Source: an uncultured virus (IMG/VR IMGVR_UViG_3300033562_000715)
Taxonomy: Duplodnaviria > Heunggongvirae > Uroviricota > Caudoviricetes
Reading direction: 5' to 3' (one strand)
IMG/VR virus record: IMGVR_UViG_3300033562_000715
DNA: 64,000 nucleotides
The notes beneath the pieces were generated by a model. That model was not told where the DNA came from. It searched no databases and saw only the letters and a program-made list of their open reading frames with translations. A program made the translations under genes and the position numbers. Below, in pieces: positions 1 to 64,000 of this stretch. Each line of letters starts with the position of its first letter. The stretch's first letter is position 1.

Positions 1-1
1 G

Positions 2-634
2 AATATTACAGCAGCTCAGTTCTCTACATACTTGCATACTATCAAACGAGATGCTTTAGCTAAAGTTGTAAAAGTATTAGATTTAGAAGAAGCTATTTCA
101 AATCAGAGACTATTGTATACAGGTTGTAAGCCATTAGAAAACTGGTCAATAAACACCTTAGTTTATGCTTTAAACAACTTCATTTGTAAGATAATTATCA
201 GAAAGAAAGACTTTACGTTATCTGCTATAACCTGTACTAATAACCAAGCATTGTTAATGGCAATGTATGGAGAAGATTACTTTTCAAAGTATGAAAGTAT
301 CGGTGTTAGGTTATCCTCTGCATTACAAGAGGCAAATACTTTGGGTAGGTCTTTAGAAGATGCTCTTAATGCATATGGCTTTAAAGACCTTGATCCATCT
401 GAATTAAGTTCTAGAGCTAATGCAATTCTTAGTGAAAACGTAAATGTTAGTAAAAGCGAAGCATATGAAGAAGCAATTTATGAGGCTTATGATGTAAAGA
501 AGAAAGCAAAGTCTGAATCTAACAATATTCTTGTAAGAACAGTAAATGCTTACTTAACGGGTAAAGGTTCTGAAGAGTATTACAGATCTGTAGATACTAA
601 CAAGATTGTAAGTGTTTTAGTATTTTCAAACTAG
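2..634 (+). CDS. Hypothetical protein, 5'-truncated by the window edge
   Basis: Frame is open from position 2 through the track's TTG at 32; no recognisable motif. Confidence 0.6.
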   Translation, partial: NITAAQFSTYLHTIKRDALAKVVKVLDLEEAISNQRLLYTGCKPLENWSINTLVYALNNFICKIIIRKKDFTLSAITCTNNQALLMAMYGEDYFSKYESIGVRLSSALQEANTLGRSLEDALNAYGFKDLDPSELSSRANAILSENVNVSKSEAYEEAIYEAYDVKKKAKSESNNILVRTVNAYLTGKGSEEYYRSVDTNKIVSVLVFSN

Positions 635-659
635 ATTTTATGTAACCAAGGGGGTAAAT

Positions 660-1940
660 ATGTTAGACGAATATAGACGGTATCTAACTAATGTAAGAAA
701 CAATTTAATACAATGTGGTGTAGAGTTTCCTATAAGCCCCCTTGAAGATTACAGAGACTTATTTAGAGTCGGAATTCAATTAGATGAAGTCCTATGGTTT
801 TATTCAATATTGTCAATAAGTGGTTCTGAGAATGCTCTGAAGGGGTATTTTATCCCATTAAGTGTATATTACAAAGAGCAAATGCGTCAAATGTTTTATA
901 AAGAGTTCTTAGAGTATGTAAAGGACTATAGAAAGCTAAGTGCTATGAACTATGAATTAGGTGGGGTAGACAACGAAATAGCTGTACCCAGCTTAAATGT
1001 AAGTATAGCTGAATCAGAAGTAGTAGATTTATTTGAAGATGTGGAAGAAGATGTAGAGAGTGTATTGCTAACCAATGAAGAAGATGGTATACTATTAGAA
1101 AGGGTAGATAGTTCTATTATATCTTTAGTACCCGAGGTTGAGGGTGAGATAACTCCTATTGAACCAGAAATACCAGTACATTCAACTACTTATACAAGTG
1201 GTTTAATGCTAGATGATTTAATAGAAGAAAACGAAAAATCAACTAGTGGTATTTTCTTGGATGAACTTGAGGATGAAGACTCTCAGGGTAGTGCCTTTGA
1301 AATAGAATATGAAGAGGATGAAGAGGATTCTACATTCGTAATAGAGTATGAGAATAAAGAAAATGAAAATGGTATAACATACTCAAAAAGTGGTTTATTC
1401 TTAGATGAACTTATTTTAGAAGAAGAAAATCAGGTAAGTTTTGATGACGAAGATGATGTAAATGAAGATATTGACGAGGATGAAGAAGAGGATGACATGG
1501 ATTATATATCTTCTTTATCAGATTTAGAAGAAACCTCAGAGTCGGAAGAACTATATGATGCAAATGGTTTTCTCATTGTGGAAGATGATGAAAATGAAAT
1601 AGCTGATGATGAAGATGAAGGTCAGTATGATGAAAATGGTTTTCTCATTGTAGAAGACGATGAGAACGAAGTAGTTGATGAATATGAAGGTCAATACGAC
1701 GAGAATGGTTTTTTAATTGTCGAAGATGATGAAGATGACATTTCAGACTGTGAAGAAGATGAACCATGGGTTACTGACTTAGAGGAAGAAATTATTCCTA
1801 AGCCTCAAAAAGTTGTACCTACTAAACAGGTAAAGACTGATAAAGACATATCTGACTTACTACAAGACTGGACAAACAATATACTTACAAAGGGTAAAAA
1901 GTCAATTTTGGGAAGTATTGGTAAGCTGAAAGATGAGTAG
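660..1940 (+). CDS. Highly acidic protein with repeated G[IL][FM]LD[ED] and YDxNGFLIVEDDE motifs
   Basis: 426 aa ORF with GGGGG RBS; D/E-rich C-terminal two thirds. Confidence 0.75.
   Translation: MLDEYRRYLTNVRNNLIQCGVEFPISPLEDYRDLFRVGIQLDEVLWFYSILSISGSENALKGYFIPLSVYYKEQMRQMFYKEFLEYVKDYRKLSAMNYELGGVDNEIAVPSLNVSIAESEVVDLFEDVEEDVESVLLTNEEDGILLERVDSSIISLVPEVEGEITPIEPEIPVHSTTYTSGLMLDDLIEENEKSTSGIFLDELEDEDSQGSAFEIEYEEDEEDSTFVIEYENKENENGITYSKSGLFLDELILEEENQVSFDDEDDVNEDIDEDEEEDDMDYISSLSDLEETSESEELYDANGFLIVEDDENEIADDEDEGQYDENGFLIVEDDENEVVDEYEGQYDENGFLIVEDDEDDISDCEEDEPWVTDLEEEIIPKPQKVVPTKQVKTDKDISDLLQDWTNNILTKGKKSILGSIGKLKDE
1554..1733 (+). repeat. Three imperfect coding repeats (YD[AE]NGFLIVEDDE), 72 and 69 nt apart
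   Basis: Units start at 1554, 1626 and 1695; in frame, with synonymous divergence. Confidence 0.85.
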
Positions 1941-2026
1941 TATAAATTTCAAATTGGATTCAATTTATGTTAAATACAATATATTTAACATCAAATAAAT
2001 ATAAAAGTCTAGAAAGGACGGAGTTT

Positions 2027-2974
2027 ATGTACAATTGTAAGAAAAAAGAGGAAATTTTAGATGCCTTTACAAAGGCAGCAAGAGAAAATGCAGAGAGAAA
2101 CTTATCAGATCTAAACATTGAAGCTTTTATGGAAAGCGGTAACACAGATGTTTTAAGAGAAGCCATTAGTAAGGTACAAGCTAACATAACGTCAGCAATG
2201 CCAGAGGGTATTCCAATCCCTAAAGCATCACTTTACACTTCCCCAATCTCAACAGATGGTAAAACAATCTCGATCATTAATTTATCAGTAACAAACAAAG
2301 TAAAAGGCAGCAAGAAATTCAAATTTGCTCATGTAATCAAGAAAGAACATGCAAAAGATACCTTAATTGATGTATTTTTAGCAGTGTATACTGAATTATT
2401 GGTAGATTACTTAGGTGAGCAGAATCTTATTCATGTAAATGAAGTATTGCAGGAAGCAACCAAAGAAGCAGGTCTTTCTTATGAAATTAAAGTAGTTACT
2501 TCATTGGGTAACGAAGGAAAGAAAGTTTCTTACCTTGGCGATGATGCAGTTATTTTTGTAGCTGATGAAGAAAGACTTTTTGATCTTGAAGATACGTTAG
2601 CTTTGCAGGAAGTAAGTGAATTCGTAACAGAAGAATTCATCACAGCAGCAAAGAAACAGTTAGTTGATGATTTAGCAGGAGCTCAAACAACGGTACAATT
2701 GATTGCCTTACATGGTGGCTTATTGGTTTCAAGTCTTTTAGATATCAATAAAAGGGTAAAACCAATGACAATCATTAAAAAGGTTACTAACCGTAATGTA
2801 GAGAACCTTAACGGTAACAAAGATGCAATTGCATATTATGCAAAAGAAAATGTATTCTCGATCGTTGCAAAACGTGAAGACGGCTTTGAGGTATTATTAT
2901 CTCCATTTGATATCGAAACTTTAAGAAAAGTTGATGTTGATGTTATTGCAGAGATTAGTAAGATCGCTAAATAA
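2027..2974 (+). CDS. Hypothetical protein (track start 1967; ATG 2027 has the better RBS)
   Basis: GAAAGGA upstream of ATG 2027; followed by a terminator. Confidence 0.7.
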   Translation: MYNCKKKEEILDAFTKAARENAERNLSDLNIEAFMESGNTDVLREAISKVQANITSAMPEGIPIPKASLYTSPISTDGKTISIINLSVTNKVKGSKKFKFAHVIKKEHAKDTLIDVFLAVYTELLVDYLGEQNLIHVNEVLQEATKEAGLSYEIKVVTSLGNEGKKVSYLGDDAVIFVADEERLFDLEDTLALQEVSEFVTEEFITAAKKQLVDDLAGAQTTVQLIALHGGLLVSSLLDINKRVKPMTIIKKVTNRNVENLNGNKDAIAYYAKENVFSIVAKREDGFEVLLSPFDIETLRKVDVDVIAEISKIAK

Positions 2975-3015
2975 GAGAATCTAGCAGCTGATAGTAAACA
3001 TAGTTAGTAGAAATT

Positions 3016-3046
3016 AAAGGGGTTGCCATTGGGTAACCTCTTTTTC
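3016..3046 (+). terminator. Rho-independent terminator
   Basis: aaaggggttgcc-att-g-ggtaacctcttt stem followed by a T-run. Confidence 0.7.
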
Positions 3047-3065
3047 TTACAGGAGGTAAGTTAAT

Positions 3066-3791
3066 ATGTATGAAGAACAAAATGAAACTTCAAGCAATGA
3101 AAAAGTAAATGAAATGGAGGAAGTAAAGCCAGTGAAGTTAAGTAAAAAGACCACTGGGATTGTATTGATTGCTTTTCTTTTAATCCTATTACTGGTCATC
3201 TGTACAATTAAGGGTTGCTCGATTAGTAAAGAACCAGTCAAAATTGCAAATACTGAAACCACTACTAAACCAAAGGTTCAACAAACAACTCCAAAAACTG
3301 GAGATGTTGATGCAAATAATTCGGAAAATGTACCCAATAATTCGAGTACGAGTGTTGCTACTCCTAATGGCAACAACTCAACGAATACAGGAAGTAATAA
3401 TCAAGGAACTAGTCAACCACAGGTTCAAACTCCAATTCAGCAACAGAACCCAGTACCTAATCAACAACAAACTCAGGTTCCTAATCAAACTACTACTCAA
3501 CAACCAGTACAGGTTAATTCTAATACCTTACAGAAGGTAGATGAAAATGTAGTACTAAGTAACAAACTAACTGCAACGGGTATAGTAACTTCAAAGTCTA
3601 TATACATGAAAGAAACAGCTTACCTTTATGAAGTGGGTATTGTTGTAGTAACGGGTAATGGCACTAGTACGGTTTGTAAATATTATTGTCCAAGAAATTC
3701 TTATGACGCAGTTTCAATGGGTACTTCTCTATCCGTAACTTATCAGTTGGACGGTAATGGTAATATTAGTATAAATACAATCTCTAAGTAG
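3066..3791 (+). CDS. Single-TM protein with Q/T/N/P-rich linker and C-terminal beta (OB-like) domain
   Basis: Hydrophobic segment GIVLIAFLLILLLVIC, low-complexity linker, beta-rich C-terminus. Confidence 0.65.
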   Translation: MYEEQNETSSNEKVNEMEEVKPVKLSKKTTGIVLIAFLLILLLVICTIKGCSISKEPVKIANTETTTKPKVQQTTPKTGDVDANNSENVPNNSSTSVATPNGNNSTNTGSNNQGTSQPQVQTPIQQQNPVPNQQQTQVPNQTTTQQPVQVNSNTLQKVDENVVLSNKLTATGIVTSKSIYMKETAYLYEVGIVVVTGNGTSTVCKYYCPRNSYDAVSMGTSLSVTYQLDGNGNISINTISK

Positions 3792-3991
3792 TTTTTCTAT
3801 AAAGGGTATTGGATTTGAGATGCGTCTGTTAAGAATGCCCTTTGCGTGTGTACTTGTGGGGAAATTCTTTTGTTCGTGGCTATTTTTACCCGATTTTGAC
3901 TATATCTCTTGTGCACTTTGTACAATTTGTTTAGTGATTTTTGGTTAATATGGCGAATCGTTATTTTATCGGTTTTTCTTGTATTTTTGAG

Positions 3992-4020
3992 TTGCAGTTT
4001 CAGTTTGTATCTGTTAATAT
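3992..4020 (+). promoter_or_regulatory. sigmaA-type promoter with extended -10
   Basis: TTGCAG-17 nt-TAATAT with TG at -15/-14, upstream of ORF 4095. Confidence 0.6.
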
Positions 4021-4094
4021 GTATTCAAGAAGCAAGGGGACGGCAATAGTGCTACTCCACTTCAAAAATAAAAATTCCTAAGGAGGAAAAGATT

Positions 4095-4892
4095 ATGGCA
4101 TTACAACTACAGAAAGACCAACAGCCAGCAGCTCCAGTAGCAGCAAAGGCAGAAGCTACAGCTAAAGCAAAAGAAAATGTGAAGGCTGAAATGCCAGTGA
4201 ACGACGAAGGTGTTAAAGAATTCGGACAATTAGCTGACAAACTTGAGTTTTTAAACTGTTTAGGTGACCCATCGAATGATGACGTTACAGGCGACAGAAA
4301 AGACCCTACCATCGTAGGATACCGTTTCAAAGCATTGGTAGATATGTCAGTACCTCAAGTTGCACCAGGTGTTGATTTCAAGAAAAACCTTATGTCTTAT
4401 GATTTGGAAGAATTGAAAGCTTCAAAAGAACTTAAAGTAAAAGCTGGTCAAACAATTGACTTAACCAAATTTGAAACAGGTCTATTACTTTCCAGACCAG
4501 AATTCAATGGTAGAGTACTTGGTGGTAAAACTCCAGTTACATGTTCTTACACAATCAAAGGTGTTAAAGATTCTTCAGGTAAACTTTTATCAACAACTGA
4601 AGCTACTTCAGTTCCAAGTATCTCTTTAAGAGGACTTACAGGTTCTGTTAAAGACGTTAAGTTTATCGATGTTCTTACATTCGAAAAAACTAAAAACGCA
4701 GCAGGAGCTACTCGTAAAATTAGAACTATCGTAGCAGGATTCGAAAAATGGATCGCATTGACAAAAGATGCAGTAAGAGTTCCAGGAGCAGTTAAAGGTG
4801 GAGTTAGTGCAGCAGAAGACCACAAAACAACTCGTAACCAAAACGCTCAAGCTTTCTTACAGATCGTTAACAGCAAAAAGGCAACTAAATAA
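4095..4892 (+). CDS. Hypothetical protein, probably highly expressed and monocistronic
   Basis: Strong AAGGAGG RBS, own promoter and terminator, frequent TTC/ATC/AAC/CGT codons. Confidence 0.8.
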   Translation: MALQLQKDQQPAAPVAAKAEATAKAKENVKAEMPVNDEGVKEFGQLADKLEFLNCLGDPSNDDVTGDRKDPTIVGYRFKALVDMSVPQVAPGVDFKKNLMSYDLEELKASKELKVKAGQTIDLTKFETGLLLSRPEFNGRVLGGKTPVTCSYTIKGVKDSSGKLLSTTEATSVPSISLRGLTGSVKDVKFIDVLTFEKTKNAAGATRKIRTIVAGFEKWIALTKDAVRVPGAVKGGVSAAEDHKTTRNQNAQAFLQIVNSKKATK

Positions 4893-4913
4893 TCGTAAAG
4901 ATTATAAGATTGC

Positions 4914-4945
4914 AAAGGATTGGTACTTGGTACCAGTCCTTTTTT
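4914..4945 (+). terminator. Rho-independent terminator
   Basis: aaaggattggtac-ttg-gtaccagtccttt followed by a T-run. Confidence 0.8.
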
Positions 4946-5044
4946 GCATATATTACTTAGTGGGTAGGTACTCTGTGGAGTATCTACTCATTTTTTGTAC
5001 TTAAGGTAGAGTATAGTAATTATAATAAGGAGTGTAATGAATAT

Positions 5045-6349
5045 ATGCAGGAATATACTGAAGAGTTTGGTTTTGCAAGAAAATATAGAACCACAGATTT
5101 TAATGGTTATGTGGGTAATGTAGATGTAGTAGAAACAGTAAAAAATTATTTGAGGCGAAGTAGACCTCAGAGCTATTTAATGTCTGGAAGTAGTGGTTGT
5201 GGTAAAACAACAATAGCGAGGATAATAGCAAGAGAATATAACTGTGAAAACAGAGACCCTGAGCACGGAGCATGTGGTATGTGTTCAAGTTGTTTAGCTT
5301 TTGATGACTATATAAGAACTGGGGTAGATGAAAATTTACCAGATGTATATGAGATAGATGCGTCTGACTCTTCGGGTAAAAAAGACATAGATATCATCTT
5401 ATCTTCCTTAGAATTTCCACCAATAAATGGAGACTGGAAAGTATATATCATAGATGAAGTGCACCTCTTATCTAAAGCAGCAATGGGTAGACTATTAAAG
5501 TCTTTAGAAGAACCACCAGCAGGAGTACTATTCATGCTATGTACAACAGACCCTGAGGATCTTTTAGATACTATTAAAAATCGTTGTCAGGTAAAATTAC
5601 AGATAACTAAACCACCAACAAGAGAACTTATGGACTTTCTTCAAAAAATATGTTTAGCTGAGGATAAGAACTATGATTTAGCAGGTTTAAGAATGATAAC
5701 AGCTATTTCAGACAATGTTGTAAGAGATTCCCTAAACAATATTGAAAGGGTATTAGCTACAAAAGGAGACGCAACTGCTAAGAGTGTAAGTGAAGAGTTT
5801 AGACAAGTATCTGATAAAATAATCTTTGAATTTTATCGAGCTTATCAGGAAGAGGATTATGTAACTTATTTAAATGTACTCTATAGAATCAAGATGACAT
5901 TTAACTTCGGTCAGTTCATTACTACTTTAACATCATTTACCACTAGGGGTATATACATTCTTAATAGTGTAGACGTAGAAGGTCTATCTATAGAAGAGTT
6001 AAGACTGTATAAAGAACTATTTTTAAAATTTACCCCACAGGAACTAAGTTCTGTGTTAAGTAAAATAAAGTCTTTGTCTAAAGGAGATATTGAAGCAAAT
6101 TTAATGGCTTTCATATACTGTAAAGACATACCTCAAAACTCTTCAACCGTTTTATCTGTAGATGCTATAAATACTTCTTCTGTTTCTTTAGACGATGAGA
6201 GGTTATTACGGAATAGTAACCTAAAGATATTAGAAACATCTAAGTTACAAGAAGGTACGAGTTCCCTTAAGTCAGAAATGGAAGAAATAACATTATCATC
6301 TGAATTAGGAGGCTTGTTTACAATTGAAATGGTAAAAAAAATTAAATGA
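5045..6349 (+). CDS. dnaX: DNA polymerase III gamma/tau-like clamp-loader subunit
   Basis: N-terminal ARKYR, Walker A GSSGCGKTT, Cys Zn module (NC..CGMCSSC), Walker B IIDEVH, LKSLEEPP, NRC in place of SRC. Confidence 0.9.
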   Translation: MQEYTEEFGFARKYRTTDFNGYVGNVDVVETVKNYLRRSRPQSYLMSGSSGCGKTTIARIIAREYNCENRDPEHGACGMCSSCLAFDDYIRTGVDENLPDVYEIDASDSSGKKDIDIILSSLEFPPINGDWKVYIIDEVHLLSKAAMGRLLKSLEEPPAGVLFMLCTTDPEDLLDTIKNRCQVKLQITKPPTRELMDFLQKICLAEDKNYDLAGLRMITAISDNVVRDSLNNIERVLATKGDATAKSVSEEFRQVSDKIIFEFYRAYQEEDYVTYLNVLYRIKMTFNFGQFITTLTSFTTRGIYILNSVDVEGLSIEELRLYKELFLKFTPQELSSVLSKIKSLSKGDIEANLMAFIYCKDIPQNSSTVLSVDAINTSSVSLDDERLLRNSNLKILETSKLQEGTSSLKSEMEEITLSSELGGLFTIEMVKKIK

Positions 6350-7170
6350 GGAGGAAAAGCTATATGAAACTTAAAACAAGAAAATTTTTAATGGGTTACA
6401 TTCTAAGTATATGCTTTGTAATGATTTTTTCGGTAAACGTTAAGGCATCAGACTTAGAGGATAACTTGCAGGTACAACCCAATACTACTCAGGGAGTAAA
6501 TGAGAAAGGGTATTCAAAAGACAGTGAAGATGCAGCTAACTGGATTAAGAATCAACAAGGTGTTACAGGTGAACAGATTGCTAGAGCAGGAGAAACACTA
6601 TCTCCGTTAAAATCAGCAATTGGTTATGTTGTAGGTGGAGCATTTGTAGTTGTGTTTTTAGCAGTGTTCGTTATAACAGCAGCAGATTTCATTTTCTTTG
6701 TTGTACCACCTTTCCGTACATTCTTTTATAAACCTAGTGCAGAGAACTCTCAAGGGAACTATGGTGGGGGTAATAGTGGATACGGTGGTGGAGGCTATGG
6801 TGGAGGCTATGGTGGTGGAGGCTATGGTGGTGGAGGCTATGGTGGTGGAGGCTATGGTGGTAACGGTGGTCAACAACAATCAAATGTTGATGCTCCAAAC
6901 CCACGTCAATGGATTTCAGACGAGGCAGTTGCGTGTGCAACTTTATTTGGTATTATTGGCACACAACAACAGTCTAATGGCAATGATGTCCAACGACCAA
7001 CTAATAAGTCAGTATTAGCAGTATACTTTAAGAAGAGAGTATTTTTCATGGTACTTTTAGCATTCTCAGCTCTTATCCTAACTAGTTCATTGCTATTGGG
7101 TACAGGTGTTAACTTAGCATTATGGGGTTTAAAGATTCTTAATGTTGTAAATGGGTATATTCCATTTTAA
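6346..7170 (+). CDS. Exported membrane protein, pilin-like paralog 1, with GGGGY insert
   Basis: Signal peptide (VKA), TM helices, D..F/Y...P and Y..[KR]R motifs shared with ORFs 8774 and 9891. Confidence 0.7.
   Translation: MRRKSYMKLKTRKFLMGYILSICFVMIFSVNVKASDLEDNLQVQPNTTQGVNEKGYSKDSEDAANWIKNQQGVTGEQIARAGETLSPLKSAIGYVVGGAFVVVFLAVFVITAADFIFFVVPPFRTFFYKPSAENSQGNYGGGNSGYGGGGYGGGYGGGGYGGGGYGGGGYGGNGGQQQSNVDAPNPRQWISDEAVACATLFGIIGTQQQSNGNDVQRPTNKSVLAVYFKKRVFFMVLLAFSALILTSSLLLGTGVNLALWGLKILNVVNGYIPF
6784..6861 (+). repeat. Tandem 15-nt coding repeat GGTGGTGGAGGCTAT (GGGGY)
   Basis: About five near-identical adjacent copies, one of them a codon shorter. Confidence 0.9.
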
Positions 7171-7190
7171 TGTGATAAGGTGGTGAGGAA

Positions 7191-7475
7191 TTGGGTGAAA
7201 TAATGGAGTACCTGAAAGAAAGGTACACAAAAAATCACAACTCAAACACTCGTGACCTAATGAATAAACAACGTGTAAAAAATGCAATCACTAAACTCTG
7301 TGAGGAACATATCAAAGAGTCTGAAGATGAATTAACTTTTGAGGTTCTTCCTAATGAATTAACCTATGCAGTAGAGGTAATCATGGAAGAACCTTTGCAT
7401 TCTAACTACATTATAAATCAGGTAACTGAGTCACTATTCATTGCAAGGCTACGAGAAGTAGACATTGGGTTGTAA
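7191..7475 (+). CDS. Hypothetical protein
   Basis: 94 aa ORF packed into the operon. Confidence 0.6.
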   Translation: MGEIMEYLKERYTKNHNSNTRDLMNKQRVKNAITKLCEEHIKESEDELTFEVLPNELTYAVEVIMEEPLHSNYIINQVTESLFIARLREVDIGL

Positions 7476-7481
7476 GAAAGG

Positions 7482-7961
7482 TTGGTACTATTTATGGAAA
7501 CAGTTTTTAAAGTAGAACAAGTGGAACAAATAAGCAAAAAACTAAATATCCCTAAGGTAACTATCGAACTTATAATAACAAATTATGTAAATTATTTAAG
7601 GGAAAAACTAGATGGAGGAGAGACTGTAAAGTTTTTAAATGTATGCTATTTAAGACGTCAAAATACTGGCTCAGATGTATCTCTGCATGAAACAACAGCT
7701 TATATAGCAACAGAAGTTGCTAACAGGATAAGCCTGAGTTCTATCTTAGTACAGAGGGTATTTCAAGAATATGAAGAAACCTTAATAAAAGACTTGAAAA
7801 AATTCTATAGTTATAGCATTAGGGGTATTATTCGTATCAAGTTAGAAAAGAACTATCGTGGAGAGTATAAAGTAAGAACAAAGAAATCAACTGTTTATAA
7901 TGGAACAGATGTATATGTGACAACATCAGGTAGTTTTAAACGGAAAGCAGAGGTTCTATAA
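7482..7961 (+). CDS. Tandem (two-domain) HU/IHF-like DNA-binding protein
   Basis: Two HU-like helix-turn-helix-beta units: EQISKKLNIPKVTIELII...KLDGGETVKF and EVANRISLSSILVQRVF...DLKKFYSYSIRGI. Confidence 0.55.
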   Translation: MVLFMETVFKVEQVEQISKKLNIPKVTIELIITNYVNYLREKLDGGETVKFLNVCYLRRQNTGSDVSLHETTAYIATEVANRISLSSILVQRVFQEYEETLIKDLKKFYSYSIRGIIRIKLEKNYRGEYKVRTKKSTVYNGTDVYVTTSGSFKRKAEVL

Positions 7962-8671
7962 TGACAGGAAAGACACATAGAATAGGTGGAATGCTCTGTT
8001 GTTTAGCAGGGTTTTCCCTATTAGAAAACAAGGGTATACTTATACAGGGGGTAAACCCAATAAGTCAACTTGTAGTAATGTATCCATTTTCAATCTTTGG
8101 AGCAATTGTATCAGACCAAGACCATCATTTTGAGAGTGCTCCAGCTAAAGACCTAGTAGGGTATGGTATAAACAAGGTATTACACCTTACAACACCTTTA
8201 AGGAAGAAGAAAGAAAAGTTAAAAGAAGAACACCATATAGGTTCGGGTAAGTTAAACCCCGTTTTATCAGTGTTTGATGCTAAGCATAGAAGTTGGCAAA
8301 CTCACTCAGATTTATTCTTATTGATCTTTATGTATTTATCATGGTTTTTAATGTTTAGAAAGATTACTGTAACAGCTGATGATGTTATTTTAAGACTAGT
8401 AACTGTAGGTCTTTCAATTGGTGTTTTAAGTCATATGATTTTAGACTTAATAACTCCTGAAGGTCTTTGGAGTTTTATAAAGATTGCACTAAATAAGCTA
8501 TTTGGGTTAAAGCTAAGGAATCATATTAGTTTAGTACCAAACTTAAAGTTCTTTGCTACAGGTGGAAAATGGGAAAAATTGATACAGAAGACCATGTGGT
8601 TGGTTTGTTTTATTTTAGTTGCTCGACTAATCTATATCTATTCTCCATACAAAATAAACTTTAATTTCTAA
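7961..8671 (+). CDS. Membrane-bound metal-dependent hydrolase (YdjM-like)
   Basis: MTGKTH, DxDH, HR..THS and SH..LD motifs plus TM helices. Confidence 0.8.
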   Translation: MTGKTHRIGGMLCCLAGFSLLENKGILIQGVNPISQLVVMYPFSIFGAIVSDQDHHFESAPAKDLVGYGINKVLHLTTPLRKKKEKLKEEHHIGSGKLNPVLSVFDAKHRSWQTHSDLFLLIFMYLSWFLMFRKITVTADDVILRLVTVGLSIGVLSHMILDLITPEGLWSFIKIALNKLFGLKLRNHISLVPNLKFFATGGKWEKLIQKTMWLVCFILVARLIYIYSPYKINFNF

Positions 8672-8686
8672 TATTGTAATATAAAC

Positions 8687-8715
8687 TTGAAGAATATTAT
8701 ATATGTATATATGAT
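8687..8715 (+). promoter_or_regulatory. Putative sigmaA promoter
   Basis: TTGAAG-17 nt-TATGAT upstream of ORF 8774. Confidence 0.45.
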
Positions 8716-8773
8716 ACAAATACGTTTTCTCTCCTGAAGAGTAAATGATTGTTGTATTAATAATACTAAGGAG

Positions 8774-9664
8774 GTGTTTCATATGAAACTAATATACATG
8801 TACAGAGATAAGAGTGCAAAGCTTACTGTAACTTGTATTTTGCTCTGTTTAATGCTATGTGCTATGTTCTCCATTAGTGCTAATGCAGCAACAGGAGCTA
8901 CAACCACAGAACAGGCTCAAAAGAACTTAACAACTTATGTACAAAGTAAGATGATGGGTAACACGTATGAATTAGAAGGTGGTGGGTACATTGCAGGTTC
9001 AGCTTTATTTGAGGGTAATGCTACTAATGGTTATGACTTAAATGAATCTACCTTTGGTACTTTATCAAAGAAGGCTCAAACATCTGCAGTTATGGATATT
9101 TCAAACTTCTCTAAAGAAGCAGCAGAACCTAATGCTAGTGGTACAGGAGCCGTAGCTACAGGGGTATCAAATCAAACTGTAACCTCATGGTGGAAACAAC
9201 TTCAACAAAAGAATGGTGTTGGCAGTAGATTCTTACAAACAGCTTTAGATGGAACAAAACCAGATTTTGTAACAGCTGGTCAGATATGGCAACCTTTTAA
9301 TGGAATGATAGGTACAGCTTTAGGCATAATGTCTATTGCTATCCTTGGATTGTTAGGCTTAGTACTTGCAGCAGATATCTGTTATGCAGTATTACCACCA
9401 GTGCGTTCATTCGTAGCTGATGATGGGGCAGTTGGTAAGATACCAGTGTCTCATATATTCTCTCATGATATGATTTATGCAGTTAAGTCTGCAGAACAAG
9501 AATCAGGAGATGGAAAGCCTAGACATGTATTGGGTATCTATCTTGGGAGAAGGATTTGGATGATGGTACTATTAGGAATATGCCTATTATATTTAGTATC
9601 TGGACAACTATACATTGGAGTTGGGTATATAATCGACTTATTATCAGGTTTCTTAGGTTTCTAG
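8774..9664 (+). CDS. Exported membrane protein, pilin-like paralog 2
   Basis: Signal peptide (ANA); C-terminal LAADICYAVLPP and IYLGRRIWMMVLLG; AAGGAG RBS upstream. Confidence 0.75.
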   Translation: MFHMKLIYMYRDKSAKLTVTCILLCLMLCAMFSISANAATGATTTEQAQKNLTTYVQSKMMGNTYELEGGGYIAGSALFEGNATNGYDLNESTFGTLSKKAQTSAVMDISNFSKEAAEPNASGTGAVATGVSNQTVTSWWKQLQQKNGVGSRFLQTALDGTKPDFVTAGQIWQPFNGMIGTALGIMSIAILGLLGLVLAADICYAVLPPVRSFVADDGAVGKIPVSHIFSHDMIYAVKSAEQESGDGKPRHVLGIYLGRRIWMMVLLGICLLYLVSGQLYIGVGYIIDLLSGFLGF

Positions 9665-9719
9665 AACCTTTAGAACTACTATAGCATTGTTATAAGAACT
9701 TAAAGTAATCTTTTATTTT

Positions 9720-9754
9720 ATGGTGGTTATACTTAGTATAATCACCATATTTTT
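9720..9754 (+). terminator. Putative terminator
   Basis: atggtggttatac-tta-gtataatcaccat stem followed by a T-run. Confidence 0.6.
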
Positions 9755-9890
9755 ATGTAAAAGAAAGGGTATACTTAAAGTATAATATACTGTATTTTTG
9801 TTCACATCCTTTAGTATAGTGCAAACTCTAATGGTAATGTATCAAAATTATGTAAAATTTAAAGAATATAAATTAAAAAGAGGTGGTATT

Positions 9891-10667
9891 ATGAATGTTT
9901 CCTATAAGTCTAAGAATAAGGGTATATTTCTTGTTTTATTTGCTATAATCTTTCAGCTATTATTGGTTGGTAATGTACATGCATCTGATGTAGATGCAGT
10001 TGTGTCTATTACTAAAAATGCAGGAGAGGTTTCTTCTATATGTAACAGTTCTAATGCTTTATTAATGGGTAAGAAAGTTCTCTCTTATAATTCTGCAGAA
10101 GGTACTCTTACATTTAGCAATAGTAACTATAGTGAGTTAGACTTTAACCAACGAAGGCTCTTTATGGAACGTGCTTTATTATCAACTAAAGAGAGTCACT
10201 TGGGTACTCAAGTAAAGAATAAGATGTACAATTTTATAGCTGAACAAGATAGTTCAGTATCTGCAGCAATGAAGTTCTTAAAGTCAGATACAAGTGCAGA
10301 CTTTGCAGAAGCAAAGGCTTGGTTTTTACCATTTAGTAGTCCTATCAGTATTGTATTAGGTGTTTTATGTTTAACCATATTTGTTTTTATGGGTGCAAGT
10401 ATGGTATTTGATGCAGGGTACATGGTATTACCAGGAATGCAAGGAATACTAGAAAGAGGAGACCCAAATAAGCGTCCTTTTGGTGTAAGTAATGAAGCAT
10501 GGAAAGCTACTAAAAAGGCTGAAGAAAGTGATAGTGACATTGGTGTAATGGGTTTATACGTTAAAATGAGATTACCTGTAATTTTGATAGTTTCATTGTG
10601 TTTAGGTTATTTGATAACGGGTAAGATTTATGACATATTGGTTTATTTCATCGATGCATTTAGTTAG
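9891..10667 (+). CDS. Exported membrane protein, pilin-like paralog 3 (track start 9798 probably too early)
   Basis: GAGGTGG RBS before ATG 9891; signal peptide (VHA); VFDAGYMVLPG and LYVKMRLPVILIV motifs. Confidence 0.75.
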   Translation: MNVSYKSKNKGIFLVLFAIIFQLLLVGNVHASDVDAVVSITKNAGEVSSICNSSNALLMGKKVLSYNSAEGTLTFSNSNYSELDFNQRRLFMERALLSTKESHLGTQVKNKMYNFIAEQDSSVSAAMKFLKSDTSADFAEAKAWFLPFSSPISIVLGVLCLTIFVFMGASMVFDAGYMVLPGMQGILERGDPNKRPFGVSNEAWKATKKAEESDSDIGVMGLYVKMRLPVILIVSLCLGYLITGKIYDILVYFIDAFS

Positions 10668-10679
10668 GGGGTATAGCAC

Positions 10680-10901
10680 ATGATTTGGATTTATCTTATA
10701 ATTTGGTTTGTTATAATGTTACTTTTAAATGCTATAGCTTTTATATGGAGTGCATGTCATAATAAGGATACATTGGATGATATACCAATGGGTTTAAATA
10801 CTATTATTACTTTTGTTTCTTACTTAGCTTTAATGGTACTATTAGCACTTAATACAAATTTCTTTCAGGACCTATGGAGATTTGTTTCAGTTAGTAAATA
10901 A
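10680..10901 (+). CDS. Small 2-TM membrane protein
   Basis: Two hydrophobic segments; GGGGG RBS. Confidence 0.65.
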   Translation: MIWIYLIIWFVIMLLLNAIAFIWSACHNKDTLDDIPMGLNTIITFVSYLALMVLLALNTNFFQDLWRFVSVSK

Positions 10902-10912
10902 GGAGGTTTAGA

Positions 10913-11254
10913 ATGAAAGTAGAATATGTCGTAGATTATATCTCAAAGTGTATGAAATTACTTACATTATTGTTAATTGGGTATTTAACAGTAAATAGTT
11001 TATTGATTTTGATACTTACTTGTTGTTTAGTGATATCTATTGTTGTAGATGTAGTATACATATTATTAAGTTCATACCTACAGGGTAAGTATGCAATAAT
11101 TGAAAGACCTACTATTATAAGTAAAAGTGCATGGTCTTTTGTAAACAAAGATTTAAAACAACACAGTAGTATTTATATTTATGAGAGAATGCCTGAAATA
11201 TTATCAATAGTATTATGTTTTACATATCTCTCAACTAATCTCTGTTGGAGATAG
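10913..11254 (+). CDS. Small membrane protein
   Basis: AGGAGG RBS; hydrophobic segments. Confidence 0.6.
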   Translation: MKVEYVVDYISKCMKLLTLLLIGYLTVNSLLILILTCCLVISIVVDVVYILLSSYLQGKYAIIERPTIISKSAWSFVNKDLKQHSSIYIYERMPEILSIVLCFTYLSTNLCWR

Positions 11255-11277
11255 TCAAAAGAAAAGGGGTGTATATA

Positions 11278-14200
11278 TTGTCTAAAATAAGGGTTTTAAA
11301 GAACAGGTTTGTTGCAATAACGTTGGTAGTATTAACTCTAATTGGTTTATCTAGTGGCTTAACGGTACATGCAGAACCTCAAACAAGTGCAACTCAAAGG
11401 GTAACTAATTTTATAAACTTAGCAGCAGGTAAGGAAACCCCAGATTTAGCAGAGGGTTTAAACTTAACTAAAGATGAATTAAGATTCTTAGGTGTTTATC
11501 TATCTAACTTCTATATTCCTTTTGGTACAGAATTAGGTGCAGTTGGTTCTAAGACTAATGACCAAACGAAAGAAGATATTAAAAAGTCATTACAGTCTGC
11601 TCTGCATTTTAGTGATGAAATAGCAGAGACTTTTACTGAAACTGTAATGGGTTTATCTAGAAGTAATAGTCAGGAACTAACATTTCAAGTATCTAAGAAT
11701 TTTCATTCAGGTTATCAGAAAGTGCCTAACTTTAAGGTAAACTATTATAACTTCCTAAGGTTAATGTTAGGTGAATCTCATGCAGTATTTCAAGGTTCAA
11801 CAGATACATCACCTCAGGTAAAGAAAGATATATATGATGGAAAGTATGATTATGGGTATTTTGGTTATGAGAAGAACGGTACATTTGTTCCAATGTTTGA
11901 TTGTTCATTAAATAAATCCAAGGTAGTAATGGATTCAAATCAGTCTGTATCAGGGGATTATACAACCCCATCTATGTATGCTTTTTATCAGTGTTTAGCA
12001 TCTGTAGATATAGAGAAGGGTTATGGTTTTAACTTCTTTGATTTTAATACTAAAGAAGCCGAAGATGATGGTGCACTAAAAGCAATGTTAGAAAATTTAA
12101 ATGATGATGAAATATATAGGATGAGTGCTTATGGTTCTTCAATGAACGTAGACTGTTTTGGTAATATTATTGTAAAGGGCGGTAATCATCAGTTTGTAGC
12201 AGTGCCAGGGTGTATGAATCCTTACACATGGGTAACCGTAGATGAGGATGGCAATGATTACTATCAAGCAGGTACTGCGTATAATATGGTTACATTTCAA
12301 GGTTTAGGTCTTGCAGATACTGATAACTTTGTAGAAGCAGGTACTAAAGTAGTTAAAGATAAAAAGTCTGATAAAATGAAATGGGTTACTATTTCAGATG
12401 ATAAACTTGTTGGGCAATTAGATAAAGTACGTGAAACATTTAGGCTTATAGATACTGATGGAAGTGGTTATCCTTTAAGAATGTTAAGGGGTAGTACAGA
12501 TAAGAAACTAGAAGGTGTAAGTTCTCTCCCTATTTTTAGAACAGGATATTTTGATTTAGTTGAAAAAGCTGAGAGTGGTTTTAAGAAAGCAAATAAGGAC
12601 GATTACTCTTATTATGCAGCAGCACATGGTGGACTTAAGATACCACTAACTAACTTTGAATTGGCAGCTGTAAGAAACTACGTAGCTTGTTGGAATTCTT
12701 ACTCTAGAACCAAAGTAAGAACTGATGTTAGATTAATAGATAACCTTGTAATGATAGACAACTTAGGTGCTTTTGGTTTTGATAATTCCAAGAATGATAT
12801 TAAGTATAGTGCTATACAAGTAGTACCATATTTAAATGATGATGGTAAAAGTGTTAATCAACTCTTTGGTAAGTGGGGACAAGATGCAGCAAATGGGTTT
12901 ACTAATATGTATTCAGAAATTCAATCGGGTAAGCTAAATACTACAGTAACTGCTGAAGACTCTGCAATAGTTGGTATATATACTTCTTATGCTCTTGCAG
13001 GTCTGTATGAAAACAACCCAGAATCTAAAAGTGCTACAATAGGTTTCTTAGGGTATAGGTTAAACAATGATGGATTAGTAGCTATTTCTAAAGACCCTAT
13101 TACTCTGCCTAATTCTGTAACAGAAGAAGTTATAAAGAACTCAATAAGGGACTGGACATATTATTTATTACACCCAACTAAAGGTGCTAGTTATGTATCA
13201 ACTTTATTTAAGACTAAAGTAAGTGCTATATTAGTAGGTTGGCATAATGATATGGTTGGAACTAATGGTGTTGGAGCTACAACAGGAACAACTAAATATA
13301 AGAGTAATTTTGGTTATGTAACTACCCCAGATTTATCTGAAATGACTTGGACAAACTCTTTAATGAACTTTTATAAGAATAGTATTCCATTCTTAATAGT
13401 ATTAATGATAGTATCAATGACTTTTGCATATGTAGCATCTATTATGTCAATACAGAAGTGCTTATTCGGTGTTGTAATCTTTGCTTGTTTCCTATTAACC
13501 CCAGTAACCTTGATTAATGGAGTAGTAGGGGTAAGTAATAGAGTTACTCAGAATATATATGGTGAGAAATTTACTTATTGGGCACTTGCTCAACAAGAAT
13601 CTTATGCAGATGCTTTAGATACTGCAGCAACAGGTGCTAGTTATTCTAACTATTTAAAGACTTTGTATGCTACAAACAACACTGTTTATAGTAATCAAGG
13701 TTCTGACTCTATAGTGTTAAAATGGCAAGCACCAAAGAAGATGTCATCGTTGATGCTTTCAGAGGAAGATACTTCTATTTTGAATGGTTTATCAAGTTCT
13801 TCACTACTAAACTCTGTATTGGGTAATAGCTTTTATAGTGGTGAGAGTTATTTAGATGGTGAAAATTCTTATATGTATAGGAGTTATACAGATATAGGTA
13901 ACTTTAGTAGATTTATATATAATGGTATTGTAAATGGTAATCAAGATTCTAGAAGAAGTTTATCTAGTGCTTATCTAAATAATATAAGCCCAGAACTAAA
14001 GAAGAGTACTGACAATATGGGTGTATCTTATAAGGAAGATAGAGATAAAGGATACTCAAATACAAATGGAGACGGTAGTAAAGTTTTATTAAGTCAGGTA
14101 AGAAATACTGTTCCTTTAACAAGTGCTATGTATAGTGATGCTATAGGAAAAGAGGGTACAGTAAAGAAACTTGGTATAAATGATTTCGTTGGTATACATC

Positions 14201-15993
14201 AGGAAGCTTTCAACTTTTCAGTGGCAATGTTCAATAATAGTACAGAAGATTATAAGACTAACTTATTAAATAACGCTAGTGAAGAATCTAGGGCAGACTT
14301 AGAGAAGTATTTGAATAATTATGCAGATGCTGATTTAACTGGTTTAGCATCCTATAGTTTAATGTCAGAGAGTCCATTTTATTACTTCTCATGGGGTTTA
14401 TACGACATGGGTATGAGTACGGGAGCTAATGCAACTAATGGTTTTAAGTCTTTATTATTAGGTCAGGACAACGGTGGTTTCTTCTATAATACTATTGGAA
14501 ACGGTGAATTAAAGGACTTTATGGACATGAAATCACTCTTTACATATACTATTCCTTATTTGAAAGAGGGTAATGACTTAGTAAAAGAATGGGACAATGT
14601 CTATGGTACAAAGATATATGAAGAAGTACCTACAGAAGAAGGTCATTGGGATGATACAGACATTAAAAATAGTAAAGAGTTAAAACAAAAGTATTGGCAT
14701 AACCTTAATGTTGCTAGACTATATGGTATATACACTCCATGGGTAGATTTAATGTATGATTGTGGGTATGCTAAGTCAGAAACTATATCAGTTTTTGGAG
14801 AAAAGGTAATAATAAAAGACCCAATCAACCCAGCATCTTACCCAACTAATAGACCTATGATATTCTCTGAGAGTGAAATGGCTGACTACGGTTTAACTAA
14901 AGGTGACTTAACTACTGTAGAACGTAAGATATTAGATTGCAATGAGGGTATGGAAAAGAGATTGTATGAATTATTAAACTATTACAACTTTAGTGACTTA
15001 ACCCTAAACACTGCAGCAGCAATAAACTGTACTTTTGAGTTTAATACTACCTTTAGTGAAGCAGGTATATTTAAGAACAACGTAAACTTATATCCACAGT
15101 CATTTGAAATATCAGATTTCTCATATGATGCTTTTTTAAGATTTGTATTATCTAATTCTTTAGGTGAAGATATGACAAATAAGGCTGACTTCTATTCAAC
15201 AGTAGTAGAGAAGTCAAGTTGGACAACAGCAATTGCTATGATTGTATTAGATATTTTGTCACAGTATGTATTGCCAGGGTTTAAGATTTTCTTCTTAATA
15301 ATAGTATTTATTTCTGCAATATTATTAATAACTGTTACATCCTTTAAGGTAGACCCTGAGCAGAAGTTTATACCTAAACTTGCTAAAAGTCTAATTGTGC
15401 CGATGCTATCCTTTTTAGCAATAACAGTAGGGTTTGCATGGGTAATATCATTATTCATGGGTGTAGGAAACAATGCAGTTACTAAGACTAACCATGTAAG
15501 TATATCAATGGGAGACCCAGTAATGGTTATGTTGGCAATGGCAGTTCTTGATATAATATGTATAATTGTTTACTTCTTCATTTGTAGAAGTGTTTTCAGG
15601 GATATAAAACAAAACTTTAAAGGTGCTTTTACCTTTATATCAGGTGCAGTAGGTGGTGCACTATCAGTAGTTGGTAATATGTTAGGTGGTTTTGCATCTA
15701 AGGTTACAGGTGGTTCAGGTATGGGTTCAGGAATAGGTTCAAGTAGTTCTCCAGTTGGTAGAGAGTCTGTAAGAGCCTCTAGTAGAGCTGAAAATAATAC
15801 AGTTCATGACCCTGAAAGGTCTAAATTTGATGAAAAGAACCCTAGTTCATCAAGTGACACTAAACGTAATCCTATTAGTAATGAAAATAGCAAAGAAGAC
15901 TCTAAAACTGCAAAAGGTAAGAAAGACTCAATCAACAAGAAGTTATCTAAAGGTTTAGAGAAAATGTCTGAAGACTCTAGTAAGTTAGAATAG
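11278..15993 (+). CDS. Giant exported multi-TM protein, putative T4SS membrane (VirB6/TraG-like) component
   Basis: ~1570 aa; signal peptide (VHA), central TM pair, C-terminal TM cluster and Gly/Ser/charged tail; lies upstream of the VirB4-like gene. TTG 11278 follows AAGGGG (track start 11245). Confidence 0.55.
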   Translation: MSKIRVLKNRFVAITLVVLTLIGLSSGLTVHAEPQTSATQRVTNFINLAAGKETPDLAEGLNLTKDELRFLGVYLSNFYIPFGTELGAVGSKTNDQTKEDIKKSLQSALHFSDEIAETFTETVMGLSRSNSQELTFQVSKNFHSGYQKVPNFKVNYYNFLRLMLGESHAVFQGSTDTSPQVKKDIYDGKYDYGYFGYEKNGTFVPMFDCSLNKSKVVMDSNQSVSGDYTTPSMYAFYQCLASVDIEKGYGFNFFDFNTKEAEDDGALKAMLENLNDDEIYRMSAYGSSMNVDCFGNIIVKGGNHQFVAVPGCMNPYTWVTVDEDGNDYYQAGTAYNMVTFQGLGLADTDNFVEAGTKVVKDKKSDKMKWVTISDDKLVGQLDKVRETFRLIDTDGSGYPLRMLRGSTDKKLEGVSSLPIFRTGYFDLVEKAESGFKKANKDDYSYYAAAHGGLKIPLTNFELAAVRNYVACWNSYSRTKVRTDVRLIDNLVMIDNLGAFGFDNSKNDIKYSAIQVVPYLNDDGKSVNQLFGKWGQDAANGFTNMYSEIQSGKLNTTVTAEDSAIVGIYTSYALAGLYENNPESKSATIGFLGYRLNNDGLVAISKDPITLPNSVTEEVIKNSIRDWTYYLLHPTKGASYVSTLFKTKVSAILVGWHNDMVGTNGVGATTGTTKYKSNFGYVTTPDLSEMTWTNSLMNFYKNSIPFLIVLMIVSMTFAYVASIMSIQKCLFGVVIFACFLLTPVTLINGVVGVSNRVTQNIYGEKFTYWALAQQESYADALDTAATGASYSNYLKTLYATNNTVYSNQGSDSIVLKWQAPKKMSSLMLSEEDTSILNGLSSSSLLNSVLGNSFYSGESYLDGENSYMYRSYTDIGNFSRFIYNGIVNGNQDSRRSLSSAYLNNISPELKKSTDNMGVSYKEDRDKGYSNTNGDGSKVLLSQVRNTVPLTSAMYSDAIGKEGTVKKLGINDFVGIHQEAFNFSVAMFNNSTEDYKTNLLNNASEESRADLEKYLNNYADADLTGLASYSLMSESPFYYFSWGLYDMGMSTGANATNGFKSLLLGQDNGGFFYNTIGNGELKDFMDMKSLFTYTIPYLKEGNDLVKEWDNVYGTKIYEEVPTEEGHWDDTDIKNSKELKQKYWHNLNVARLYGIYTPWVDLMYDCGYAKSETISVFGEKVIIKDPINPASYPTNRPMIFSESEMADYGLTKGDLTTVERKILDCNEGMEKRLYELLNYYNFSDLTLNTAAAINCTFEFNTTFSEAGIFKNNVNLYPQSFEISDFSYDAFLRFVLSNSLGEDMTNKADFYSTVVEKSSWTTAIAMIVLDILSQYVLPGFKIFFLIIVFISAILLITVTSFKVDPEQKFIPKLAKSLIVPMLSFLAITVGFAWVISLFMGVGNNAVTKTNHVSISMGDPVMVMLAMAVLDIICIIVYFFICRSVFRDIKQNFKGAFTFISGAVGGALSVVGNMLGGFASKVTGGSGMGSGIGSSSSPVGRESVRASSRAENNTVHDPERSKFDEKNPSSSSDTKRNPISNENSKEDSKTAKGKKDSINKKLSKGLEKMSEDSSKLE

Positions 15994-16011
15994 AAGGGTA
16001 GGTGCTTTTAT

Positions 16012-16458
16012 ATGTTAATCTTTCTAGTAGTTGCCCTAACTATAATGGAAATAGCTTTAAATGTATCTATAGTAGGTTTGGAACTCTCTTATCAAGTTGG
16101 TAAGAGAGTTGATACTATACGACAGGTAGGGGAGAAAGTGGCAGTAGGTACTGTAGCAGTTGCAACTAGTCCACTAAAGTTAAGTGAAAAGGGTACAAAG
16201 GTAAATAGTGGCATAAACAAGACTGTAAGAGGTGTAAAGAAGGGTATAGATACAGCATTTAAGATAGCTAAACCTATTGCAAAGGTTGCAGTAAGAACTT
16301 CTATATCTACTTCTAAGATAGTATTAAAAGTAGTTAAGTGGTCAATAGCTATTTTAAGAGATGCCTTATGTGCAATGGCATCTTTGGTGTTAATATTAGA
16401 TATATTCGTATTCATAGTATTATCTGCAATTATAAGTTATTATACTCTATTTATGTAA
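16012..16458 (+). CDS. Membrane protein with basic central region
   Basis: Hydrophobic N- and C-termini with a Lys-rich middle. Confidence 0.6.
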   Translation: MLIFLVVALTIMEIALNVSIVGLELSYQVGKRVDTIRQVGEKVAVGTVAVATSPLKLSEKGTKVNSGINKTVRGVKKGIDTAFKIAKPIAKVAVRTSISTSKIVLKVVKWSIAILRDALCAMASLVLILDIFVFIVLSAIISYYTLFM

Positions 16459-16471
16459 AGGAGAAGTATAG

Positions 16472-17542
16472 ATGAGTGAAGAGAAAAGAATACCTATGAG
16501 ACCTAAAATGGGTGATGATTATATAATATTGCCAGTAACCTTTGATTATTCAGGTGGTAGAAAGGACAGTAATAAATCTTCAAGAATGTGGGCAATAGGG
16601 GTATTCATAGTAGGTTTCATAGTAGGATTAGGTATTATTTTAAATAAAGAAAGGTTCTTTTTAATTAATTTCGTTTTAGGTTCAGTGTTCATATATCTTA
16701 TTATATTAATTATTAGGTTTTTTATCTTAAAAGAGGGTAATTTAAGATTACAAGAGATAACTCTCATTGATAACGATTATAAGTGTTCTTATCAAGATTT
16801 TTGGGGTATATACACAGTAGAGGAGATATATCCTCATATTGTTAGATTTAGGAGTGGAAAGTCAGGTATCTTTGTAAGACTAGCTAAGGATGTAGTCTTG
16901 GGTAAGTACTTAGATGCTGAATATAAACACGAAGAAGCAATAGGAGACGCTTATAACATCTGTGGAGGTTCTAGTAATATTTCTATATTTCACACAGACT
17001 ACATGGATAACATTGGTTCTGATGAAAGATTAGAAGAGAGTTTTGTAAGCTTAGGTACTGTAAAAAACCCTGACTTACGAGATTTACTAACAGATATATA
17101 CACATACCAAAAAGAGACCATGGCTAAAAGGGTAACAACCTTTGATGTTTATCTCTTTTTATGGTCAGGAAGTGACACACTTGCTTGGGCAGATGTAAAG
17201 AAAGTATTGAATTGTTTTATGCAAGCTAACTATAGAGGGTATCATATATTAGAAGAAGATGACATAAGGGACTTTTCAAAAGTTTTAATGAACTTAGGTG
17301 ACTTCAGTAGTATTGATGCAATGTCTAATGCCTTTATTATGAGTGATGCATCAGGTGTTAACCCTATAAAACTTGTACATAGTACAGGTACGCTAGATGT
17401 GTTGGGTAAAACCCTACAAGAGAAGAGACAAGAAAGAGAATTAAAAGAAAAAGAACTTGCCTTAAAGAAAGAAGAAGGAAAACGACGTAAGCAATCAAAG
17501 GGTAAAGCAAATAAAGAAGAAGAAATTGACCTATTTGAATAG
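16472..17542 (+). CDS. 2-TM protein with cytoplasmic domain, possible PrgI/VirB3-like T4SS component
   Basis: Two adjacent N-terminal TMs then a soluble domain; position in the transfer cluster. Confidence 0.45.
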   Translation: MSEEKRIPMRPKMGDDYIILPVTFDYSGGRKDSNKSSRMWAIGVFIVGFIVGLGIILNKERFFLINFVLGSVFIYLIILIIRFFILKEGNLRLQEITLIDNDYKCSYQDFWGIYTVEEIYPHIVRFRSGKSGIFVRLAKDVVLGKYLDAEYKHEEAIGDAYNICGGSSNISIFHTDYMDNIGSDERLEESFVSLGTVKNPDLRDLLTDIYTYQKETMAKRVTTFDVYLFLWSGSDTLAWADVKKVLNCFMQANYRGYHILEEDDIRDFSKVLMNLGDFSSIDAMSNAFIMSDASGVNPIKLVHSTGTLDVLGKTLQEKRQERELKEKELALKKEEGKRRKQSKGKANKEEEIDLFE

Positions 17543-17555
17543 AGGGGGTAATAAC

Positions 17556-19073
17556 ATGGTTGTATCATTTTCAATTGGAGCTAAAAGTAAAACGGTTATA
17601 AATACATTAAAGAAGACTGCAGATAACGTAGACTTTTTATCATTTGCAGATTTAAAAACTCTTGTTAAGGAAGCTAAGCTTAGGCATATAGACTTTAAAA
17701 GGGTAATTTTCACTTCTGCTATTTTATCTAATATAAGAGAGGACCTTGAGGAACTAAACAGTTTTATATCTGAGTATTCAGCAAATACTGAGGTAGTTAT
17801 TATAATTATGCAGAATGATGCTGAGATAGCAGGTATTTTTAATTCTATCTTTGATGCACCTATGTACACACCTGTAATTCTACCTAAAGCTAACTCTAAG
17901 AATCTATTAGAACTTGTCTTTTCAGACATAGTTGAATTAAAAACTAAATATTACACTTTTGATAAAGGTTCTCTAGTTGGAGAACCTTTAAATAGTGAAG
18001 AGACTGATTTTACTGTGAATTCATCAGATAATTTTAGTAGTTATACATCTAGTATGGAAACAGAATCAAAATTGTCTACTTTTGGTAAGACTGTAGTTGA
18101 TGAATCTGTATATCAAGACTTACATACTAGTAGTGATGAATCCGTTGAGTTTGATTCTGATTTATCTTTAGGTACATTAGGATGTACTGAAAACTTATCT
18201 ACTTTTTCTAATGTGTCAGCCATCGGTGGAGTTAGTCAATTAACTGCTGAGGATTCTATGGTGGGGAATTTAGAGGATGACTTATCTATAGGAGAATTTG
18301 GTAGTTTGCATTCAGATACAGGTTTTTTAGATGAAGAGGGTGAAGCTATGTTAGGTGGCAAGCCAGATGTTACTTATATAGAAAAAGGAAATGCTAATTT
18401 AGAAAATAGAACTTTTTCTCAACCCGTAAAAGTTGAGAAGTTAGAAAATAGAACTGATAAAGTAGCTATACCTTTAAAGGTGGATTTAGTTACCTCTTTA
18501 AGGGGTAATGGTTCAACTAATGCTATTCTTGAAGAAGCTGTAAATATTGTTAGTGTAGATGATGCTAAAGTGCTAGTAATTGACCTTGATAATAAAGAGA
18601 ATGGTATACTCTCTTATATAGACGCAGACAAGTTTTATAATAAGTGTGCTAACGATGGTATTGCTAAACAACGAATATACTCTGAAGATGGTGTAGATAT
18701 TATCTCAAATGGGTATGGTTCATTAGTAACAACAAGACAAATAAAAGATTTGTTACAAAGTCAAATAGTAAGAGGGTATGATATGATCTTTATGGACTGT
18801 CCTATAGATTCTCTTTATCTGTTAGATGCAGGTTTATTGGGTATTGTGAACATACTTGTAATGTCTAATATAGATAGAAGTCAGTTAATAGCTACTTCAA
18901 TAGCTTTAACTAATAGGACTCTTGTGTCATTAGAGGTGGAACAGCATATTATGAATTATTGTAATGTAGAATTAATTGGTACTTATAATCAGACGGAGAT
19001 AGATTATGTAAGGTCTCATTGTCTTTTTGCTAATGGTTGTTGGTTAGATAAACTAAGTCAGGGTAAAATATAG
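17556..19073 (+). CDS. Protein with degenerate C-terminal MinD/ParA-like domain
   Basis: VTSLRGNGST (P-loop without Lys), VLVIDLD, YDMIFMDCP; acidic linker. ATG 17556 follows GAGGGGG. Confidence 0.6.
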   Translation: MVVSFSIGAKSKTVINTLKKTADNVDFLSFADLKTLVKEAKLRHIDFKRVIFTSAILSNIREDLEELNSFISEYSANTEVVIIIMQNDAEIAGIFNSIFDAPMYTPVILPKANSKNLLELVFSDIVELKTKYYTFDKGSLVGEPLNSEETDFTVNSSDNFSSYTSSMETESKLSTFGKTVVDESVYQDLHTSSDESVEFDSDLSLGTLGCTENLSTFSNVSAIGGVSQLTAEDSMVGNLEDDLSIGEFGSLHSDTGFLDEEGEAMLGGKPDVTYIEKGNANLENRTFSQPVKVEKLENRTDKVAIPLKVDLVTSLRGNGSTNAILEEAVNIVSVDDAKVLVIDLDNKENGILSYIDADKFYNKCANDGIAKQRIYSEDGVDIISNGYGSLVTTRQIKDLLQSQIVRGYDMIFMDCPIDSLYLLDAGLLGIVNILVMSNIDRSQLIATSIALTNRTLVSLEVEQHIMNYCNVELIGTYNQTEIDYVRSHCLFANGCWLDKLSQGKI

Positions 19074-19093
19074 GAGGGTTTAGAAAGGTTGGG

Positions 19094-20329
19094 TTGTATA
19101 TGAATGTAATAGTAACAAATAACCATATAGACTATACAGGGTTTATAAAGGTTTTAACGCTACAAGAAGCTGAAAAGATTGTTGGTGATATAGATGTTTT
19201 AGTATACCATAAGAGTAATGAATCTCAGGAGAGTAAAGCTGAGTGTTTAACTAGACTTAAAGATATTGTTCGTATCATGGTATATATATCTAGTACATCT
19301 ACGGTAGATAAGGCAGTACAAATGATTATAGTGGGTTCAGGTGGTAAGTATTTTGATGATGAATTCTTTTTAGAAAATTCTGCAGAGTTAAGTAGATTAA
19401 TAGGGAACTTAGATGGGGTAATAGCAATAACAGAGTTAGGTGGTTTACATGTAGTAACAGACTTTATAAATAAGTATTTAAATAATGGAAGTTCAAATTT
19501 TAATCCAGCATATTTGTCTGTAGTAAATGAAGCTTTATCTAATATTGTTACAGAATATAAACAAAACAAGTTAGAATTGATTCAGATTTCAGAGACAGCA
19601 ACAGACTTATTTTCAAGGTCAATAGGAATTGTAGAAAGTATAAATAAGGAAAGAGAAAGTTTAAAGGAAGTAGTAAAAACCCTAGAGATTGCTAAAGAGA
19701 AAGGTCATTTTGAAACAATGTTATCTACCCCAAGTAGTCCAAACCTACTCTTTTTTCCAACAGTATCTTATTTAAAAGAAACAAACATTATAAGAATTAA
19801 AGAGATAGGTAACTTTTCATATTTAGTTTCTTTTATGCTTGGTTTCAGAATATACTTAGAGCGTATAAAATTAGTAAAACCAAAACTAATCTTTTTAGTT
19901 CCAGTTGGTTCACAATATGAAATGCTTTACAAAGACTTTAACTGGGTAACAAGTCAGAGTAATAAAACAATGGGTAACTATTATGCAAATACAGTATTTA
20001 CAAACTTTCCTAATAAGGAAGTTGTACATAAGCTTTTAAGAGATGAAGACTATGATACATTTATTGTAGTTGACATGCTTAAATCTGATGTTAAACACTT
20101 ATTAAACTCTAAGGGTACAGATGTAATGTATGCAGTTTCGGGTATGTCAGCATTAAACTCATGTGGTATTAAGTCTATTACATGTTTTTCAAACTCTGCT
20201 ATGCAAAATTCATTATTTACCTTAGAAACATTTAGTAACTATCCAGCAGACGCTAGTAAAAGAGAACGTAGATATCTCTCTGATTGTGCATCTATGTTTG
20301 AAACATTATATAAGATAAGGAGAAAGTAA
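19094..20329 (+). CDS. Hypothetical protein with central coiled coil
   Basis: 411 aa ORF in the operon. Confidence 0.7.
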   Translation: MYMNVIVTNNHIDYTGFIKVLTLQEAEKIVGDIDVLVYHKSNESQESKAECLTRLKDIVRIMVYISSTSTVDKAVQMIIVGSGGKYFDDEFFLENSAELSRLIGNLDGVIAITELGGLHVVTDFINKYLNNGSSNFNPAYLSVVNEALSNIVTEYKQNKLELIQISETATDLFSRSIGIVESINKERESLKEVVKTLEIAKEKGHFETMLSTPSSPNLLFFPTVSYLKETNIIRIKEIGNFSYLVSFMLGFRIYLERIKLVKPKLIFLVPVGSQYEMLYKDFNWVTSQSNKTMGNYYANTVFTNFPNKEVVHKLLRDEDYDTFIVVDMLKSDVKHLLNSKGTDVMYAVSGMSALNSCGIKSITCFSNSAMQNSLFTLETFSNYPADASKRERRYLSDCASMFETLYKIRRK

Positions 20330-20330
20330 A

Positions 20331-20480
20331 ATGAAGGTAAGTAAGCTTTTAAAGAAAATGAAAAGTATAAAACTTAGATGGCATAGAAACTATATTACAG
20401 TACAGCCTAAGAATACAAAATCAATAGATTCAAATAGCAAGGATTCTATTATGTTAGCTCAGATGCATGGGGGTAAATAG
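20331..20480 (+). CDS. Small basic 49-aa ORF not in the track
   Basis: AAGGAG RBS, ATG 20331, TAG 20478-20480; exactly fills the gap before the VirB4-like gene. Confidence 0.45.
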   Translation: MKVSKLLKKMKSIKLRWHRNYITVQPKNTKSIDSNSKDSIMLAQMHGGK

Positions 20481-20481
20481 T

Positions 20482-22566
20482 ATGTCAGTATTTAGTAAAA
20501 CGTATGGTACACCTATTAATTCAAAAACTAAAATTAGTCCTATAGAACTATGGCAGGGTAAGATAATTAAAAGAATTAAACGTGACATTAGCACATACCC
20601 TAAAATGCGTGAGTATAACTTTTATTCAAATGGAAATGCTACTATGAGTGGTAAAGACTTAATTAGTTTCTATTACACCATAGATGCCTATCCTGAGAGA
20701 GTGCCTAAATCATATAGAGCAACAATTAGGAAAGAAGCTAAGAGTAGTGTTAAGGTTTCTTTCATCTCTACTTTTGAACCAACTAAAATAGATTGGTCAA
20801 GTCAACAAATGGCATCAAAACGTAAGATATGGAAAGAACTTGACAACAGTAGAGAAGATGTAGATGAATATAACTATGTGGATAATATTGGCTCTATGGA
20901 TACAACTTCTAGACGTAAGGCTTCATTAGTATACTTAGCTGATGCAGATGTTCGTAGAAGGCGAAACCTTTTTAAATATAGAACTATGATGGTAGTATCA
21001 GGCAGAAGAGGTTTAGCTTTTGATAAATCAGTAGAAGGTATTCAAAGTTATTGTAAAAATATAGGTGTTATAATAACTAGAGTTGAAGAACAGATACCTC
21101 AGTTTTTAAGAGCTTTTAGTCCATTTAGTGCTGAACTAAACAGTGGTATATTAAAACAAGTTGGTAGTAATACAATACCTGATGAACAGATTGCAAGGTT
21201 TAGTGTTTATGACCAAGGTAAGATAGGAAAGGGTGGTACACTCTTTGGAACAGATATCTACTCTGGTTTTCCAGTGTATAAACAGTTTAAGAAAAGGGAT
21301 ACTGATGCTGAAACTATATTGATAACTGGTGAGACAGGTAGTGGTAAATCTGTTTTAGTAAAATTCTTAATAACACAGCTGATAGGAGACCCAAAGTATA
21401 ATGGTACAATAAACGACGTAGAGGGTTTTGAATATACTCCAATTGCAGGTTTTTTAAATCTTCATGATAATGTTTTAATAATAAATATGGCTGAAGGTCA
21501 GGGGTGCTATTATGACCCATTTGAGATATCTATAACGGGTAACAAAGACTTAGATAAGGATATGTTTTCTTATAGTAAGAGTTTTACATCTTCTTTATTA
21601 TGTGTATTAATAGGTGAAAAACTTTTAAGTGAAGATGCATGGGCACAAAAGATAGTAGATAATGCTATAGCAGAGGCTTATACTTCTTTAGGGGTAGATG
21701 AGTTTGATTCTAGTACATGGAGCAGAACTAAAGGGTATGATATGTTTTATGTATACTCAAAATTTAAAGAACTATACAAAGAATACTTGAAATTACTTAA
21801 AACTGTAGATAAAGATAATTTACCTTTACATCTACGTTACAGATTAAATGTAGGGTATATAGATGCATTAGATAAAGTTGTTGCAAAACTCTCTGAGTAT
21901 TTTGAACCTTTAAGTAACGGTGGTATTAGGGCAAATGTCTTTAGGAAAAAGGTAACTTTAAGTGAAATAGTAGATGCTAAATTAGTTATAAACTCTTTTG
22001 GTATGGCAGGTAAATCTTCTGATATGATTGATCCAGTTCAGATGGCATTGGCTCAACTTTCAGCAGCTAATATATCGTTTATAAGGTCAGTATTTTCTAA
22101 AGCAAAAGGTTTATTTAACTTTAAAGTTTGGGAAGAGTTTCAGAGGTGGGGTACATTTAAAGGTTCTGTAAATACAATTAAACAGGCTATTACAGGTGGT
22201 AGAAAATTAGGAGACGTAAACTTCATATTAACCAATAATGTAAAGGACTTATTAGATGATGATAGATTTGCTATCTTTGATAACATATCTTCCTTTGCAA
22301 TCGGCTCAATAACCTCTGCAACTACTCGTGAGAGGTTGTGCAATGAGTTATCTGTTCCTTTATTAAAACCTGATTTGGATGCTATTTCAACTCAAAAGAA
22401 TAATGATACAGATAGTTTTAAAGATATAGATGAAGATGGTAGTATGTATGATAAAGCTTTCTTACTTCGTTTAGATAAAAGTGTAATTACTATTTCAAAG
22501 GTAATGTTACCTGATTATGTAATAGAGAGTGACTTGTTTAAGACAGGTGTAGATTTGTCTGTATAG
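20482..22566 (+). CDS. VirB4/TraE/TcpF-like conjugative ATPase
   Basis: Walker A GETGSGKS, INDVEGFEY, Walker B VWEEFQ, GRKLG; ATG 20482 follows GGGGG. Confidence 0.75.
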   Translation: MSVFSKTYGTPINSKTKISPIELWQGKIIKRIKRDISTYPKMREYNFYSNGNATMSGKDLISFYYTIDAYPERVPKSYRATIRKEAKSSVKVSFISTFEPTKIDWSSQQMASKRKIWKELDNSREDVDEYNYVDNIGSMDTTSRRKASLVYLADADVRRRRNLFKYRTMMVVSGRRGLAFDKSVEGIQSYCKNIGVIITRVEEQIPQFLRAFSPFSAELNSGILKQVGSNTIPDEQIARFSVYDQGKIGKGGTLFGTDIYSGFPVYKQFKKRDTDAETILITGETGSGKSVLVKFLITQLIGDPKYNGTINDVEGFEYTPIAGFLNLHDNVLIINMAEGQGCYYDPFEISITGNKDLDKDMFSYSKSFTSSLLCVLIGEKLLSEDAWAQKIVDNAIAEAYTSLGVDEFDSSTWSRTKGYDMFYVYSKFKELYKEYLKLLKTVDKDNLPLHLRYRLNVGYIDALDKVVAKLSEYFEPLSNGGIRANVFRKKVTLSEIVDAKLVINSFGMAGKSSDMIDPVQMALAQLSAANISFIRSVFSKAKGLFNFKVWEEFQRWGTFKGSVNTIKQAITGGRKLGDVNFILTNNVKDLLDDDRFAIFDNISSFAIGSITSATTRERLCNELSVPLLKPDLDAISTQKNNDTDSFKDIDEDGSMYDKAFLLRLDKSVITISKVMLPDYVIESDLFKTGVDLSV

Positions 22567-22581
22567 AAAGGTTGGTAGAGT

Positions 22582-23559
22582 ATGAAAAAAGTGCCTTTAA
22601 TATTTAGTAAAATAGGCTCATGGGTTGGAGATATCCTTTCCAGCAGAAAGAAAAGGATAATAGCATTAATCTTAATAGTTTTCTTTGGCATCATATTGGC
22701 AGCCAGTGTTCAATCAGGTAGAATAGAAGGTCAAAAGGCTAAAGCTTTAGCAGATGCTAGAAAACAAGCTGAGATTGATAAACAAAAAGACCCACAAAGT
22801 ACTAATAATCCTGAAGATTCTTTATTAGTAAGTCAACAAGCTGAATTAGTTAAGTCTTATGGAAAAGTACCTAAGGGGTATATTTGGAACACGGATGGTA
22901 CATTATTATCTTTAGGGGATAAAACAAAATCTGCAGAAGATGTAGTATATTCATATTTAAACGGCATTAGAACCCTTGATTTTAGTATGGCACAGAAGTA
23001 CTCACGGGGTAGTTCAGTAGTTAAGGCTTATCAAGATTACTTTAATTCAAATGTTCAGGATACGGACTATTTTGATTCTTTTATGAGGGGTATGTATAAA
23101 CAGTCTTTATTATCTTTAAAGGTAGAAAGTATATTAGATAACTCTATTTTTGCTGAAAATAAACAGGTGTTTACAGTAAAGGTATCTATGTTAGACCTTA
23201 CTTCTAAGGACTTTTGGGAGAAGGATAAACATGATATTTACAAGAACTTATATGTATACTCTAGTGATGAGAGTGATGCTACAAAGGGTGAGATGTATTT
23301 ATATGACTACGTATTAGGGTATTATCAGAGTAAAGAAGCAAAAATGAGAACCTTTACAATTAACTTAACCTTAGAGAAGTATCCAGATTTAAAAACAGGT
23401 TGGTTAGTTTCAATTGATACTGATATCAACTCTGCTTGTAACTATTCGGACGGTACTTTAATGATAAATTATATTAACAAGATGTACTCTAGCGAAGGTG
23501 TTCAGTATATTCAACAGCAGAGAGCTCCATCTAGTCCAGCTGAAGATAATGCACCTTAA
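22582..23559 (+). CDS. Bitopic protein with NTF2-like extracytoplasmic domain (VirB8/TcpC-like candidate)
   Basis: Single TM; SAEDVVYSYLNGIRTLDFSMAQKY pattern; ends LTLEKY..GWLV. Confidence 0.5.
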   Translation: MKKVPLIFSKIGSWVGDILSSRKKRIIALILIVFFGIILAASVQSGRIEGQKAKALADARKQAEIDKQKDPQSTNNPEDSLLVSQQAELVKSYGKVPKGYIWNTDGTLLSLGDKTKSAEDVVYSYLNGIRTLDFSMAQKYSRGSSVVKAYQDYFNSNVQDTDYFDSFMRGMYKQSLLSLKVESILDNSIFAENKQVFTVKVSMLDLTSKDFWEKDKHDIYKNLYVYSSDESDATKGEMYLYDYVLGYYQSKEAKMRTFTINLTLEKYPDLKTGWLVSIDTDINSACNYSDGTLMINYINKMYSSEGVQYIQQQRAPSSPAEDNAP

Positions 23560-23577
23560 GGGTAAGGGGGTTAAAGA

Positions 23578-23724
23578 ATGACAAGTATATTGGTAGCACT
23601 AAGCATTTTAGCAGTTTCTCATTTAACAGTAGATAAAGACTTTCCAGTAGAGATAAGAAATGCAGCAGAGGCTTTCTTTATCATAGTAGGAATTGCATAC
23701 TTAATTTTTGGATTAATAGTTTAG
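23578..23724 (+). CDS. Small 48-aa hydrophobic protein not in the track
   Basis: AAGGGGG RBS; MTSILVALSILAVSHLTVDKDFPVEIRNAAEAFFIIVGIAYLIFGLIV*. Confidence 0.6.
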   Translation: MTSILVALSILAVSHLTVDKDFPVEIRNAAEAFFIIVGIAYLIFGLIV

Positions 23725-23737
23725 GAGGTTTAATGAT

Positions 23738-26002
23738 ATGGCTTATGAGAATGAAAAGGCAGAACGTGAATTTAGAATGAACCCACCAAGTGCAGCACCA
23801 GGTCAGGGTGATGACGATGATTGGGGTGACTTAAGTGTAGGCTCATCCTCTGTAGAAAGTATGCCAGATACTTTAATAACTGGTAATAACGGTGCTAACA
23901 ATACTGTAGTAAATCAAGATGCAAAAACTGATACAAAGTCAGAAATAGATAACTATACTTCTACAGAAGATAAAGTAGTAGAAGTAGCATTGAAAGCTAG
24001 TAAGGGTATTTGGTACTATTTTAAGGCATTAGGTAACTCATTTAGAAATAACTCAAGTACAGATTGGCATAACTTAGGTGTAAGAATATCAGCTATTTCA
24101 GTTTCAGCTTTTCTTATAAGCTGGGTATTTGTTGTAGTGAAGATATTTTCAAAAAGTAATAATCAACCCTTTGACTTAACCATTGGTAGTATATGTTCAG
24201 CAATCGTTGGTATAGGTTTATGCATGACCTTTGATAAAGAAGATAAAGTAGAGCCAGAAGAACCACCAGAGCCAATTGAGGAAGAGATAGATTTAGAGGA
24301 GTATGCTTTTGATTTTTCAGACGAATCTGAGTATACTTATACAGAACCATCAGAAGATGAACCAGAAGAAGATATTTGGGGTGCACTAATGGAAGGTGGT
24401 CTAATAGATGATAACTTAAATATATCAATAGAATCAGATGACTTCTCTGTAAAAGAAGCCTTGGAAAAGATTGAACCTATTCCTTATGGTACTCAAACAC
24501 GTAGATACTTGTTTGAGACTTTTTGCTCTATCTTACCAAAGATGTCACCAACTTTTGCAGACATGCGTCTTGTGTCTGATGAATCTGAAGACTTTTATTA
24601 CTTTGAGGGTATGATTAGAAGTGCAGCTTTTCAGGTAGGAACTAAGGAAGAGTCTTTACCAGAACTTGAATCAGTGTATGTAAATGACTTTATTTATAGG
24701 CTGAACTGTAATAGACCAGTTGGAATAAAAGAACAATTAATTGCTGATGAAGTGGCAAGTACTTATTCCAGAGATGATAATAACATGGAGTTTCGTATCG
24801 GTGTCTATGCAAACACTGAAACATCCACTGGTAAGTTTACGATAAACTTATTTAAAGGTGAACTAAAGGAAAATGAGGGTAAATCAAGTATTAAAATATC
24901 TTTAGGGGATATCTATAAGAAGTTAGAAAGCTTTGTGGCAGACCCTAAAAATGTTATGCCTTTTATATGGGGTGTAAGTGAGTTTGGTAAGCCTATTTAT
25001 TGTGATATCTTAGATGTAAACAGTTTTATTTATTCAGGTGAGCCACGTGGTGGTAAATCTTGGAAAGGTCAGTCGATGTTAGCTCAGTTATGTATGTTTA
25101 ATTCCCCTAAAGAGATAGAATTTTATATATTTGACGGTAAAAACTTACAATCAGATTATAGATATGCATCTGCTGTATTACCTCATATTAAATACTTCTG
25201 TGGTGACCCTAATAGGATTAACGATGGAATAGAAAAGGTATTAAATAAAGCAGTAACAGAACGTCAAATAATCTTTAATAACACAGGTTGTATAAACATA
25301 AAGGATTATAATACAAAGTATCCAAATGATAAATTACCATATATGTACATTGTGGTAGATGAGTTAATGTCCTTAATGGAACACTTCAAGATAAATGATA
25401 TGAAAGAGGAAGCAAGTAGATTTAAAGGATTCTTATCTATAATGGTAAGTAAGTTAGCTAATATGGGTGTAAGGTTTATATTATTTCCTCATAGAATTGT
25501 TGAAAGTGTTATAAGTAAAAACACTTATTCGTTGATTTCTACTAGAGCAGTTGTTAACCAGTCTAACCCAGATGACTTAAAATCTGCATTAGACGTAACA
25601 AGCAAAACTTTTCCATATAAACTTGTATCTCCAGGTGATATGGCTATTCGTTCCAAGGATATTGAAAGGGGTAAGGTAATCTTCTGTCATGCAGAGATGT
25701 TATCAACATCTAATGAAAACAACCAAAGACTCTTTGAGTTCATAGGTTCTGTGTGGACTAGACTTGAACCTGATTGTAAGTGTTTAGGTGCATCAACGGG
25801 TACAGTATGTGGTAAGATAGAAATAAAAGGTATTGAGAAAAAGGTTTCAGAAAGTTATAGTGTAGAAGATATAGATAATACTAATGGAGCTCAAGAATAT
25901 GAGTACAAAGGGTATGACAATCAATCATCTACTGAAGATATATTAAAAGAATTTGATGGAGAAGACTCTAATGTAGATGAATCTTTTTGGTCTGAGTTCT
26001 AG
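23738..26002 (+). CDS. FtsK/SpoIIIE-family ATPase, putative TcpA-like coupling protein
   Basis: Two N-terminal TMs, Walker A GEPRGGKS, YIFDGK, NIKDYN, Walker B YIVVDE. Confidence 0.8.
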   Translation: MAYENEKAEREFRMNPPSAAPGQGDDDDWGDLSVGSSSVESMPDTLITGNNGANNTVVNQDAKTDTKSEIDNYTSTEDKVVEVALKASKGIWYYFKALGNSFRNNSSTDWHNLGVRISAISVSAFLISWVFVVVKIFSKSNNQPFDLTIGSICSAIVGIGLCMTFDKEDKVEPEEPPEPIEEEIDLEEYAFDFSDESEYTYTEPSEDEPEEDIWGALMEGGLIDDNLNISIESDDFSVKEALEKIEPIPYGTQTRRYLFETFCSILPKMSPTFADMRLVSDESEDFYYFEGMIRSAAFQVGTKEESLPELESVYVNDFIYRLNCNRPVGIKEQLIADEVASTYSRDDNNMEFRIGVYANTETSTGKFTINLFKGELKENEGKSSIKISLGDIYKKLESFVADPKNVMPFIWGVSEFGKPIYCDILDVNSFIYSGEPRGGKSWKGQSMLAQLCMFNSPKEIEFYIFDGKNLQSDYRYASAVLPHIKYFCGDPNRINDGIEKVLNKAVTERQIIFNNTGCINIKDYNTKYPNDKLPYMYIVVDELMSLMEHFKINDMKEEASRFKGFLSIMVSKLANMGVRFILFPHRIVESVISKNTYSLISTRAVVNQSNPDDLKSALDVTSKTFPYKLVSPGDMAIRSKDIERGKVIFCHAEMLSTSNENNQRLFEFIGSVWTRLEPDCKCLGASTGTVCGKIEIKGIEKKVSESYSVEDIDNTNGAQEYEYKGYDNQSSTEDILKEFDGEDSNVDESFWSEF

Positions 26003-26017
26003 AAAGGTAAGGGTTGC

Positions 26018-27211
26018 ATGAAAGTAAAGGGTAATATTCAGTCGGTTCAGTCAGACTTAGACTTCTGCATAAGGATAACATCTACGAATAATATTCGAAC
26101 GGTTGATAAATTAAGAAAACATTTCTTTTCCATTTTTATGGCAGAAGAAAGAGAACGTCTTTTAGAGTTGGTAGAAGAAAAGCGTAAAAAGGCTCAATTA
26201 GTTGAACATGAAGTAGTAGTTGAACCAGAAGTAATAGAAAAGCCAGAAGAAATAGTTAGTACAACACCCGTACAGGAGAATCCTTTTCTAAAAGGGTTCT
26301 TCAATAGGGTAACTCCTAAGGTTGTAGAGACAAATAGTGAAAATACCTTTGTTCACCAAGGTATCTTTTTAGATGAAGAGGACGACTTAACTGAACTTAA
26401 TGGAAATTCTACAACAATAGAGTTTGAAGATGAATATGAAGATGTTGAAGAAAAAGAAGATGTCTATGTTGCTCCAAAGCAACCTAACAACTTTTTAACA
26501 AGGTTTAATGTAGAACCTGAAAAGGACATAGTAGACCCATTAGTAGGTGTATCAGGTTATGTAAGTAACGGTATACTCTTAGATGAATTAGAAGATTCAA
26601 AAGAGGTAGAAAATAACTCTGTAACCTATTCTCTTAACGGTATATTCTTAGATGAAATAGAGGAATTTATACCACCTTTATTTGATATTAATACTTCTAT
26701 GGTCGAAAAAGAAGATATTATAGAAGAACCAGAAACTTCAGAAGAAACTGATACATTTATAGACCTTAATGCAGAGAGTGAATATGATTCTTTCATGACT
26801 AGTGTAAAAGAGAGGTCATCAAATAAATCAACTATTTCAAGAGATGAAAAGTTAACAGCAAGAGAAAAGCGTAGAGAGGAACTAAGGGTAAGACAACAGC
26901 AGAGAGAGGAAGAACTCTTAAAAGAAAGAACTTACTCACAAGAGGTAAAGGTTAATGAGCCTGAGATTGACTCTGAAGTTGAGTTTGGAGATGATTTGGT
27001 TTCCTATTCGGAAGACTTAGAAACAGGTATAACATTTGAAGTAACTAAAGATGAAGAACCAACTGATGCACCAAAGGATATAAGAGACTTTTTAAGGCAA
27101 CATCCAAACGCTAGTATATCTTTTGTTTCAAAGTTTTCTCCATCAAAGGAAATAGAAAAGCAAATAAAATTGGGTAGAATATATAAGAAGAAGGGTAAGT
27201 TAATGATATAA
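26018..27211 (+). CDS. Acidic protein with three GI[FL]LDE repeats and a small conserved-looking C-terminal domain
   Basis: HQGIFLDE, SNGILLDE, LNGIFLDE; C-terminus IRDFLRQHP...IKLGRIYKKKGKL. Confidence 0.7.
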   Translation: MKVKGNIQSVQSDLDFCIRITSTNNIRTVDKLRKHFFSIFMAEERERLLELVEEKRKKAQLVEHEVVVEPEVIEKPEEIVSTTPVQENPFLKGFFNRVTPKVVETNSENTFVHQGIFLDEEDDLTELNGNSTTIEFEDEYEDVEEKEDVYVAPKQPNNFLTRFNVEPEKDIVDPLVGVSGYVSNGILLDELEDSKEVENNSVTYSLNGIFLDEIEEFIPPLFDINTSMVEKEDIIEEPETSEETDTFIDLNAESEYDSFMTSVKERSSNKSTISRDEKLTAREKRREELRVRQQQREEELLKERTYSQEVKVNEPEIDSEVEFGDDLVSYSEDLETGITFEVTKDEEPTDAPKDIRDFLRQHPNASISFVSKFSPSKEIEKQIKLGRIYKKKGKLMI

Positions 27212-27229
27212 CTTAAGAGGATATTACAA

Positions 27230-27556
27230 ATGAAAATAACGAGGGTAGTAATTGAAAAGCATAAGGATACTGATAAGTCTTTAGCAATATGTAGTGTGGT
27301 TTTAGATGACTGTTTAAAATTATCAGAGATTAAACTTTTTAGAAATAGTGATGGTTTCTATTTATGCTTACCTAGTAAGCAGGATATCTATCGTGAGCTA
27401 GAAGAGATTAACTCAAATGTTGTTATTAAGAGACCTGAACGAGCTGAAATTAAGGGTAAAATGTATGAAGAGTTTTATAACCCAGTAGTGTCAAGTTTTT
27501 ATAAGATGCTATTAGACTCTATCACTAGAGAGTATGTTAGGGTAAAAAGTAACTAG
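27230..27556 (+). CDS. spoVG: SpoVG-family nucleic-acid-binding protein
   Basis: MKIT.V...LAICSVVLDD....IKL....GFYLCLPSK...FYNPV matches the SpoVG pattern. Confidence 0.75.
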   Translation: MKITRVVIEKHKDTDKSLAICSVVLDDCLKLSEIKLFRNSDGFYLCLPSKQDIYRELEEINSNVVIKRPERAEIKGKMYEEFYNPVVSSFYKMLLDSITREYVRVKSN

Positions 27557-27583
27557 GTTGTATAAATATATGTAGGAGGTTGT

Positions 27584-29170
27584 ATGGGTAAGAGAAAAGA
27601 AATACTTTATATGAATGATAGATTCTGTGGTCAATCTTTAGATGCTACCACATGTAGTCAATTAGAAGTCTTATTAAGGCTTGATGAAGAGGATGGTTTT
27701 GTAGAAGAATTAAAGCATTTAATCTACGAATTAACCCCATCGGAGGTTGATATTATACTTGAAAGTAAGTCAACCGAATTTGTAGAACTAAAGAGAGGAT
27801 TACTAGAGAACATACAAACAACGGGAATTGCTTATATGTATTTTGCTAAGAAATTAATCTTAGGAGACTCTGTAGGACTTGGTAAAACTGTAGAGGTTTG
27901 GGGTTTATGTAATCTTATTGAATCTACATTAGCTAAAGAAGGTCAACCCTTTAAATTCTTATTTTTAACGGGCAAATCTTTAATCCCACAAGCTAGACGT
28001 TCAGCAGTTACATTCACTGGTAAGTATGTAGACCAACTCTATGGTGAAGCAGGTGATATTAAGAAGTTTAGAAAGAACAATCCTGAAGAACTAGAACATA
28101 GTATTGTTGGAGCTCATTCTTTATTAACTAGTATACACTTTCAGGAATACCTAAGAGAATATATGCAAGACTATGGGTACTTTCCATTTGACTTGATAGT
28201 AATAGATGAATCAGGTGACATCTTAACAAACACAAATACTCAGATATACAAGAGTGGCTCTTTTCTTGTAGAAAACTGTGATAGGGTAATTCTTTTAAAT
28301 GCTACTTCATTTGAGAAAGAACTTCGTCAGTTTTATGCTCAACTTAGTTTTGTAGACCCAACATTCTTACCAACTAAAACAGATTTTGCATCTACTTATG
28401 AGGTTCAAAGTTATAATGGTAGATACTCTGAGTTCAGTGGTAAGTATAAAAATCAAGAAAAATTTAGAGACCTAATAGCATATAGATACTTAGCTAGAAC
28501 TAGAAAGGGTATTGGTGCTACAATGACTAATTGTTCTGCAGAAGTCATTGTTTCAGACTTATCTAAAGAACAAAAGAAACTCTTAGAACTAGTAAGTATG
28601 CCTTTAATGGTATACGATTGCCCATCATACTTTCCTATGTCTGATGTACCAACAAACACTGAAACAACTCCAAAGTTGGCAGACCTATTAAGATTGTTAT
28701 TAACAGACTTAAGAGATGTTGGACCAGTTTTAGTTTATGCTAGATACAAAGAAGCTCAGTATTGTGCACAGCAGATACTAGAGAGTAAGGGTATAAGAAC
28801 AGAAGTAATGAATGGTGACACGTCAAATAAAACTCGTGAAGATTTAATTAATACCTTTAAGCTTGGAGACCTTGATGTTTTAATCACAAGTGTACAAAAG
28901 GGTTTAGACTTTGGTAATTGTAATTATTGTATTTTCCTTGATTATGACCCAAACCCGAATAAGATGGTTCAATTTGAGGGTAGAATGACTCGTTCTTTTG
29001 ACATTATAAACAAACATGTATATGTGTTAATCTCGAGAGGTAAAGAGCTAAAGTCCTTTAAGAACATACTTTCTGATAGAGCACAAGCTAGTGATTTATT
29101 TGCAGGTAGTGATTTTAGTTGTATACTTAGTATACTATTAGATGAAGAGAACCTTAAGAAGTTAAAGTAG
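27584..29170 (+). CDS. SNF2-like SF2 helicase/translocase
   Basis: Motif I GDSVGLGKT, II VIDESG, III NAT, V KGLDF, VI QFEGRMTR. Confidence 0.8.
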   Translation: MGKRKEILYMNDRFCGQSLDATTCSQLEVLLRLDEEDGFVEELKHLIYELTPSEVDIILESKSTEFVELKRGLLENIQTTGIAYMYFAKKLILGDSVGLGKTVEVWGLCNLIESTLAKEGQPFKFLFLTGKSLIPQARRSAVTFTGKYVDQLYGEAGDIKKFRKNNPEELEHSIVGAHSLLTSIHFQEYLREYMQDYGYFPFDLIVIDESGDILTNTNTQIYKSGSFLVENCDRVILLNATSFEKELRQFYAQLSFVDPTFLPTKTDFASTYEVQSYNGRYSEFSGKYKNQEKFRDLIAYRYLARTRKGIGATMTNCSAEVIVSDLSKEQKKLLELVSMPLMVYDCPSYFPMSDVPTNTETTPKLADLLRLLLTDLRDVGPVLVYARYKEAQYCAQQILESKGIRTEVMNGDTSNKTREDLINTFKLGDLDVLITSVQKGLDFGNCNYCIFLDYDPNPNKMVQFEGRMTRSFDIINKHVYVLISRGKELKSFKNILSDRAQASDLFAGSDFSCILSILLDEENLKKLK

Positions 29171-29178
29171 GTGATAAA

Positions 29179-30270
29179 ATGAAGAAGAAAAAGTTTTTAG
29201 TACTCTTAATAGCTATGTTAGTACTATTACAGGGTATAAGTGTTTCTGCAGCAGTCCACTCTAATACTTCAACAAACGTTACAGACACAGGTTCTTTTGG
29301 TAGTCTTTCACTGGTTGAATATGCATTGAAATGGGTAGGTAATGAAAACATTCCTTATGTATGGGGTGGAGGAAGGGGTATAGGAATAACCTTAGAATCC
29401 TTGGCAGAGAACTCAATTACTGGTACAGACTGTTCAGGGTATGTAAGCCTTGTATATGCTCATAAAGGTTTATCTATACCAAATCAGAGTGAACTTATAT
29501 ATAACAAGGCTAAAAAGGTCTTTTATGACCAGAGTCAAGCAGTCCCAGGTGATTTATGTTGGTGGGATGGTCATATAGCTATTTACATTGGTAATAATAA
29601 GATAGTTCACACAAACACAAGAGTAAAACCAAATAACTTGATACATATCACAGAACTTGGTAAAGACTACCCAACACCATCTGCATACCTTAGAATGGTT
29701 GATAATGTTGAAGTATTGGGTAATGTAGCAGGTAGTACAGAGCAGCAAATAAAGAGTGCTAAATCTTCGGGTTCAGTATCTACCGAATCTGATTTAACGG
29801 GTATGCCTACGAAGTCATCTTTACTATTTGAACAGAAACAATTATCTTTAAAAAGTAAGAATGACTTATCTCAAGGAGACCAAGAACGACTACAGTACTT
29901 AAAAGAAAGCTTAGAAAATAAGAATGTATCTTTAGCTGATGGATTCTACGTTGTATCTATCTTCATTGGTATTGTTTTAGCATTCTACAGTGTACTACTT
30001 TTAATAGCAATAATCTTTGATATGACTAATACATTTATAGATATGTCTTTAGTAAAGATATTATCCTTAGGTAGATGGGAAATGTTAAGAAGAGAAGAAG
30101 CACTTGAGGGTAACATGAAATTAGGTTATTCGAAAGAACGAGGGTTTGCAATTTTAACAATGGGAATGATGTTTATAAGAATAGCAATAATGTTCTTCAT
30201 TAGTCTTTGTTTAATACAGGGTTGGTTACTAAATTATATAGCATACGTTATTGGTAAGATACTATATTGA
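29179..30270 (+). CDS. NlpC/P60 cell-wall peptidase with C-terminal membrane anchor (VirB1-like role)
   Basis: Signal peptide; PYVWGG, DCSG, PGDL, HIAIYIG, H catalytic set; C-terminal TMs. Confidence 0.88.
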   Translation: MKKKKFLVLLIAMLVLLQGISVSAAVHSNTSTNVTDTGSFGSLSLVEYALKWVGNENIPYVWGGGRGIGITLESLAENSITGTDCSGYVSLVYAHKGLSIPNQSELIYNKAKKVFYDQSQAVPGDLCWWDGHIAIYIGNNKIVHTNTRVKPNNLIHITELGKDYPTPSAYLRMVDNVEVLGNVAGSTEQQIKSAKSSGSVSTESDLTGMPTKSSLLFEQKQLSLKSKNDLSQGDQERLQYLKESLENKNVSLADGFYVVSIFIGIVLAFYSVLLLIAIIFDMTNTFIDMSLVKILSLGRWEMLRREEALEGNMKLGYSKERGFAILTMGMMFIRIAIMFFISLCLIQGWLLNYIAYVIGKILY

Positions 30271-30271
30271 G

Positions 30272-30312
30272 AGGAACCTTTTAAAGTAGTGATACTAGAG
30301 AGGTTCCTTTTT
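30272..30312 (+). terminator. Putative terminator closing the transfer cluster
   Basis: aggaacct...aggttcct stem followed by a T-run. Confidence 0.55.
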
Positions 30313-30369
30313 AACCTAACTTTATAATATTTGTTTTCTTTATATCTTATATGAGGGTAGGTAACTAGA

Positions 30370-30690
30370 ATGAAATACGAAATACATGATTTATCAAGGT
30401 CTTACGTTAAAGCTTTCGTACACTTCTTAGCAAAGAAGGGTATAGAGGCAAACAGCTCTGATGCATTTGAGTTGTTTTGTTATTCAATTAAATCAATATG
30501 TTCTTTAGAAGTTATAGAGTACAATCAACTAATCTCTAAACAAGGTGAAAAGGGTATCAAATCTCTTTTAAAGGTAAAAAATGTAAAGCTTGATGTTGCT
30601 GACTTAACCCTTGAAGAACGTATAGCATTGGTTGAATGCTCTAAGATTTATTTTTCAATTATTCTTCAAGGTTTAGGGAATACCTTGTAG
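30370..30690 (+). CDS. Hypothetical protein
   Basis: 106 aa ORF with RBS. Confidence 0.6.
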   Translation: MKYEIHDLSRSYVKAFVHFLAKKGIEANSSDAFELFCYSIKSICSLEVIEYNQLISKQGEKGIKSLLKVKNVKLDVADLTLEERIALVECSKIYFSIILQGLGNTL

Positions 30691-30713
30691 TATGAAGTAA
30701 TACTTGTTATAAT
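30685..30713 (+). promoter_or_regulatory. sigmaA promoter with extended -10
   Basis: TTGTAG-17 nt-TATAAT with TG motif. Confidence 0.7.
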
Positions 30714-30747
30714 ATACTTAGTTAGCAAGGTTATATAAAATAGGGGG

Positions 30748-31089
30748 TTGGCAAATATGTGTAATGTAGAGAACTTGGTAAAGGTTTCTGAAAGGATTAG
30801 AAGTAATTTAAACTTTGGTTTTGTTACCTTAGATGGTGATAGGGTATGTGAGCATTGTGGAGCTATCTTACCTAAAGGAACAGACTGTATTAAGTTTTAC
30901 AGAAAGAGTAAAGAAGGACGTAAGTTGAGTATTTACACCTGTGATGCTTGTTATGAACTTCAATGGGGTATTGTTAATGCTAAAAGACTCTTAGATAAGT
31001 ATATGACTATTGCTTGTCAGGATATATTGGCTGAGGTTGTTGAAGAATATGAAAGTAAGGATTATAGAAGGGTAGGTTGTAAAGGTTAA
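30748..31089 (+). CDS. Zn-finger protein, paralog 1
   Basis: CEHCG..LPKGTDC...YTCDAC. Confidence 0.7.
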   Translation: MANMCNVENLVKVSERIRSNLNFGFVTLDGDRVCEHCGAILPKGTDCIKFYRKSKEGRKLSIYTCDACYELQWGIVNAKRLLDKYMTIACQDILAEVVEEYESKDYRRVGCKG

Positions 31090-31126
31090 CACTGTATTCT
31101 TTATAAGAAAGGGTTGAGAGGTTATT

Positions 31127-31474
31127 ATGTTGGAAAATATAAATGAGTATAAGAAACATGTGGGTACAGAAAACAAAAATTATTGTGTAGTCTTAATTGA
31201 GTCAGAGCAAATTTGTAAACATTGTCATTCTGTAATACCTATTGGCTCTAATTGTGTCTCAATAAATAATAAGAGTAGTAATAGGTCATGGATTTGTGAT
31301 GATTGTCTACAGTTAAAGCTTGATATTTGTGTTGCTAGATTAAGTTGTGGTATGACCCCTAATGGTGTTGTTAGTAAAGACCTTGCTACTTCTGAAGAAG
31401 TTAGAAGTCTTACGAAAGAATATGAAAACCGAGCATTTATGAATAGTATTAAACAAACAACATGGAAAGGGTAG
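31127..31474 (+). CDS. Zn-finger protein, paralog 2
   Basis: CKHCH..IPIGSNC...WICDDC. Confidence 0.7.
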   Translation: MLENINEYKKHVGTENKNYCVVLIESEQICKHCHSVIPIGSNCVSINNKSSNRSWICDDCLQLKLDICVARLSCGMTPNGVVSKDLATSEEVRSLTKEYENRAFMNSIKQTTWKG

Positions 31475-31489
31475 AAAGTAGGTTGTAAT

Positions 31490-31804
31490 ATGGGCAAGAG
31501 TGAAATAAAAGAACGTATTAATGTTTCAAAGAGTAAAAACTTCTGCTTTGTAACTGTCAGGTCTGACCACTGTTGTAAACATTGTGGTACGACTATAAAG
31601 AAAGGTACTTCTTGTTTAACTATTAATAAGAAAAAGGAAGGCAGAGCATGGTTATGTGAAGATTGTTTATCCTTATTAGTAAACATATTAGACGCAAAAG
31701 CAGACTTAGACTCAGTTTCTTTTAGTGATGAGGGTGCAGCTATGGCTTGTATTGATACAGTAGAGTCCTTGTTAGGTGAATATGAATGTAGGGGTATAGA
31801 ATGA
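31490..31804 (+). CDS. Zn-finger protein, paralog 3
   Basis: CKHCG..IKKGTSC...WLCEDC. Confidence 0.7.
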   Translation: MGKSEIKERINVSKSKNFCFVTVRSDHCCKHCGTTIKKGTSCLTINKKKEGRAWLCEDCLSLLVNILDAKADLDSVSFSDEGAAMACIDTVESLLGEYECRGIE

Positions 31805-32565
31805 GAATAGATGAATTAACACCAATAGAGTATTATGAAAATGAAGGTATTTGGCTAAAGAGAGATGACCTCTTTGAAATCTGTGGGGTAAAAGGTGGTA
31901 AAAGTCGTTCTGCTTATCAAGTAATTCAACAGTTAATTGAGAGTGGTCATACTACTATTGTAACAGCAGGAAGTAGACAATCTCCACAATGTGAGATTGT
32001 TAGTTATATTTGTGAAGATTTGGGTATAGCTTGTAAGGTTTTCATGCCTAGAGGTCAGGATACATCGGTTATAGAACATATCAACCAAAATAAAAATACT
32101 GAGATAGTGAGAGTAACTTGTGGGTATAACAATGTGATTGTTGCTAGAGCAAGAGAATATGCTAAAGACCGTAACTATGGATATGTTCCTTTTGGAATGG
32201 AATGTGCTGAGAATGTAGAAGTTACAAGTAAACAGGTTGTTAACTTACCAAAGGAAGCTAAACGATTAGTAATGCCAGTTGGTAGTGGTATGAGTTTTTC
32301 TTCTGTAGTTACAGGGTTAGTTAGAGAGGGTATTACTTTACCAGTCTTAGGTGTAAGAGTTGGTAAAGACCCTACAAAGATTATCCAAGAATATGCAGAT
32401 GGTATAGATTTTATAGACTATACAATAGCAACTAGTCAACATGCGTATCACAATGAAATAGAAGCTTATGTAGGAGGGGTAAACCTTGACCCAATATATG
32501 AAGCTAAATGCAGGGAGTATTTAAAAGAGGGTGACTGCTTATGGATTGTTGGTCATCGTGTATAA
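31801..32565 (+). CDS. PLP-dependent fold-type II enzyme (ACC deaminase/D-cysteine desulfhydrase-like)
   Basis: LTPIE...WLKRDD...GGKSR (PLP Lys), PVGSGMS phosphate loop, LDPIYEAK. Confidence 0.8.
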   Translation: MRIDELTPIEYYENEGIWLKRDDLFEICGVKGGKSRSAYQVIQQLIESGHTTIVTAGSRQSPQCEIVSYICEDLGIACKVFMPRGQDTSVIEHINQNKNTEIVRVTCGYNNVIVARAREYAKDRNYGYVPFGMECAENVEVTSKQVVNLPKEAKRLVMPVGSGMSFSSVVTGLVREGITLPVLGVRVGKDPTKIIQEYADGIDFIDYTIATSQHAYHNEIEAYVGGVNLDPIYEAKCREYLKEGDCLWIVGHRV

Positions 32566-32591
32566 AGTATAGAAGAACTTTTTAGACTATC

Positions 32592-32620
32592 TTGCGTTAA
32601 GTTGTAATACGTGGTAAACT
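32592..32620 (+). promoter_or_regulatory. sigmaA promoter at the head of the adhesin/Tad locus
   Basis: TTGCGT-17 nt-TAAACT with TG motif. Confidence 0.65.
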
Positions 32621-32718
32621 ATACTTATCAACTACAAAAAATATTTATTGTAGTTTGCCCCTTAAGTAATGGCAACTAAGGGTAATATAAACAACACAAG
32701 AAAAAGGAGATTAAAAGT

Positions 32719-33687
32719 ATGAAAAAGAAAATTGTAGAATTATTACTTGCACTTACATGTGTAGCAGTATTATTTGTAGGTTGTGGTAAGGAAACAGCAA
32801 CCACAAAGAAACCAGTTGTAAAGGTGGAACAGACGGCTAAAGAGAAGGTCGAAAAGAATAAACCAACTAAAGTATCAAGAGAAACTTTCTATGCTACTCA
32901 GGACGGTGTTCCAATTCATAATCTAGCAGATGCAAACAGCCCAGTAATTACAACTCACAAATTAAATGATGAAATCAAAATCTTCGGGGTAGAAGAAAAT
33001 GGTTTCCGTAAAGTAGAAGTAGCAATAGATGAAGCAATGGGGTTTGTAGATTCCAAGCTTATATCTAAAGAAAAGGTTTCTACTTCTGCAAGTGCTAATC
33101 AAACACAAGTACCAACACCAGAAACACCAGCAACTCCTAACACGTCAACAACTACTACTACAAAACCTAGTACTTCAACAACTACTACAAAACCTAGTAC
33201 TTCAACAACTACACCAACTAAACCTAGCACCTCGACAACTAAACCAGCACCAACCCCAGCCCCAGCCCCAGCTCCAACACCAGCTCCGACACCAACCCCA
33301 GCTCCAACTCCATCAAATCCAGTATTTGACCACCCAGAACTATACGTTCCAATTCCACAAGGTTGGAATACTCATAACTCAGTTTGCAGTTCTAAGTTAA
33401 ATGCAGAACAGAAAGCTCAAATTGATGCTTGGGTAAATAGTTGGAAGAGCGGTGGATTATCAAGTGACTCTCTTAAGACTACCATACAGAAATATTTAAA
33501 TCTTCAGGGTGTTCTCTATGTAAATGTACTTATAAATAAAGGAAACTTTATTGCTACATCCTTAAGCGACACCACAGAATCAATATGCTATGGAATATAC
33601 GATATGGCAGCTGAGTATAGCACTGGTGTAAAAGACCCGAATAGCAACACAACTAAATGTATTGACTATGAAATATCTATTTATTAA
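32719..33687 (+). CDS. Lipoprotein with SH3b domain and Pro/Thr-rich linker
   Basis: Lipobox LFVGC, SH3b-like segment ending GFVDSKLIS, KPSTSTTT and PAPT repeats. Confidence 0.8.
   Translation: MKKKIVELLLALTCVAVLFVGCGKETATTKKPVVKVEQTAKEKVEKNKPTKVSRETFYATQDGVPIHNLADANSPVITTHKLNDEIKIFGVEENGFRKVEVAIDEAMGFVDSKLISKEKVSTSASANQTQVPTPETPATPNTSTTTTTKPSTSTTTTKPSTSTTTPTKPSTSTTKPAPTPAPAPAPTPAPTPTPAPTPSNPVFDHPELYVPIPQGWNTHNSVCSSKLNAEQKAQIDAWVNSWKSGGLSSDSLKTTIQKYLNLQGVLYVNVLINKGNFIATSLSDTTESICYGIYDMAAEYSTGVKDPNSNTTKCIDYEISIY
33130..33312 (+). repeat. Coding low-complexity repeats (KPSTSTTTT; PA/PT)
   Basis: acaaaacctagtacttcaacaact duplicated; ccagcc/ccaaca units. Confidence 0.8.
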
Positions 33688-33703
33688 GAAAGGAAAGGAT
33701 AAC

Positions 33704-35947
33704 ATGAAGGCTTTATGTAAAAAATGTATCATTGGTACATTAATAGTTTTAATGACTCTTGGGGTGGTTGCATTGCAGCCACCTCAAAAAGCGTCTGCAG
33801 CTAGCCCTCCACCTTGGACATATGACCCAGTAGCTTTTTATACAGACTTTGGAAGTAGAAACAAAATTGCCTATTTGGATAGCGAATTCTACTTTGGTGG
33901 TAAATCAAAGTTGGCTCAAGATTCAAAAAACACTTGGTTATATAGAACCGTAGGTTATAAAGTAACTATTACAACAAAAAGTTATACTGTCTCAGTCTCA
34001 ATACCAGTAACAGGGGGTATTGTAAAAACTGTAAACCAATACCCAAGTGGTGGTTATCATTATCAATTAAACAAATTTACCTTACGCAATTTAATAAAAG
34101 AAATAAATAAAGTAAACAGTGATGCAGGTACTGAATTTAGTACTTATGGTGGAACTATCATTGTGGATAACTGGATGACAGTCATTGCTTGTGATTCAAA
34201 GGGTAGACAAACACCTTGGGGTAGCATGGATGCTAATGGTGTTCCTCACGATGTGGTCTATGATACTTGGGATGGGATTACTCATGCTCTTGATGGCATT
34301 GGTCATCACTGGTCGGACTATGGCAAATCCTTAGAAAGCTATTATGGAAACAAAGTAGAGTATAAATCCGACCTCACATCAGGGCAAACTGTATATGCAA
34401 GGTTTCAGCTAGAGAATGGTGGTTACAGTGGGTATTATGAGAAAATAAATGATAACTTTCTTATTGGTGCTACAGTGTATTGGAGACAACCCCCTGATGA
34501 TTGCTATAAAGAAACCATAGTTTCCTATGTAGCTGATGGGCAGCGTAAAGTATATGTCGACGTTCCTAGAAATTCTTATACACAAAGGTCTTATGTAGCT
34601 TATCAGGATGAAAATGGTAACTACAGTAATTGGCTTTTAATGGACACAAAAACACCTTTTTATGGTGCAAACTACAAATGGTCTTTTGCAGGTGATACTT
34701 TAAACAACCCTATTTCAGTAAACTATACTGTTACAGGAGCGAAAGACAACTACATTAAGATTCCTAGAAAGCAGTTTGAACTAACCTTAAACAAGGATGA
34801 TGGTATTGCTACTGTTACAGGTGGTGGTAAATACTATGTAGGTCAAACGGTTAACATCAACGCAACTCTTAAACCAGAGGGTGTTAAATGGAAAGGTTGG
34901 GAGGGTAATGAATTTCCTTTTTCCCAGTCATACTCCTTTGTAATGCCTAATAACATCCTAACTTATAAAGCCACAACTCAACCTTGCATCTATGTTCTTG
35001 ACTTTGATGGAAATGGTGCAACAGAAGGTTCAATGGATTCTTTACCAGTTAAGTATAAAGATTTACTAAAACTCCCTAAGAATCAATTCCAACGTAAACT
35101 AGTACCATGTACCTTTGTAGGTTGGCATACTAACCGTGATAGCATGGTTCAGCAATACACAGATGAACAAACTATTACAATTGCTGACTTAATAAAAGCA
35201 GCAAATGTTACTAACACGGATGCAAGACTTACTCTTTATGCGATTTGGGATGAAGCACCAGGCTTTATAGTAACGGAGTCAATGGACAGATACTTTACTT
35301 TAGACGAAGCTAAACAGGGTATTATTACAGAGAGAGAACTATTATCAACGGTAAAAGCGACGGATAAAGAAACTGTTCCTTTGATTCAAAAAACTAAAGA
35401 GGACATTATAGTATCAGGAAATGATATAGGTATTACAACATTAGGGTATCAAGCATCTGACTTTACAACTCTTAAAAACGAAGCAGTTATTTCTCAATTG
35501 TATCAAGTAAAAGATGAAGCAGGCAATAAAGAACTATTAGCAGTTAATGTACATGTTATCAACAATACTCCAGTTGTTGTATCTACTCGTTTTAGAAGTA
35601 TTGAGGGTAAATATCTGTACAAGGGTTATGAAGCTAATCTTAAACTTCCAATGGATCAACGAAAGCGTGCAGAAGACTTATTACTACAAGAACCAGAAAA
35701 AGGAGGTTTAAGGGTAGATAGTTTTTGGAGAACTCATCGTTCGCAATTAGACCAGATATATAACCAAGAAATAAAAGATGAACCCCCTATAAGAGTTGTG
35801 CGTGTAGGCAAAGAAACCTTACAGAAACTTAAGACTGATTTAAAAGAGAATAAGGTAGACTATATTAATATTAACCGTGGTTCAGATTTTAAGTTTAGCA
35901 AACCTGAAGGTGCAAATTATGAAGTATTAGAATACATTCGTAAATAG
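33704..35947 (+). CDS. Secreted adhesin-like protein with InlB B-repeat (Flg_new-like) domains
   Basis: Signal peptide; TVTGGGKY.VGQTVNINA...WKGW and FDGNGAT.GSM...FVGW...LYAIW repeats. ATG 33704 follows GAAAGGA. Confidence 0.7.
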   Translation: MKALCKKCIIGTLIVLMTLGVVALQPPQKASAASPPPWTYDPVAFYTDFGSRNKIAYLDSEFYFGGKSKLAQDSKNTWLYRTVGYKVTITTKSYTVSVSIPVTGGIVKTVNQYPSGGYHYQLNKFTLRNLIKEINKVNSDAGTEFSTYGGTIIVDNWMTVIACDSKGRQTPWGSMDANGVPHDVVYDTWDGITHALDGIGHHWSDYGKSLESYYGNKVEYKSDLTSGQTVYARFQLENGGYSGYYEKINDNFLIGATVYWRQPPDDCYKETIVSYVADGQRKVYVDVPRNSYTQRSYVAYQDENGNYSNWLLMDTKTPFYGANYKWSFAGDTLNNPISVNYTVTGAKDNYIKIPRKQFELTLNKDDGIATVTGGGKYYVGQTVNINATLKPEGVKWKGWEGNEFPFSQSYSFVMPNNILTYKATTQPCIYVLDFDGNGATEGSMDSLPVKYKDLLKLPKNQFQRKLVPCTFVGWHTNRDSMVQQYTDEQTITIADLIKAANVTNTDARLTLYAIWDEAPGFIVTESMDRYFTLDEAKQGIITERELLSTVKATDKETVPLIQKTKEDIIVSGNDIGITTLGYQASDFTTLKNEAVISQLYQVKDEAGNKELLAVNVHVINNTPVVVSTRFRSIEGKYLYKGYEANLKLPMDQRKRAEDLLLQEPEKGGLRVDSFWRTHRSQLDQIYNQEIKDEPPIRVVRVGKETLQKLKTDLKENKVDYININRGSDFKFSKPEGANYEVLEYIRK

Positions 35948-36020
35948 CATCTATTAGTATAGGTTCAGAATTTAGTAAACTAGAAGATATTCAATATTAT
36001 ATGAAAGGAGGAAACACAAA

Positions 36021-36179
36021 ATGAAAGAGATTTTTGAACAATACGGACCAGCCATTATTGTAGCTTTTGTTATTATTGCGTTGTTAGGAATAGTAATTGC
36101 AGCGTTTAAGTTGCCAGTCTTAACAGGTTTCTTATCAAACTTAATAGGTGATTTCATGACAGCAGCAGGACTTTCGTAG
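36021..36179 (+). CDS. 52-aa Flp-like major pilin candidate, not in the track
   Basis: AAAGGAGG RBS; MKEIFEQYGPAIIVAFVIIALLGIVIAAFKLPVLTGFLSNLIGDFMTAAGLS*; own terminator; directly upstream of cpaF. Confidence 0.75.
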   Translation: MKEIFEQYGPAIIVAFVIIALLGIVIAAFKLPVLTGFLSNLIGDFMTAAGLS

Positions 36180-36209
36180 GTAACTAAGATTGTCAAATTC
36201 AGTATTACA

Positions 36210-36242
36210 AGAAAAGGCACAATCTTATATTGTGCTTTTTCT
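36210..36242 (+). terminator. Rho-independent terminator after the pilin candidate
   Basis: agaaaaggcacaat-cttat-attgtgctttttct. Confidence 0.75.
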
Positions 36243-36419
36243 GTTGTAAACTGAGAAAGTAAAATTTAAAGGTTTTTCTACTGAATTTTTTATGCTTTTA
36301 CTATAGGGTATCTTAAATTGTACTCAAAAGTAGGGTAAAAAGTTTAATATAAATATAAAACAATCTAGACTGAAATATTATATCAGTTTAAATAAATAGA
36401 ATAAAGGAGAAAGTATATT

Positions 36420-37577
36420 ATGTATGATTCAAATGGACAAGAAATAATAGTTAACGATATTGCAGAAGAGAAGATTAAAACCTTAAGTTTTAGCCCAGAG
36501 TCTTTTGGTGCATTTTGGGAATATGTATCTGATGACAACATTACAGATGTAGATTACAATGGTACTGACCTTTGGTTAACTGATACTGAGAATAACCGTA
36601 AACTAGTTTTAGACCCTTGTATAACAAGAAGGTTTGTTGAGAACTTTACAATGAGGGTAGGCAATCAAGTTTCAAAAAATCTTAATAAGAAAGAAAACCT
36701 ATTAGAGGCAGACACGGAAACATTACGTATAAGTATTATTCATGAGAGTGTAGCAGTCTCAGGTAGATCTGTATGTATTCGTAAGTCATTACCATCCGTA
36801 AGACTCACACCTCAAACTATGGTAAGCACTGAGTTTTGTAGTAGAGCTATAATGAACTTAATGGTAAATTGTGTGTTAGCAAACTTAAATACTGTTGTAG
36901 TTGGAGCAACAGGTGCAGGTAAAACAGAAGTAGCAAAGTTTATTTCGCAGTTCATACCTAATACTGATAGGGTAATAACCATAGAAGATTCCCCAGAATG
37001 GCATTACAAAAAAATTAATCCAAATCATGATTGTGTAGAACTAAGAATCAATGAAGAAATAACTTATGCTCAAGCAATAAAGAACTGTTTAAGACAGAAT
37101 CCAAAATGGATTATGTTATCTGAAGCACGTTCAGTTGAAGTTAAGTATTTAATAGAAAGTATGTCTACAGGTCATAGTTGTATTACTTCACTTCATACAG
37201 ATGATATTAGGCACGTACCTAGCAGGGTATTAAACATGATGCCAACAAGAGAAGACGCAGAAAGATTAGAAAATGATGTTTATACATTTATAAACCAAGT
37301 TCTATTAGTTAGAAAGAAACAGCTACCAGATGGTTCTGCTCGTAGATACATTGATCAATTGGGTTTCTTATATGTAAATGAAGCTAAGGAAAATGGTCTT
37401 AAATTTATTATAAAGGGTGGCGAACTTGTTTCAGATATATTACCAGATTTTATTTTAGATAAGTTTAAAATAGCAGATATTGTAAACCCTTTTGAATGTA
37501 AAGTATTAGATGATATAATAGGTGATACGTACACTTACTCACCATTACAACCCACTGGTAACCAAATATTAAAATAA
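36420..37577 (+). CDS. cpaF: CpaF/TadA pilus assembly ATPase
   Basis: ITDVDYNG, IRK, Walker A GATGAGKT, Asp box ITIED, LRQNP...SEAR, His box TGH..TSLH. Confidence 0.88.
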   Translation: MYDSNGQEIIVNDIAEEKIKTLSFSPESFGAFWEYVSDDNITDVDYNGTDLWLTDTENNRKLVLDPCITRRFVENFTMRVGNQVSKNLNKKENLLEADTETLRISIIHESVAVSGRSVCIRKSLPSVRLTPQTMVSTEFCSRAIMNLMVNCVLANLNTVVVGATGAGKTEVAKFISQFIPNTDRVITIEDSPEWHYKKINPNHDCVELRINEEITYAQAIKNCLRQNPKWIMLSEARSVEVKYLIESMSTGHSCITSLHTDDIRHVPSRVLNMMPTREDAERLENDVYTFINQVLLVRKKQLPDGSARRYIDQLGFLYVNEAKENGLKFIIKGGELVSDILPDFILDKFKIADIVNPFECKVLDDIIGDTYTYSPLQPTGNQILK

Positions 37578-37595
37578 GAAAGGATTTAGTGCATT

Positions 37596-39116
37596 ATGAA
37601 AAAACAGAAGCAATTAAAAATGAAACAAAAGAAACAAAAGAAACAACATATTTTCTTTTGGAATGTGAAGGCTCAAGTAGAGAAATTAGGTTATGAGGTT
37701 TCAACAGGATCTTTAGTATTAACATTACTATTATCAATGTTTGGATTTTTCCTTTTTGGTTTAATTATGAAACTCACTCCTATATGGTCAACACCTCTAT
37801 TGGTGATTTCCCTTTACTTCACACCTATCGTATATTACAACCTTTATAGAAATAGGTTTCAGATGCGAAGATTCTCTGATGTAAATGTGTACATTGAGCA
37901 AATGCTATATGCATTTAAGAATTCAAAGAAAATATTAAACTCATTAGAAGATGTTCGTATCCTATTTCCAAGTGGAGAGATGAGAGACCTAATGAATGAG
38001 GCTTGTGACATCATTTCTATTCCTAGTATGGAAAATATGGATGAGGATGTGGAACTAAAGGCTCTTAAGCTAATTGAAGACCATTACAACAATGAGCACA
38101 TTAGAAGTATGCATAGATTCTTATTGAGTGTACAACGTATCGGTGGTGAATTTGATTTACCCCTTGCATTATTACTAAAAAGTAGAGATTCATGGCATAG
38201 TCGTACAGTAAAATTACAAGAACAAAGAAAGCTTAAAAGGGGCGAGATACTTGGTTCATGTATTGCAGCATCCTTGATTTGTATCTCACTATTGTACATC
38301 TTACCACCAGATGTTACTATTGCTACATTATTACCAGTACGTATTGCTCATATTGCAATGGTGTTCTTTATGGGTAAAATTTACTTAAAGGCAGTAAGAA
38401 AGCTATCTTCAGACTTGTTATTACAAAGAGAAGCAAAAAGTGCTGAAAAGCTAAGAACTGATTACTTTAGTTTTATTAACTATAATCCAAGGAAAGAATT
38501 CAAGAAGAGTATTTTGTACACCTTAATACCACTTGCTCTTGCTATCTTAAACTTCTTTGTAATTAAAGTAAATGTAGTATACATGGTTGCAGCAATATTA
38601 GCTATTATAACATTATGCCAGCATATGTTAGGTCATTCTTTATTGGGTAAACGCTTAAATCGTGAGATTTCTCTTGCATTTCCACAATGGTTGTTAGAAC
38701 TTACATTACTTTTACAGTCAGATAACGTTCAGGTATCTATCTTTAAAACTGTAGGTACAGCATTACCTATTATGCAACCTGAATTAGAAAAGTTAAAAGC
38801 AAGTTTGTTAGAAACACCAAGTAGTCCAGAGCCATTCTTACATTTCTTCATAGACTTTAATCTTCCTGAGATTACAACTTCAATGCAGATGCTCTATGCT
38901 TTGTCTATAGGTAGTGGTGGTGACTCTAAAGAACAAATTGCTAATATTGTAGAACGTAACAATAATAGCTTAGATAGAGCTGAAACAAAATTAAATGATG
39001 ATTCTATTGCAGGATTATATGCATTGTTTTTATCACCTATGTTGGTAAGTAGTGCAGTTTTAATGTTAGATATGTCACTTTTCTTAGTAAATTATATTAC
39101 AAAGTTAACACTGTAA
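37596..39116 (+). CDS. Fused TadB-TadC-like pilus platform protein
   Basis: 506 aa with two T2SSF-like halves (YIEQMLYAFK..KILNSLE; FPQWLLELTLLLQS.NV..SI) separated by TM bundles; follows cpaF. Confidence 0.7.
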   Translation: MKKQKQLKMKQKKQKKQHIFFWNVKAQVEKLGYEVSTGSLVLTLLLSMFGFFLFGLIMKLTPIWSTPLLVISLYFTPIVYYNLYRNRFQMRRFSDVNVYIEQMLYAFKNSKKILNSLEDVRILFPSGEMRDLMNEACDIISIPSMENMDEDVELKALKLIEDHYNNEHIRSMHRFLLSVQRIGGEFDLPLALLLKSRDSWHSRTVKLQEQRKLKRGEILGSCIAASLICISLLYILPPDVTIATLLPVRIAHIAMVFFMGKIYLKAVRKLSSDLLLQREAKSAEKLRTDYFSFINYNPRKEFKKSILYTLIPLALAILNFFVIKVNVVYMVAAILAIITLCQHMLGHSLLGKRLNREISLAFPQWLLELTLLLQSDNVQVSIFKTVGTALPIMQPELEKLKASLLETPSSPEPFLHFFIDFNLPEITTSMQMLYALSIGSGGDSKEQIANIVERNNNSLDRAETKLNDDSIAGLYALFLSPMLVSSAVLMLDMSLFLVNYITKLTL

Positions 39117-39128
39117 GGGGGTTTTATA

Positions 39129-39503
39129 ATGAAAGAAATATTTGAAGCAATATTGGGTATATTTCTTATAACTCTAATGTTAGTTGGTTCATTGTCTTGT
39201 ATATCTGCATCAATTGATGCAAAAAACGCAGATGCAACTAAAACCGCTTACATCTCAGAATTAGAGAATAGTAACTACTCAAAAGAAATTATGACCAAGA
39301 TATTCGAAGACGCAGCAAAACGTAATTATCAAGTAAAACTAGCAATTTATGATTCGCACACTGTAAAGTTAGCATCTAGTGCAGCTGAGTTGCCAGCAGA
39401 GACCTTAAATGTATATATGGTTAGGGTAGATTTAAAATTCAACTATACTGTAAAGTTATTAAATATTGTAGAACCGCAAACCGTAACAGGTTATGCGAGA
39501 TAG
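39129..39503 (+). CDS. Minor pilin-like protein (TadE/F-like)
   Basis: MKEIFEAILG plus hydrophobic helix; C-terminal beta strands. Confidence 0.6.
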   Translation: MKEIFEAILGIFLITLMLVGSLSCISASIDAKNADATKTAYISELENSNYSKEIMTKIFEDAAKRNYQVKLAIYDSHTVKLASSAAELPAETLNVYMVRVDLKFNYTVKLLNIVEPQTVTGYAR

Positions 39504-39512
39504 GGGTAGCAT

Positions 39513-39614
39513 ATGAAAACAATACTTAGTGAGTTCGGTTTAAGTCTTGTATATTTAGCTTTAGCTTGTGCATTTATTAAGCTTTTACTTTATTTTTTAG
39601 CACAGATTACTTAA
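39513..39614 (+). CDS. 33-aa pilin-like peptide, not in the track
   Basis: AGGGG RBS; MKTILSEFGLSLVYLALACAFIKLLLYFLAQIT*. Confidence 0.6.
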   Translation: MKTILSEFGLSLVYLALACAFIKLLLYFLAQIT

Positions 39615-39630
39615 AGAAAGGGGTAAAGTC

Positions 39631-39768
39631 ATGGAAGAAATGTTTGAAACTTTTGGGCAAGCAATATTAACTGTAGTAGCAAGTAGTACTCTTGTAGTAA
39701 TAAGTACTGCACTATTTTACAACTTGATTGTACCATTTATTAATAATATGTTACAACAACTAATTTAA
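39631..39768 (+). CDS. 45-aa pilin-like peptide, not in the track
   Basis: AAGGGG RBS; MEEMFETFGQAILTVVASSTLVVISTALFYNLIVPFINNMLQQLI*. Confidence 0.62.
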   Translation: MEEMFETFGQAILTVVASSTLVVISTALFYNLIVPFINNMLQQLI

Positions 39769-39781
39769 GGAGACCTATATT

Positions 39782-40375
39782 ATGAGAGAGATATTAAAGC
39801 AATTTGGAGAACCACTTATAGTGGTTACAGCAGTGATTTCAATTGTAGTACTCCTATTTGTAAGTTGGAACTCATTTGACCCAAGTAAACCACCTAGTAT
39901 ATTAACCGAAATAGGCTCTGACATAACACCTTTAGCAAAGAAAGAACATGTAGAAAAGCCTATTAGTGACCTAGTAGACCAGACTAAACAGACTTCTTGT
40001 AATGCTTTTGTAAAAACCAGAGCTATTCAAGGTGATACAATACAATTTGGCACTCTATTGGGGGTAGACTGTAATGAACAACTTCTTGATGGTTCAGGAA
40101 ACCCTACAAGCTTGTTAAAATATACTTGGAATGAAACAAATAAAAGGTTTGAAGTAGGTTCATCAACTCAAAAGGGTATAGTAGAAGTCTTGAATGTGAA
40201 AGACCAAACAGGTGTACAACAATTAAGCACTTGTCTAACAACAGATGCAAGTGGGGTAAGGTCTTTTACTTTTGCTCAGTGTGGTTTATATACTATAAAA
40301 CTCAGGGTAACTACAGAGAACAAAACAACTATTTTGCTGAATATAAATGTAGCTGTAGACATTAAGAATATTTAG
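39782..40375 (+). CDS. Minor pilin-like protein with beta-sandwich C-terminus
   Basis: MREILKQFG plus TM helix; ends FTF...GLYTIKLRVT. Confidence 0.6.
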   Translation: MREILKQFGEPLIVVTAVISIVVLLFVSWNSFDPSKPPSILTEIGSDITPLAKKEHVEKPISDLVDQTKQTSCNAFVKTRAIQGDTIQFGTLLGVDCNEQLLDGSGNPTSLLKYTWNETNKRFEVGSSTQKGIVEVLNVKDQTGVQQLSTCLTTDASGVRSFTFAQCGLYTIKLRVTTENKTTILLNINVAVDIKNI

Positions 40376-40391
40376 AAAGGAAGAACAATAG

Positions 40392-41048
40392 ATGAAAACA
40401 ACCATATTTGGTGTCGCAGAGTTAATACTTCTTGTGCTTACAATCGTAATTGTTGCTAGTATTTGTAACACTCAAAACAGGGATGTTAATATTAAGGATA
40501 ACGTAAGAGAAACCTTAGAGACTTCCTTAGACATTACCCTAGAACAAAAATCATATAGTATTTCAAATATAAGTGAGTTTATAACAGATTTATCAACAAC
40601 AATGTCATCTTACTTACCTGACAATACAGAGTTAGTACTTGATGTACAATCTTTAGATAATGTAGAAGGCTTAGTTTCAGTAAAAGCAACAGTCAACTAT
40701 ACCTTAGAAAGCACTGATAAGTCTAGTAGCATACCATCTAGTATTACTTGTACTAAAACAGTATTCTTAGATAAAGAAGACCCTTTGTATTATGAAAATA
40801 TAAAGCAGGGTAAAACTTTTACATTAACTTATCAATTACCTAATGTTTTAGGAGAACCTATAACATATAAGATTTATACTTTAGTTAATGAAGAAGCTAT
40901 AAAAATACCACCAGTACCAGTAATGGATTTAAACTCATTCCAAGGTTGGAAAGACGTAAACACGGGTATTCTTTATTCTGAAGCTACTTTAAAAGCTTTA
41001 CCTTTAAGTAAGAGTTATCAGTTTATTGCAGTATTTGTACCACTATAA
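40392..41048 (+). CDS. Minor pilin-like protein with C-terminal InlB B-repeat
   Basis: MKTTIFG plus TM helix; IPPVP....FQGWKD...FIAVF. Confidence 0.6.
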   Translation: MKTTIFGVAELILLVLTIVIVASICNTQNRDVNIKDNVRETLETSLDITLEQKSYSISNISEFITDLSTTMSSYLPDNTELVLDVQSLDNVEGLVSVKATVNYTLESTDKSSSIPSSITCTKTVFLDKEDPLYYENIKQGKTFTLTYQLPNVLGEPITYKIYTLVNEEAIKIPPVPVMDLNSFQGWKDVNTGILYSEATLKALPLSKSYQFIAVFVPL

Positions 41049-41063
41049 ATCAAATTATATATT

Positions 41064-41120
41064 AAAACAAGGTAATCTTATTTAGATTGCCTTGTTTTTA
41101 TGTTTAATCTATGGTAAACT
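41064..41120 (+). promoter_or_regulatory. Terminator-like hairpin overlapping a sigmaA promoter
   Basis: Stem 41064-41098; its 3' arm supplies -35 TTGTTT (41092), then 17 nt, TG and TAAACT (41115). Confidence 0.7.
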
Positions 41121-41151
41121 ATACTCATATATGAAAGGAGGCTTTTTAGTT

Positions 41152-41331
41152 ATGTTATTATCAGATTATTATGTTTCTCCTATAGTAAGCACTAGTAATA
41201 AGTTTAGTTTGTTAGAAGAGAACAATAAGAAGTCTTGTAAGCTTTCTAAAGATACTTCAGTTTCCACTGAAGGTTTGTCATTTAACGAATTATACAATAG
41301 TTTAAAGAAAGATAATGGAGGTAAGTTATGA
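41152..41331 (+). CDS. Small hypothetical protein (track TTG 41092 is the -35 box)
   Basis: AAAGGAGG RBS before ATG 41152. Confidence 0.55.
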   Translation: MLLSDYYVSPIVSTSNKFSLLEENNKKSCKLSKDTSVSTEGLSFNELYNSLKKDNGGKL

Positions 41332-41804
41332 TAAAGTCAAATTGTTGTTGTGCAAAGGTCATAAGAAAGGATAAAGGTGGTCAAGCTTGCTTATACTGTA
41401 GTTCTTGTGGTAAGTGGATTAAAAATGCTAACAAGGATGACCTAAGGGCTTTAGAAAACCTTAGTGTAAGTAGTTATTTATCACCTGGAGAACCAAAAAC
41501 TAAGAAGGATAATGTATTTGTTCAAGAGGGTATGATGGTTAATTCAATGTCATCTGTAATGGTTTCAAGAGACCCTAGCATGTTAGACAGCCTTATTCCT
41601 ACAGAACAGCTTACAAATCAGTTAAAAGATTTAGTATCTTATATTGATTATGCTATTAAACAGGAAGATGAACATTACCCATTATCTACTCTAGATGCAG
41701 CGAGAAAAGGTTCAAAGGTTTTTGAATTATCCAGGGTAAAAAATTCTCTTATAATGATTTTAGAAGGAAGGGGTATAAATGGTGGCGAGTTATGGAAAAG
41801 TTAA
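41328..41804 (+). CDS. N-terminal Zn-ribbon protein
   Basis: CCC...LYCSSCGKWIK. Confidence 0.6.
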   Translation: MIKSNCCCAKVIRKDKGGQACLYCSSCGKWIKNANKDDLRALENLSVSSYLSPGEPKTKKDNVFVQEGMMVNSMSSVMVSRDPSMLDSLIPTEQLTNQLKDLVSYIDYAIKQEDEHYPLSTLDAARKGSKVFELSRVKNSLIMILEGRGINGGELWKS

Positions 41805-42442
41805 AAATAGGTACAGTGGTATTAAATAATGAAACTAAACTTGAGAGTAGAATAGCTGACTTTGTAAAAAGGAATGGTTCAGATGAAGTATTTGTAGTCT
41901 TAAATGATGATAAAACTTATTCAGCTGAAGATTTTATAAAGTGTTATTCTTTAGTAGCTACAATATCTAAAGAGACTTTACCAGAATCATATGAAGTACT
42001 CTCTTGTATTCAAGACAGGGTATATGAAGTAAAAGAAAGCATTAAAGGTTCTGTAGTAACAGTATCTATTTATTCTGATGGTATACTTATTGCAGAGCGT
42101 GTTCACGATTTATCTGCAGAGCTTGTAGACGCAGGCGAAGATTATAACCCTGAAGAAGATATTGATTTCGTTGTATTGGTTAATGAAGGTAAGAATCATC
42201 ATTATGTTCACTATAGCATATCTTGGGGAATGGATTCTGATGAACTTTCTTGGGAAGGCTTTTCAGTAGTAATGGAATTTGATAACAACTGTAAGATGCT
42301 TGCTTGTGAGACCTCAAGCACATGTGATGCTGAGCAGATTCCTGAGTGGTCTTATTGGGGTGTTACTGATTCGCTTAGGAGACGTATCTTTGTAATGGGA
42401 AGGGAAATAGTAAGGAAAGAGGGTAGTAATTTTTCTCTTTAG
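41792..42442 (+). CDS. Hypothetical protein, paralog of 42542
   Basis: Shared VVTVSI..DG.....VHDLS, NEGK..HY, ISWG, W.GFSV.MEFD..CK...CETSS. Confidence 0.75.
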   Translation: MEKLKIGTVVLNNETKLESRIADFVKRNGSDEVFVVLNDDKTYSAEDFIKCYSLVATISKETLPESYEVLSCIQDRVYEVKESIKGSVVTVSIYSDGILIAERVHDLSAELVDAGEDYNPEEDIDFVVLVNEGKNHHYVHYSISWGMDSDELSWEGFSVVMEFDNNCKMLACETSSTCDAEQIPEWSYWGVTDSLRRRIFVMGREIVRKEGSNFSL

Positions 42443-42541
42443 AAATTATATAAGGAAGTTAAGGTATAGAGCTATGACTATAATAACTCTATATTAGTTA
42501 ATAAATAACTTATATTTACTAAATTTGTTTCTTTAGAGAAA

Positions 42542-43033
42542 GTGGGGTTCCAAATGATTAAAGGTTTGTTAAAGAGGGTAAAGCTAAAGGGTAGTATAAG
42601 GAAAGATAGTACAGATAAACCTATTTGTGCTATTACTCAAGAGTATACCATATCACATAGGGTAGATGGCTATGTAGTAACAGTTTCTATTTCTGTAGAT
42701 GGTGTAATAATTGAAGAGTATGTTCATGATTTATCTTTTCATTTCAGAGATATTAAAAGTGTTTATAATTTAGAAGAGGATATGGAGTTTAATCTTTTAA
42801 TAAATGAAGGAAAAAGCCAACACTATATAAGCTATGATATATCATGGGGTTTGAACTCTACTGAAGTATTATGGGTGGGTTTTTCAGTAATCATGGAATT
42901 TGATAGGAGTTGTAAATTAGTCGACTGTGAAACTTCTAGTGTAAGAGATGCTAACGAGATTATTGAGTGGTACTACCATAAACCTACGGACTCTGTTAAG
43001 GAGCTCGTATTTTATGGTGGTTCAGCATATTAA
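42542..43033 (+). CDS. Hypothetical protein, paralog of 41792
   Basis: Same motifs as 41792. Confidence 0.72.
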   Translation: MGFQMIKGLLKRVKLKGSIRKDSTDKPICAITQEYTISHRVDGYVVTVSISVDGVIIEEYVHDLSFHFRDIKSVYNLEEDMEFNLLINEGKSQHYISYDISWGLNSTEVLWVGFSVIMEFDRSCKLVDCETSSVRDANEIIEWYYHKPTDSVKELVFYGGSAY

Positions 43034-43067
43034 CTCTATTGTGTAAAATTAAAATAATTAGTAGAAA

Positions 43068-43316
43068 GTGGGTGTTTTAATGGGATTTTTAAGATGTCAT
43101 ACATGTGGAAAGACTTTGAGTGTACTAGATAATAGTAATATATATTGTAGTAGATGTAGAAACAAAGAACTTTTGAAAGCTAAACTCGAAGAAGAAGAGT
43201 TTGTAAAAAAAGGAATGGAGCAAATCTTGGGGGACTCTAAATTAAGGGTTTTAAACGATATGGCTAACAACCTTGAATCCGTTGAGGAAGAAGAGGAAGA
43301 GGATTTCTTACGTTAA
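43068..43316 (+). CDS. Small Zn-ribbon protein with acidic tail
   Basis: CHTC...YCSRC. Confidence 0.6.
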   Translation: MGVLMGFLRCHTCGKTLSVLDNSNIYCSRCRNKELLKAKLEEEEFVKKGMEQILGDSKLRVLNDMANNLESVEEEEEEDFLR

Positions 43317-43344
43317 ATATAAAGAGTCTTAAGGAGAATAGAAA

Positions 43345-43794
43345 ATGGTCAAACTTATTGAAGAACTAAGAAGCAACGCTGAAAATATACATGAATTAAC
43401 TAGTAATGAAAAAGTAGGTACTCACGCTATAACTGTTGAAAAAGCAATAGAACTTGTTACAAAACATGAGAATGTTGGGTGGATTAGTATTAAAGAAAAA
43501 CTCCCACCTTGTGAAACAGAAGTACAAATAACAACCCGAAGAAGAGATAAACAAAGGACTTATTACATTGTAACAAATGCCTTTTATGAAGATGGTACAA
43601 TGCCAACAGAAGATAGTGATTGGACTTGGATCGAATGTGACTTTAAGACTTGGGATGAAGAAGCTGATTGTTACTTAATTGATGAAGGATGGTGGGAATA
43701 CAAGCATTATAACCCTGAAGGAGAGTATAATAACTCAGTAGATGATGAGGTAATTGCTTGGAGAGAATTACCTAACCCTTATAAGGAGGTATAG
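43345..43794 (+). CDS. DUF551-like phage/MGE protein
   Basis: WISIKEKLP...VIAWRELPNPYKE. Confidence 0.75.
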   Translation: MVKLIEELRSNAENIHELTSNEKVGTHAITVEKAIELVTKHENVGWISIKEKLPPCETEVQITTRRRDKQRTYYIVTNAFYEDGTMPTEDSDWTWIECDFKTWDEEADCYLIDEGWWEYKHYNPEGEYNNSVDDEVIAWRELPNPYKEV

Positions 43795-43796
43795 GT

Positions 43797-44054
43797 ATGG
43801 AACTCAATGAATATTGGTCAGCAAAAGTATATGAAGAGTATGTGGATATGCTAGATAAGCAGAAAATGCAAAATCATAGCTATAATTGTGAGAGAACAGC
43901 ACCTCATGTCATACATAGTGCAAAAGTGTACAAGGATGGTGACAAGTATTGTTGCTTGCTTGGAGACAATGTACAAGAGGGTATATGTGGGTTTGGAAAT
44001 ACCCCAAAAGAAGCTTGTGCAGAATTTGATAGGGTTTGGATAGAAGGTGAATAA
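43797..44054 (+). CDS. Small MGE-type hypothetical protein
   Basis: AAGGAGG RBS; LGDNVQEGICGFGNTPKEA. Confidence 0.65.
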   Translation: MELNEYWSAKVYEEYVDMLDKQKMQNHSYNCERTAPHVIHSAKVYKDGDKYCCLLGDNVQEGICGFGNTPKEACAEFDRVWIEGE

Positions 44055-44823
44055 GCAGATGAACAGTAAACTTAGTGGAACTTCAAAGGGTAACCAAGCT
44101 AAGGAATGGACTGATAATGGTTCAACTCTAATTAAATATGACTCTATTAATTGGTACGAAAGTATTTCTGAAGTACTTGTTTCAGAACTCTTAAGTCATA
44201 TTAAAGGCTTTAAGGCTGGCATAGACTATGTAGACTACACTTGGGTAAATGACAAAGGAAACTCTGCTTGTAGTTGTCAGAACTTCTTAAAAGAAGGTGA
44301 GTTTGTTATCTCTTTATACGCTTTAATTGAAGGATATAACTTTAAAGACCTTAGTGGTTTTGAGTTAAAGAATGCTATTTGTGGTATAATATTTATGGAA
44401 ACAGGTCTGAATATAGAAGAGTATCTGTCTTGTATGATGTATATAGATGCTATGGTTTTAAATGAAGACAGGCACCTGAGAAACATCTCTTTTATTTCAA
44501 ATGGAACCTCTGTAAGACTTACACCATATTATGACTTTGGCTTAAGTTTAATGTCAGATAAAACTATGTATGAAAATATAGAAGATCTTTCTTTTGTAAA
44601 GTCTCAACCATTTAGTACAGACTTTATAGAACAAGCTAATCTTTTTATCAACCCAGATATTAGGTTAGACTATGAAAAATTGGTACTTAAGCTAAACCAT
44701 GTTGTTAATCATAGTTCTTCATATATTAGTATTGAATCCAAAGCTAGTGACTTAGAGAGAGCAATTTTTGTATTATTAAGGAGATTGAGGGAAACGGAAG
44801 GTGTCTTATGGAAAAGGGTATAA
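44047..44823 (+). CDS. HipA/CtkA-family Ser/Thr kinase
   Basis: SKGNQAK Gly loop, IK, SE, catalytic NEDRHLRN, PYYDFG. Confidence 0.82.
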   Translation: MNKQMNSKLSGTSKGNQAKEWTDNGSTLIKYDSINWYESISEVLVSELLSHIKGFKAGIDYVDYTWVNDKGNSACSCQNFLKEGEFVISLYALIEGYNFKDLSGFELKNAICGIIFMETGLNIEEYLSCMMYIDAMVLNEDRHLRNISFISNGTSVRLTPYYDFGLSLMSDKTMYENIEDLSFVKSQPFSTDFIEQANLFINPDIRLDYEKLVLKLNHVVNHSSSYISIESKASDLERAIFVLLRRLRETEGVLWKRV

Positions 44824-45149
44824 ACTTTGAGTTTTTAAATCAAAACAAAGTGGTCTGTAGCGTAAATGACGGTGTTATTACCTATTACACAGACAACTTT
44901 TTAGAGAAGGTAATGTGTCCAAAAGACTTTCATAGTTTAGACTACTTCTTTAGAGAGCGTACTTTTCCTGAAACTAGAGTAAACTGCAAACAAGTTTTAA
45001 AACATCTAGGTTTAACTTACTTTGATGCATACGAAGTTTGTAAGAAAACTCATGGAGCCTTAGTAGATGATACTTTTTGGATTCGCTTTGAAGGTGAATC
45101 TTATGTATATGAAGATGTTAGAGTTGCTATAAGAGAGGGGAATGTATAA
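44808..45149 (+). CDS. HipA N-terminal-like (HipS-like) partner protein
   Basis: FFRERTFPETR....LKHLGL..FD......THG...DDTFWIRF; overlaps the kinase stop. Confidence 0.6.
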   Translation: MEKGINFEFLNQNKVVCSVNDGVITYYTDNFLEKVMCPKDFHSLDYFFRERTFPETRVNCKQVLKHLGLTYFDAYEVCKKTHGALVDDTFWIRFEGESYVYEDVRVAIREGNV

Positions 45150-45151
45150 AA

Positions 45152-45796
45152 ATGGGAGACTTTAATGGTGTTGGGGTAGACGTAGGAGAACTACGTTATG
45201 AAGGTAAGTTGGTAGGTCACCGTATTTTAATTACTTACTTAGGAGATATAGCAAAGGTCTTTGCTAGAGTAGATATGCATCTCGACCCTAAATTAAAAAG
45301 TACTTTAGAGCGTTGCAAAGAACAAGGTTTAGTTGTAAGACCTGCAGGAAAAGCTAGAGAAGGTAAATTCAATGAAAGGACAGGTACTATTTGTTTCGGT
45401 AATGACCAATACTTTATTGAATTACAGGAAGCAAAGAGTTTGATTCCTATGTTAAAGCTTGCAGCAGGTGCTAATGAAAAGCTAAGTAAAATTAAGGATA
45501 ATTTCGAAAGTATTATTTGCAATAAGATACTACTAAAGTTAAGTGAGCAGGGTATCGAAATTCCAAGTTCGAGAGACGAGCGTTTTAACGCTAGTGAACT
45601 TCAATATTCAGGTAGGTTTATTGGTGGTTTCGGTGCTTGGTCAGGTGGTGATGGAGATATCTGTGATGCCGATAAAGTTAGTAACAGGGTAACTAAAGCC
45701 TTGAAAGAAATCATTGATATATTTAATAAAGACAATGGCACAGGTGCTTATTTTCAGGTAGGTGAGAAAGCTTGGATTTATATATTTATAGAATAA
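45152..45796 (+). CDS. Hypothetical protein, paralog family X
   Basis: F.G.G.DV.EL..EG.LVGHR.L.TYLG and GEK.WIYI shared with the ORF at 46504. Confidence 0.75.
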   Translation: MGDFNGVGVDVGELRYEGKLVGHRILITYLGDIAKVFARVDMHLDPKLKSTLERCKEQGLVVRPAGKAREGKFNERTGTICFGNDQYFIELQEAKSLIPMLKLAAGANEKLSKIKDNFESIICNKILLKLSEQGIEIPSSRDERFNASELQYSGRFIGGFGAWSGGDGDICDADKVSNRVTKALKEIIDIFNKDNGTGAYFQVGEKAWIYIFIE

Positions 45797-45825
45797 GAAT
45801 AGAAGAGATTGAAGCATAAAAAACA

Positions 45826-46492
45826 TAAGAAATTAAACTAATAGTTAAATAAAAGTGTATTGGAGATGACGATGTTAGATTTGCTATAAGAAAAGGAGAA
45901 TGACAAATGGAAGCAATGAAGTTTAAAGAGGGTCAATATTATGAAGAATCAGGTAAGTATTATTATACAGTAGAGAGGATAAGGGATAATATCTTATACG
46001 TAACTGGTGAAACTTACGATTGTGATGGTGCTAATTCTTACTCGGATGAGTTTGAAATTCTCAGAGATAGTGTTGGTAATGAATATTTTATATGCAGTGA
46101 GGGTACTGTTGAGGCTAAAGAACTTTCAGGTGTAGGTATAAATGTTGCAAGATTGCTTTACAAGGGTTCTTTCATGGGTATCAGAGTTACTATATATCTT
46201 ACTAGGTTTGATCATAGTATATATTATGCAGGGGACATAAGTCTTAGTTCAAGTTCTTATTATTCTTTAAAGGATGAACTTACGAAAAACGGTTTAATGG
46301 TAAGAAACGCTACAGATATGCGAAATTGTTCTCTAAGTTTAGAAGGTGTTCTAGATAAAGAAACGGGTATTATTTCTTTTGGTCAAGATCGGTCTTATAA
46401 TGAAATAGACTCTACTGAAACTCTATTAAACCTTATAAGAAAAGTTTCTAAGAAATTAGACTAATAATTAGACAAAAGTGTATTGGAGATGA
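45826..46492 (+). repeat. 44-bp direct repeat pair (45826-45869 and 46449-46492)
   Basis: 40/44 identical by manual alignment; brackets ORF 45907. Confidence 0.85.
45907..46464 (+). CDS. Hypothetical protein; C-terminal half related to the family X N-domain
   Basis: SGVGINVARLLYKG.FMG.R and GIISFGQD resemble ORFs 45152 and 46504. Confidence 0.7.
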   Translation: MEAMKFKEGQYYEESGKYYYTVERIRDNILYVTGETYDCDGANSYSDEFEILRDSVGNEYFICSEGTVEAKELSGVGINVARLLYKGSFMGIRVTIYLTRFDHSIYYAGDISLSSSSYYSLKDELTKNGLMVRNATDMRNCSLSLEGVLDKETGIISFGQDRSYNEIDSTETLLNLIRKVSKKLD

Positions 46493-46503
46493 GGGAGACA
46501 GGT

Positions 46504-47145
46504 ATGAATGAATTTAAGGGTATTGGTTTAGATGTGTCAGAGTTAACACTAGAGGGTGTACTAGTAGGTCATAGACTATTAGTAACGTATCTTGGTAGTA
46601 TAAATAAGATATTCTCGAGAGTGGACTTGCGTTTAACTTCAGATTTTGAAAGCTTTTTAGTAGATGCACACGGTATGGGTATAGAGGTAAGAAGAGCAGG
46701 AAACCAAATAGAAGGTAAGCCTGACAAGGAACAATGTATGATTTACTTTGGTAATGACTCTTATTTTATAGAACTAGACAAATCTGTAGAGTTAGTACCT
46801 ATTTTAAAAGTAGCTCATCTTGCTTCAGAAAGGCTTAAACCTATATTAAAGGATTTTGAAATTATAATAAGAAAAGACTTACTTTTCTTCTTATACAGTA
46901 GAGGTGTAGAGTTGTCAGACAAGAGTGATGAGGTTTTTGATGCTAATAATCTTTGTTACTCTTGCAGATTCTTAGGTGGTACAGACGCATGGTCAGGTTA
47001 CAATGATATTTGTGAAGAGGGTACGCTTAATAAAAAGGTTTTAAACGCATTAATTATTTGCTTAGATGATTTTAATGAAAAATATAAAGTCACTGCATAT
47101 TATAGTATGGGTGAAAAAGGTTGGATTTATATTTATGTAAGATAG
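46504..47145 (+). CDS. Hypothetical protein, paralog family X (track start 46483)
   Basis: ATG 46504 (MNEFKG) aligns with MGDFNG of 45152; GGGAG RBS. Confidence 0.72.
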   Translation: MNEFKGIGLDVSELTLEGVLVGHRLLVTYLGSINKIFSRVDLRLTSDFESFLVDAHGMGIEVRRAGNQIEGKPDKEQCMIYFGNDSYFIELDKSVELVPILKVAHLASERLKPILKDFEIIIRKDLLFFLYSRGVELSDKSDEVFDANNLCYSCRFLGGTDAWSGYNDICEEGTLNKKVLNALIICLDDFNEKYKVTAYYSMGEKGWIYIYVR

Positions 47146-47165
47146 TGAGAAAGTAATGGTCAAAC

Positions 47166-47219
47166 ACAAGGTAATCTTTATAGGATTACCTTGTTTTGTT
47201 GTATAAGAGGTGTTATAAT
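47166..47219 (+). promoter_or_regulatory. Terminator-like hairpin overlapping a sigmaA promoter (second copy)
   Basis: acaaggtaatc/gattaccttgt stem; -35 TTGTTT (47191), 17 nt, TG, TATAAT (47214). Confidence 0.72.
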
Positions 47220-47252
47220 ATTTATATAGAGGATTAAATAGGAGGTTTTAGT

Positions 47253-47555
47253 ATGGCTTACTTAGAAGAGGGTAGAATAAGAAAGTTTAGTGGTAATGTA
47301 GAAGCAATGGAAGTACCTTTAAAATTGGGTTTATCCCTTGTGTGTAAAAAGGGTTTAAGACTATATTCAGATGGGTTAGAACCTAATGAGTATATGTTTT
47401 ACAAGGGTGATGGTATTTACTATGAGGATAATTGCTTTATAGGTAAAGATGACTCTAACTCTTGCGAAAGGCTTTTGCAATTAGAATGGGTGCTAAATCA
47501 TAGGTTCTTTATATCTAAAGAATTACATTCAAGCTTATATAAACTTGGTGTGTAG
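47253..47555 (+). CDS. Hypothetical protein
   Basis: AGGAGG RBS downstream of the promoter. Confidence 0.65.
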   Translation: MAYLEEGRIRKFSGNVEAMEVPLKLGLSLVCKKGLRLYSDGLEPNEYMFYKGDGIYYEDNCFIGKDDSNSCERLLQLEWVLNHRFFISKELHSSLYKLGV

Positions 47556-47605
47556 AGTAGCTACTAATTAATGAGTTTTAGAAGGGTATAAAGAAAGGGT
47601 TATAT

Positions 47606-48034
47606 ATGAATACTTTTGAAAGAAAAGAAATATTAACTTCGGAATTTTTATATAATGTTTCAGGCTTTTTGAAATGTGCAGGTTATTCTGTAGAAGTTAT
47701 TGATGCAGAAAGTTACTTACGTTATATCAAGGAGAAAGAATACAAAGAAGATTTTGTAAAGGTTATGATTAAGAGTGGTGTTTACTGTTTATCCTTAGGG
47801 GTAATCAACCTTGAAGACGGTATTTCTTCATGGAACAATGTTTGTAAGGTAAAAGGTTCTGAAATAGATTTAGGCGAGGGGTATCAGGCAGCCTTAATTC
47901 TAACTGAAGGCTCTCCAGACACCGAAGACACTTATTCAGTAGAGTACAGTATGTTAAGAAACAACACCTTAACTTCTTACACAGATATTGCAGACTTATT
48001 TATCCAAAATCTAAAACTGATGGAAGGGGTGTAA
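47606..48034 (+). CDS. Hypothetical protein
   Basis: 142 aa ORF with RBS. Confidence 0.6.
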   Translation: MNTFERKEILTSEFLYNVSGFLKCAGYSVEVIDAESYLRYIKEKEYKEDFVKVMIKSGVYCLSLGVINLEDGISSWNNVCKVKGSEIDLGEGYQAALILTEGSPDTEDTYSVEYSMLRNNTLTSYTDIADLFIQNLKLMEGV

Positions 48035-48037
48035 AGA

Positions 48038-48865
48038 ATGTTAGCAAAACATCATTTTGATGACTGTCCATACCATTGTAATATTAATGGTAAGATTGTA
48101 GATGCTAACCTTGGTAAGATGATTGATTGTCCTTTTTGTTCTAAGAAGAAAAAGGAGTTGCTTAAACAAGGTTATGTAGAGACTGATAATGAAACAACCG
48201 TTTCTTTATCTTCTGTATTGGGAATTGAAAATGAGTTCTTATCAACTAAGTTCATATATGAGTCTATTATACCAGATGGTGAACGTATTTTCATTGATGA
48301 TGAGTCTTTACAATGGCAATCAGAAGTATCAGAAAAGGTATATTTGGATTTAGCCTTAGGAATTTTACCAAAAGAAAGTATTTGCTTTGGGTTATCAATA
48401 AAGGGTAGGCTTGAAAGATTTGCATATCCTCTGTTAGCTAAAGCCTATTTAGCAGGTTTAACAGTTGGTATGTTTGTTACATGCTCGGAGTTCAATAGAC
48501 TTTCCTTTGATATTAGTAATTCAATGAAAGACTTTTATGGCTCAGATTTATTGATTATGCTAATAAATGATGGATGTAACTTATCAGACTTAGCAAGTGC
48601 AAAAGGTTTAATGCAAACTAGAGCCCTAAAGGGTAAACCGACAATCTTTTTAACAACATGGACTATTGAGGCATGTAGTGGTCTTTTAGGTTTTAATGGT
48701 GATTCTAGTTTATCTTTAGCAAAACCAGTATTTGTAAAATACAAAACATCTAAATCTAAAGGTCATTCTTCTTACATTAATGGTCTATTAGGGGTAGAGA
48801 ATGAATCCTTAGCTAACGAAAGTCCAGCTAAGAGTGTTTCAATGGCAGATTTAATAAAGTTTTAA
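48038..48865 (+). CDS. Zn-binding, degenerate DnaC/IstB-like protein
   Basis: N-terminal CPYHC...CPFC; SDLLIM at the Walker B position; R..KGKPTIFLTT; no GKT. Confidence 0.5.
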   Translation: MLAKHHFDDCPYHCNINGKIVDANLGKMIDCPFCSKKKKELLKQGYVETDNETTVSLSSVLGIENEFLSTKFIYESIIPDGERIFIDDESLQWQSEVSEKVYLDLALGILPKESICFGLSIKGRLERFAYPLLAKAYLAGLTVGMFVTCSEFNRLSFDISNSMKDFYGSDLLIMLINDGCNLSDLASAKGLMQTRALKGKPTIFLTTWTIEACSGLLGFNGDSSLSLAKPVFVKYKTSKSKGHSSYINGLLGVENESLANESPAKSVSMADLIKF

Positions 48866-48880
48866 AATATGATATCTTTT

Positions 48881-48910
48881 AGGTACAACCAGAAATGGTT
48901 GTATCTTTTT
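48881..48910 (+). terminator. Rho-independent terminator
   Basis: aggtacaacca-gaaa-tggttgtatct followed by a T-run. Confidence 0.7.
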
Positions 48911-49070
48911 GATTATATATTAAAGTACGAAGAATACTTATGTAGTGCATGAAGTGTTTGAATTCTGTTAGGAAGCACTTCATTTTTCTAATGATATTTG
49001 TTAATATTATGTATATAGGAAAGTTGCGTGTAGTTTCAGGCGACAATTAAATTAATTTAGGAGGATTGAG

Positions 49071-51119
49071 ATGTCACAGGAATATGGAAATGACTCTATT
49101 AGACGTCTAAAGGGTGAAGAGAGGTTAAGAACTAGACCTGAATCAATGTTAGGCTCTAATGGTCTTGACGGTGCTAAACATACTATTATAGAAGTAGTAG
49201 GTAACGCTACGGATGAAAAACTTGCAGGTCATGGTGATGGATTAAAAGTTGGTATGTATGAAGATGGTTCAGTATCAGTAAGAGACTTTGGTAGAGGTGT
49301 TCCACTTGGATGGAACCCAACGGAAGAAGAATGGAATTACTTTTTAATTTATGAAGACCTTTATGCAGGTGGTAAGTTTGAAAAGAACCAAGATATCTTA
49401 AAGGAGATTGATTTAAAACAATTATGGGATACATTCAAAATTGTTAATTACCCATACCTTGTAACAATTGGGTTAAATGGTGTAGGTGCAGCAGCATCTC
49501 AGTACACTTCGGAATACTTTGAAGTTATTTCTTACAGAGATGGGGTATCAAGTAGAATGACCTTTGAACATGGTGTACATACGTTAGATAACCTTGAAGT
49601 TACTGATACTGATGAACCTAATGGTACATACATTAAATGGAAACCTGAACTTGGTATTTTTACAGATGTAAACATACCATCTAAATGGTTGGATAATTTA
49701 TGTAAAAGTATATCTTATGTATCGGGTTTTAATGTGGAATTTAATAACAAGGGTAACACTGTTGTTTACAATTCAAAAACTATTGCTCAAGAATTAGCAT
49801 CTAGAGTTGGTGCTGAGAATGTTACTGAGGGTAATAACTTTGTTCATGTTACAGACGAGTCAGGAGATATTTGTATTTGTGATGCTACTGTTGTAATTGG
49901 TTCTAGTGGTTCTAAAATTGAATATTATCATAACAGGGTAGAAGTATCAGGTGGAGTACATTCTTCAGCATATAACAATGCTATTTGGGATTTCTTTGAT
50001 GAGGTTTCCAAGGATAGAAATGTAAAAATAAAGGACGCTGATTATTCAGGTCAGTTCTCTTGTATCATTTCTACTCTCTCTAACAAAATGAGTTTAAGAG
50101 GTCAAACTAAAGACTCTCTTGATGATGCTTATGTTTATAAATGTATCTATAGTTGTTTAAAGGACTTGTTATCTATGGAATACAAAAAAGGCACAGGTTG
50201 GTTATTAGATATAATTGATACTGCTGAACAGAATGCTAAAAATAGACTTGCTGTTTTAGAAATGTCAAAGAACCTAAAAGAAATTGAAAAAACAACCAAG
50301 AAACACAAACTTTCAAAGAAGTTCGTATCTTGTAGAACCTATGAAGAGAATAAGCCAGAACAAACTAGCTTTTTCATTGTAGAGGGTGATTCTGCAGGTG
50401 GTCGTGTTAAGACTGCTCGTAATGATTTATTTCAATGTTATTTAGCAATTAGGGGTAAATCACTTAATGTATATAAAGCAACTCTTGAAAAGTTACTAGC
50501 TAATGCTGAGATTCGTGATATGATTTCTGCACTGGGTTGTGGAATAGACTTAGGAATAGAAGGGTATGATGGCTTTGATATCAAAAAGTTAAAGGTTGGA
50601 AAAATCTATTTCTTAGCTGATGCTGATATAGATGGTAAGCATATCCTAATGTTGTTATTCTTAATCTTTTACAAATTATTTCCAGAGCTATTATATAATG
50701 GTTTAGTGTATATTGTAGATACCCCTTTGTATGTTATTAACTGTAAGGATGATAGGTCAGTATATTGTATGGATGAAAAAGAAATGATGCTTAAACGTGC
50801 AGAACTTGGTGAATCAATGGTTCATTCTGTAGACCGTTTCAAAGGTTTAGGAGAGGCTGAGGCTGATGTATTATGGGACACTACTTTAAATCCTGAGGTA
50901 ATGGTATCACATCAGCTTAAGATAGAAAGAAATGATATGGCTATGTGTGATGTATTAGAAGTCCTCTTTGGTAAATCAACTGAAAGACGTAAACGTGCAA
51001 TATTGGGTAGTATGATGGATGACTTTGATGGTACTCTTGACATGATGCAAAGTTTATCAGACTTCGTTGAAAACCTTGAACTTAACGGGGATTTAGAAAT
51101 TGAAAATGTTGTAATGTAG
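49071..51119 (+). CDS. Type IIA topoisomerase subunit B (GyrB/ParE-like)
   Basis: EVVGNATDE, DFGRGVP, GLNGVG, TOPRIM VEGDSAGG, DADIDG.HI, RFKGLGE. Confidence 0.93.
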   Translation: MSQEYGNDSIRRLKGEERLRTRPESMLGSNGLDGAKHTIIEVVGNATDEKLAGHGDGLKVGMYEDGSVSVRDFGRGVPLGWNPTEEEWNYFLIYEDLYAGGKFEKNQDILKEIDLKQLWDTFKIVNYPYLVTIGLNGVGAAASQYTSEYFEVISYRDGVSSRMTFEHGVHTLDNLEVTDTDEPNGTYIKWKPELGIFTDVNIPSKWLDNLCKSISYVSGFNVEFNNKGNTVVYNSKTIAQELASRVGAENVTEGNNFVHVTDESGDICICDATVVIGSSGSKIEYYHNRVEVSGGVHSSAYNNAIWDFFDEVSKDRNVKIKDADYSGQFSCIISTLSNKMSLRGQTKDSLDDAYVYKCIYSCLKDLLSMEYKKGTGWLLDIIDTAEQNAKNRLAVLEMSKNLKEIEKTTKKHKLSKKFVSCRTYEENKPEQTSFFIVEGDSAGGRVKTARNDLFQCYLAIRGKSLNVYKATLEKLLANAEIRDMISALGCGIDLGIEGYDGFDIKKLKVGKIYFLADADIDGKHILMLLFLIFYKLFPELLYNGLVYIVDTPLYVINCKDDRSVYCMDEKEMMLKRAELGESMVHSVDRFKGLGEAEADVLWDTTLNPEVMVSHQLKIERNDMAMCDVLEVLFGKSTERRKRAILGSMMDDFDGTLDMMQSLSDFVENLELNGDLEIENVVM

Positions 51120-51130
51120 CTTATATTGGT

Positions 51131-51173
51131 TGGTGTAAGGTTTACCTGAACTAGTTGGGTAAGTCTTACACCA
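51131..51173. terminator. Long hairpin after topoisomerase B
   Basis: tggtgtaaggtttacc...ggtaagtcttacacca, followed by an A-run. Confidence 0.55.
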
Positions 51174-51185
51174 TAAAAAGAAAGG

Positions 51186-51866
51186 TTGGGTATCATGGGT
51201 AAAGAGAATGAAGTGGCTCCAAAGAAGCCATCTATTAGCACAACAACAGCTAAGCTAAAGGACTTTCCTTTTGCTAATCAAATAGTAATGTTCTTATACA
51301 TTACTATTCTAGTACTTTTAATTATTTCAGGTTTGCAATCATTGTTTGAGAGTGCAGCAACTATAACAAACTCTGAGCTTGTTACAAAATATGAAAAGAA
51401 AACTCAGGTAACAGCTATTTCAGACAAAGGTGAATTCACCTTGAAAGATGGTACAAAGTTAAAGAATATTCAGGTAAGCATCGGACCAAAGCTTGGTTAT
51501 GGTTTCGGGCAATATATGGTAGATGGAAATACATTTGTAGAGGGTATGACTATTGAACAGACAACTCACTCTATGATATATTATATTTGTGTATCATTGG
51601 TCTTTTTTATGTTATCTATTTATATCTGTATGGGTATTAAGACTAAAGATCATTATAGAGCAATGTTTGTATTAGTGGTGTTAATCCTTGCTTTAGACTT
51701 AATGGTGGGTTACTTATTCAGTTCTACTTTCTGCTACATGAAAGGTCATTTATCTACATTAATGGGTATCTCATTATTCATTATAGCTTTAGTAAAATAT
51801 TTCTTTATCTATACAAAGGCTAAGAAAGCTTATTTCTTTAGACCTATAGTGGGGGTGAAGCTATGA
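51186..51866 (+). CDS. Multi-TM membrane protein
   Basis: About four hydrophobic segments. Confidence 0.65.
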   Translation: MGIMGKENEVAPKKPSISTTTAKLKDFPFANQIVMFLYITILVLLIISGLQSLFESAATITNSELVTKYEKKTQVTAISDKGEFTLKDGTKLKNIQVSIGPKLGYGFGQYMVDGNTFVEGMTIEQTTHSMIYYICVSLVFFMLSIYICMGIKTKDHYRAMFVLVVLILALDLMVGYLFSSTFCYMKGHLSTLMGISLFIIALVKYFFIYTKAKKAYFFRPIVGVKL

Positions 51867-52231
51867 AAGGTAAGGACAAATGGTTTGTAAATCCAATCAT
51901 AAACTTCTTTTATCTTATGTCATATCCCTTATTTTTTACAAAGATTGGTCACGCAGAATTACTCTATATAGTAGTAATTGTAATAGTAGTATTATTAATA
52001 TGGGAAGTTATAAATCTAATTATATTTCCTATAAAGGTAAAGAAGTTTAACCTCTCATCAGAAAGACCTGAACTTATAAGGAACTGTGCTTGGGAAATTA
52101 TGAAGGCTCTGACAACAAATGGTTTTTCTTGGAGGCTAGTAGGGTATCATATTAAAAATAGTATTGCAGAAATACTTGCATTTATTGTAATGCTTATAAT
52201 AGCGGGTAATCCTATATATTTTAGGTGGTAA
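51863..52231 (+). CDS. Small membrane protein
   Basis: Hydrophobic segments; ATGA overlap with the upstream gene. Confidence 0.6.
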   Translation: MKGKDKWFVNPIINFFYLMSYPLFFTKIGHAELLYIVVIVIVVLLIWEVINLIIFPIKVKKFNLSSERPELIRNCAWEIMKALTTNGFSWRLVGYHIKNSIAEILAFIVMLIIAGNPIYFRW

Positions 52232-52330
52232 ATACTCTTATAAGAGACTAGGATGCTAGACTTCGATTTGCGTTCTGATAGTGCCTTTTCTCTTGCTTTT
52301 TCTCTATTTTGTGTGTGGTAGTAGGGGCTT

Positions 52331-52640
52331 TCAACAGTAATAAAAAATCTATAAGGATATGCAAGTATCTATTTAATTTTTATAGATTTGGATTGTTGGT
52401 GGTTTCAAGTCAAAGTGAGTACAGCCATTAGAAATGATGGAAGTACGAAGAACTCCGTTAGTAGGAAAAGTTAAAGACATACCCTTGAATGTATACAGCA
52501 GTTTAAGGCTCTATGAGTTATTGAGGAAGAAAGTAGACCTAAGTACAGTTAGCATAAGCTGTATAAGGTAACCAACCCCAATTTAACATGAACTTTCTAT
52601 TGACATTGACAAGCAGTGAAATACTAAGAAATTAAGGTGG
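52331..52640 (+). ncRNA. omegaRNA (HEARO-type) scaffold
   Basis: ~300 nt non-coding leader of iscB with a 5' hairpin and HEARO-like blocks (ggtttcaag, aactccgtta, accc..gaatg..cagtt..gctct, gacattgacaag). Confidence 0.75.
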
Positions 52641-52651
52641 GTGAAAACCTA

Positions 52652-53896
52652 ATGAAAGAACAAGAATATGCTTTTGTAGTGGACATAAAAGGTACTAAAC
52701 TATCCCCAACGAAAGCAGAGAAAGCATGGTATAAGGTAAGACATAGTAAAGCAAAAATACTGAATTTAAAGCCTTTAACAATCCAGTTAAACTATGAAGT
52801 AGTTAATACAGACGCAAGTAAGTTTTATATGGGTTTAGACGTAGGACAAACAACAGGAATAGCTATTGTACAGGAGTGTAAGACTTATAATAAAGTAGTA
52901 TTTAAAGGTGAAATAAGACATAGAAAAGATATAAGTAAGTTAGTAACTCAAAGGGCAGGATATAGAAGATTAAGGAGAACCGAGAAACGTTATAGACCAG
53001 CAAGGTTTAATAATCGTGGTTCAAGTAAGACAAAAGGTCGATTAGCACCAAGTATAAAATGTAGGCAAGACGAAATATTGAGAGTAGTTAAGCATTTGCA
53101 AGGTTTTATTAGTCTATTTAAGATAGTGATTGAGGATGTAAGCTTTGATATAAGAGCACTAACTGATGGCTATAAGCCCTATAGTTGGCAATATCAGAAG
53201 TCAAATCGTTTAGACGAGAATATAAGAAAAGCAGTGCTACTAAGGGATAGTCATACTTGTCAAATGTGTAAATCTAATGGTTGCATGTTAGAAGTTCACC
53301 ATATAACACCAAGACGAGAAAATGGAGAAAATACAATAGGTAACTTAGTAACATTATGTAGTAAGTGTCATAGTAAAGTAACTAATTATGAATCAAATTA
53401 TAAAGAGTTATTTTACAGTATAACTAAGGGTAAACAGATAGGTTTAAGGTATGCAAGTCATGCAATGCAAGGCAAGTTTTATTTGCAGAGTGAATTAAGC
53501 AAGTTAGTAGCTATTGTAGAAAAGACCGATGGTGGAACAACATCAAATAGGCGAATAGATTGGGGTATAGAAAAGAGTCATAGTAGTGATGCAGTAGTGA
53601 TAACAGGATTACATGTTTTTGATGTGTCTGTGTATGAGCATATAATACAACCATTAAGAAAGAAACGACAGTGCAATACGGATAAGACTTTGAGTATAGT
53701 GCAAGGAGATAAGGTTTATTACTTCCCAAGGGGTAAGGTAAAAGCACTGTGTTATGTAACAGCTGTATTGCTAACAGGAAAATCAAATGGTATGTATAAA
53801 TTGACAGGTGTTAAAGATAGTAAACATTATGGACCTGTAGCGGTAAAGAGATTAGTGAAAATACCAAGTAGTCTAAGAGGCTTACGAGTAAGCTAA
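52652..53896 (+). CDS. iscB: IscB RNA-guided endonuclease
   Basis: PLMP-like KLSPT, RuvC-I GLDVG, bridge helix RRLRR/RFNNR, RuvC-II IED, HNH CQMC..HHI..N..TLC..CH, RuvC-III KSH..DA. Confidence 0.93.
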   Translation: MKEQEYAFVVDIKGTKLSPTKAEKAWYKVRHSKAKILNLKPLTIQLNYEVVNTDASKFYMGLDVGQTTGIAIVQECKTYNKVVFKGEIRHRKDISKLVTQRAGYRRLRRTEKRYRPARFNNRGSSKTKGRLAPSIKCRQDEILRVVKHLQGFISLFKIVIEDVSFDIRALTDGYKPYSWQYQKSNRLDENIRKAVLLRDSHTCQMCKSNGCMLEVHHITPRRENGENTIGNLVTLCSKCHSKVTNYESNYKELFYSITKGKQIGLRYASHAMQGKFYLQSELSKLVAIVEKTDGGTTSNRRIDWGIEKSHSSDAVVITGLHVFDVSVYEHIIQPLRKKRQCNTDKTLSIVQGDKVYYFPRGKVKALCYVTAVLLTGKSNGMYKLTGVKDSKHYGPVAVKRLVKIPSSLRGLRVS

Positions 53897-53981
53897 AATA
53901 TAAAAGAAAGGCAGTTAAAATTTATAGATATTCGTATTTTCATAATATATTTATAGATTTAGCTGAAGTGTATATAAGTTT

Positions 53982-54236
53982 ATGGCTTGGTGTAGTTTAT
54001 ATGGTGGTTATTTGCTGAACGATAACGTATATGAATGGGACTTGTCTAAGGTAGATACTCGGGTATTGGAAGAAGCTTTATGGATGACAGATAATAGGTG
54101 TTCTATAAGATGCACTGCTAAAAACTGTAATACTTCTAAATCAACTGTGCAAAGAGATTTATCCGAAAAGCTACCTAAGCTAAGTGCAGAACTATACTTA
54201 GTAGTAAGAAGAATAATAAAAAGTAATATAAATTAG
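53982..54236 (+). CDS. spoIIID: SpoIIID-like HTH regulator
   Basis: R.L.....M.....SIR.TAK....SKSTVQRDLSEKLP.L...LY..V..II matches the SpoIIID core; start codon uncertain. Confidence 0.72.
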   Translation: MAWCSLYGGYLLNDNVYEWDLSKVDTRVLEEALWMTDNRCSIRCTAKNCNTSKSTVQRDLSEKLPKLSAELYLVVRRIIKSNIN

Positions 54237-54249
54237 GAGGAACTAAAAT

Positions 54250-54963
54250 ATGGATATTATGGACAAGTTAGTTATAGGTTCTCATGGTTTTGTTTATGTG
54301 TACCATTCAGGTTTATCATTAACTTATATGACAATGATGGGAATGACTACTGAAGCTTACACTAAAGCTAAATCCCATTATAATGTATCTTGTTTTTGTA
54401 AAACTCATGTAGATTTTAAGGGTAATATGTCAGACCTTGAAGAAGAGTTTGCTATGGATAAAGCTGATAGATGTATTAGTAAAACTATTAAAAAAGAAGA
54501 CTCTATAAAATGCTTACAAGTTTTTCATGAGTACGTTATGCCTAGATTAAACCTATACTTACATAAAAAGTATACCTTTATCTTAGATGAGGATAACCTT
54601 ACAAAAGCATTGTTGGTAAATCAAAGTGCAACACCATTAAACTTACCACCTGTAACTTTAAATGAGAAGGACCTTGAGGGTATCATAGCCTTTGAAGAAG
54701 ATATATTAACGAATAAGTTTATACGATTACTAACGAAAGAAATTAGTTTGCGTAAACAATTAGATTTGCAGTATAACTACACAAGTAGTAACTTTATAAT
54801 AGTAGAAGTATATGAAAGCAAATCTCACGGATCTTTAATAGCCACTTCATGGCTTGACCTTATTATAAAGAGAGATACTTTAGGTGAAGTAATTTGTAAT
54901 GAACTAAAGAAGCCTACAGGGTATCAAATGAACTTTGAAGGACCACTATTGTATTTAGGTTAA
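54250..54963 (+). CDS. Hypothetical protein
   Basis: AGGAGG RBS; 237 aa. Confidence 0.65.
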   Translation: MDIMDKLVIGSHGFVYVYHSGLSLTYMTMMGMTTEAYTKAKSHYNVSCFCKTHVDFKGNMSDLEEEFAMDKADRCISKTIKKEDSIKCLQVFHEYVMPRLNLYLHKKYTFILDEDNLTKALLVNQSATPLNLPPVTLNEKDLEGIIAFEEDILTNKFIRLLTKEISLRKQLDLQYNYTSSNFIIVEVYESKSHGSLIATSWLDLIIKRDTLGEVICNELKKPTGYQMNFEGPLLYLG

Positions 54964-55077
54964 AGATAGTAAATAACCTTTACTTTTGCTATGTTATTTA
55001 TATAAATGGGTGGTTAACTAAACCCATTTATGTTAAAATATAATTATGTAGAATTTAAATAGGAGGATAAACAGTAT

Positions 55078-57252
55078 ATGTCATCTAGAATTTATTCAGG
55101 ACCATCCGATGGGTTTTCAGACTTAGCAGATGGGTATGTAGATTATGCAATGGAAGTAATTGCTAGAAGAGCAGTACCTGACGTACGTGATGGGTTAAAA
55201 CCAGTAACACGTAGAATACTTTACCAAGGAGAACAGGGTAAAAAAGATTATATGCAGAAATGTGCATCTATCGTAGGAGATACCATAAAGATTCATCCCC
55301 ATGGAGATAATTCAATTTATGAGGCTTTTGCCTTATATACAGATGAAAATGGTTCATGTAATATTCCTTTTTTCAAAGGAATGGGTAACTTAGGTAAGGT
55401 CTTTAGTTCGGATAAACCAGCAGGGATGCGTTATCCAAAGTTTAAAATGCATGATAATGCTTTCCTTCTTTTTAAAGATAAAGATGTAATGGACTTGGTA
55501 ACTTCTGAAGAAGGAGAGGGTTTAGAACCAAAAGTATTAAATGCAATTATTCCTTTGGTACTTGTAAATGGTGCAATGGGTATTGCAGTTTCAGCAGGAA
55601 CAAAAATGCCATCATTTAACTTATCTGATGTACTTGACTTAACTATTAAGTATGCTAAAACAAGAAAGTTAGATGTAAATGATATGATTATACCAGATTT
55701 TCCAACAGGTGGTGTACTCGTATGTAATAAAGAAGAAATTGCAAAGATTATGTTAACTGGAAAAGCAAAATTAAAGATTAGAGCTAAAGTCGAAATAGAG
55801 GGTGCTATGATTCACATGGTAGAAGTTCCTTATGGAAAGACGGCTGAAGGTATTGTAAGTGCAATTAAGGAAGCTGAAGTTCCAGGTGTTGTCGGTTCAA
55901 TAGTATCAACAGGACGTGGTTCTGTAGGTTTAGTAACCGTAACATGTAAGTCAAAGAAGATAGTTGAAGAGGTCTTAATGGATCTGTATCATAGAAACAT
56001 TTTTCAAAATACCTTTGGAAGTAATATTCTTGTTATAGATGATGGTATTCCTAAATTATTAGGTGTTTTTGGTGTAGTAGAAACATGGTTTGCTTGGAGA
56101 GAAACTGTAGTAAAGAAAAAGATTAGTCATATCTTGGAAGTTTTAAGGAATGACAAAATAATCTTTGATTACTTTATTCGCTTAGTAAGCAATGAATCTT
56201 GGAGAGATACATATGTAGACAGGGTAATTCACAACGGTAAAGCAAAAGGTAAAGAATACTTGGAAGAAATTTTTCCAGATATTCCACTCAACGTTTCAAC
56301 TTGGATTAGTGGTAGATCAATCTCTGCTTTTCATAACGGTGACTCTTATTTAGAAAAATACAATCAGTTTTGTACAGATGAAGAATATTGGACCAAACGT
56401 AATGAAGACACTTCTTTATATATCATTGAAGAGTTAGAAGAAGTAAAAAAGAAGATGGCTAAAAAATATCCGAGGAAAACTGAAATATCTTACACTGATT
56501 ACAAGTTCTCAAAATTAACTGATTCGGATGAAATAGAAGACGAAAGTTATTGTGTTTACACCCTTAAGAAAGATGGTTTCTTAACTAAAACTAGAGACCT
56601 ATATCTGGGTAATGATACTCTTTGTCAAATACAAGCTAAAGCAAATAGTATTTTAATTGGCTTTGACAACTTTGGTAGGGTACTAAGGGTAATTGGAAAA
56701 GAGATTCCATTTACGCCAACAGGTGATAGTGGAGAATATATGCCTAAGTACTTTGAAGCTACATTTGAAGAAAATTACAAAGTTCTTTATTTAGGGTTAC
56801 TTGATGGTACTAAACGTATGTTGGTATATCGTGATGGGTATATTGGTTATTTAGATACAATGGAGTACTTAGGTAAAAAGAACATTAAGATTGTAAGTAA
56901 GGGTATCTGTCTTGCAGTAATGGACAAATTACTTCATGTATATGAAGAAAAAGATATTCCAATGCAAATTCTTTTAGCCGATGACTCAACAGGTAAAGTT
57001 CGTTTAGGTGTTGTAAATACCAATTCTATTGCTGAACGTTCTAGAATTAGTCGTGCTAAAGTATTATCAGGTGACAACATTAATACTAAGTATTTGAAAG
57101 GTTTCAATGACTTTGAGTTAGTTAAGTATCTTGAAGACCCCGATCAGTTTATGGGTAAACTTAAGATTATGAAAAGCAACTTCCTTGGAAACCCTTGTGA
57201 CCTTGAAGATGGTGATTATATAGACCTATGTAAAGATACTCAAGCAGAATAG
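55078..57252 (+). CDS. Type IIA topoisomerase subunit A (GyrA/ParC-like)
   Basis: RAVPDVRDGLKPVTRRILY, HPHGD, AGMRY (catalytic Tyr), LVNG..GIAV, PDFPTGG. Confidence 0.93.
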   Translation: MSSRIYSGPSDGFSDLADGYVDYAMEVIARRAVPDVRDGLKPVTRRILYQGEQGKKDYMQKCASIVGDTIKIHPHGDNSIYEAFALYTDENGSCNIPFFKGMGNLGKVFSSDKPAGMRYPKFKMHDNAFLLFKDKDVMDLVTSEEGEGLEPKVLNAIIPLVLVNGAMGIAVSAGTKMPSFNLSDVLDLTIKYAKTRKLDVNDMIIPDFPTGGVLVCNKEEIAKIMLTGKAKLKIRAKVEIEGAMIHMVEVPYGKTAEGIVSAIKEAEVPGVVGSIVSTGRGSVGLVTVTCKSKKIVEEVLMDLYHRNIFQNTFGSNILVIDDGIPKLLGVFGVVETWFAWRETVVKKKISHILEVLRNDKIIFDYFIRLVSNESWRDTYVDRVIHNGKAKGKEYLEEIFPDIPLNVSTWISGRSISAFHNGDSYLEKYNQFCTDEEYWTKRNEDTSLYIIEELEEVKKKMAKKYPRKTEISYTDYKFSKLTDSDEIEDESYCVYTLKKDGFLTKTRDLYLGNDTLCQIQAKANSILIGFDNFGRVLRVIGKEIPFTPTGDSGEYMPKYFEATFEENYKVLYLGLLDGTKRMLVYRDGYIGYLDTMEYLGKKNIKIVSKGICLAVMDKLLHVYEEKDIPMQILLADDSTGKVRLGVVNTNSIAERSRISRAKVLSGDNINTKYLKGFNDFELVKYLEDPDQFMGKLKIMKSNFLGNPCDLEDGDYIDLCKDTQAE

Positions 57253-57259
57253 AAATAAC

Positions 57260-57290
57260 TAGGCTTAAGCACTTAACTTGCTTAAGCCTA
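57260..57290. terminator. Perfect 12-bp hairpin between topoisomerase A and the helicase
   Basis: taggcttaagca-cttaact-tgcttaagccta; no T-tail. Confidence 0.5.
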
Positions 57291-57306
57291 TAATTGGAGG
57301 AAGTAC

Positions 57307-59124
57307 ATGAGCGAAACATCTGAAAAGGTAATGGACAATATTAATATAGAGGATGATTACCAAGAAGAGGATGACTTTTATACTGAAGAAAACTTAGAAA
57401 AAATAACAACTTTTACTGAACCTTTAGTAGAAGAAAGTTCTCCTATAACTAAAGAAGTTGAGCCTAAAATAGAAGTAGAGTCTGAGACTGAGTTAGAAGT
57501 AAAAGATGAGGCTGAAGATGATAGTTCAACAATTTTAGGTGATGCTTTTTTGGAAGATGAGCAAAGCATGGCTAAAGTACAAACCTTGAGCCTTGAAGAC
57601 TTAGGTGATGTAGACTTTGGTAGTGCTGAAGATGATGGGAATACTGATGATGTTTTATCTCCAGAAGAGCGATTACGTTCTTTTGCAGATACTCTCTTGT
57701 CATCTTGTATAGGTCAAAAGGGTATTCAACAGTATGCTTTAGACAAGTTATTACAAGTTTCAGACCCTATGTTATTTAGGGATGAAAATTATATTCTTTT
57801 TTCAGTAATGTATAGTTATCGTGGTAAACTAAAGTTAATTAATATAGATGAAGAGTTTCTTAAGTTATACTTAACACGAAATAGAGGAATGCTCCAAAAG
57901 TCTAGGGGTATCATTGATATAAATGCATATGGAGAGATAGATGGCTCTGTTGAATTAGGGTACATAAGTGGTGTATTAAAGCACTATAAACGCTTATTAT
58001 CTATGCCAGAGATATCTCAGGTTGCTTTTGAGACCAACTTTGAAAAGTATTTAATTGAATTTAAAGCACTAGAAACAAATAAAGCCTATAAACAGGCTCA
58101 GCTAATTATCTCTGATGGTTTAGAGGTGGGTAACAAAAAGTTCTTTGGTTTTGAGGATAGTATGCATTATATTAAAAGAAGGTTAGCAGAAATTGAAGGA
58201 TTAGCTAACATGCAAAAGGGTAGTGGGTTTACATCGGCTAGACAACTCTTACTCGAAGGTAAAGAGAGTGCAAAATCTTATAAGATTTCTGACTTTGATA
58301 AACTAAAGACTCTGAATGATGCATATGGTGGTATTTATTCAGGAATATTCTATCAGGTAATAGCAGGACCTAAGGCAGGTAAAACCAAGTTTTGTACTAG
58401 AGTAGCTCATACAACTGCTATCAAGTATGGTAACAATATTACAGTATGGGCAGTAGAGGGTGGTAACGAAGCTTTCCTTGCTGAACTAAGAGGTATACAT
58501 TTTGACTACATGTACAACACTGGTGTAAGTGCTACAGAGCGTAAGTATGGTGTTTCACAGGATGTCATTTTGCATGACAAGTTTACTAGCAATGAATTAA
58601 GGTCTTTGGAATTATCAAGTAAATTAGACCTTGCAAGTAATACAGACTATGGTAATATTGACTTCATAGAAAGACCTTTTGAAGTAGAAACCTTTTTAGA
58701 GGACATAGACACTTCTGTAAAATCTAATAATAGTAAATTAGTTGTTATTGATTATTTACAGTTGATTGGCTCATCAAAGAATCTTAGTGAAAGAGAAAGG
58801 GTATCAGAGGCTTATAAGAAGTTATTAGTTTACTGTAGACTAAATAATATATCTGTATTAACACCAGGTCAGTATAAACAAGATACCTTTGAAGCACTTA
58901 TGGCTAAAGGTACTTCGGATGCTGATATGAGAACTGCAGGTGGTACTTCATCAGAGGTACTTAGAACTCCAGATATTATATTTGCATTTTGGGCAACTAC
59001 TCAAGATTTACTTAATAATACTATGAAAATTTTATCAGTGCCTTGTAGATTTAACAAGCCTTTCCCTGAGGTACCTGTTATAACAGACCTTGAGGTATGT
59101 CAGTTTATATCAGTATCTGATTAG
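57307..59124 (+). CDS. DnaB-like (SF4) replicative helicase with acidic N-terminal extension
   Basis: Walker A AGPKAGKT, WAVE, Walker B VVIDYLQL, PGQ, SSEVLRTPD. Confidence 0.82.
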   Translation: MSETSEKVMDNINIEDDYQEEDDFYTEENLEKITTFTEPLVEESSPITKEVEPKIEVESETELEVKDEAEDDSSTILGDAFLEDEQSMAKVQTLSLEDLGDVDFGSAEDDGNTDDVLSPEERLRSFADTLLSSCIGQKGIQQYALDKLLQVSDPMLFRDENYILFSVMYSYRGKLKLINIDEEFLKLYLTRNRGMLQKSRGIIDINAYGEIDGSVELGYISGVLKHYKRLLSMPEISQVAFETNFEKYLIEFKALETNKAYKQAQLIISDGLEVGNKKFFGFEDSMHYIKRRLAEIEGLANMQKGSGFTSARQLLLEGKESAKSYKISDFDKLKTLNDAYGGIYSGIFYQVIAGPKAGKTKFCTRVAHTTAIKYGNNITVWAVEGGNEAFLAELRGIHFDYMYNTGVSATERKYGVSQDVILHDKFTSNELRSLELSSKLDLASNTDYGNIDFIERPFEVETFLEDIDTSVKSNNSKLVVIDYLQLIGSSKNLSERERVSEAYKKLLVYCRLNNISVLTPGQYKQDTFEALMAKGTSDADMRTAGGTSSEVLRTPDIIFAFWATTQDLLNNTMKILSVPCRFNKPFPEVPVITDLEVCQFISVSD

Positions 59125-59243
59125 AGTATTATTGTACAAGCTATCATAATTTAGGGTGCACTATAGTAACGGTAGTATAACCTTTAATAGATTATACTAC
59201 TATTTTCTATTAAAATTGATATTGTTTAAAGAAGAGGAGGCAC

Positions 59244-59954
59244 ATGTATATGAAACAAAGAAAGGTGAGAAACTTAATAGTAGTTGCAGTTATAGGGTTA
59301 TTCGTTTTAATTGTTTCTCTTTTAGCAAAAGCAGCTATAGATAACGCTTATTCATCTGATGACTTTGTGGAGAGCAAAGTAGAGAAACCAGCAAAGACAG
59401 TAGAACCACCGGAAGTAAGAACATCTGACTTTTATACTAAAAAGTTTGATGCTGAGGATGCAGAGGATGATATGGCTCTTTCAACAGATATTTACAATGA
59501 TGAAGGAAATGACACAGACCGAAAGTATTGGATGGGTAAAGAATATGATAAATATAATAAAATAATAAAAGAGGTTGGTAAAGAGTACAAGGATATATTT
59601 AGTACACTTAAAACTATGAAACATATTGATTCAATTAACCCAGGCAGATTTGCAAATGTAGGTTTAGACCCTAATTTAAATGAAGAAGATGTTTTAGCTT
59701 ATGACTATATAAACTTTAATGACAGCTTGACTGCAATTAGTTTTTATGGTGGAACTTATATTCTGTGTGCATACAACTTTCCTGATAACGAGGATAACTT
59801 TTTAATAATGCTTGACTTTACTGACCACGAGTTCTCTGTTTCGGGTGAAAGTATAAAGTATTACTTAAAGGGTGATGTAGGTGTATCTGTAATCACTAGT
59901 ATAGCTACTGTAAAGACTATTGGTGACTGGCGAGTAATGTTTGTAAAAGTATAA
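59244..59954 (+). CDS. N-terminally anchored extracytoplasmic protein
   Basis: Basic N-terminus plus one TM; GAGGAGG RBS. Confidence 0.65.
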   Translation: MYMKQRKVRNLIVVAVIGLFVLIVSLLAKAAIDNAYSSDDFVESKVEKPAKTVEPPEVRTSDFYTKKFDAEDAEDDMALSTDIYNDEGNDTDRKYWMGKEYDKYNKIIKEVGKEYKDIFSTLKTMKHIDSINPGRFANVGLDPNLNEEDVLAYDYINFNDSLTAISFYGGTYILCAYNFPDNEDNFLIMLDFTDHEFSVSGESIKYYLKGDVGVSVITSIATVKTIGDWRVMFVKV

Positions 59955-59966
59955 AGAGGTGAGCAG

Positions 59967-61349
59967 ATGAAGAAGTACAGGGTAATAGGGTTATTCTTAG
60001 CACTGGTTTATTTAGCAGTAATGAGTACATCTGTGAATGCAGCAACTGTAGTTATGGATAATGATGGATTAGCAAAGAGTACTCCTTATGGGGATTCAGG
60101 TATGCCTACTTCTTATAAGGATTTAGATTATTATGACTGCTATTTACCCTATAAAGTAACAATAAGGGAGATAGGTGGGTATGCAGATGGTGTAAGGTCA
60201 TATGTAAATAGTGGAAGTAACTTTTCTATGACTAGTGCACATCCTAATCAATTAGATAAAGCCTTAACTCATACTGTCATGAGAGAGTTTTCAAAGTCGG
60301 GTGATTTGTATAAAGGTTGTAAAGTAACAACTGAAGCAGACACGGGTATGGATATAATAACAGATTCAAATGGTAATCAGTACTATGTAACAGCTATACA
60401 AAATTTCTTTTATAACTTTGGTGGTTTAGCTGTAAAAGAGGGAACTTCTTTTCCAGGGTTTTCTTCAGCAAATAGAGGTCAGCTAGTAGATGTTATGCTA
60501 ACAGACGGTACATGTATACATTTTATTGTTGGTGATGGTAACTCAATAGGTCATACTAATGGTGGACCGTCTACCCTACAAGATGTAACTTATAACTTTT
60601 CAAGTTTAAATATGCCACAGTACAAGAATCTGTTTCAAGCAGCTAACGGTAACTGCTTAGAGGTGTGGGGTAAGAAAGAACCAAATTGTGTAGCTAACTT
60701 CAAAAATAAGTACAATTTAAAAGAAGATGGGGTAAAGATCGCATATTATAGAATGTATAACTCATTTATAAACAATTCACCTATAAGAGCTGACTCAGCA
60801 GGTAGTAATGTGAGTTATAGTATGGGAACATCTAGTATTGGTAATTCTACAGCAAAGGTTGGTTCGAGTGCTTTAGTATCTGAATGGGAATTAGTGGGAA
60901 TGCCTACAATAAGTGAACTTAAGTCTAAACAGTTAGGTATATATTTACCAACTAGAAAGGACTTAACTATTAAAGAAGCTAACTCAGTTGTTTTATTAGG
61001 TAGAAACATTAGTCTCGAGAAGAGTGTAAGTGCTTTAAACACTGCAAGAATATCCGTAGTTTTCTTAGGACTAACTATTGTACTCTATTCAATCTTTATC
61101 TTTGTAGCAATGATTTTTGACTTAATCAATTCATTTATAGACATCAATTTAGTGCACATATTAACCTTTGGTTTAATAAATTATATGCCTAAAGAATTAG
61201 GTTTTGAGGAATCAAAAGGTGTATATACAACAAAGAAGCTTATCTTTTCTAATGCAGTTCTTATAATAGTTGGCATGATTTTGTTATCAGGTGGAGTACT
61301 TCCTATAATGGGTAATATCGTGTTTGGTATTTCTCAGAAATTACTATAA
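59967..61349 (+). CDS. Exported protein sharing the C-terminal anchor of the NlpC/P60 protein; possible cell-wall enzyme
   Basis: Signal peptide (VNA); E..L.GMPT.S, IFD..N.FID..LV.IL..G shared with ORF 29179. Confidence 0.7.
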   Translation: MKKYRVIGLFLALVYLAVMSTSVNAATVVMDNDGLAKSTPYGDSGMPTSYKDLDYYDCYLPYKVTIREIGGYADGVRSYVNSGSNFSMTSAHPNQLDKALTHTVMREFSKSGDLYKGCKVTTEADTGMDIITDSNGNQYYVTAIQNFFYNFGGLAVKEGTSFPGFSSANRGQLVDVMLTDGTCIHFIVGDGNSIGHTNGGPSTLQDVTYNFSSLNMPQYKNLFQAANGNCLEVWGKKEPNCVANFKNKYNLKEDGVKIAYYRMYNSFINNSPIRADSAGSNVSYSMGTSSIGNSTAKVGSSALVSEWELVGMPTISELKSKQLGIYLPTRKDLTIKEANSVVLLGRNISLEKSVSALNTARISVVFLGLTIVLYSIFIFVAMIFDLINSFIDINLVHILTFGLINYMPKELGFEESKGVYTTKKLIFSNAVLIIVGMILLSGGVLPIMGNIVFGISQKLL

Positions 61350-61368
61350 TGAGTAGGAGGTGATATAA

Positions 61369-61842
61369 GTGCATAAAAAGGTAGTAAATTTTTTAATAGT
61401 AAGTGGAGTGGTAATAGGTGCAGCTATATTATTACAACTTCCAAACAGCATAGTAACAAAGAAAGGTAATAGTAGTAGTGTTCCTTTTAAACCTGAAGAG
61501 GGTAAGATTATTCCTACATATAAAGACAATGTAAATAAGCTTTCCTTTGTATCTGCAGAATCATTTGTTAGCACATTTTGGTCACTATTTAAAATAAATG
61601 GTTGTTATTGTTTTTCAAGAGAGCCAGTATTTAGTGAAGATAGCAATGACATAATGGATTCTTATGTAAGCTCAACGGGTAACATAGTTATCTACATGGG
61701 TAAGGACGACTCAGTACAATCAGTTAGGTGTATAAACCTTAGTGAGGAAGATGCAATTAATGTTAGGCTTTTATGTAAGTCTGAGGGTTATTCTTTAAAA
61801 GAGGTAAATAATGGTTTTGTTATTGAATACATTAACCAATAA
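61369..61842 (+). CDS. N-terminally anchored hypothetical protein
   Basis: GTG start after AGGAGG; one TM. Confidence 0.6.
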   Translation: MHKKVVNFLIVSGVVIGAAILLQLPNSIVTKKGNSSSVPFKPEEGKIIPTYKDNVNKLSFVSAESFVSTFWSLFKINGCYCFSREPVFSEDSNDIMDSYVSSTGNIVIYMGKDDSVQSVRCINLSEEDAINVRLLCKSEGYSLKEVNNGFVIEYINQ

Positions 61843-61895
61843 GCTAACTGTAGAAACTTTAGTATTATAGTATATTTTTAAGGAGGTATAAAAGG

Positions 61896-62540
61896 ATGAA
61901 TCAACAAGAGGAAGATTTAAAACTTATGGAATCTGCTAAAAGGTTTCAAGAAGCTTTAGGAAAAAGACCTATTGAGGAACAAATTGCAGTAGGGTTAATT
62001 AGTAAGAATGTATTAAACGGGTGTTCATGGGAGTTTTCAAGACCTAGTAACGAGTTAAGAACAAATATTGAAGCTTTTCAGAAGAGTCAGGTTTGTAGTA
62101 TTCAACCAGTTACTTATAACCATGAAAAAGGTATTTATGGTTACTTAGTGTACATGAAAATGGACCATTTATGCAAACTTTTAAGTCCAGCTAATATGGG
62201 ACCAGTATCAGATGAGGATTTATCTATTGCAAGTCGTCATCGTCAGGAAGCTCAGGCTACCTTAGTTAAGAAGCTGAGAACAGGGTATAAAGGTTTAATT
62301 GGTATCTTCTGCACCAACGATAGCCAGACAGTCACTGTAGATGGTCAGACTTACCCAGCATATGCTATTACTCTTAAAGAGTTATGTGTAATTTGTAAAG
62401 AGTGTGGCTATGGTATTATGATTAAGGGTATTAATCGTAACCCAGATGATGTATTAGCTAGAGAAGATGCCATCATTAAAGCAGCAACAGTTGCTCCAAG
62501 TAGCAATGCATTATTTATTTCAATTGCACCTTTGAGATAG
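61896..62540 (+). CDS. Hypothetical protein
   Basis: AAGGAGG RBS; followed by a terminator. Confidence 0.7.
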   Translation: MNQQEEDLKLMESAKRFQEALGKRPIEEQIAVGLISKNVLNGCSWEFSRPSNELRTNIEAFQKSQVCSIQPVTYNHEKGIYGYLVYMKMDHLCKLLSPANMGPVSDEDLSIASRHRQEAQATLVKKLRTGYKGLIGIFCTNDSQTVTVDGQTYPAYAITLKELCVICKECGYGIMIKGINRNPDDVLAREDAIIKAATVAPSSNALFISIAPLR

Positions 62541-62549
62541 GTAAAGAAT

Positions 62550-62582
62550 ATAAAGGTTTGTGAAAGCAAGCCTTTATTTTTT
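62550..62582 (+). terminator. Rho-independent terminator
   Basis: ataaaggtttg-tgaaag-caagcctttat followed by a T-run. Confidence 0.65.
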
Positions 62583-62655
62583 AGAAAATAACATCTTATT
62601 GTATTAAAGCTAGAGTTTGTATTTAATACAGGCTCTTTTCTTTTATTAAGAACAC

Positions 62656-62684
62656 TTGTAACTAGTTGTAAGATATGCTAAACT
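62656..62684 (+). promoter_or_regulatory. sigmaA promoter with extended -10
   Basis: TTGTAA-17 nt-TAAACT with TG motif. Confidence 0.65.
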
Positions 62685-62705
62685 ATGGTATAGGGGGTAG
62701 ATAAA

Positions 62706-63332
62706 ATGAATACTTTTAGATTATTTGTAAGAAAAATAGGAAGTTCAAAAAGAGAAATTTTAGTAGAGGGTAGCAATAAAGATTGTGTTGTAAAGTTAGC
62801 CAGTATATTACAACAGGGTAGAGAAGATGGTTTTTATACTTATGAATTAATGGACATAATAAGAGAGGATTCAATATTATTTCAAAGATATGTATTGGAT
62901 AAAGAACATGAAGGTAAAGGTTTCTCAGTCTTAAAATTCTTAGGTTGCTTGTCAACACAGTCTGACTTTGGTCGGAGTGGCATGTATAAGATGAATAAGA
63001 TACTAAGAGAAAATAGTAGTTCTTTTACATTAGTGTGTACAGACCATAATGGAGAAAGGGTAACCACTGGTTCAGGTATTTTTGATTGGGTATCAAAGAC
63101 AATCGTTAAGGCTGAAAATACCCCATTTGAGACTCTTGATGCTATGATTGACAACACCTTATTAGCTTTACCAGCTAATATGTGTAGTGAGGTACACAGC
63201 ATAAATATTAAACTGAATGACGATGGTGTATTCAGTGACAGACCTATATACTTTTGGTTTAAAGAACATGGAAATTCTGAGTATGATTTTATTATAGCTA
63301 ACTTTTTAGAAGGGGTTTCGTATGAATTATAA
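62706..63332 (+). CDS. Hypothetical protein
   Basis: 208 aa ORF downstream of the promoter; AGGGGG RBS. Confidence 0.65.
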   Translation: MNTFRLFVRKIGSSKREILVEGSNKDCVVKLASILQQGREDGFYTYELMDIIREDSILFQRYVLDKEHEGKGFSVLKFLGCLSTQSDFGRSGMYKMNKILRENSSSFTLVCTDHNGERVTTGSGIFDWVSKTIVKAENTPFETLDAMIDNTLLALPANMCSEVHSINIKLNDDGVFSDRPIYFWFKEHGNSEYDFIIANFLEGVSYEL

Positions 63333-63840
63333 AAAGTACTTTCCAGTAAGGGAGTATTATAAGAAATATATAATACCCCTAGACTCAAGTAAGTTCAAAG
63401 AAACAAAAGACAAAATGGTCTGCCCATTACATAATGACCATGACCCATCATTGGGTACGGTAAATTCTAAAACAGAGGGTGAAATATGCCACTGCTTTGG
63501 TTGTAACTTTTGGGGTAATATTATAGAATTGCACCAAAGAATAAACCGTAAGTACTATAAGAAGTATCTATCAGATGATGAAGCTAAAAAAGATTTATGT
63601 AGACTATTTAACGTGGATTATGACAAACTACCTATTGAAGATACTTCAAAGGTATTAGATAGGGAAATTCGTCAGGACATGGAACTAAATAAAGCTTTAG
63701 AACGCTTTGATATTGGTGACTTTAATCAATTGATAGTAGAGGGTAAACGTCAGAGAAAGGGTATTGCTTACTTTAATACCTTGATGATGACTATGCTAAG
63801 TGAAGTTAAGGCAACTGAACAAGAAGATAAAGAGGCTTAA
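63322..63840 (+). CDS. Stand-alone CHC2 zinc-finger (DnaG primase Zn-binding domain) protein
   Basis: CPLH.DHDPSL...CHCFGC..GNII; only 172 aa with no TOPRIM domain. Confidence 0.8.
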   Translation: MNYKKYFPVREYYKKYIIPLDSSKFKETKDKMVCPLHNDHDPSLGTVNSKTEGEICHCFGCNFWGNIIELHQRINRKYYKKYLSDDEAKKDLCRLFNVDYDKLPIEDTSKVLDREIRQDMELNKALERFDIGDFNQLIVEGKRQRKGIAYFNTLMMTMLSEVKATEQEDKEA

Positions 63841-64000
63841 ATGGCTAGAACAGTAAAAACAATTAATTTAAATAACGGATGGGGTATTTCTTGTATAACT
63901 TCTGAGATACCTTGGAATGGTGCAAAGACTTATTCTATTGAGGTTTACATGGAAACTGTTCCATGGAATGAAATTGTAGAATCTAGAAAGAACTTGTTAA
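63841..64000 (+). CDS. Hypothetical protein, 3'-truncated by the window edge
   Basis: ATG directly after the upstream stop, GAGG RBS, frame open to the end (MARTVKTINLNNGW...). Confidence 0.5.
   Translation, partial: MARTVKTINLNNGWGISCITSEIPWNGAKTYSIEVYMETVPWNEIVESRKNLL

Follow-up and report, generated by a model that had tools for sequence, protein, structure and literature searches.

We examined a 64-kb stretch of DNA (the window) that carries an operon encoding, in order, a major pilin of Flp size, a CpaF/VirB11-type ATPase, a PilC-like platform of ~500 aa, and five minor pilin-like proteins (Table 1). An earlier note on this DNA had listed six pilin-like ORFs, here designated P0–P5; all six are present where it placed them and with the N-termini it quoted. 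Each N-terminal motif is followed directly by an uncharged hydrophobic stretch, in line with the hydrophobic helix it had described. Three of the proteins, P0, P2, and P3, are shorter than 60 aa.

Table 1. Features of the pilus operon and its surroundings in the window
Feature	Coordinates	Strand	Basis
Conjugation-like neighbours, context outside the pilus operon	20467..30270	+	family matches
VirB4-like ATPase	20467-22566	+	DUF87/HerA 1.9e-5; VirB4-like CD1110 family 6.8e-9, far below cut-off
FtsK/EssC-type ATPase	23738-26002	+	FtsK_SpoIIIE 1.9e-7
NlpC/P60 wall hydrolase with C-terminal membrane segments	29179-30270	+	NLPC_P60 3.6e-16
Lipoprotein-like protein, 322 aa, Thr/Pro-rich linker	32719..33687	+	signal sequence with Cys (..LFVGCGKE)
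Large Sec-signal protein, 761 aa, Listeria-Bacteroides/InlB-B-type repeats	33662..35947	+	Flg_new, Flg_new_2
P0, major Flp-sized pilin, 52 aa, MKEIFEQYG	36021..36179	+	ORF list
Secretion ATPase, CpaF/TadA-VirB11-FlaI group, 385 aa	36420..37577	+	Pfam T2SSE 6e-25, above cut-off
Polytopic platform, PilC/GspF/TadB-C-like by predicted fold, 506 aa	37596..39116	+	AF2 model
P1, minor pilin-like, 124 aa, MKEIFEAILG	39129..39503	+	ORF list
P2, pilin-like mini-protein, 33 aa, MKTILSEFG and one helix	39513..39614	+	ORF list
P3, pilin-like mini-protein, 45 aa, MEEMFETFG and one helix	39631..39768	+	ORF list
P4, minor pilin-like, 197 aa, MREILKQFG	39782..40375	+	ORF list
P5, minor pilin-like, 218 aa, MKTTIFG, shortest leader	40392..41048	+	ORF list

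The six N-termini share the pattern M-[KRE]-x-[IMT]-[FLI]..G. When all six frames of the window are scanned with a motif pattern derived from the six ORFs, it matches at exactly these 6 starts and nowhere else in the 64 kb. Codon-shuffled windows contain a mean of 0.02 sites (n = 50 shuffles), a comparison that is circular as a significance test because the pattern was derived from the same six ORFs. The real test of the motif is conservation, and the motif passed it: a comparison of N-termini across related loci, proposed as a check, revealed identical motifs at identical gene positions in ~80 loci. Across the six paralogues, which are otherwise unrelated, conservation is highest in the N-terminal 8 residues, and the position of the Met is constant within each pilin family across roughly 30% sequence identity.

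The possibility that upstream starts supply longer, normal leaders, which the earlier note had raised against its own reading, found no support. In-frame stops lie close by, at a median of 5–15 codons upstream of the Met in the pilin-like families and only 1–3 codons ahead of the ATG in many loci, and most family members have no alternative start between the upstream stop and the Met. Shine-Dalgarno-like sequences are present at the pilin starts. In locus L138 the start is a TTG, preceded by a GGAGG box and located exactly where L139 has an ATG.

Related loci were confirmed in genome_contigs, 164 in total and almost all from Lachnospiraceae; we kept 80 of these, again nearly all Lachnospiraceae. 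The pilus system is present in 43 of 301 sampled Lachnospiraceae genomes, and P0–P5 occupy fixed positions among the related loci; Anaerosporobacter mobilis DSM 15930 and Lachnoclostridium phytofermentans are among the carriers. We regard the operon as a small, not yet named gene cluster for building a putative pilus, carried by gut Lachnospiraceae and their mobile DNA.

Besides its Pfam match, the ATPase scores against the NCBIfam models for VirB11 (8e-29) and the TadA family (9e-24), both below curated cut-offs, and for FlaI (1e-18). Its nearest solved relative by PDB sequence search is CpaF (1.5e-19), followed by a VirB11-like protein (3.3e-19), with FlaI also matched. As judged by sequence, the operon has the ATPase looked for in members of the superfamily of type IV filaments (TFF). 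Assignment as the VirB11 component of a VirB/D4-type T4SS was rejected: the match to the VirB11 equivalog reaches 100.6 bits, under the cut-off of 249.95, and the operon encodes it together with a PilC-like platform and pilin-like proteins.

The ATPase gene directly precedes the platform gene in every locus whose DNA reaches far enough, and each operon has a single platform gene, encoding ~500 aa. We found 96 relatives of the platform. It has no match in Pfam (including T2SSF) or NCBIfam, and a profile of the family (A1) has no sequence match in the PDB. Its AF2 model (pLDDT 84) suggests a PilC/GspF-like fold. VIA-align, with scores that are modest and in a Z range flagged as possibly a common arrangement for helical proteins, matches the model to the PilC N-domain 2whn_B (Z 8.5, rmsd 2.5, 98/103 aligned), the PilC model 3jc8_Ca (Z 7.6), and EpsF 2vma_A (Z 7.3, 119/122 aligned); PilC/EpsF entries make up three of the best eight rows. 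The best Foldseek row is also 3jc8_Ca (E 0.28).

In P0, the hydrophobic helix after the motif is followed by a second, amphipathic helix (..F..LI..F). P0 orthologues lie immediately upstream of the ATPase gene in 56 of the 58 loci with enough flank, often as tandem duplicates. In an alignment of 30 sequences (A2), M1 is invariant, Y8 is present in at least 90%, and a Gly is found at residue 9 or 10 in all 30. The earlier note had observed that the major pilin lacks the Flp pattern G|xxxxEY after a basic leader, which holds across the family: an acidic residue at +5 from the Gly is present in 0 of 43 distinct sequences, and there is no long basic leader. None of 30 major pilins matches Flp1_like or Flp_Fap at E up to 10, in a search in which a canonical host pilin, used as a control, scores 8e-18.

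The minor pilin-like proteins form distinct families. P1 has the family motif M-x-x-[VI]-[IF]-K-x-[FY]-x-G-x-F-F, with no Glu; of 65 distinct orthologues, 62 have the Gly, and an acidic +5 is found in 0 of 62. The AF2 model of P1 (pLDDT 95) comprises a helix of residues 2–47, a second helix, and a 4-stranded sheet, and type IV pilins or pseudopilins account for 12 of its best 50 VIA rows, at Z scores (≤5.8) that are modest for helical proteins. For P2, an orthologous ORF of 30–42 aa occurs at the matching position in 53/58 loci, with Gly at residue 9 in 42/54. Orthologues of P3 and P4 are present in 47/58 and 52/58 loci, respectively, and P4 has no Pfam family above cut-off. Intramembrane acidic residues in these two families are essentially confined to +1 and +5 from the Gly: P3 has them at +1 in 26/51 and at +5 in 16/51 (for example, MKEIFEEYG|EFVIE), with only one other (+2) up to +16, and P4 at +1 in 5/63 and at +5 (Glu) in 6/63. 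P5 orthologues, recognized by a length-and-position rule, were found in 40/58 loci, with Gly at residue 7 in 27/36 and an acidic +5 in 0/36. In some minor pilins the Gly is replaced by Ala or Ser (..EEYAS.., ..ETAAD..), and both pilins of the phage-labelled contig L001 (MKETVAHILEIAVV) are without any Gly.

The six proteins are supported as pilin-like components of a machine for type IV filaments. Neither Pfam nor NCBIfam has a family that covers the platform or any one of the pilin-like proteins, and it is therefore fair to call the system, as the earlier note did, a non-canonical subtype.

A large protein with a Sec signal accompanies the operons and varies in size and sequence. In the window it is the 761-aa repeat protein, which scores just under the cut-offs for Flg_new (7.7e-5) and Flg_new_2 (1.3e-4); among its homologues, that of L018 matches Flg_new_2 above cut-off and that of L139 matches Flg_new at 3e-11. 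BLAST relatives occur in 32 loci. In the window its gene is found upstream of the operon; in most relatives it is placed downstream of P5. The repeat protein is a candidate adhesin associated with the pilus. The 322-aa lipoprotein-like protein, with BLAST relatives in 17 loci and no Pfam or NCBIfam match, may also belong to the pilus module.

Conjugation-like genes lie further upstream in the window. In the one ICE examined in full, from Anaerosporobacter mobilis, the pilus operon is inside the element, whose cargo includes RepA_N, a ParM-like protein, relaxase, VirD4, PrgI, a VirB4-like protein, and NlpC/P60; the T4SS genes form a separate block ~10–25 kb from the pilus operon. A VirD4-type gene is found within 20 kb of the operon in 6 of 43 genomes (0.94 expected by chance) and is missing from that interval in the other 37.

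The window itself encodes no A24 prepilin peptidase, as the earlier note had stated for TadV/PilD. Pfam detects no Peptidase_A24 among the 65 ORFs scanned, and an HMM built from 15 host A24 proteins gives a best E of 0.12 over the 174 stop-to-stop frames of at least 60 aa. The fetched related loci L001–L082, including plasmid-like and ICE copies, likewise have no A24 gene within ~8 kb. Extending the search from the replicon to the hosts, as had been suggested, gave the opposite outcome: A24 genes are present in 298 of the 301 sampled Lachnospiraceae, including all 43 carriers, and in 5/5 and 47/50 genomes of other carrier sets (52/55). A canonical Tad locus occurs in 5/5 and 30/31 carrier genomes, where its pilin gene is flanked by one or two A24 genes no more than ~5 kb away.

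The earlier note had proposed that the pilins are either independent of a peptidase or cut by a different rule. The step from a missing local peptidase to either proposal is not supported, given that A24 peptidases are nearly universal in the hosts, that canonical leaders there are acidic, and that acidic residues follow the Gly with a +5 geometry. The leader of canonical host Flp1_like pilins ends in ..F-L-x-E-E-D-G|, where F (−7), E (−3), and D (−2) are conserved in at least 90% and Gly at −1 is invariant, and Gly9 of P0 aligns with this cleavage-site Gly. The match is weak: hhalign places E-Q-Y-G of P0 on E-E-D-G of Flp1_like with a probability of 33% and E 4.6e-4, and both profiles are mostly hydrophobic. 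An acidic residue at +5 after a Gly is the standard signature of class III signals and A24 processing. Together, the evidence on hosts, leaders, and +5 geometry argues against a peptidase-independent route as the best reading and favours ordinary prepilin processing, with P0–P5 predicted to be cut after the conserved Gly. The site would be atypical, since its residue −2 is aromatic, neither basic nor acidic, and the short leader has a net charge of about −1 and is thus acidic instead of basic.

On balance, P0–P5 are probably the pilins of a compact Tad-like (type IVc-like) machine, specific to Lachnospiraceae-type Clostridia and their mobile elements, with short leaders cut in trans by A24 peptidases of the host. 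The motif M-[KQ]-[ED]-[IV]-[FIL]-x-[EQ]-[YF]-G would constitute a minimal class III leader, 9 residues long in most families but with 10 residues in P1 and 7 in P5. A TadV/PilD-type A24 peptidase, which nearly every host already encodes beside its canonical Flp1_like/Tad locus, would most likely cut this leader after the conserved Gly. With its single CpaF/VirB11-type ATPase and its one fused PilC-like platform, the machine would polymerise the 52-aa P0, with assembly starting on a priming complex of the five minor pilin-like proteins P1–P5 and the secreted repeat protein encoded beside the operon probably serving as adhesin. On mobile DNA, next to Gram-positive conjugation genes, such a pilus would plausibly help cell–cell or surface contact. 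Several features of the system are unusual: the leader is extremely short, of fixed length, and net acidic; the mature major pilin lacks Glu5; and the operon is without tadV or tadZ, has only one platform gene, and is often found on mobile DNA.

Alternatively, the pilins could be leaderless, made mature or nearly so and assembled without any prepilin peptidase. The residues x-x-x-x-E-Y-G after Met-Lys would then be residues 1–7 of a mature Flp pilin, and the E-Y-G triplet could indeed be read as E5-Y6-G7 of a chain starting two residues after the Met, the order of the Flp motif (E at +5, Y at +6) in the available text of PMC3244431. The part of Glu5 would be played by Glu6 or Glu7, along with Lys2 and the free N-terminus. 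This fits the lack of an A24 gene in the window and near the related loci, even on plasmid-like and ICE copies, the absence of an acidic residue after the Gly in the major pilin, the L001 pilins without Gly, and the AF2 model of P1, whose first helix runs unbroken from residue 2. The fixed Met and the strongly conserved N-terminal 8 residues point the same way; however, such conservation is no argument against a leader, since the canonical leader of the carrier hosts is equally conserved and acidic. Moreover, P3 and P4 place acidic residues exactly 5 after the Gly, a position whose meaning is known only for a Gly at −1, hhalign matches the Gly of P0 to that of the canonical cleavage site, a host peptidase is present in every one of the 43 carriers in the family sample, and a literature search found no described peptidase-free type IV filament. 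We consider leaderless pilins rather unlikely. If they exist, the module would be self-sufficient, and plasmids and ICEs could carry it between hosts. That these are the first leaderless type IV pilins, in a self-sufficient module that serves plasmids and ICEs as a mating pilus for Gram-positive conjugation, is quite unlikely; it would place a mating pilus in a process usually described as pilus-free.

It is very doubtful that the operon builds no free pilus at all and instead forms a short T2SS-like pseudopilus exporting the repeat protein across the wall, or an accessory of a Gram-positive conjugation channel with a VirB11-type ATPase. The ATPase scores equally well against VirB11 and CpaF by sequence, the large Sec-signal protein is always found with the operon while varying in size and sequence, P2 and P3 are too small for a globular pilin domain, and conjugation genes adjoin the operon in the window and in 6/43 genomes. 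Yet 37/43 genomes have no VirD4-type gene within 20 kb, the platform model matches PilC/GspF domains with no VirB6-type protein among the matches listed, and P0 resembles Flp pilins in size and two-helix layout and is often tandemly duplicated, like a major subunit. In addition, Gram-positive T4SSs lack VirB11 according to the available text of a review (PMC12857230). Cleavage at or near the Gly by an unrecognised non-A24 protease of host or element is highly improbable. In its favour, no A24 gene is local, positions −2/−3 are aromatic and Glu/Gln where the canonical host pilin has Asp and Glu, and the pilin gene of L003 is immediately preceded by one for a CPBP/Rce1-like intramembrane protease. 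Against it, the CPBP gene occurs in only 1 fetched locus and is absent from the window, the conserved operon genes include no further polytopic or protease-like protein, and a Gly at −1 with an acidic residue at +5 is the signature of A24 processing.

The IncI/R64 thin pilus and the pilus of PAPI-1 are Gram-negative type IVb pili with their own peptidase. On these mobile elements, the genes for a type IV pilus lie next to a T4SS, and the pilus promotes mating contacts, as described in the available part of PMC12857230. Similarly, in the window and in one ICE our operon adjoins VirB4-like and coupling-protein genes and a wall hydrolase; the mating role that we infer for it comes from gene neighbourhood only and would apply to a minority of loci (6/43 genomes). 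Archaeal type IV pilins are alike by description in having short leaders and no acidic +5, and their FlaI ATPases are related to ours. Archaeal class III sites have a basic residue at −2, whereas this residue is aromatic in the window pilins.

The type IVc genes of Caulobacter and Aggregatibacter comprise CpaF/TadA, TadB, TadC, TadV, Flp, and TadE/F. Shared with the window operon are one bifunctional-type ATPase, a tiny major pilin without a globular domain, and pseudopilins whose N-termini resemble that of the pilin. In contrast, a single fused platform gene replaces tadB and tadC in our operon, the major pilin lacks G|xxxxEY, and there is no tadV, no tadZ (no ParA/MinD-type gene is among the conserved operon genes), and no outer-membrane part. 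Membership in Flp/Tad was rejected, as the pilin family with G|xxxxE[YV], tadV/tadZ, and separate tadB/tadC are all missing. Imam et al. (2011) reported tad-like loci of Gram-positive bacteria ‘without any apparent prepilin signal peptide’, and the clostridial loci have no prepilin motif by PilFind and biosynthetic genes distant from other tad genes (PMC3244431). As far as the available text describes them, these loci have tadV, tadZ, and rcpC homologues; the window operon has none of the three.

The Tad locus of Firmicutes with Flp1_like (PF16982) likewise combines a small two-helix pilin (50–65 aa) with a conserved acidic leader end finishing in Gly, a CpaF-type ATPase, and a PilC-type platform, and neither system needs a secretin. 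Its pilin differs from ours in that the leader is longer and varies in length and is followed by Glu5 within an invariant G|xGVVE; the window operon combines a 9-residue leader and a major pilin devoid of Glu5 with five dedicated minor pilins, and encodes no peptidase locally. The operon is most likely an unannotated Tad-like variant with leaders of 7–10 residues, a major pilin without Glu5, and processing in trans.

Six pilin-like proteins, the major Flp-sized pilin P0 and the minor pilin-like proteins P1-P5, are encoded with an ATPase and a platform protein in one operon. The ORF listing of the window bore out the six ORFs proposed in the earlier note, including their quoted N-termini and the hydrophobic helix that directly follows the motif in each; as also claimed there, three of the genes (P0, P2 and P3) fall below the usual ORF-calling size. 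None of the six small proteins matches a family in Pfam or NCBIfam. The ATPase matches VirB11 (8e-29), a TadA-family model (9e-24) and FlaI (1e-18) in NCBIfam, all under the curated cut-offs. A pattern derived from the six N-termini finds only six sites in 64 kb, and 50 codon shuffles average 0.02; since it was written from the same six ORFs it is circular as a statistic, and conservation is the real test.

Operon genes and neighboring features in the window
Feature	Coordinates	Size	N-terminus or remarks
Clamp loader	5045-6349		
Large membrane protein	11245-15993	1582 aa	~six predicted membrane segments; upstream of VirB4-like ATPase
Three tandem paralogues	30748-31804	104-115 aa	two Cys-x-x-Cys pairs each (..CEHCGA..CDACYEL..)
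PALP-fold enzyme	31801-32565		
P0	36021-36179	52 aa	MKEIFEQYG
ATPase	36420-37577	385 aa	Pfam T2SSE 6e-25
Platform	37596-39116	506 aa	polytopic; no match in Pfam or NCBIfam
P1	39129-39503	124 aa	MKEIFEAILG
P2	39513-39614	33 aa	MKTILSEFG
P3	39631-39768	45 aa	MEEMFETFG
P4	39782-40375	197 aa	MREILKQFG
P5	40392-41048	218 aa	MKTTIFG
Two paralogous gene sets	41792-43033 and 45152-47145		downstream of the operon
HipA_C-like kinase domain protein	44047-44823		between both paralogue sets
T4-type topoisomerase II, large and small subunits	within 49071-57252		PHROG 1e-107, 2e-77
RRXRR plus HNH endonuclease gene	52637-53896		separates the topoisomerase II subunit genes
DnaB-like helicase	57307-59124		
Primase	63322-63840		

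The platform has 96 relatives in a large protein collection, mostly metagenomic, where the window's own platform protein lies on a 145.5 kb contig. A profile search of one-genome-per-species contigs with an alignment of 20 platform relatives confirmed 164 loci; the best 80 of these 164, which were kept, are Lachnospiraceae almost throughout. Cultured carriers include Anaerosporobacter mobilis (DSM 15930), [Clostridium] fimetarium (DSM 9179), Lachnoclostridium phytofermentans and Eubacterium oxidoreducens (DSM 3217), and in an evenly drawn family sample 43 of 301 genomes encode the platform (about 1 in 7). The whole system can be multicopy, with three platform genes in C. fimetarium (G002) and two in E. 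oxidoreducens (G004). The platform gene is directly 3' of the ATPase gene in every locus with enough reach, and the order across related loci is one or two tandem P0 genes, ATPase, platform, P1-P2-P3-P4-P5 and usually a large Sec-signal protein. Among the 58 loci with enough flank (700 nt or more ahead of the ATPase match and 2600 nt or more beyond the platform match), P0 was assigned in 56, P1 in 55, P2 in 53, P3 in 47, P4 in 52, P5 in 40 and all six together in 25, by a crude rule of length and position that misfiles some P4 and P5 genes. Tandem P0 duplicates with identical or nearly identical proteins occur in L016, L018, L022-L026, L029-L031 and L033. The closer relatives of the window, metagenome loci L138 and L139 (51% platform identity), share its arrangement, in which the repeat-protein gene precedes P0.

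Phage and plasmid collections contain no DNA-level relatives of the window, and a query of IMG/VR with its ATPase returned none. Plasmid relatives at the protein level are distant (26-30% identity). Enterococcal plasmid pZB18 was rejected as a carrier of the same system because its genes are arranged differently, two shorter ones following downstream and a TrbC/VirB2 gene being present; a CPBP protease is encoded upstream of its CpaF/VirB11 cluster. The ESM Atlas returned unnamed clusters and DUF6133 at a score of 0.80, under the tool's lead threshold, and no member of our alignment of 30 major pilins matches DUF6133 in Pfam. Three of these 30 weakly match DUF4244 (Pfam; best E 0.021), a small-protein family of actinobacterial tad loci; these matches may reflect a distant link between pilin families.

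By sequence, the ATPase matches CpaF (1.5e-19) and VirB11-like (3.3e-19) entries of the PDB equally well, and the platform profile has no PDB match. The AF2 model of the platform (pLDDT 84, pTM 0.72) ranks a PilC chain of a type IVa machine model first in Foldseek, with an E of only 0.28, and a wide structure search independent of Foldseek ranked three PilC/GspF entries among the best eight out of 48,161 chains: the N-domain of PilC, 2whn_B (Z 8.5, rmsd 2.5, 98/103 residues), PilC 3jc8_Ca (Z 7.6, 257 residues) and EpsF 2vma_A (Z 7.3, rmsd 3.3, 119/122). Because helical proteins can reach such Z values trivially, the models give good but not conclusive support for a PilC/GspF-like fold. The P1 model (pLDDT 95) consists of one helix spanning residues 2-47, another helix and a four-stranded sheet, a predicted arrangement that is the pilin layout. 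In Foldseek, neither model reached an E of 0.001 or better, and P1 gave no match. In the wide search, type IV pilins and pseudopilins make up 12 of the 50 P1 matches listed (GspK, PilX, PilV, PilE, Thermus pilins, gonococcal pilin and EpsI/J), with Z only 4.6-5.8. The P0 alignment shows two helices, Flp size and a conserved ..F..LI..F in the second helix.

The N-terminal motif, which includes a Gly, is conserved in all six families.

N-terminal motifs and acidic residues, counted over distinct orthologues per family and numbered from the conserved Gly
Family	Motif	Conserved Gly	Acidic at +1	Acidic at +5	Acidic elsewhere
P0	M-[KQE]-[EDV]-[IF]-[FILM]-[EK]-[EQK]-Y-G	residue 9 or 10 in 30/30 aligned		0/43	
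P1	M-x-x-[VI]-[IF]-K-x-[FY]-x-G-x-F-F	62/65		none	
P2	P0-like	residue 9 in 42/54	10/54	2/54	2 each at +3 and +4
P3	P0-like	residue 9 in 42/51	26/51	16/51	one, at +2, up to +16
P4	P0-like	residue 9 in 44/63	5/63	6/63	none up to +13
P5	M-K-x-[VI]-x-[FY]-G	residue 7 in 27/36		none	

Conserved upstream starts that would supply normal leaders were looked for across orthologues, with start calls in related loci made by our own script, and none were found. An in-frame stop precedes the Met by a median of 5-15 codons across families, and by only 1-3 codons in many loci; most members have no alternative start in between, and a Shine-Dalgarno-like sequence lies ahead of most P0-P5 starts. In L138 and L139 the pilin N-terminus looked longer (MSTALKG..), but the extra residues come from reading the ribosome-binding region in frame, and the extension was discarded. 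At the place of the L139 ATG, 10 nt behind GGAGG, the L138 start is a TTG.

Pfam scans of 65 ORFs agree with the earlier note that the window lacks a gene for a prepilin peptidase of the A24 family (TadV/PilD type). An HMM trained on 15 A24 proteins of the hosts reached a best E of 0.12 in all frames of the window and found none among the 10,764 ORFs of the related loci L001-L082 and of positions 28-48 kb of the window. The A24 genes of five cultured or isolate-derived carriers are located on contigs other than that of the operon, or 1.4 Mb away from it. A search of the hosts, which the note had suggested, revealed that A24 is nearly universal in the family, with 298 of 301 genomes positive in the even sample; it is present in 5/5 cultured or isolate carriers and in 47/50 further carriers, MAG incompleteness affecting the three without. 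Carriers (43/43) and non-carriers (255/258) of the even sample are alike in this respect, so A24 presence is useless as a discriminator, and because the enzyme is nearly everywhere in the host family its local absence says little. The same hosts possess a canonical Tad locus with an Flp1_like (PF16982) pilin (5/5 and 30/31 carriers), with one or two A24 genes a few kb from it, on one side or on both. Thus, a host peptidase is always available. The canonical locus keeps its peptidase close and the new operon does not, a contrast that is real but not decisive. In one canonical locus (G001:C38:134932-144527), two A24 genes ~7.5 kb apart flank the pilin gene, a pattern also seen in genomes G012, G034, G037 and G055. 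A CPBP/Rce1-like intramembrane protease (Pfam 6e-15) is encoded directly upstream of the pilin gene at L003:1692-2489; found at that locus only, it was rejected as a dedicated peptidase.

Canonical pilins, drawn by script from 25 of 35 scanned loci, have an almost invariant leader end, F-L-x-E-E-D-G: numbering the invariant Gly as -1, F at -7, E at -3 and D at -2 each reach at least 90%, and xGVVE follows. As this leader end is equally conserved and acidic, conservation and non-basic charge are no argument against a leader in this lineage. Alignment of the 30 major pilins with the 25 canonical ones by hhalign places E-Q-Y-G on E-E-D-G; the match is weak (probability 33%, E 4.6e-4) and collinear through to the C-terminus. 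Glu five residues after the Gly is the class III signature. Acidic residues in the hydrophobic helices of the minor pilins are confined almost entirely to +1 and +5 relative to the Gly, as in MKEIFEEYG|EFVIE and MKEIFEQYG|FGLIEF. The likeness to the canonical leader, the hhalign register and these acidic positions argue for the conserved Gly as the cleavage site, and we consider it probable that a host A24 enzyme cuts P0-P5 there.

Several features speak against cleavage at the Gly. The major pilin lacks the Flp G|xxxxEY pattern, as the earlier note had observed, and P1 and P5 likewise have no acidic residue at +5; the residue at -2 is aromatic; Ala or Ser replaces the Gly in some minor pilins; and both pilins of a phage-labelled contig, L001, lack it (MKETVAHILEIAVV). 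Gly7 is a residue of the mature Flp pilin. In an alternative register, E-Y-G would correspond to Glu5-Tyr6-Gly7 in a mature Flp pilin starting two residues after the Met, Glu5-Tyr6 being taken from the Flp motif as it appears in the relevant passages of PMC3244431. That the pilins stay uncleaved is nonetheless unlikely: the earlier proposal of peptidase-independent or differently cut pilins retains the missing local A24 gene in its favor and has against it an A24 enzyme in nearly every host, and cleavage after the Gly is preferred. That the cluster is not a free pilus is less probable still, with an ATPase as near to VirB11 as to CpaF on one side and a platform model resembling PilC and GspF domains on the other. 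Cutting by a protease other than A24, which would also suit the missing local gene, is highly improbable.

L001 (MT835474.1, an 83-kb 'Bacteriophage sp.' contig) has two tandem major-pilin genes (7317-7893) ahead of an ATPase 42% identical to that of the window, and the usual minor-pilin set is not downstream of its platform gene. Its pilins begin MKETVAHILEIAVVV, with Gly missing at 9-10 and Glu at position 10; none of the readings explains their processing.

The window has a low G+C content (31-37%), its long ORFs all share a strand, and no phage structural families were found in it. Its predicted clamp loader, topoisomerase II, helicase and primase amount to a replication kit of its own. 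Three genes resembling those of conjugation closely precede the operon; they encode a weakly matching VirB4-like ATPase (CD1110 family 6.8e-9, far under its cut-off), an FtsK/EssC-type ATPase and an NlpC/P60 hydrolase with membrane segments. The 1582-aa membrane protein, unmatched in Pfam, NCBIfam and PHROGs, is a possible VirB6-type channel component of the conjugation module. The Cys-x-x-Cys paralogues, which have no family match, lie between the NlpC/P60 gene and the PALP-fold enzyme. Of the two paralogue sets downstream of the operon, one (216 and 163 aa) shares ..VVTVSI..DG..I.E..VHDLS.. and the other (214, 185 and 220 aa) ..G.G.DV.EL..EG.LVGHR.L.TYLG...

In A. mobilis, the operon lies within an integrated element with lysS on one side; three DUF6462 genes, RepA_N and a ParM-like gene precede it, and genes for a Toprim protein, MobC, relaxase, VirD4, PrgI, a VirB4-like ATPase and NlpC/P60 follow. 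A VirD4-type gene lies within 20 kb on the same contig in 6 of 43 carriers, compared with 0.94 by random placement (simulation P ~2e-4); the other 37 have none within 20 kb, and many loci have housekeeping neighbors. The module is therefore often, but not always, on mobile DNA. A large repeat protein is always nearby, and its size variation (~560 to >1800 aa) fits a host- or surface-specific adhesin. By analogy with the IncI and PAPI-1 pili, as covered in sections of PMC12857230, we infer a role in adhesion and, for mobile copies, in mating contact.

A full-text literature search found no description of the operon. Lachnospiraceae are dominant gut and rumen commensals, and since Pfam and NCBIfam cover no part of the operon but the ATPase, a lone 'CpaF/VirB11' amid hypothetical proteins is all that routine annotation shows. 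The putative system would work like a Tad pilus, yet departs from the Flp/Tad family in each feature compared: its pilins belong to neither Pfam family, the major pilin lacks G|xxxxEY, and the locus has no tadV or tadZ. By gene content, it appears to be an unannotated Tad-like variant. Clostridial tad-like loci without a recognisable prepilin motif are reported in the pertinent part of Imam et al., 2011 (PMC3244431); compared by description, they have tadV, tadZ and rcpC, which the present operon lacks. A very short acidic leader without Glu5 would be a third design of the pilin N-terminus in the Tad group, and the system allows a clean test of the minimal leader for a prepilin peptidase and of a filament without Glu5. 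A 2025 review (PMC12857230) states that VirB11 homologues are missing from Gram-positive T4SSs, and in the sections consulted it lists type IV pili on conjugative elements for Gram-negative systems only. The operon neighbors conjugation genes both on an ICE and on a large plasmid-like element, and certain mobile elements of Gram-positive bacteria may therefore carry a contact pilus of their own, like the IncI plasmids of Gram-negative bacteria.
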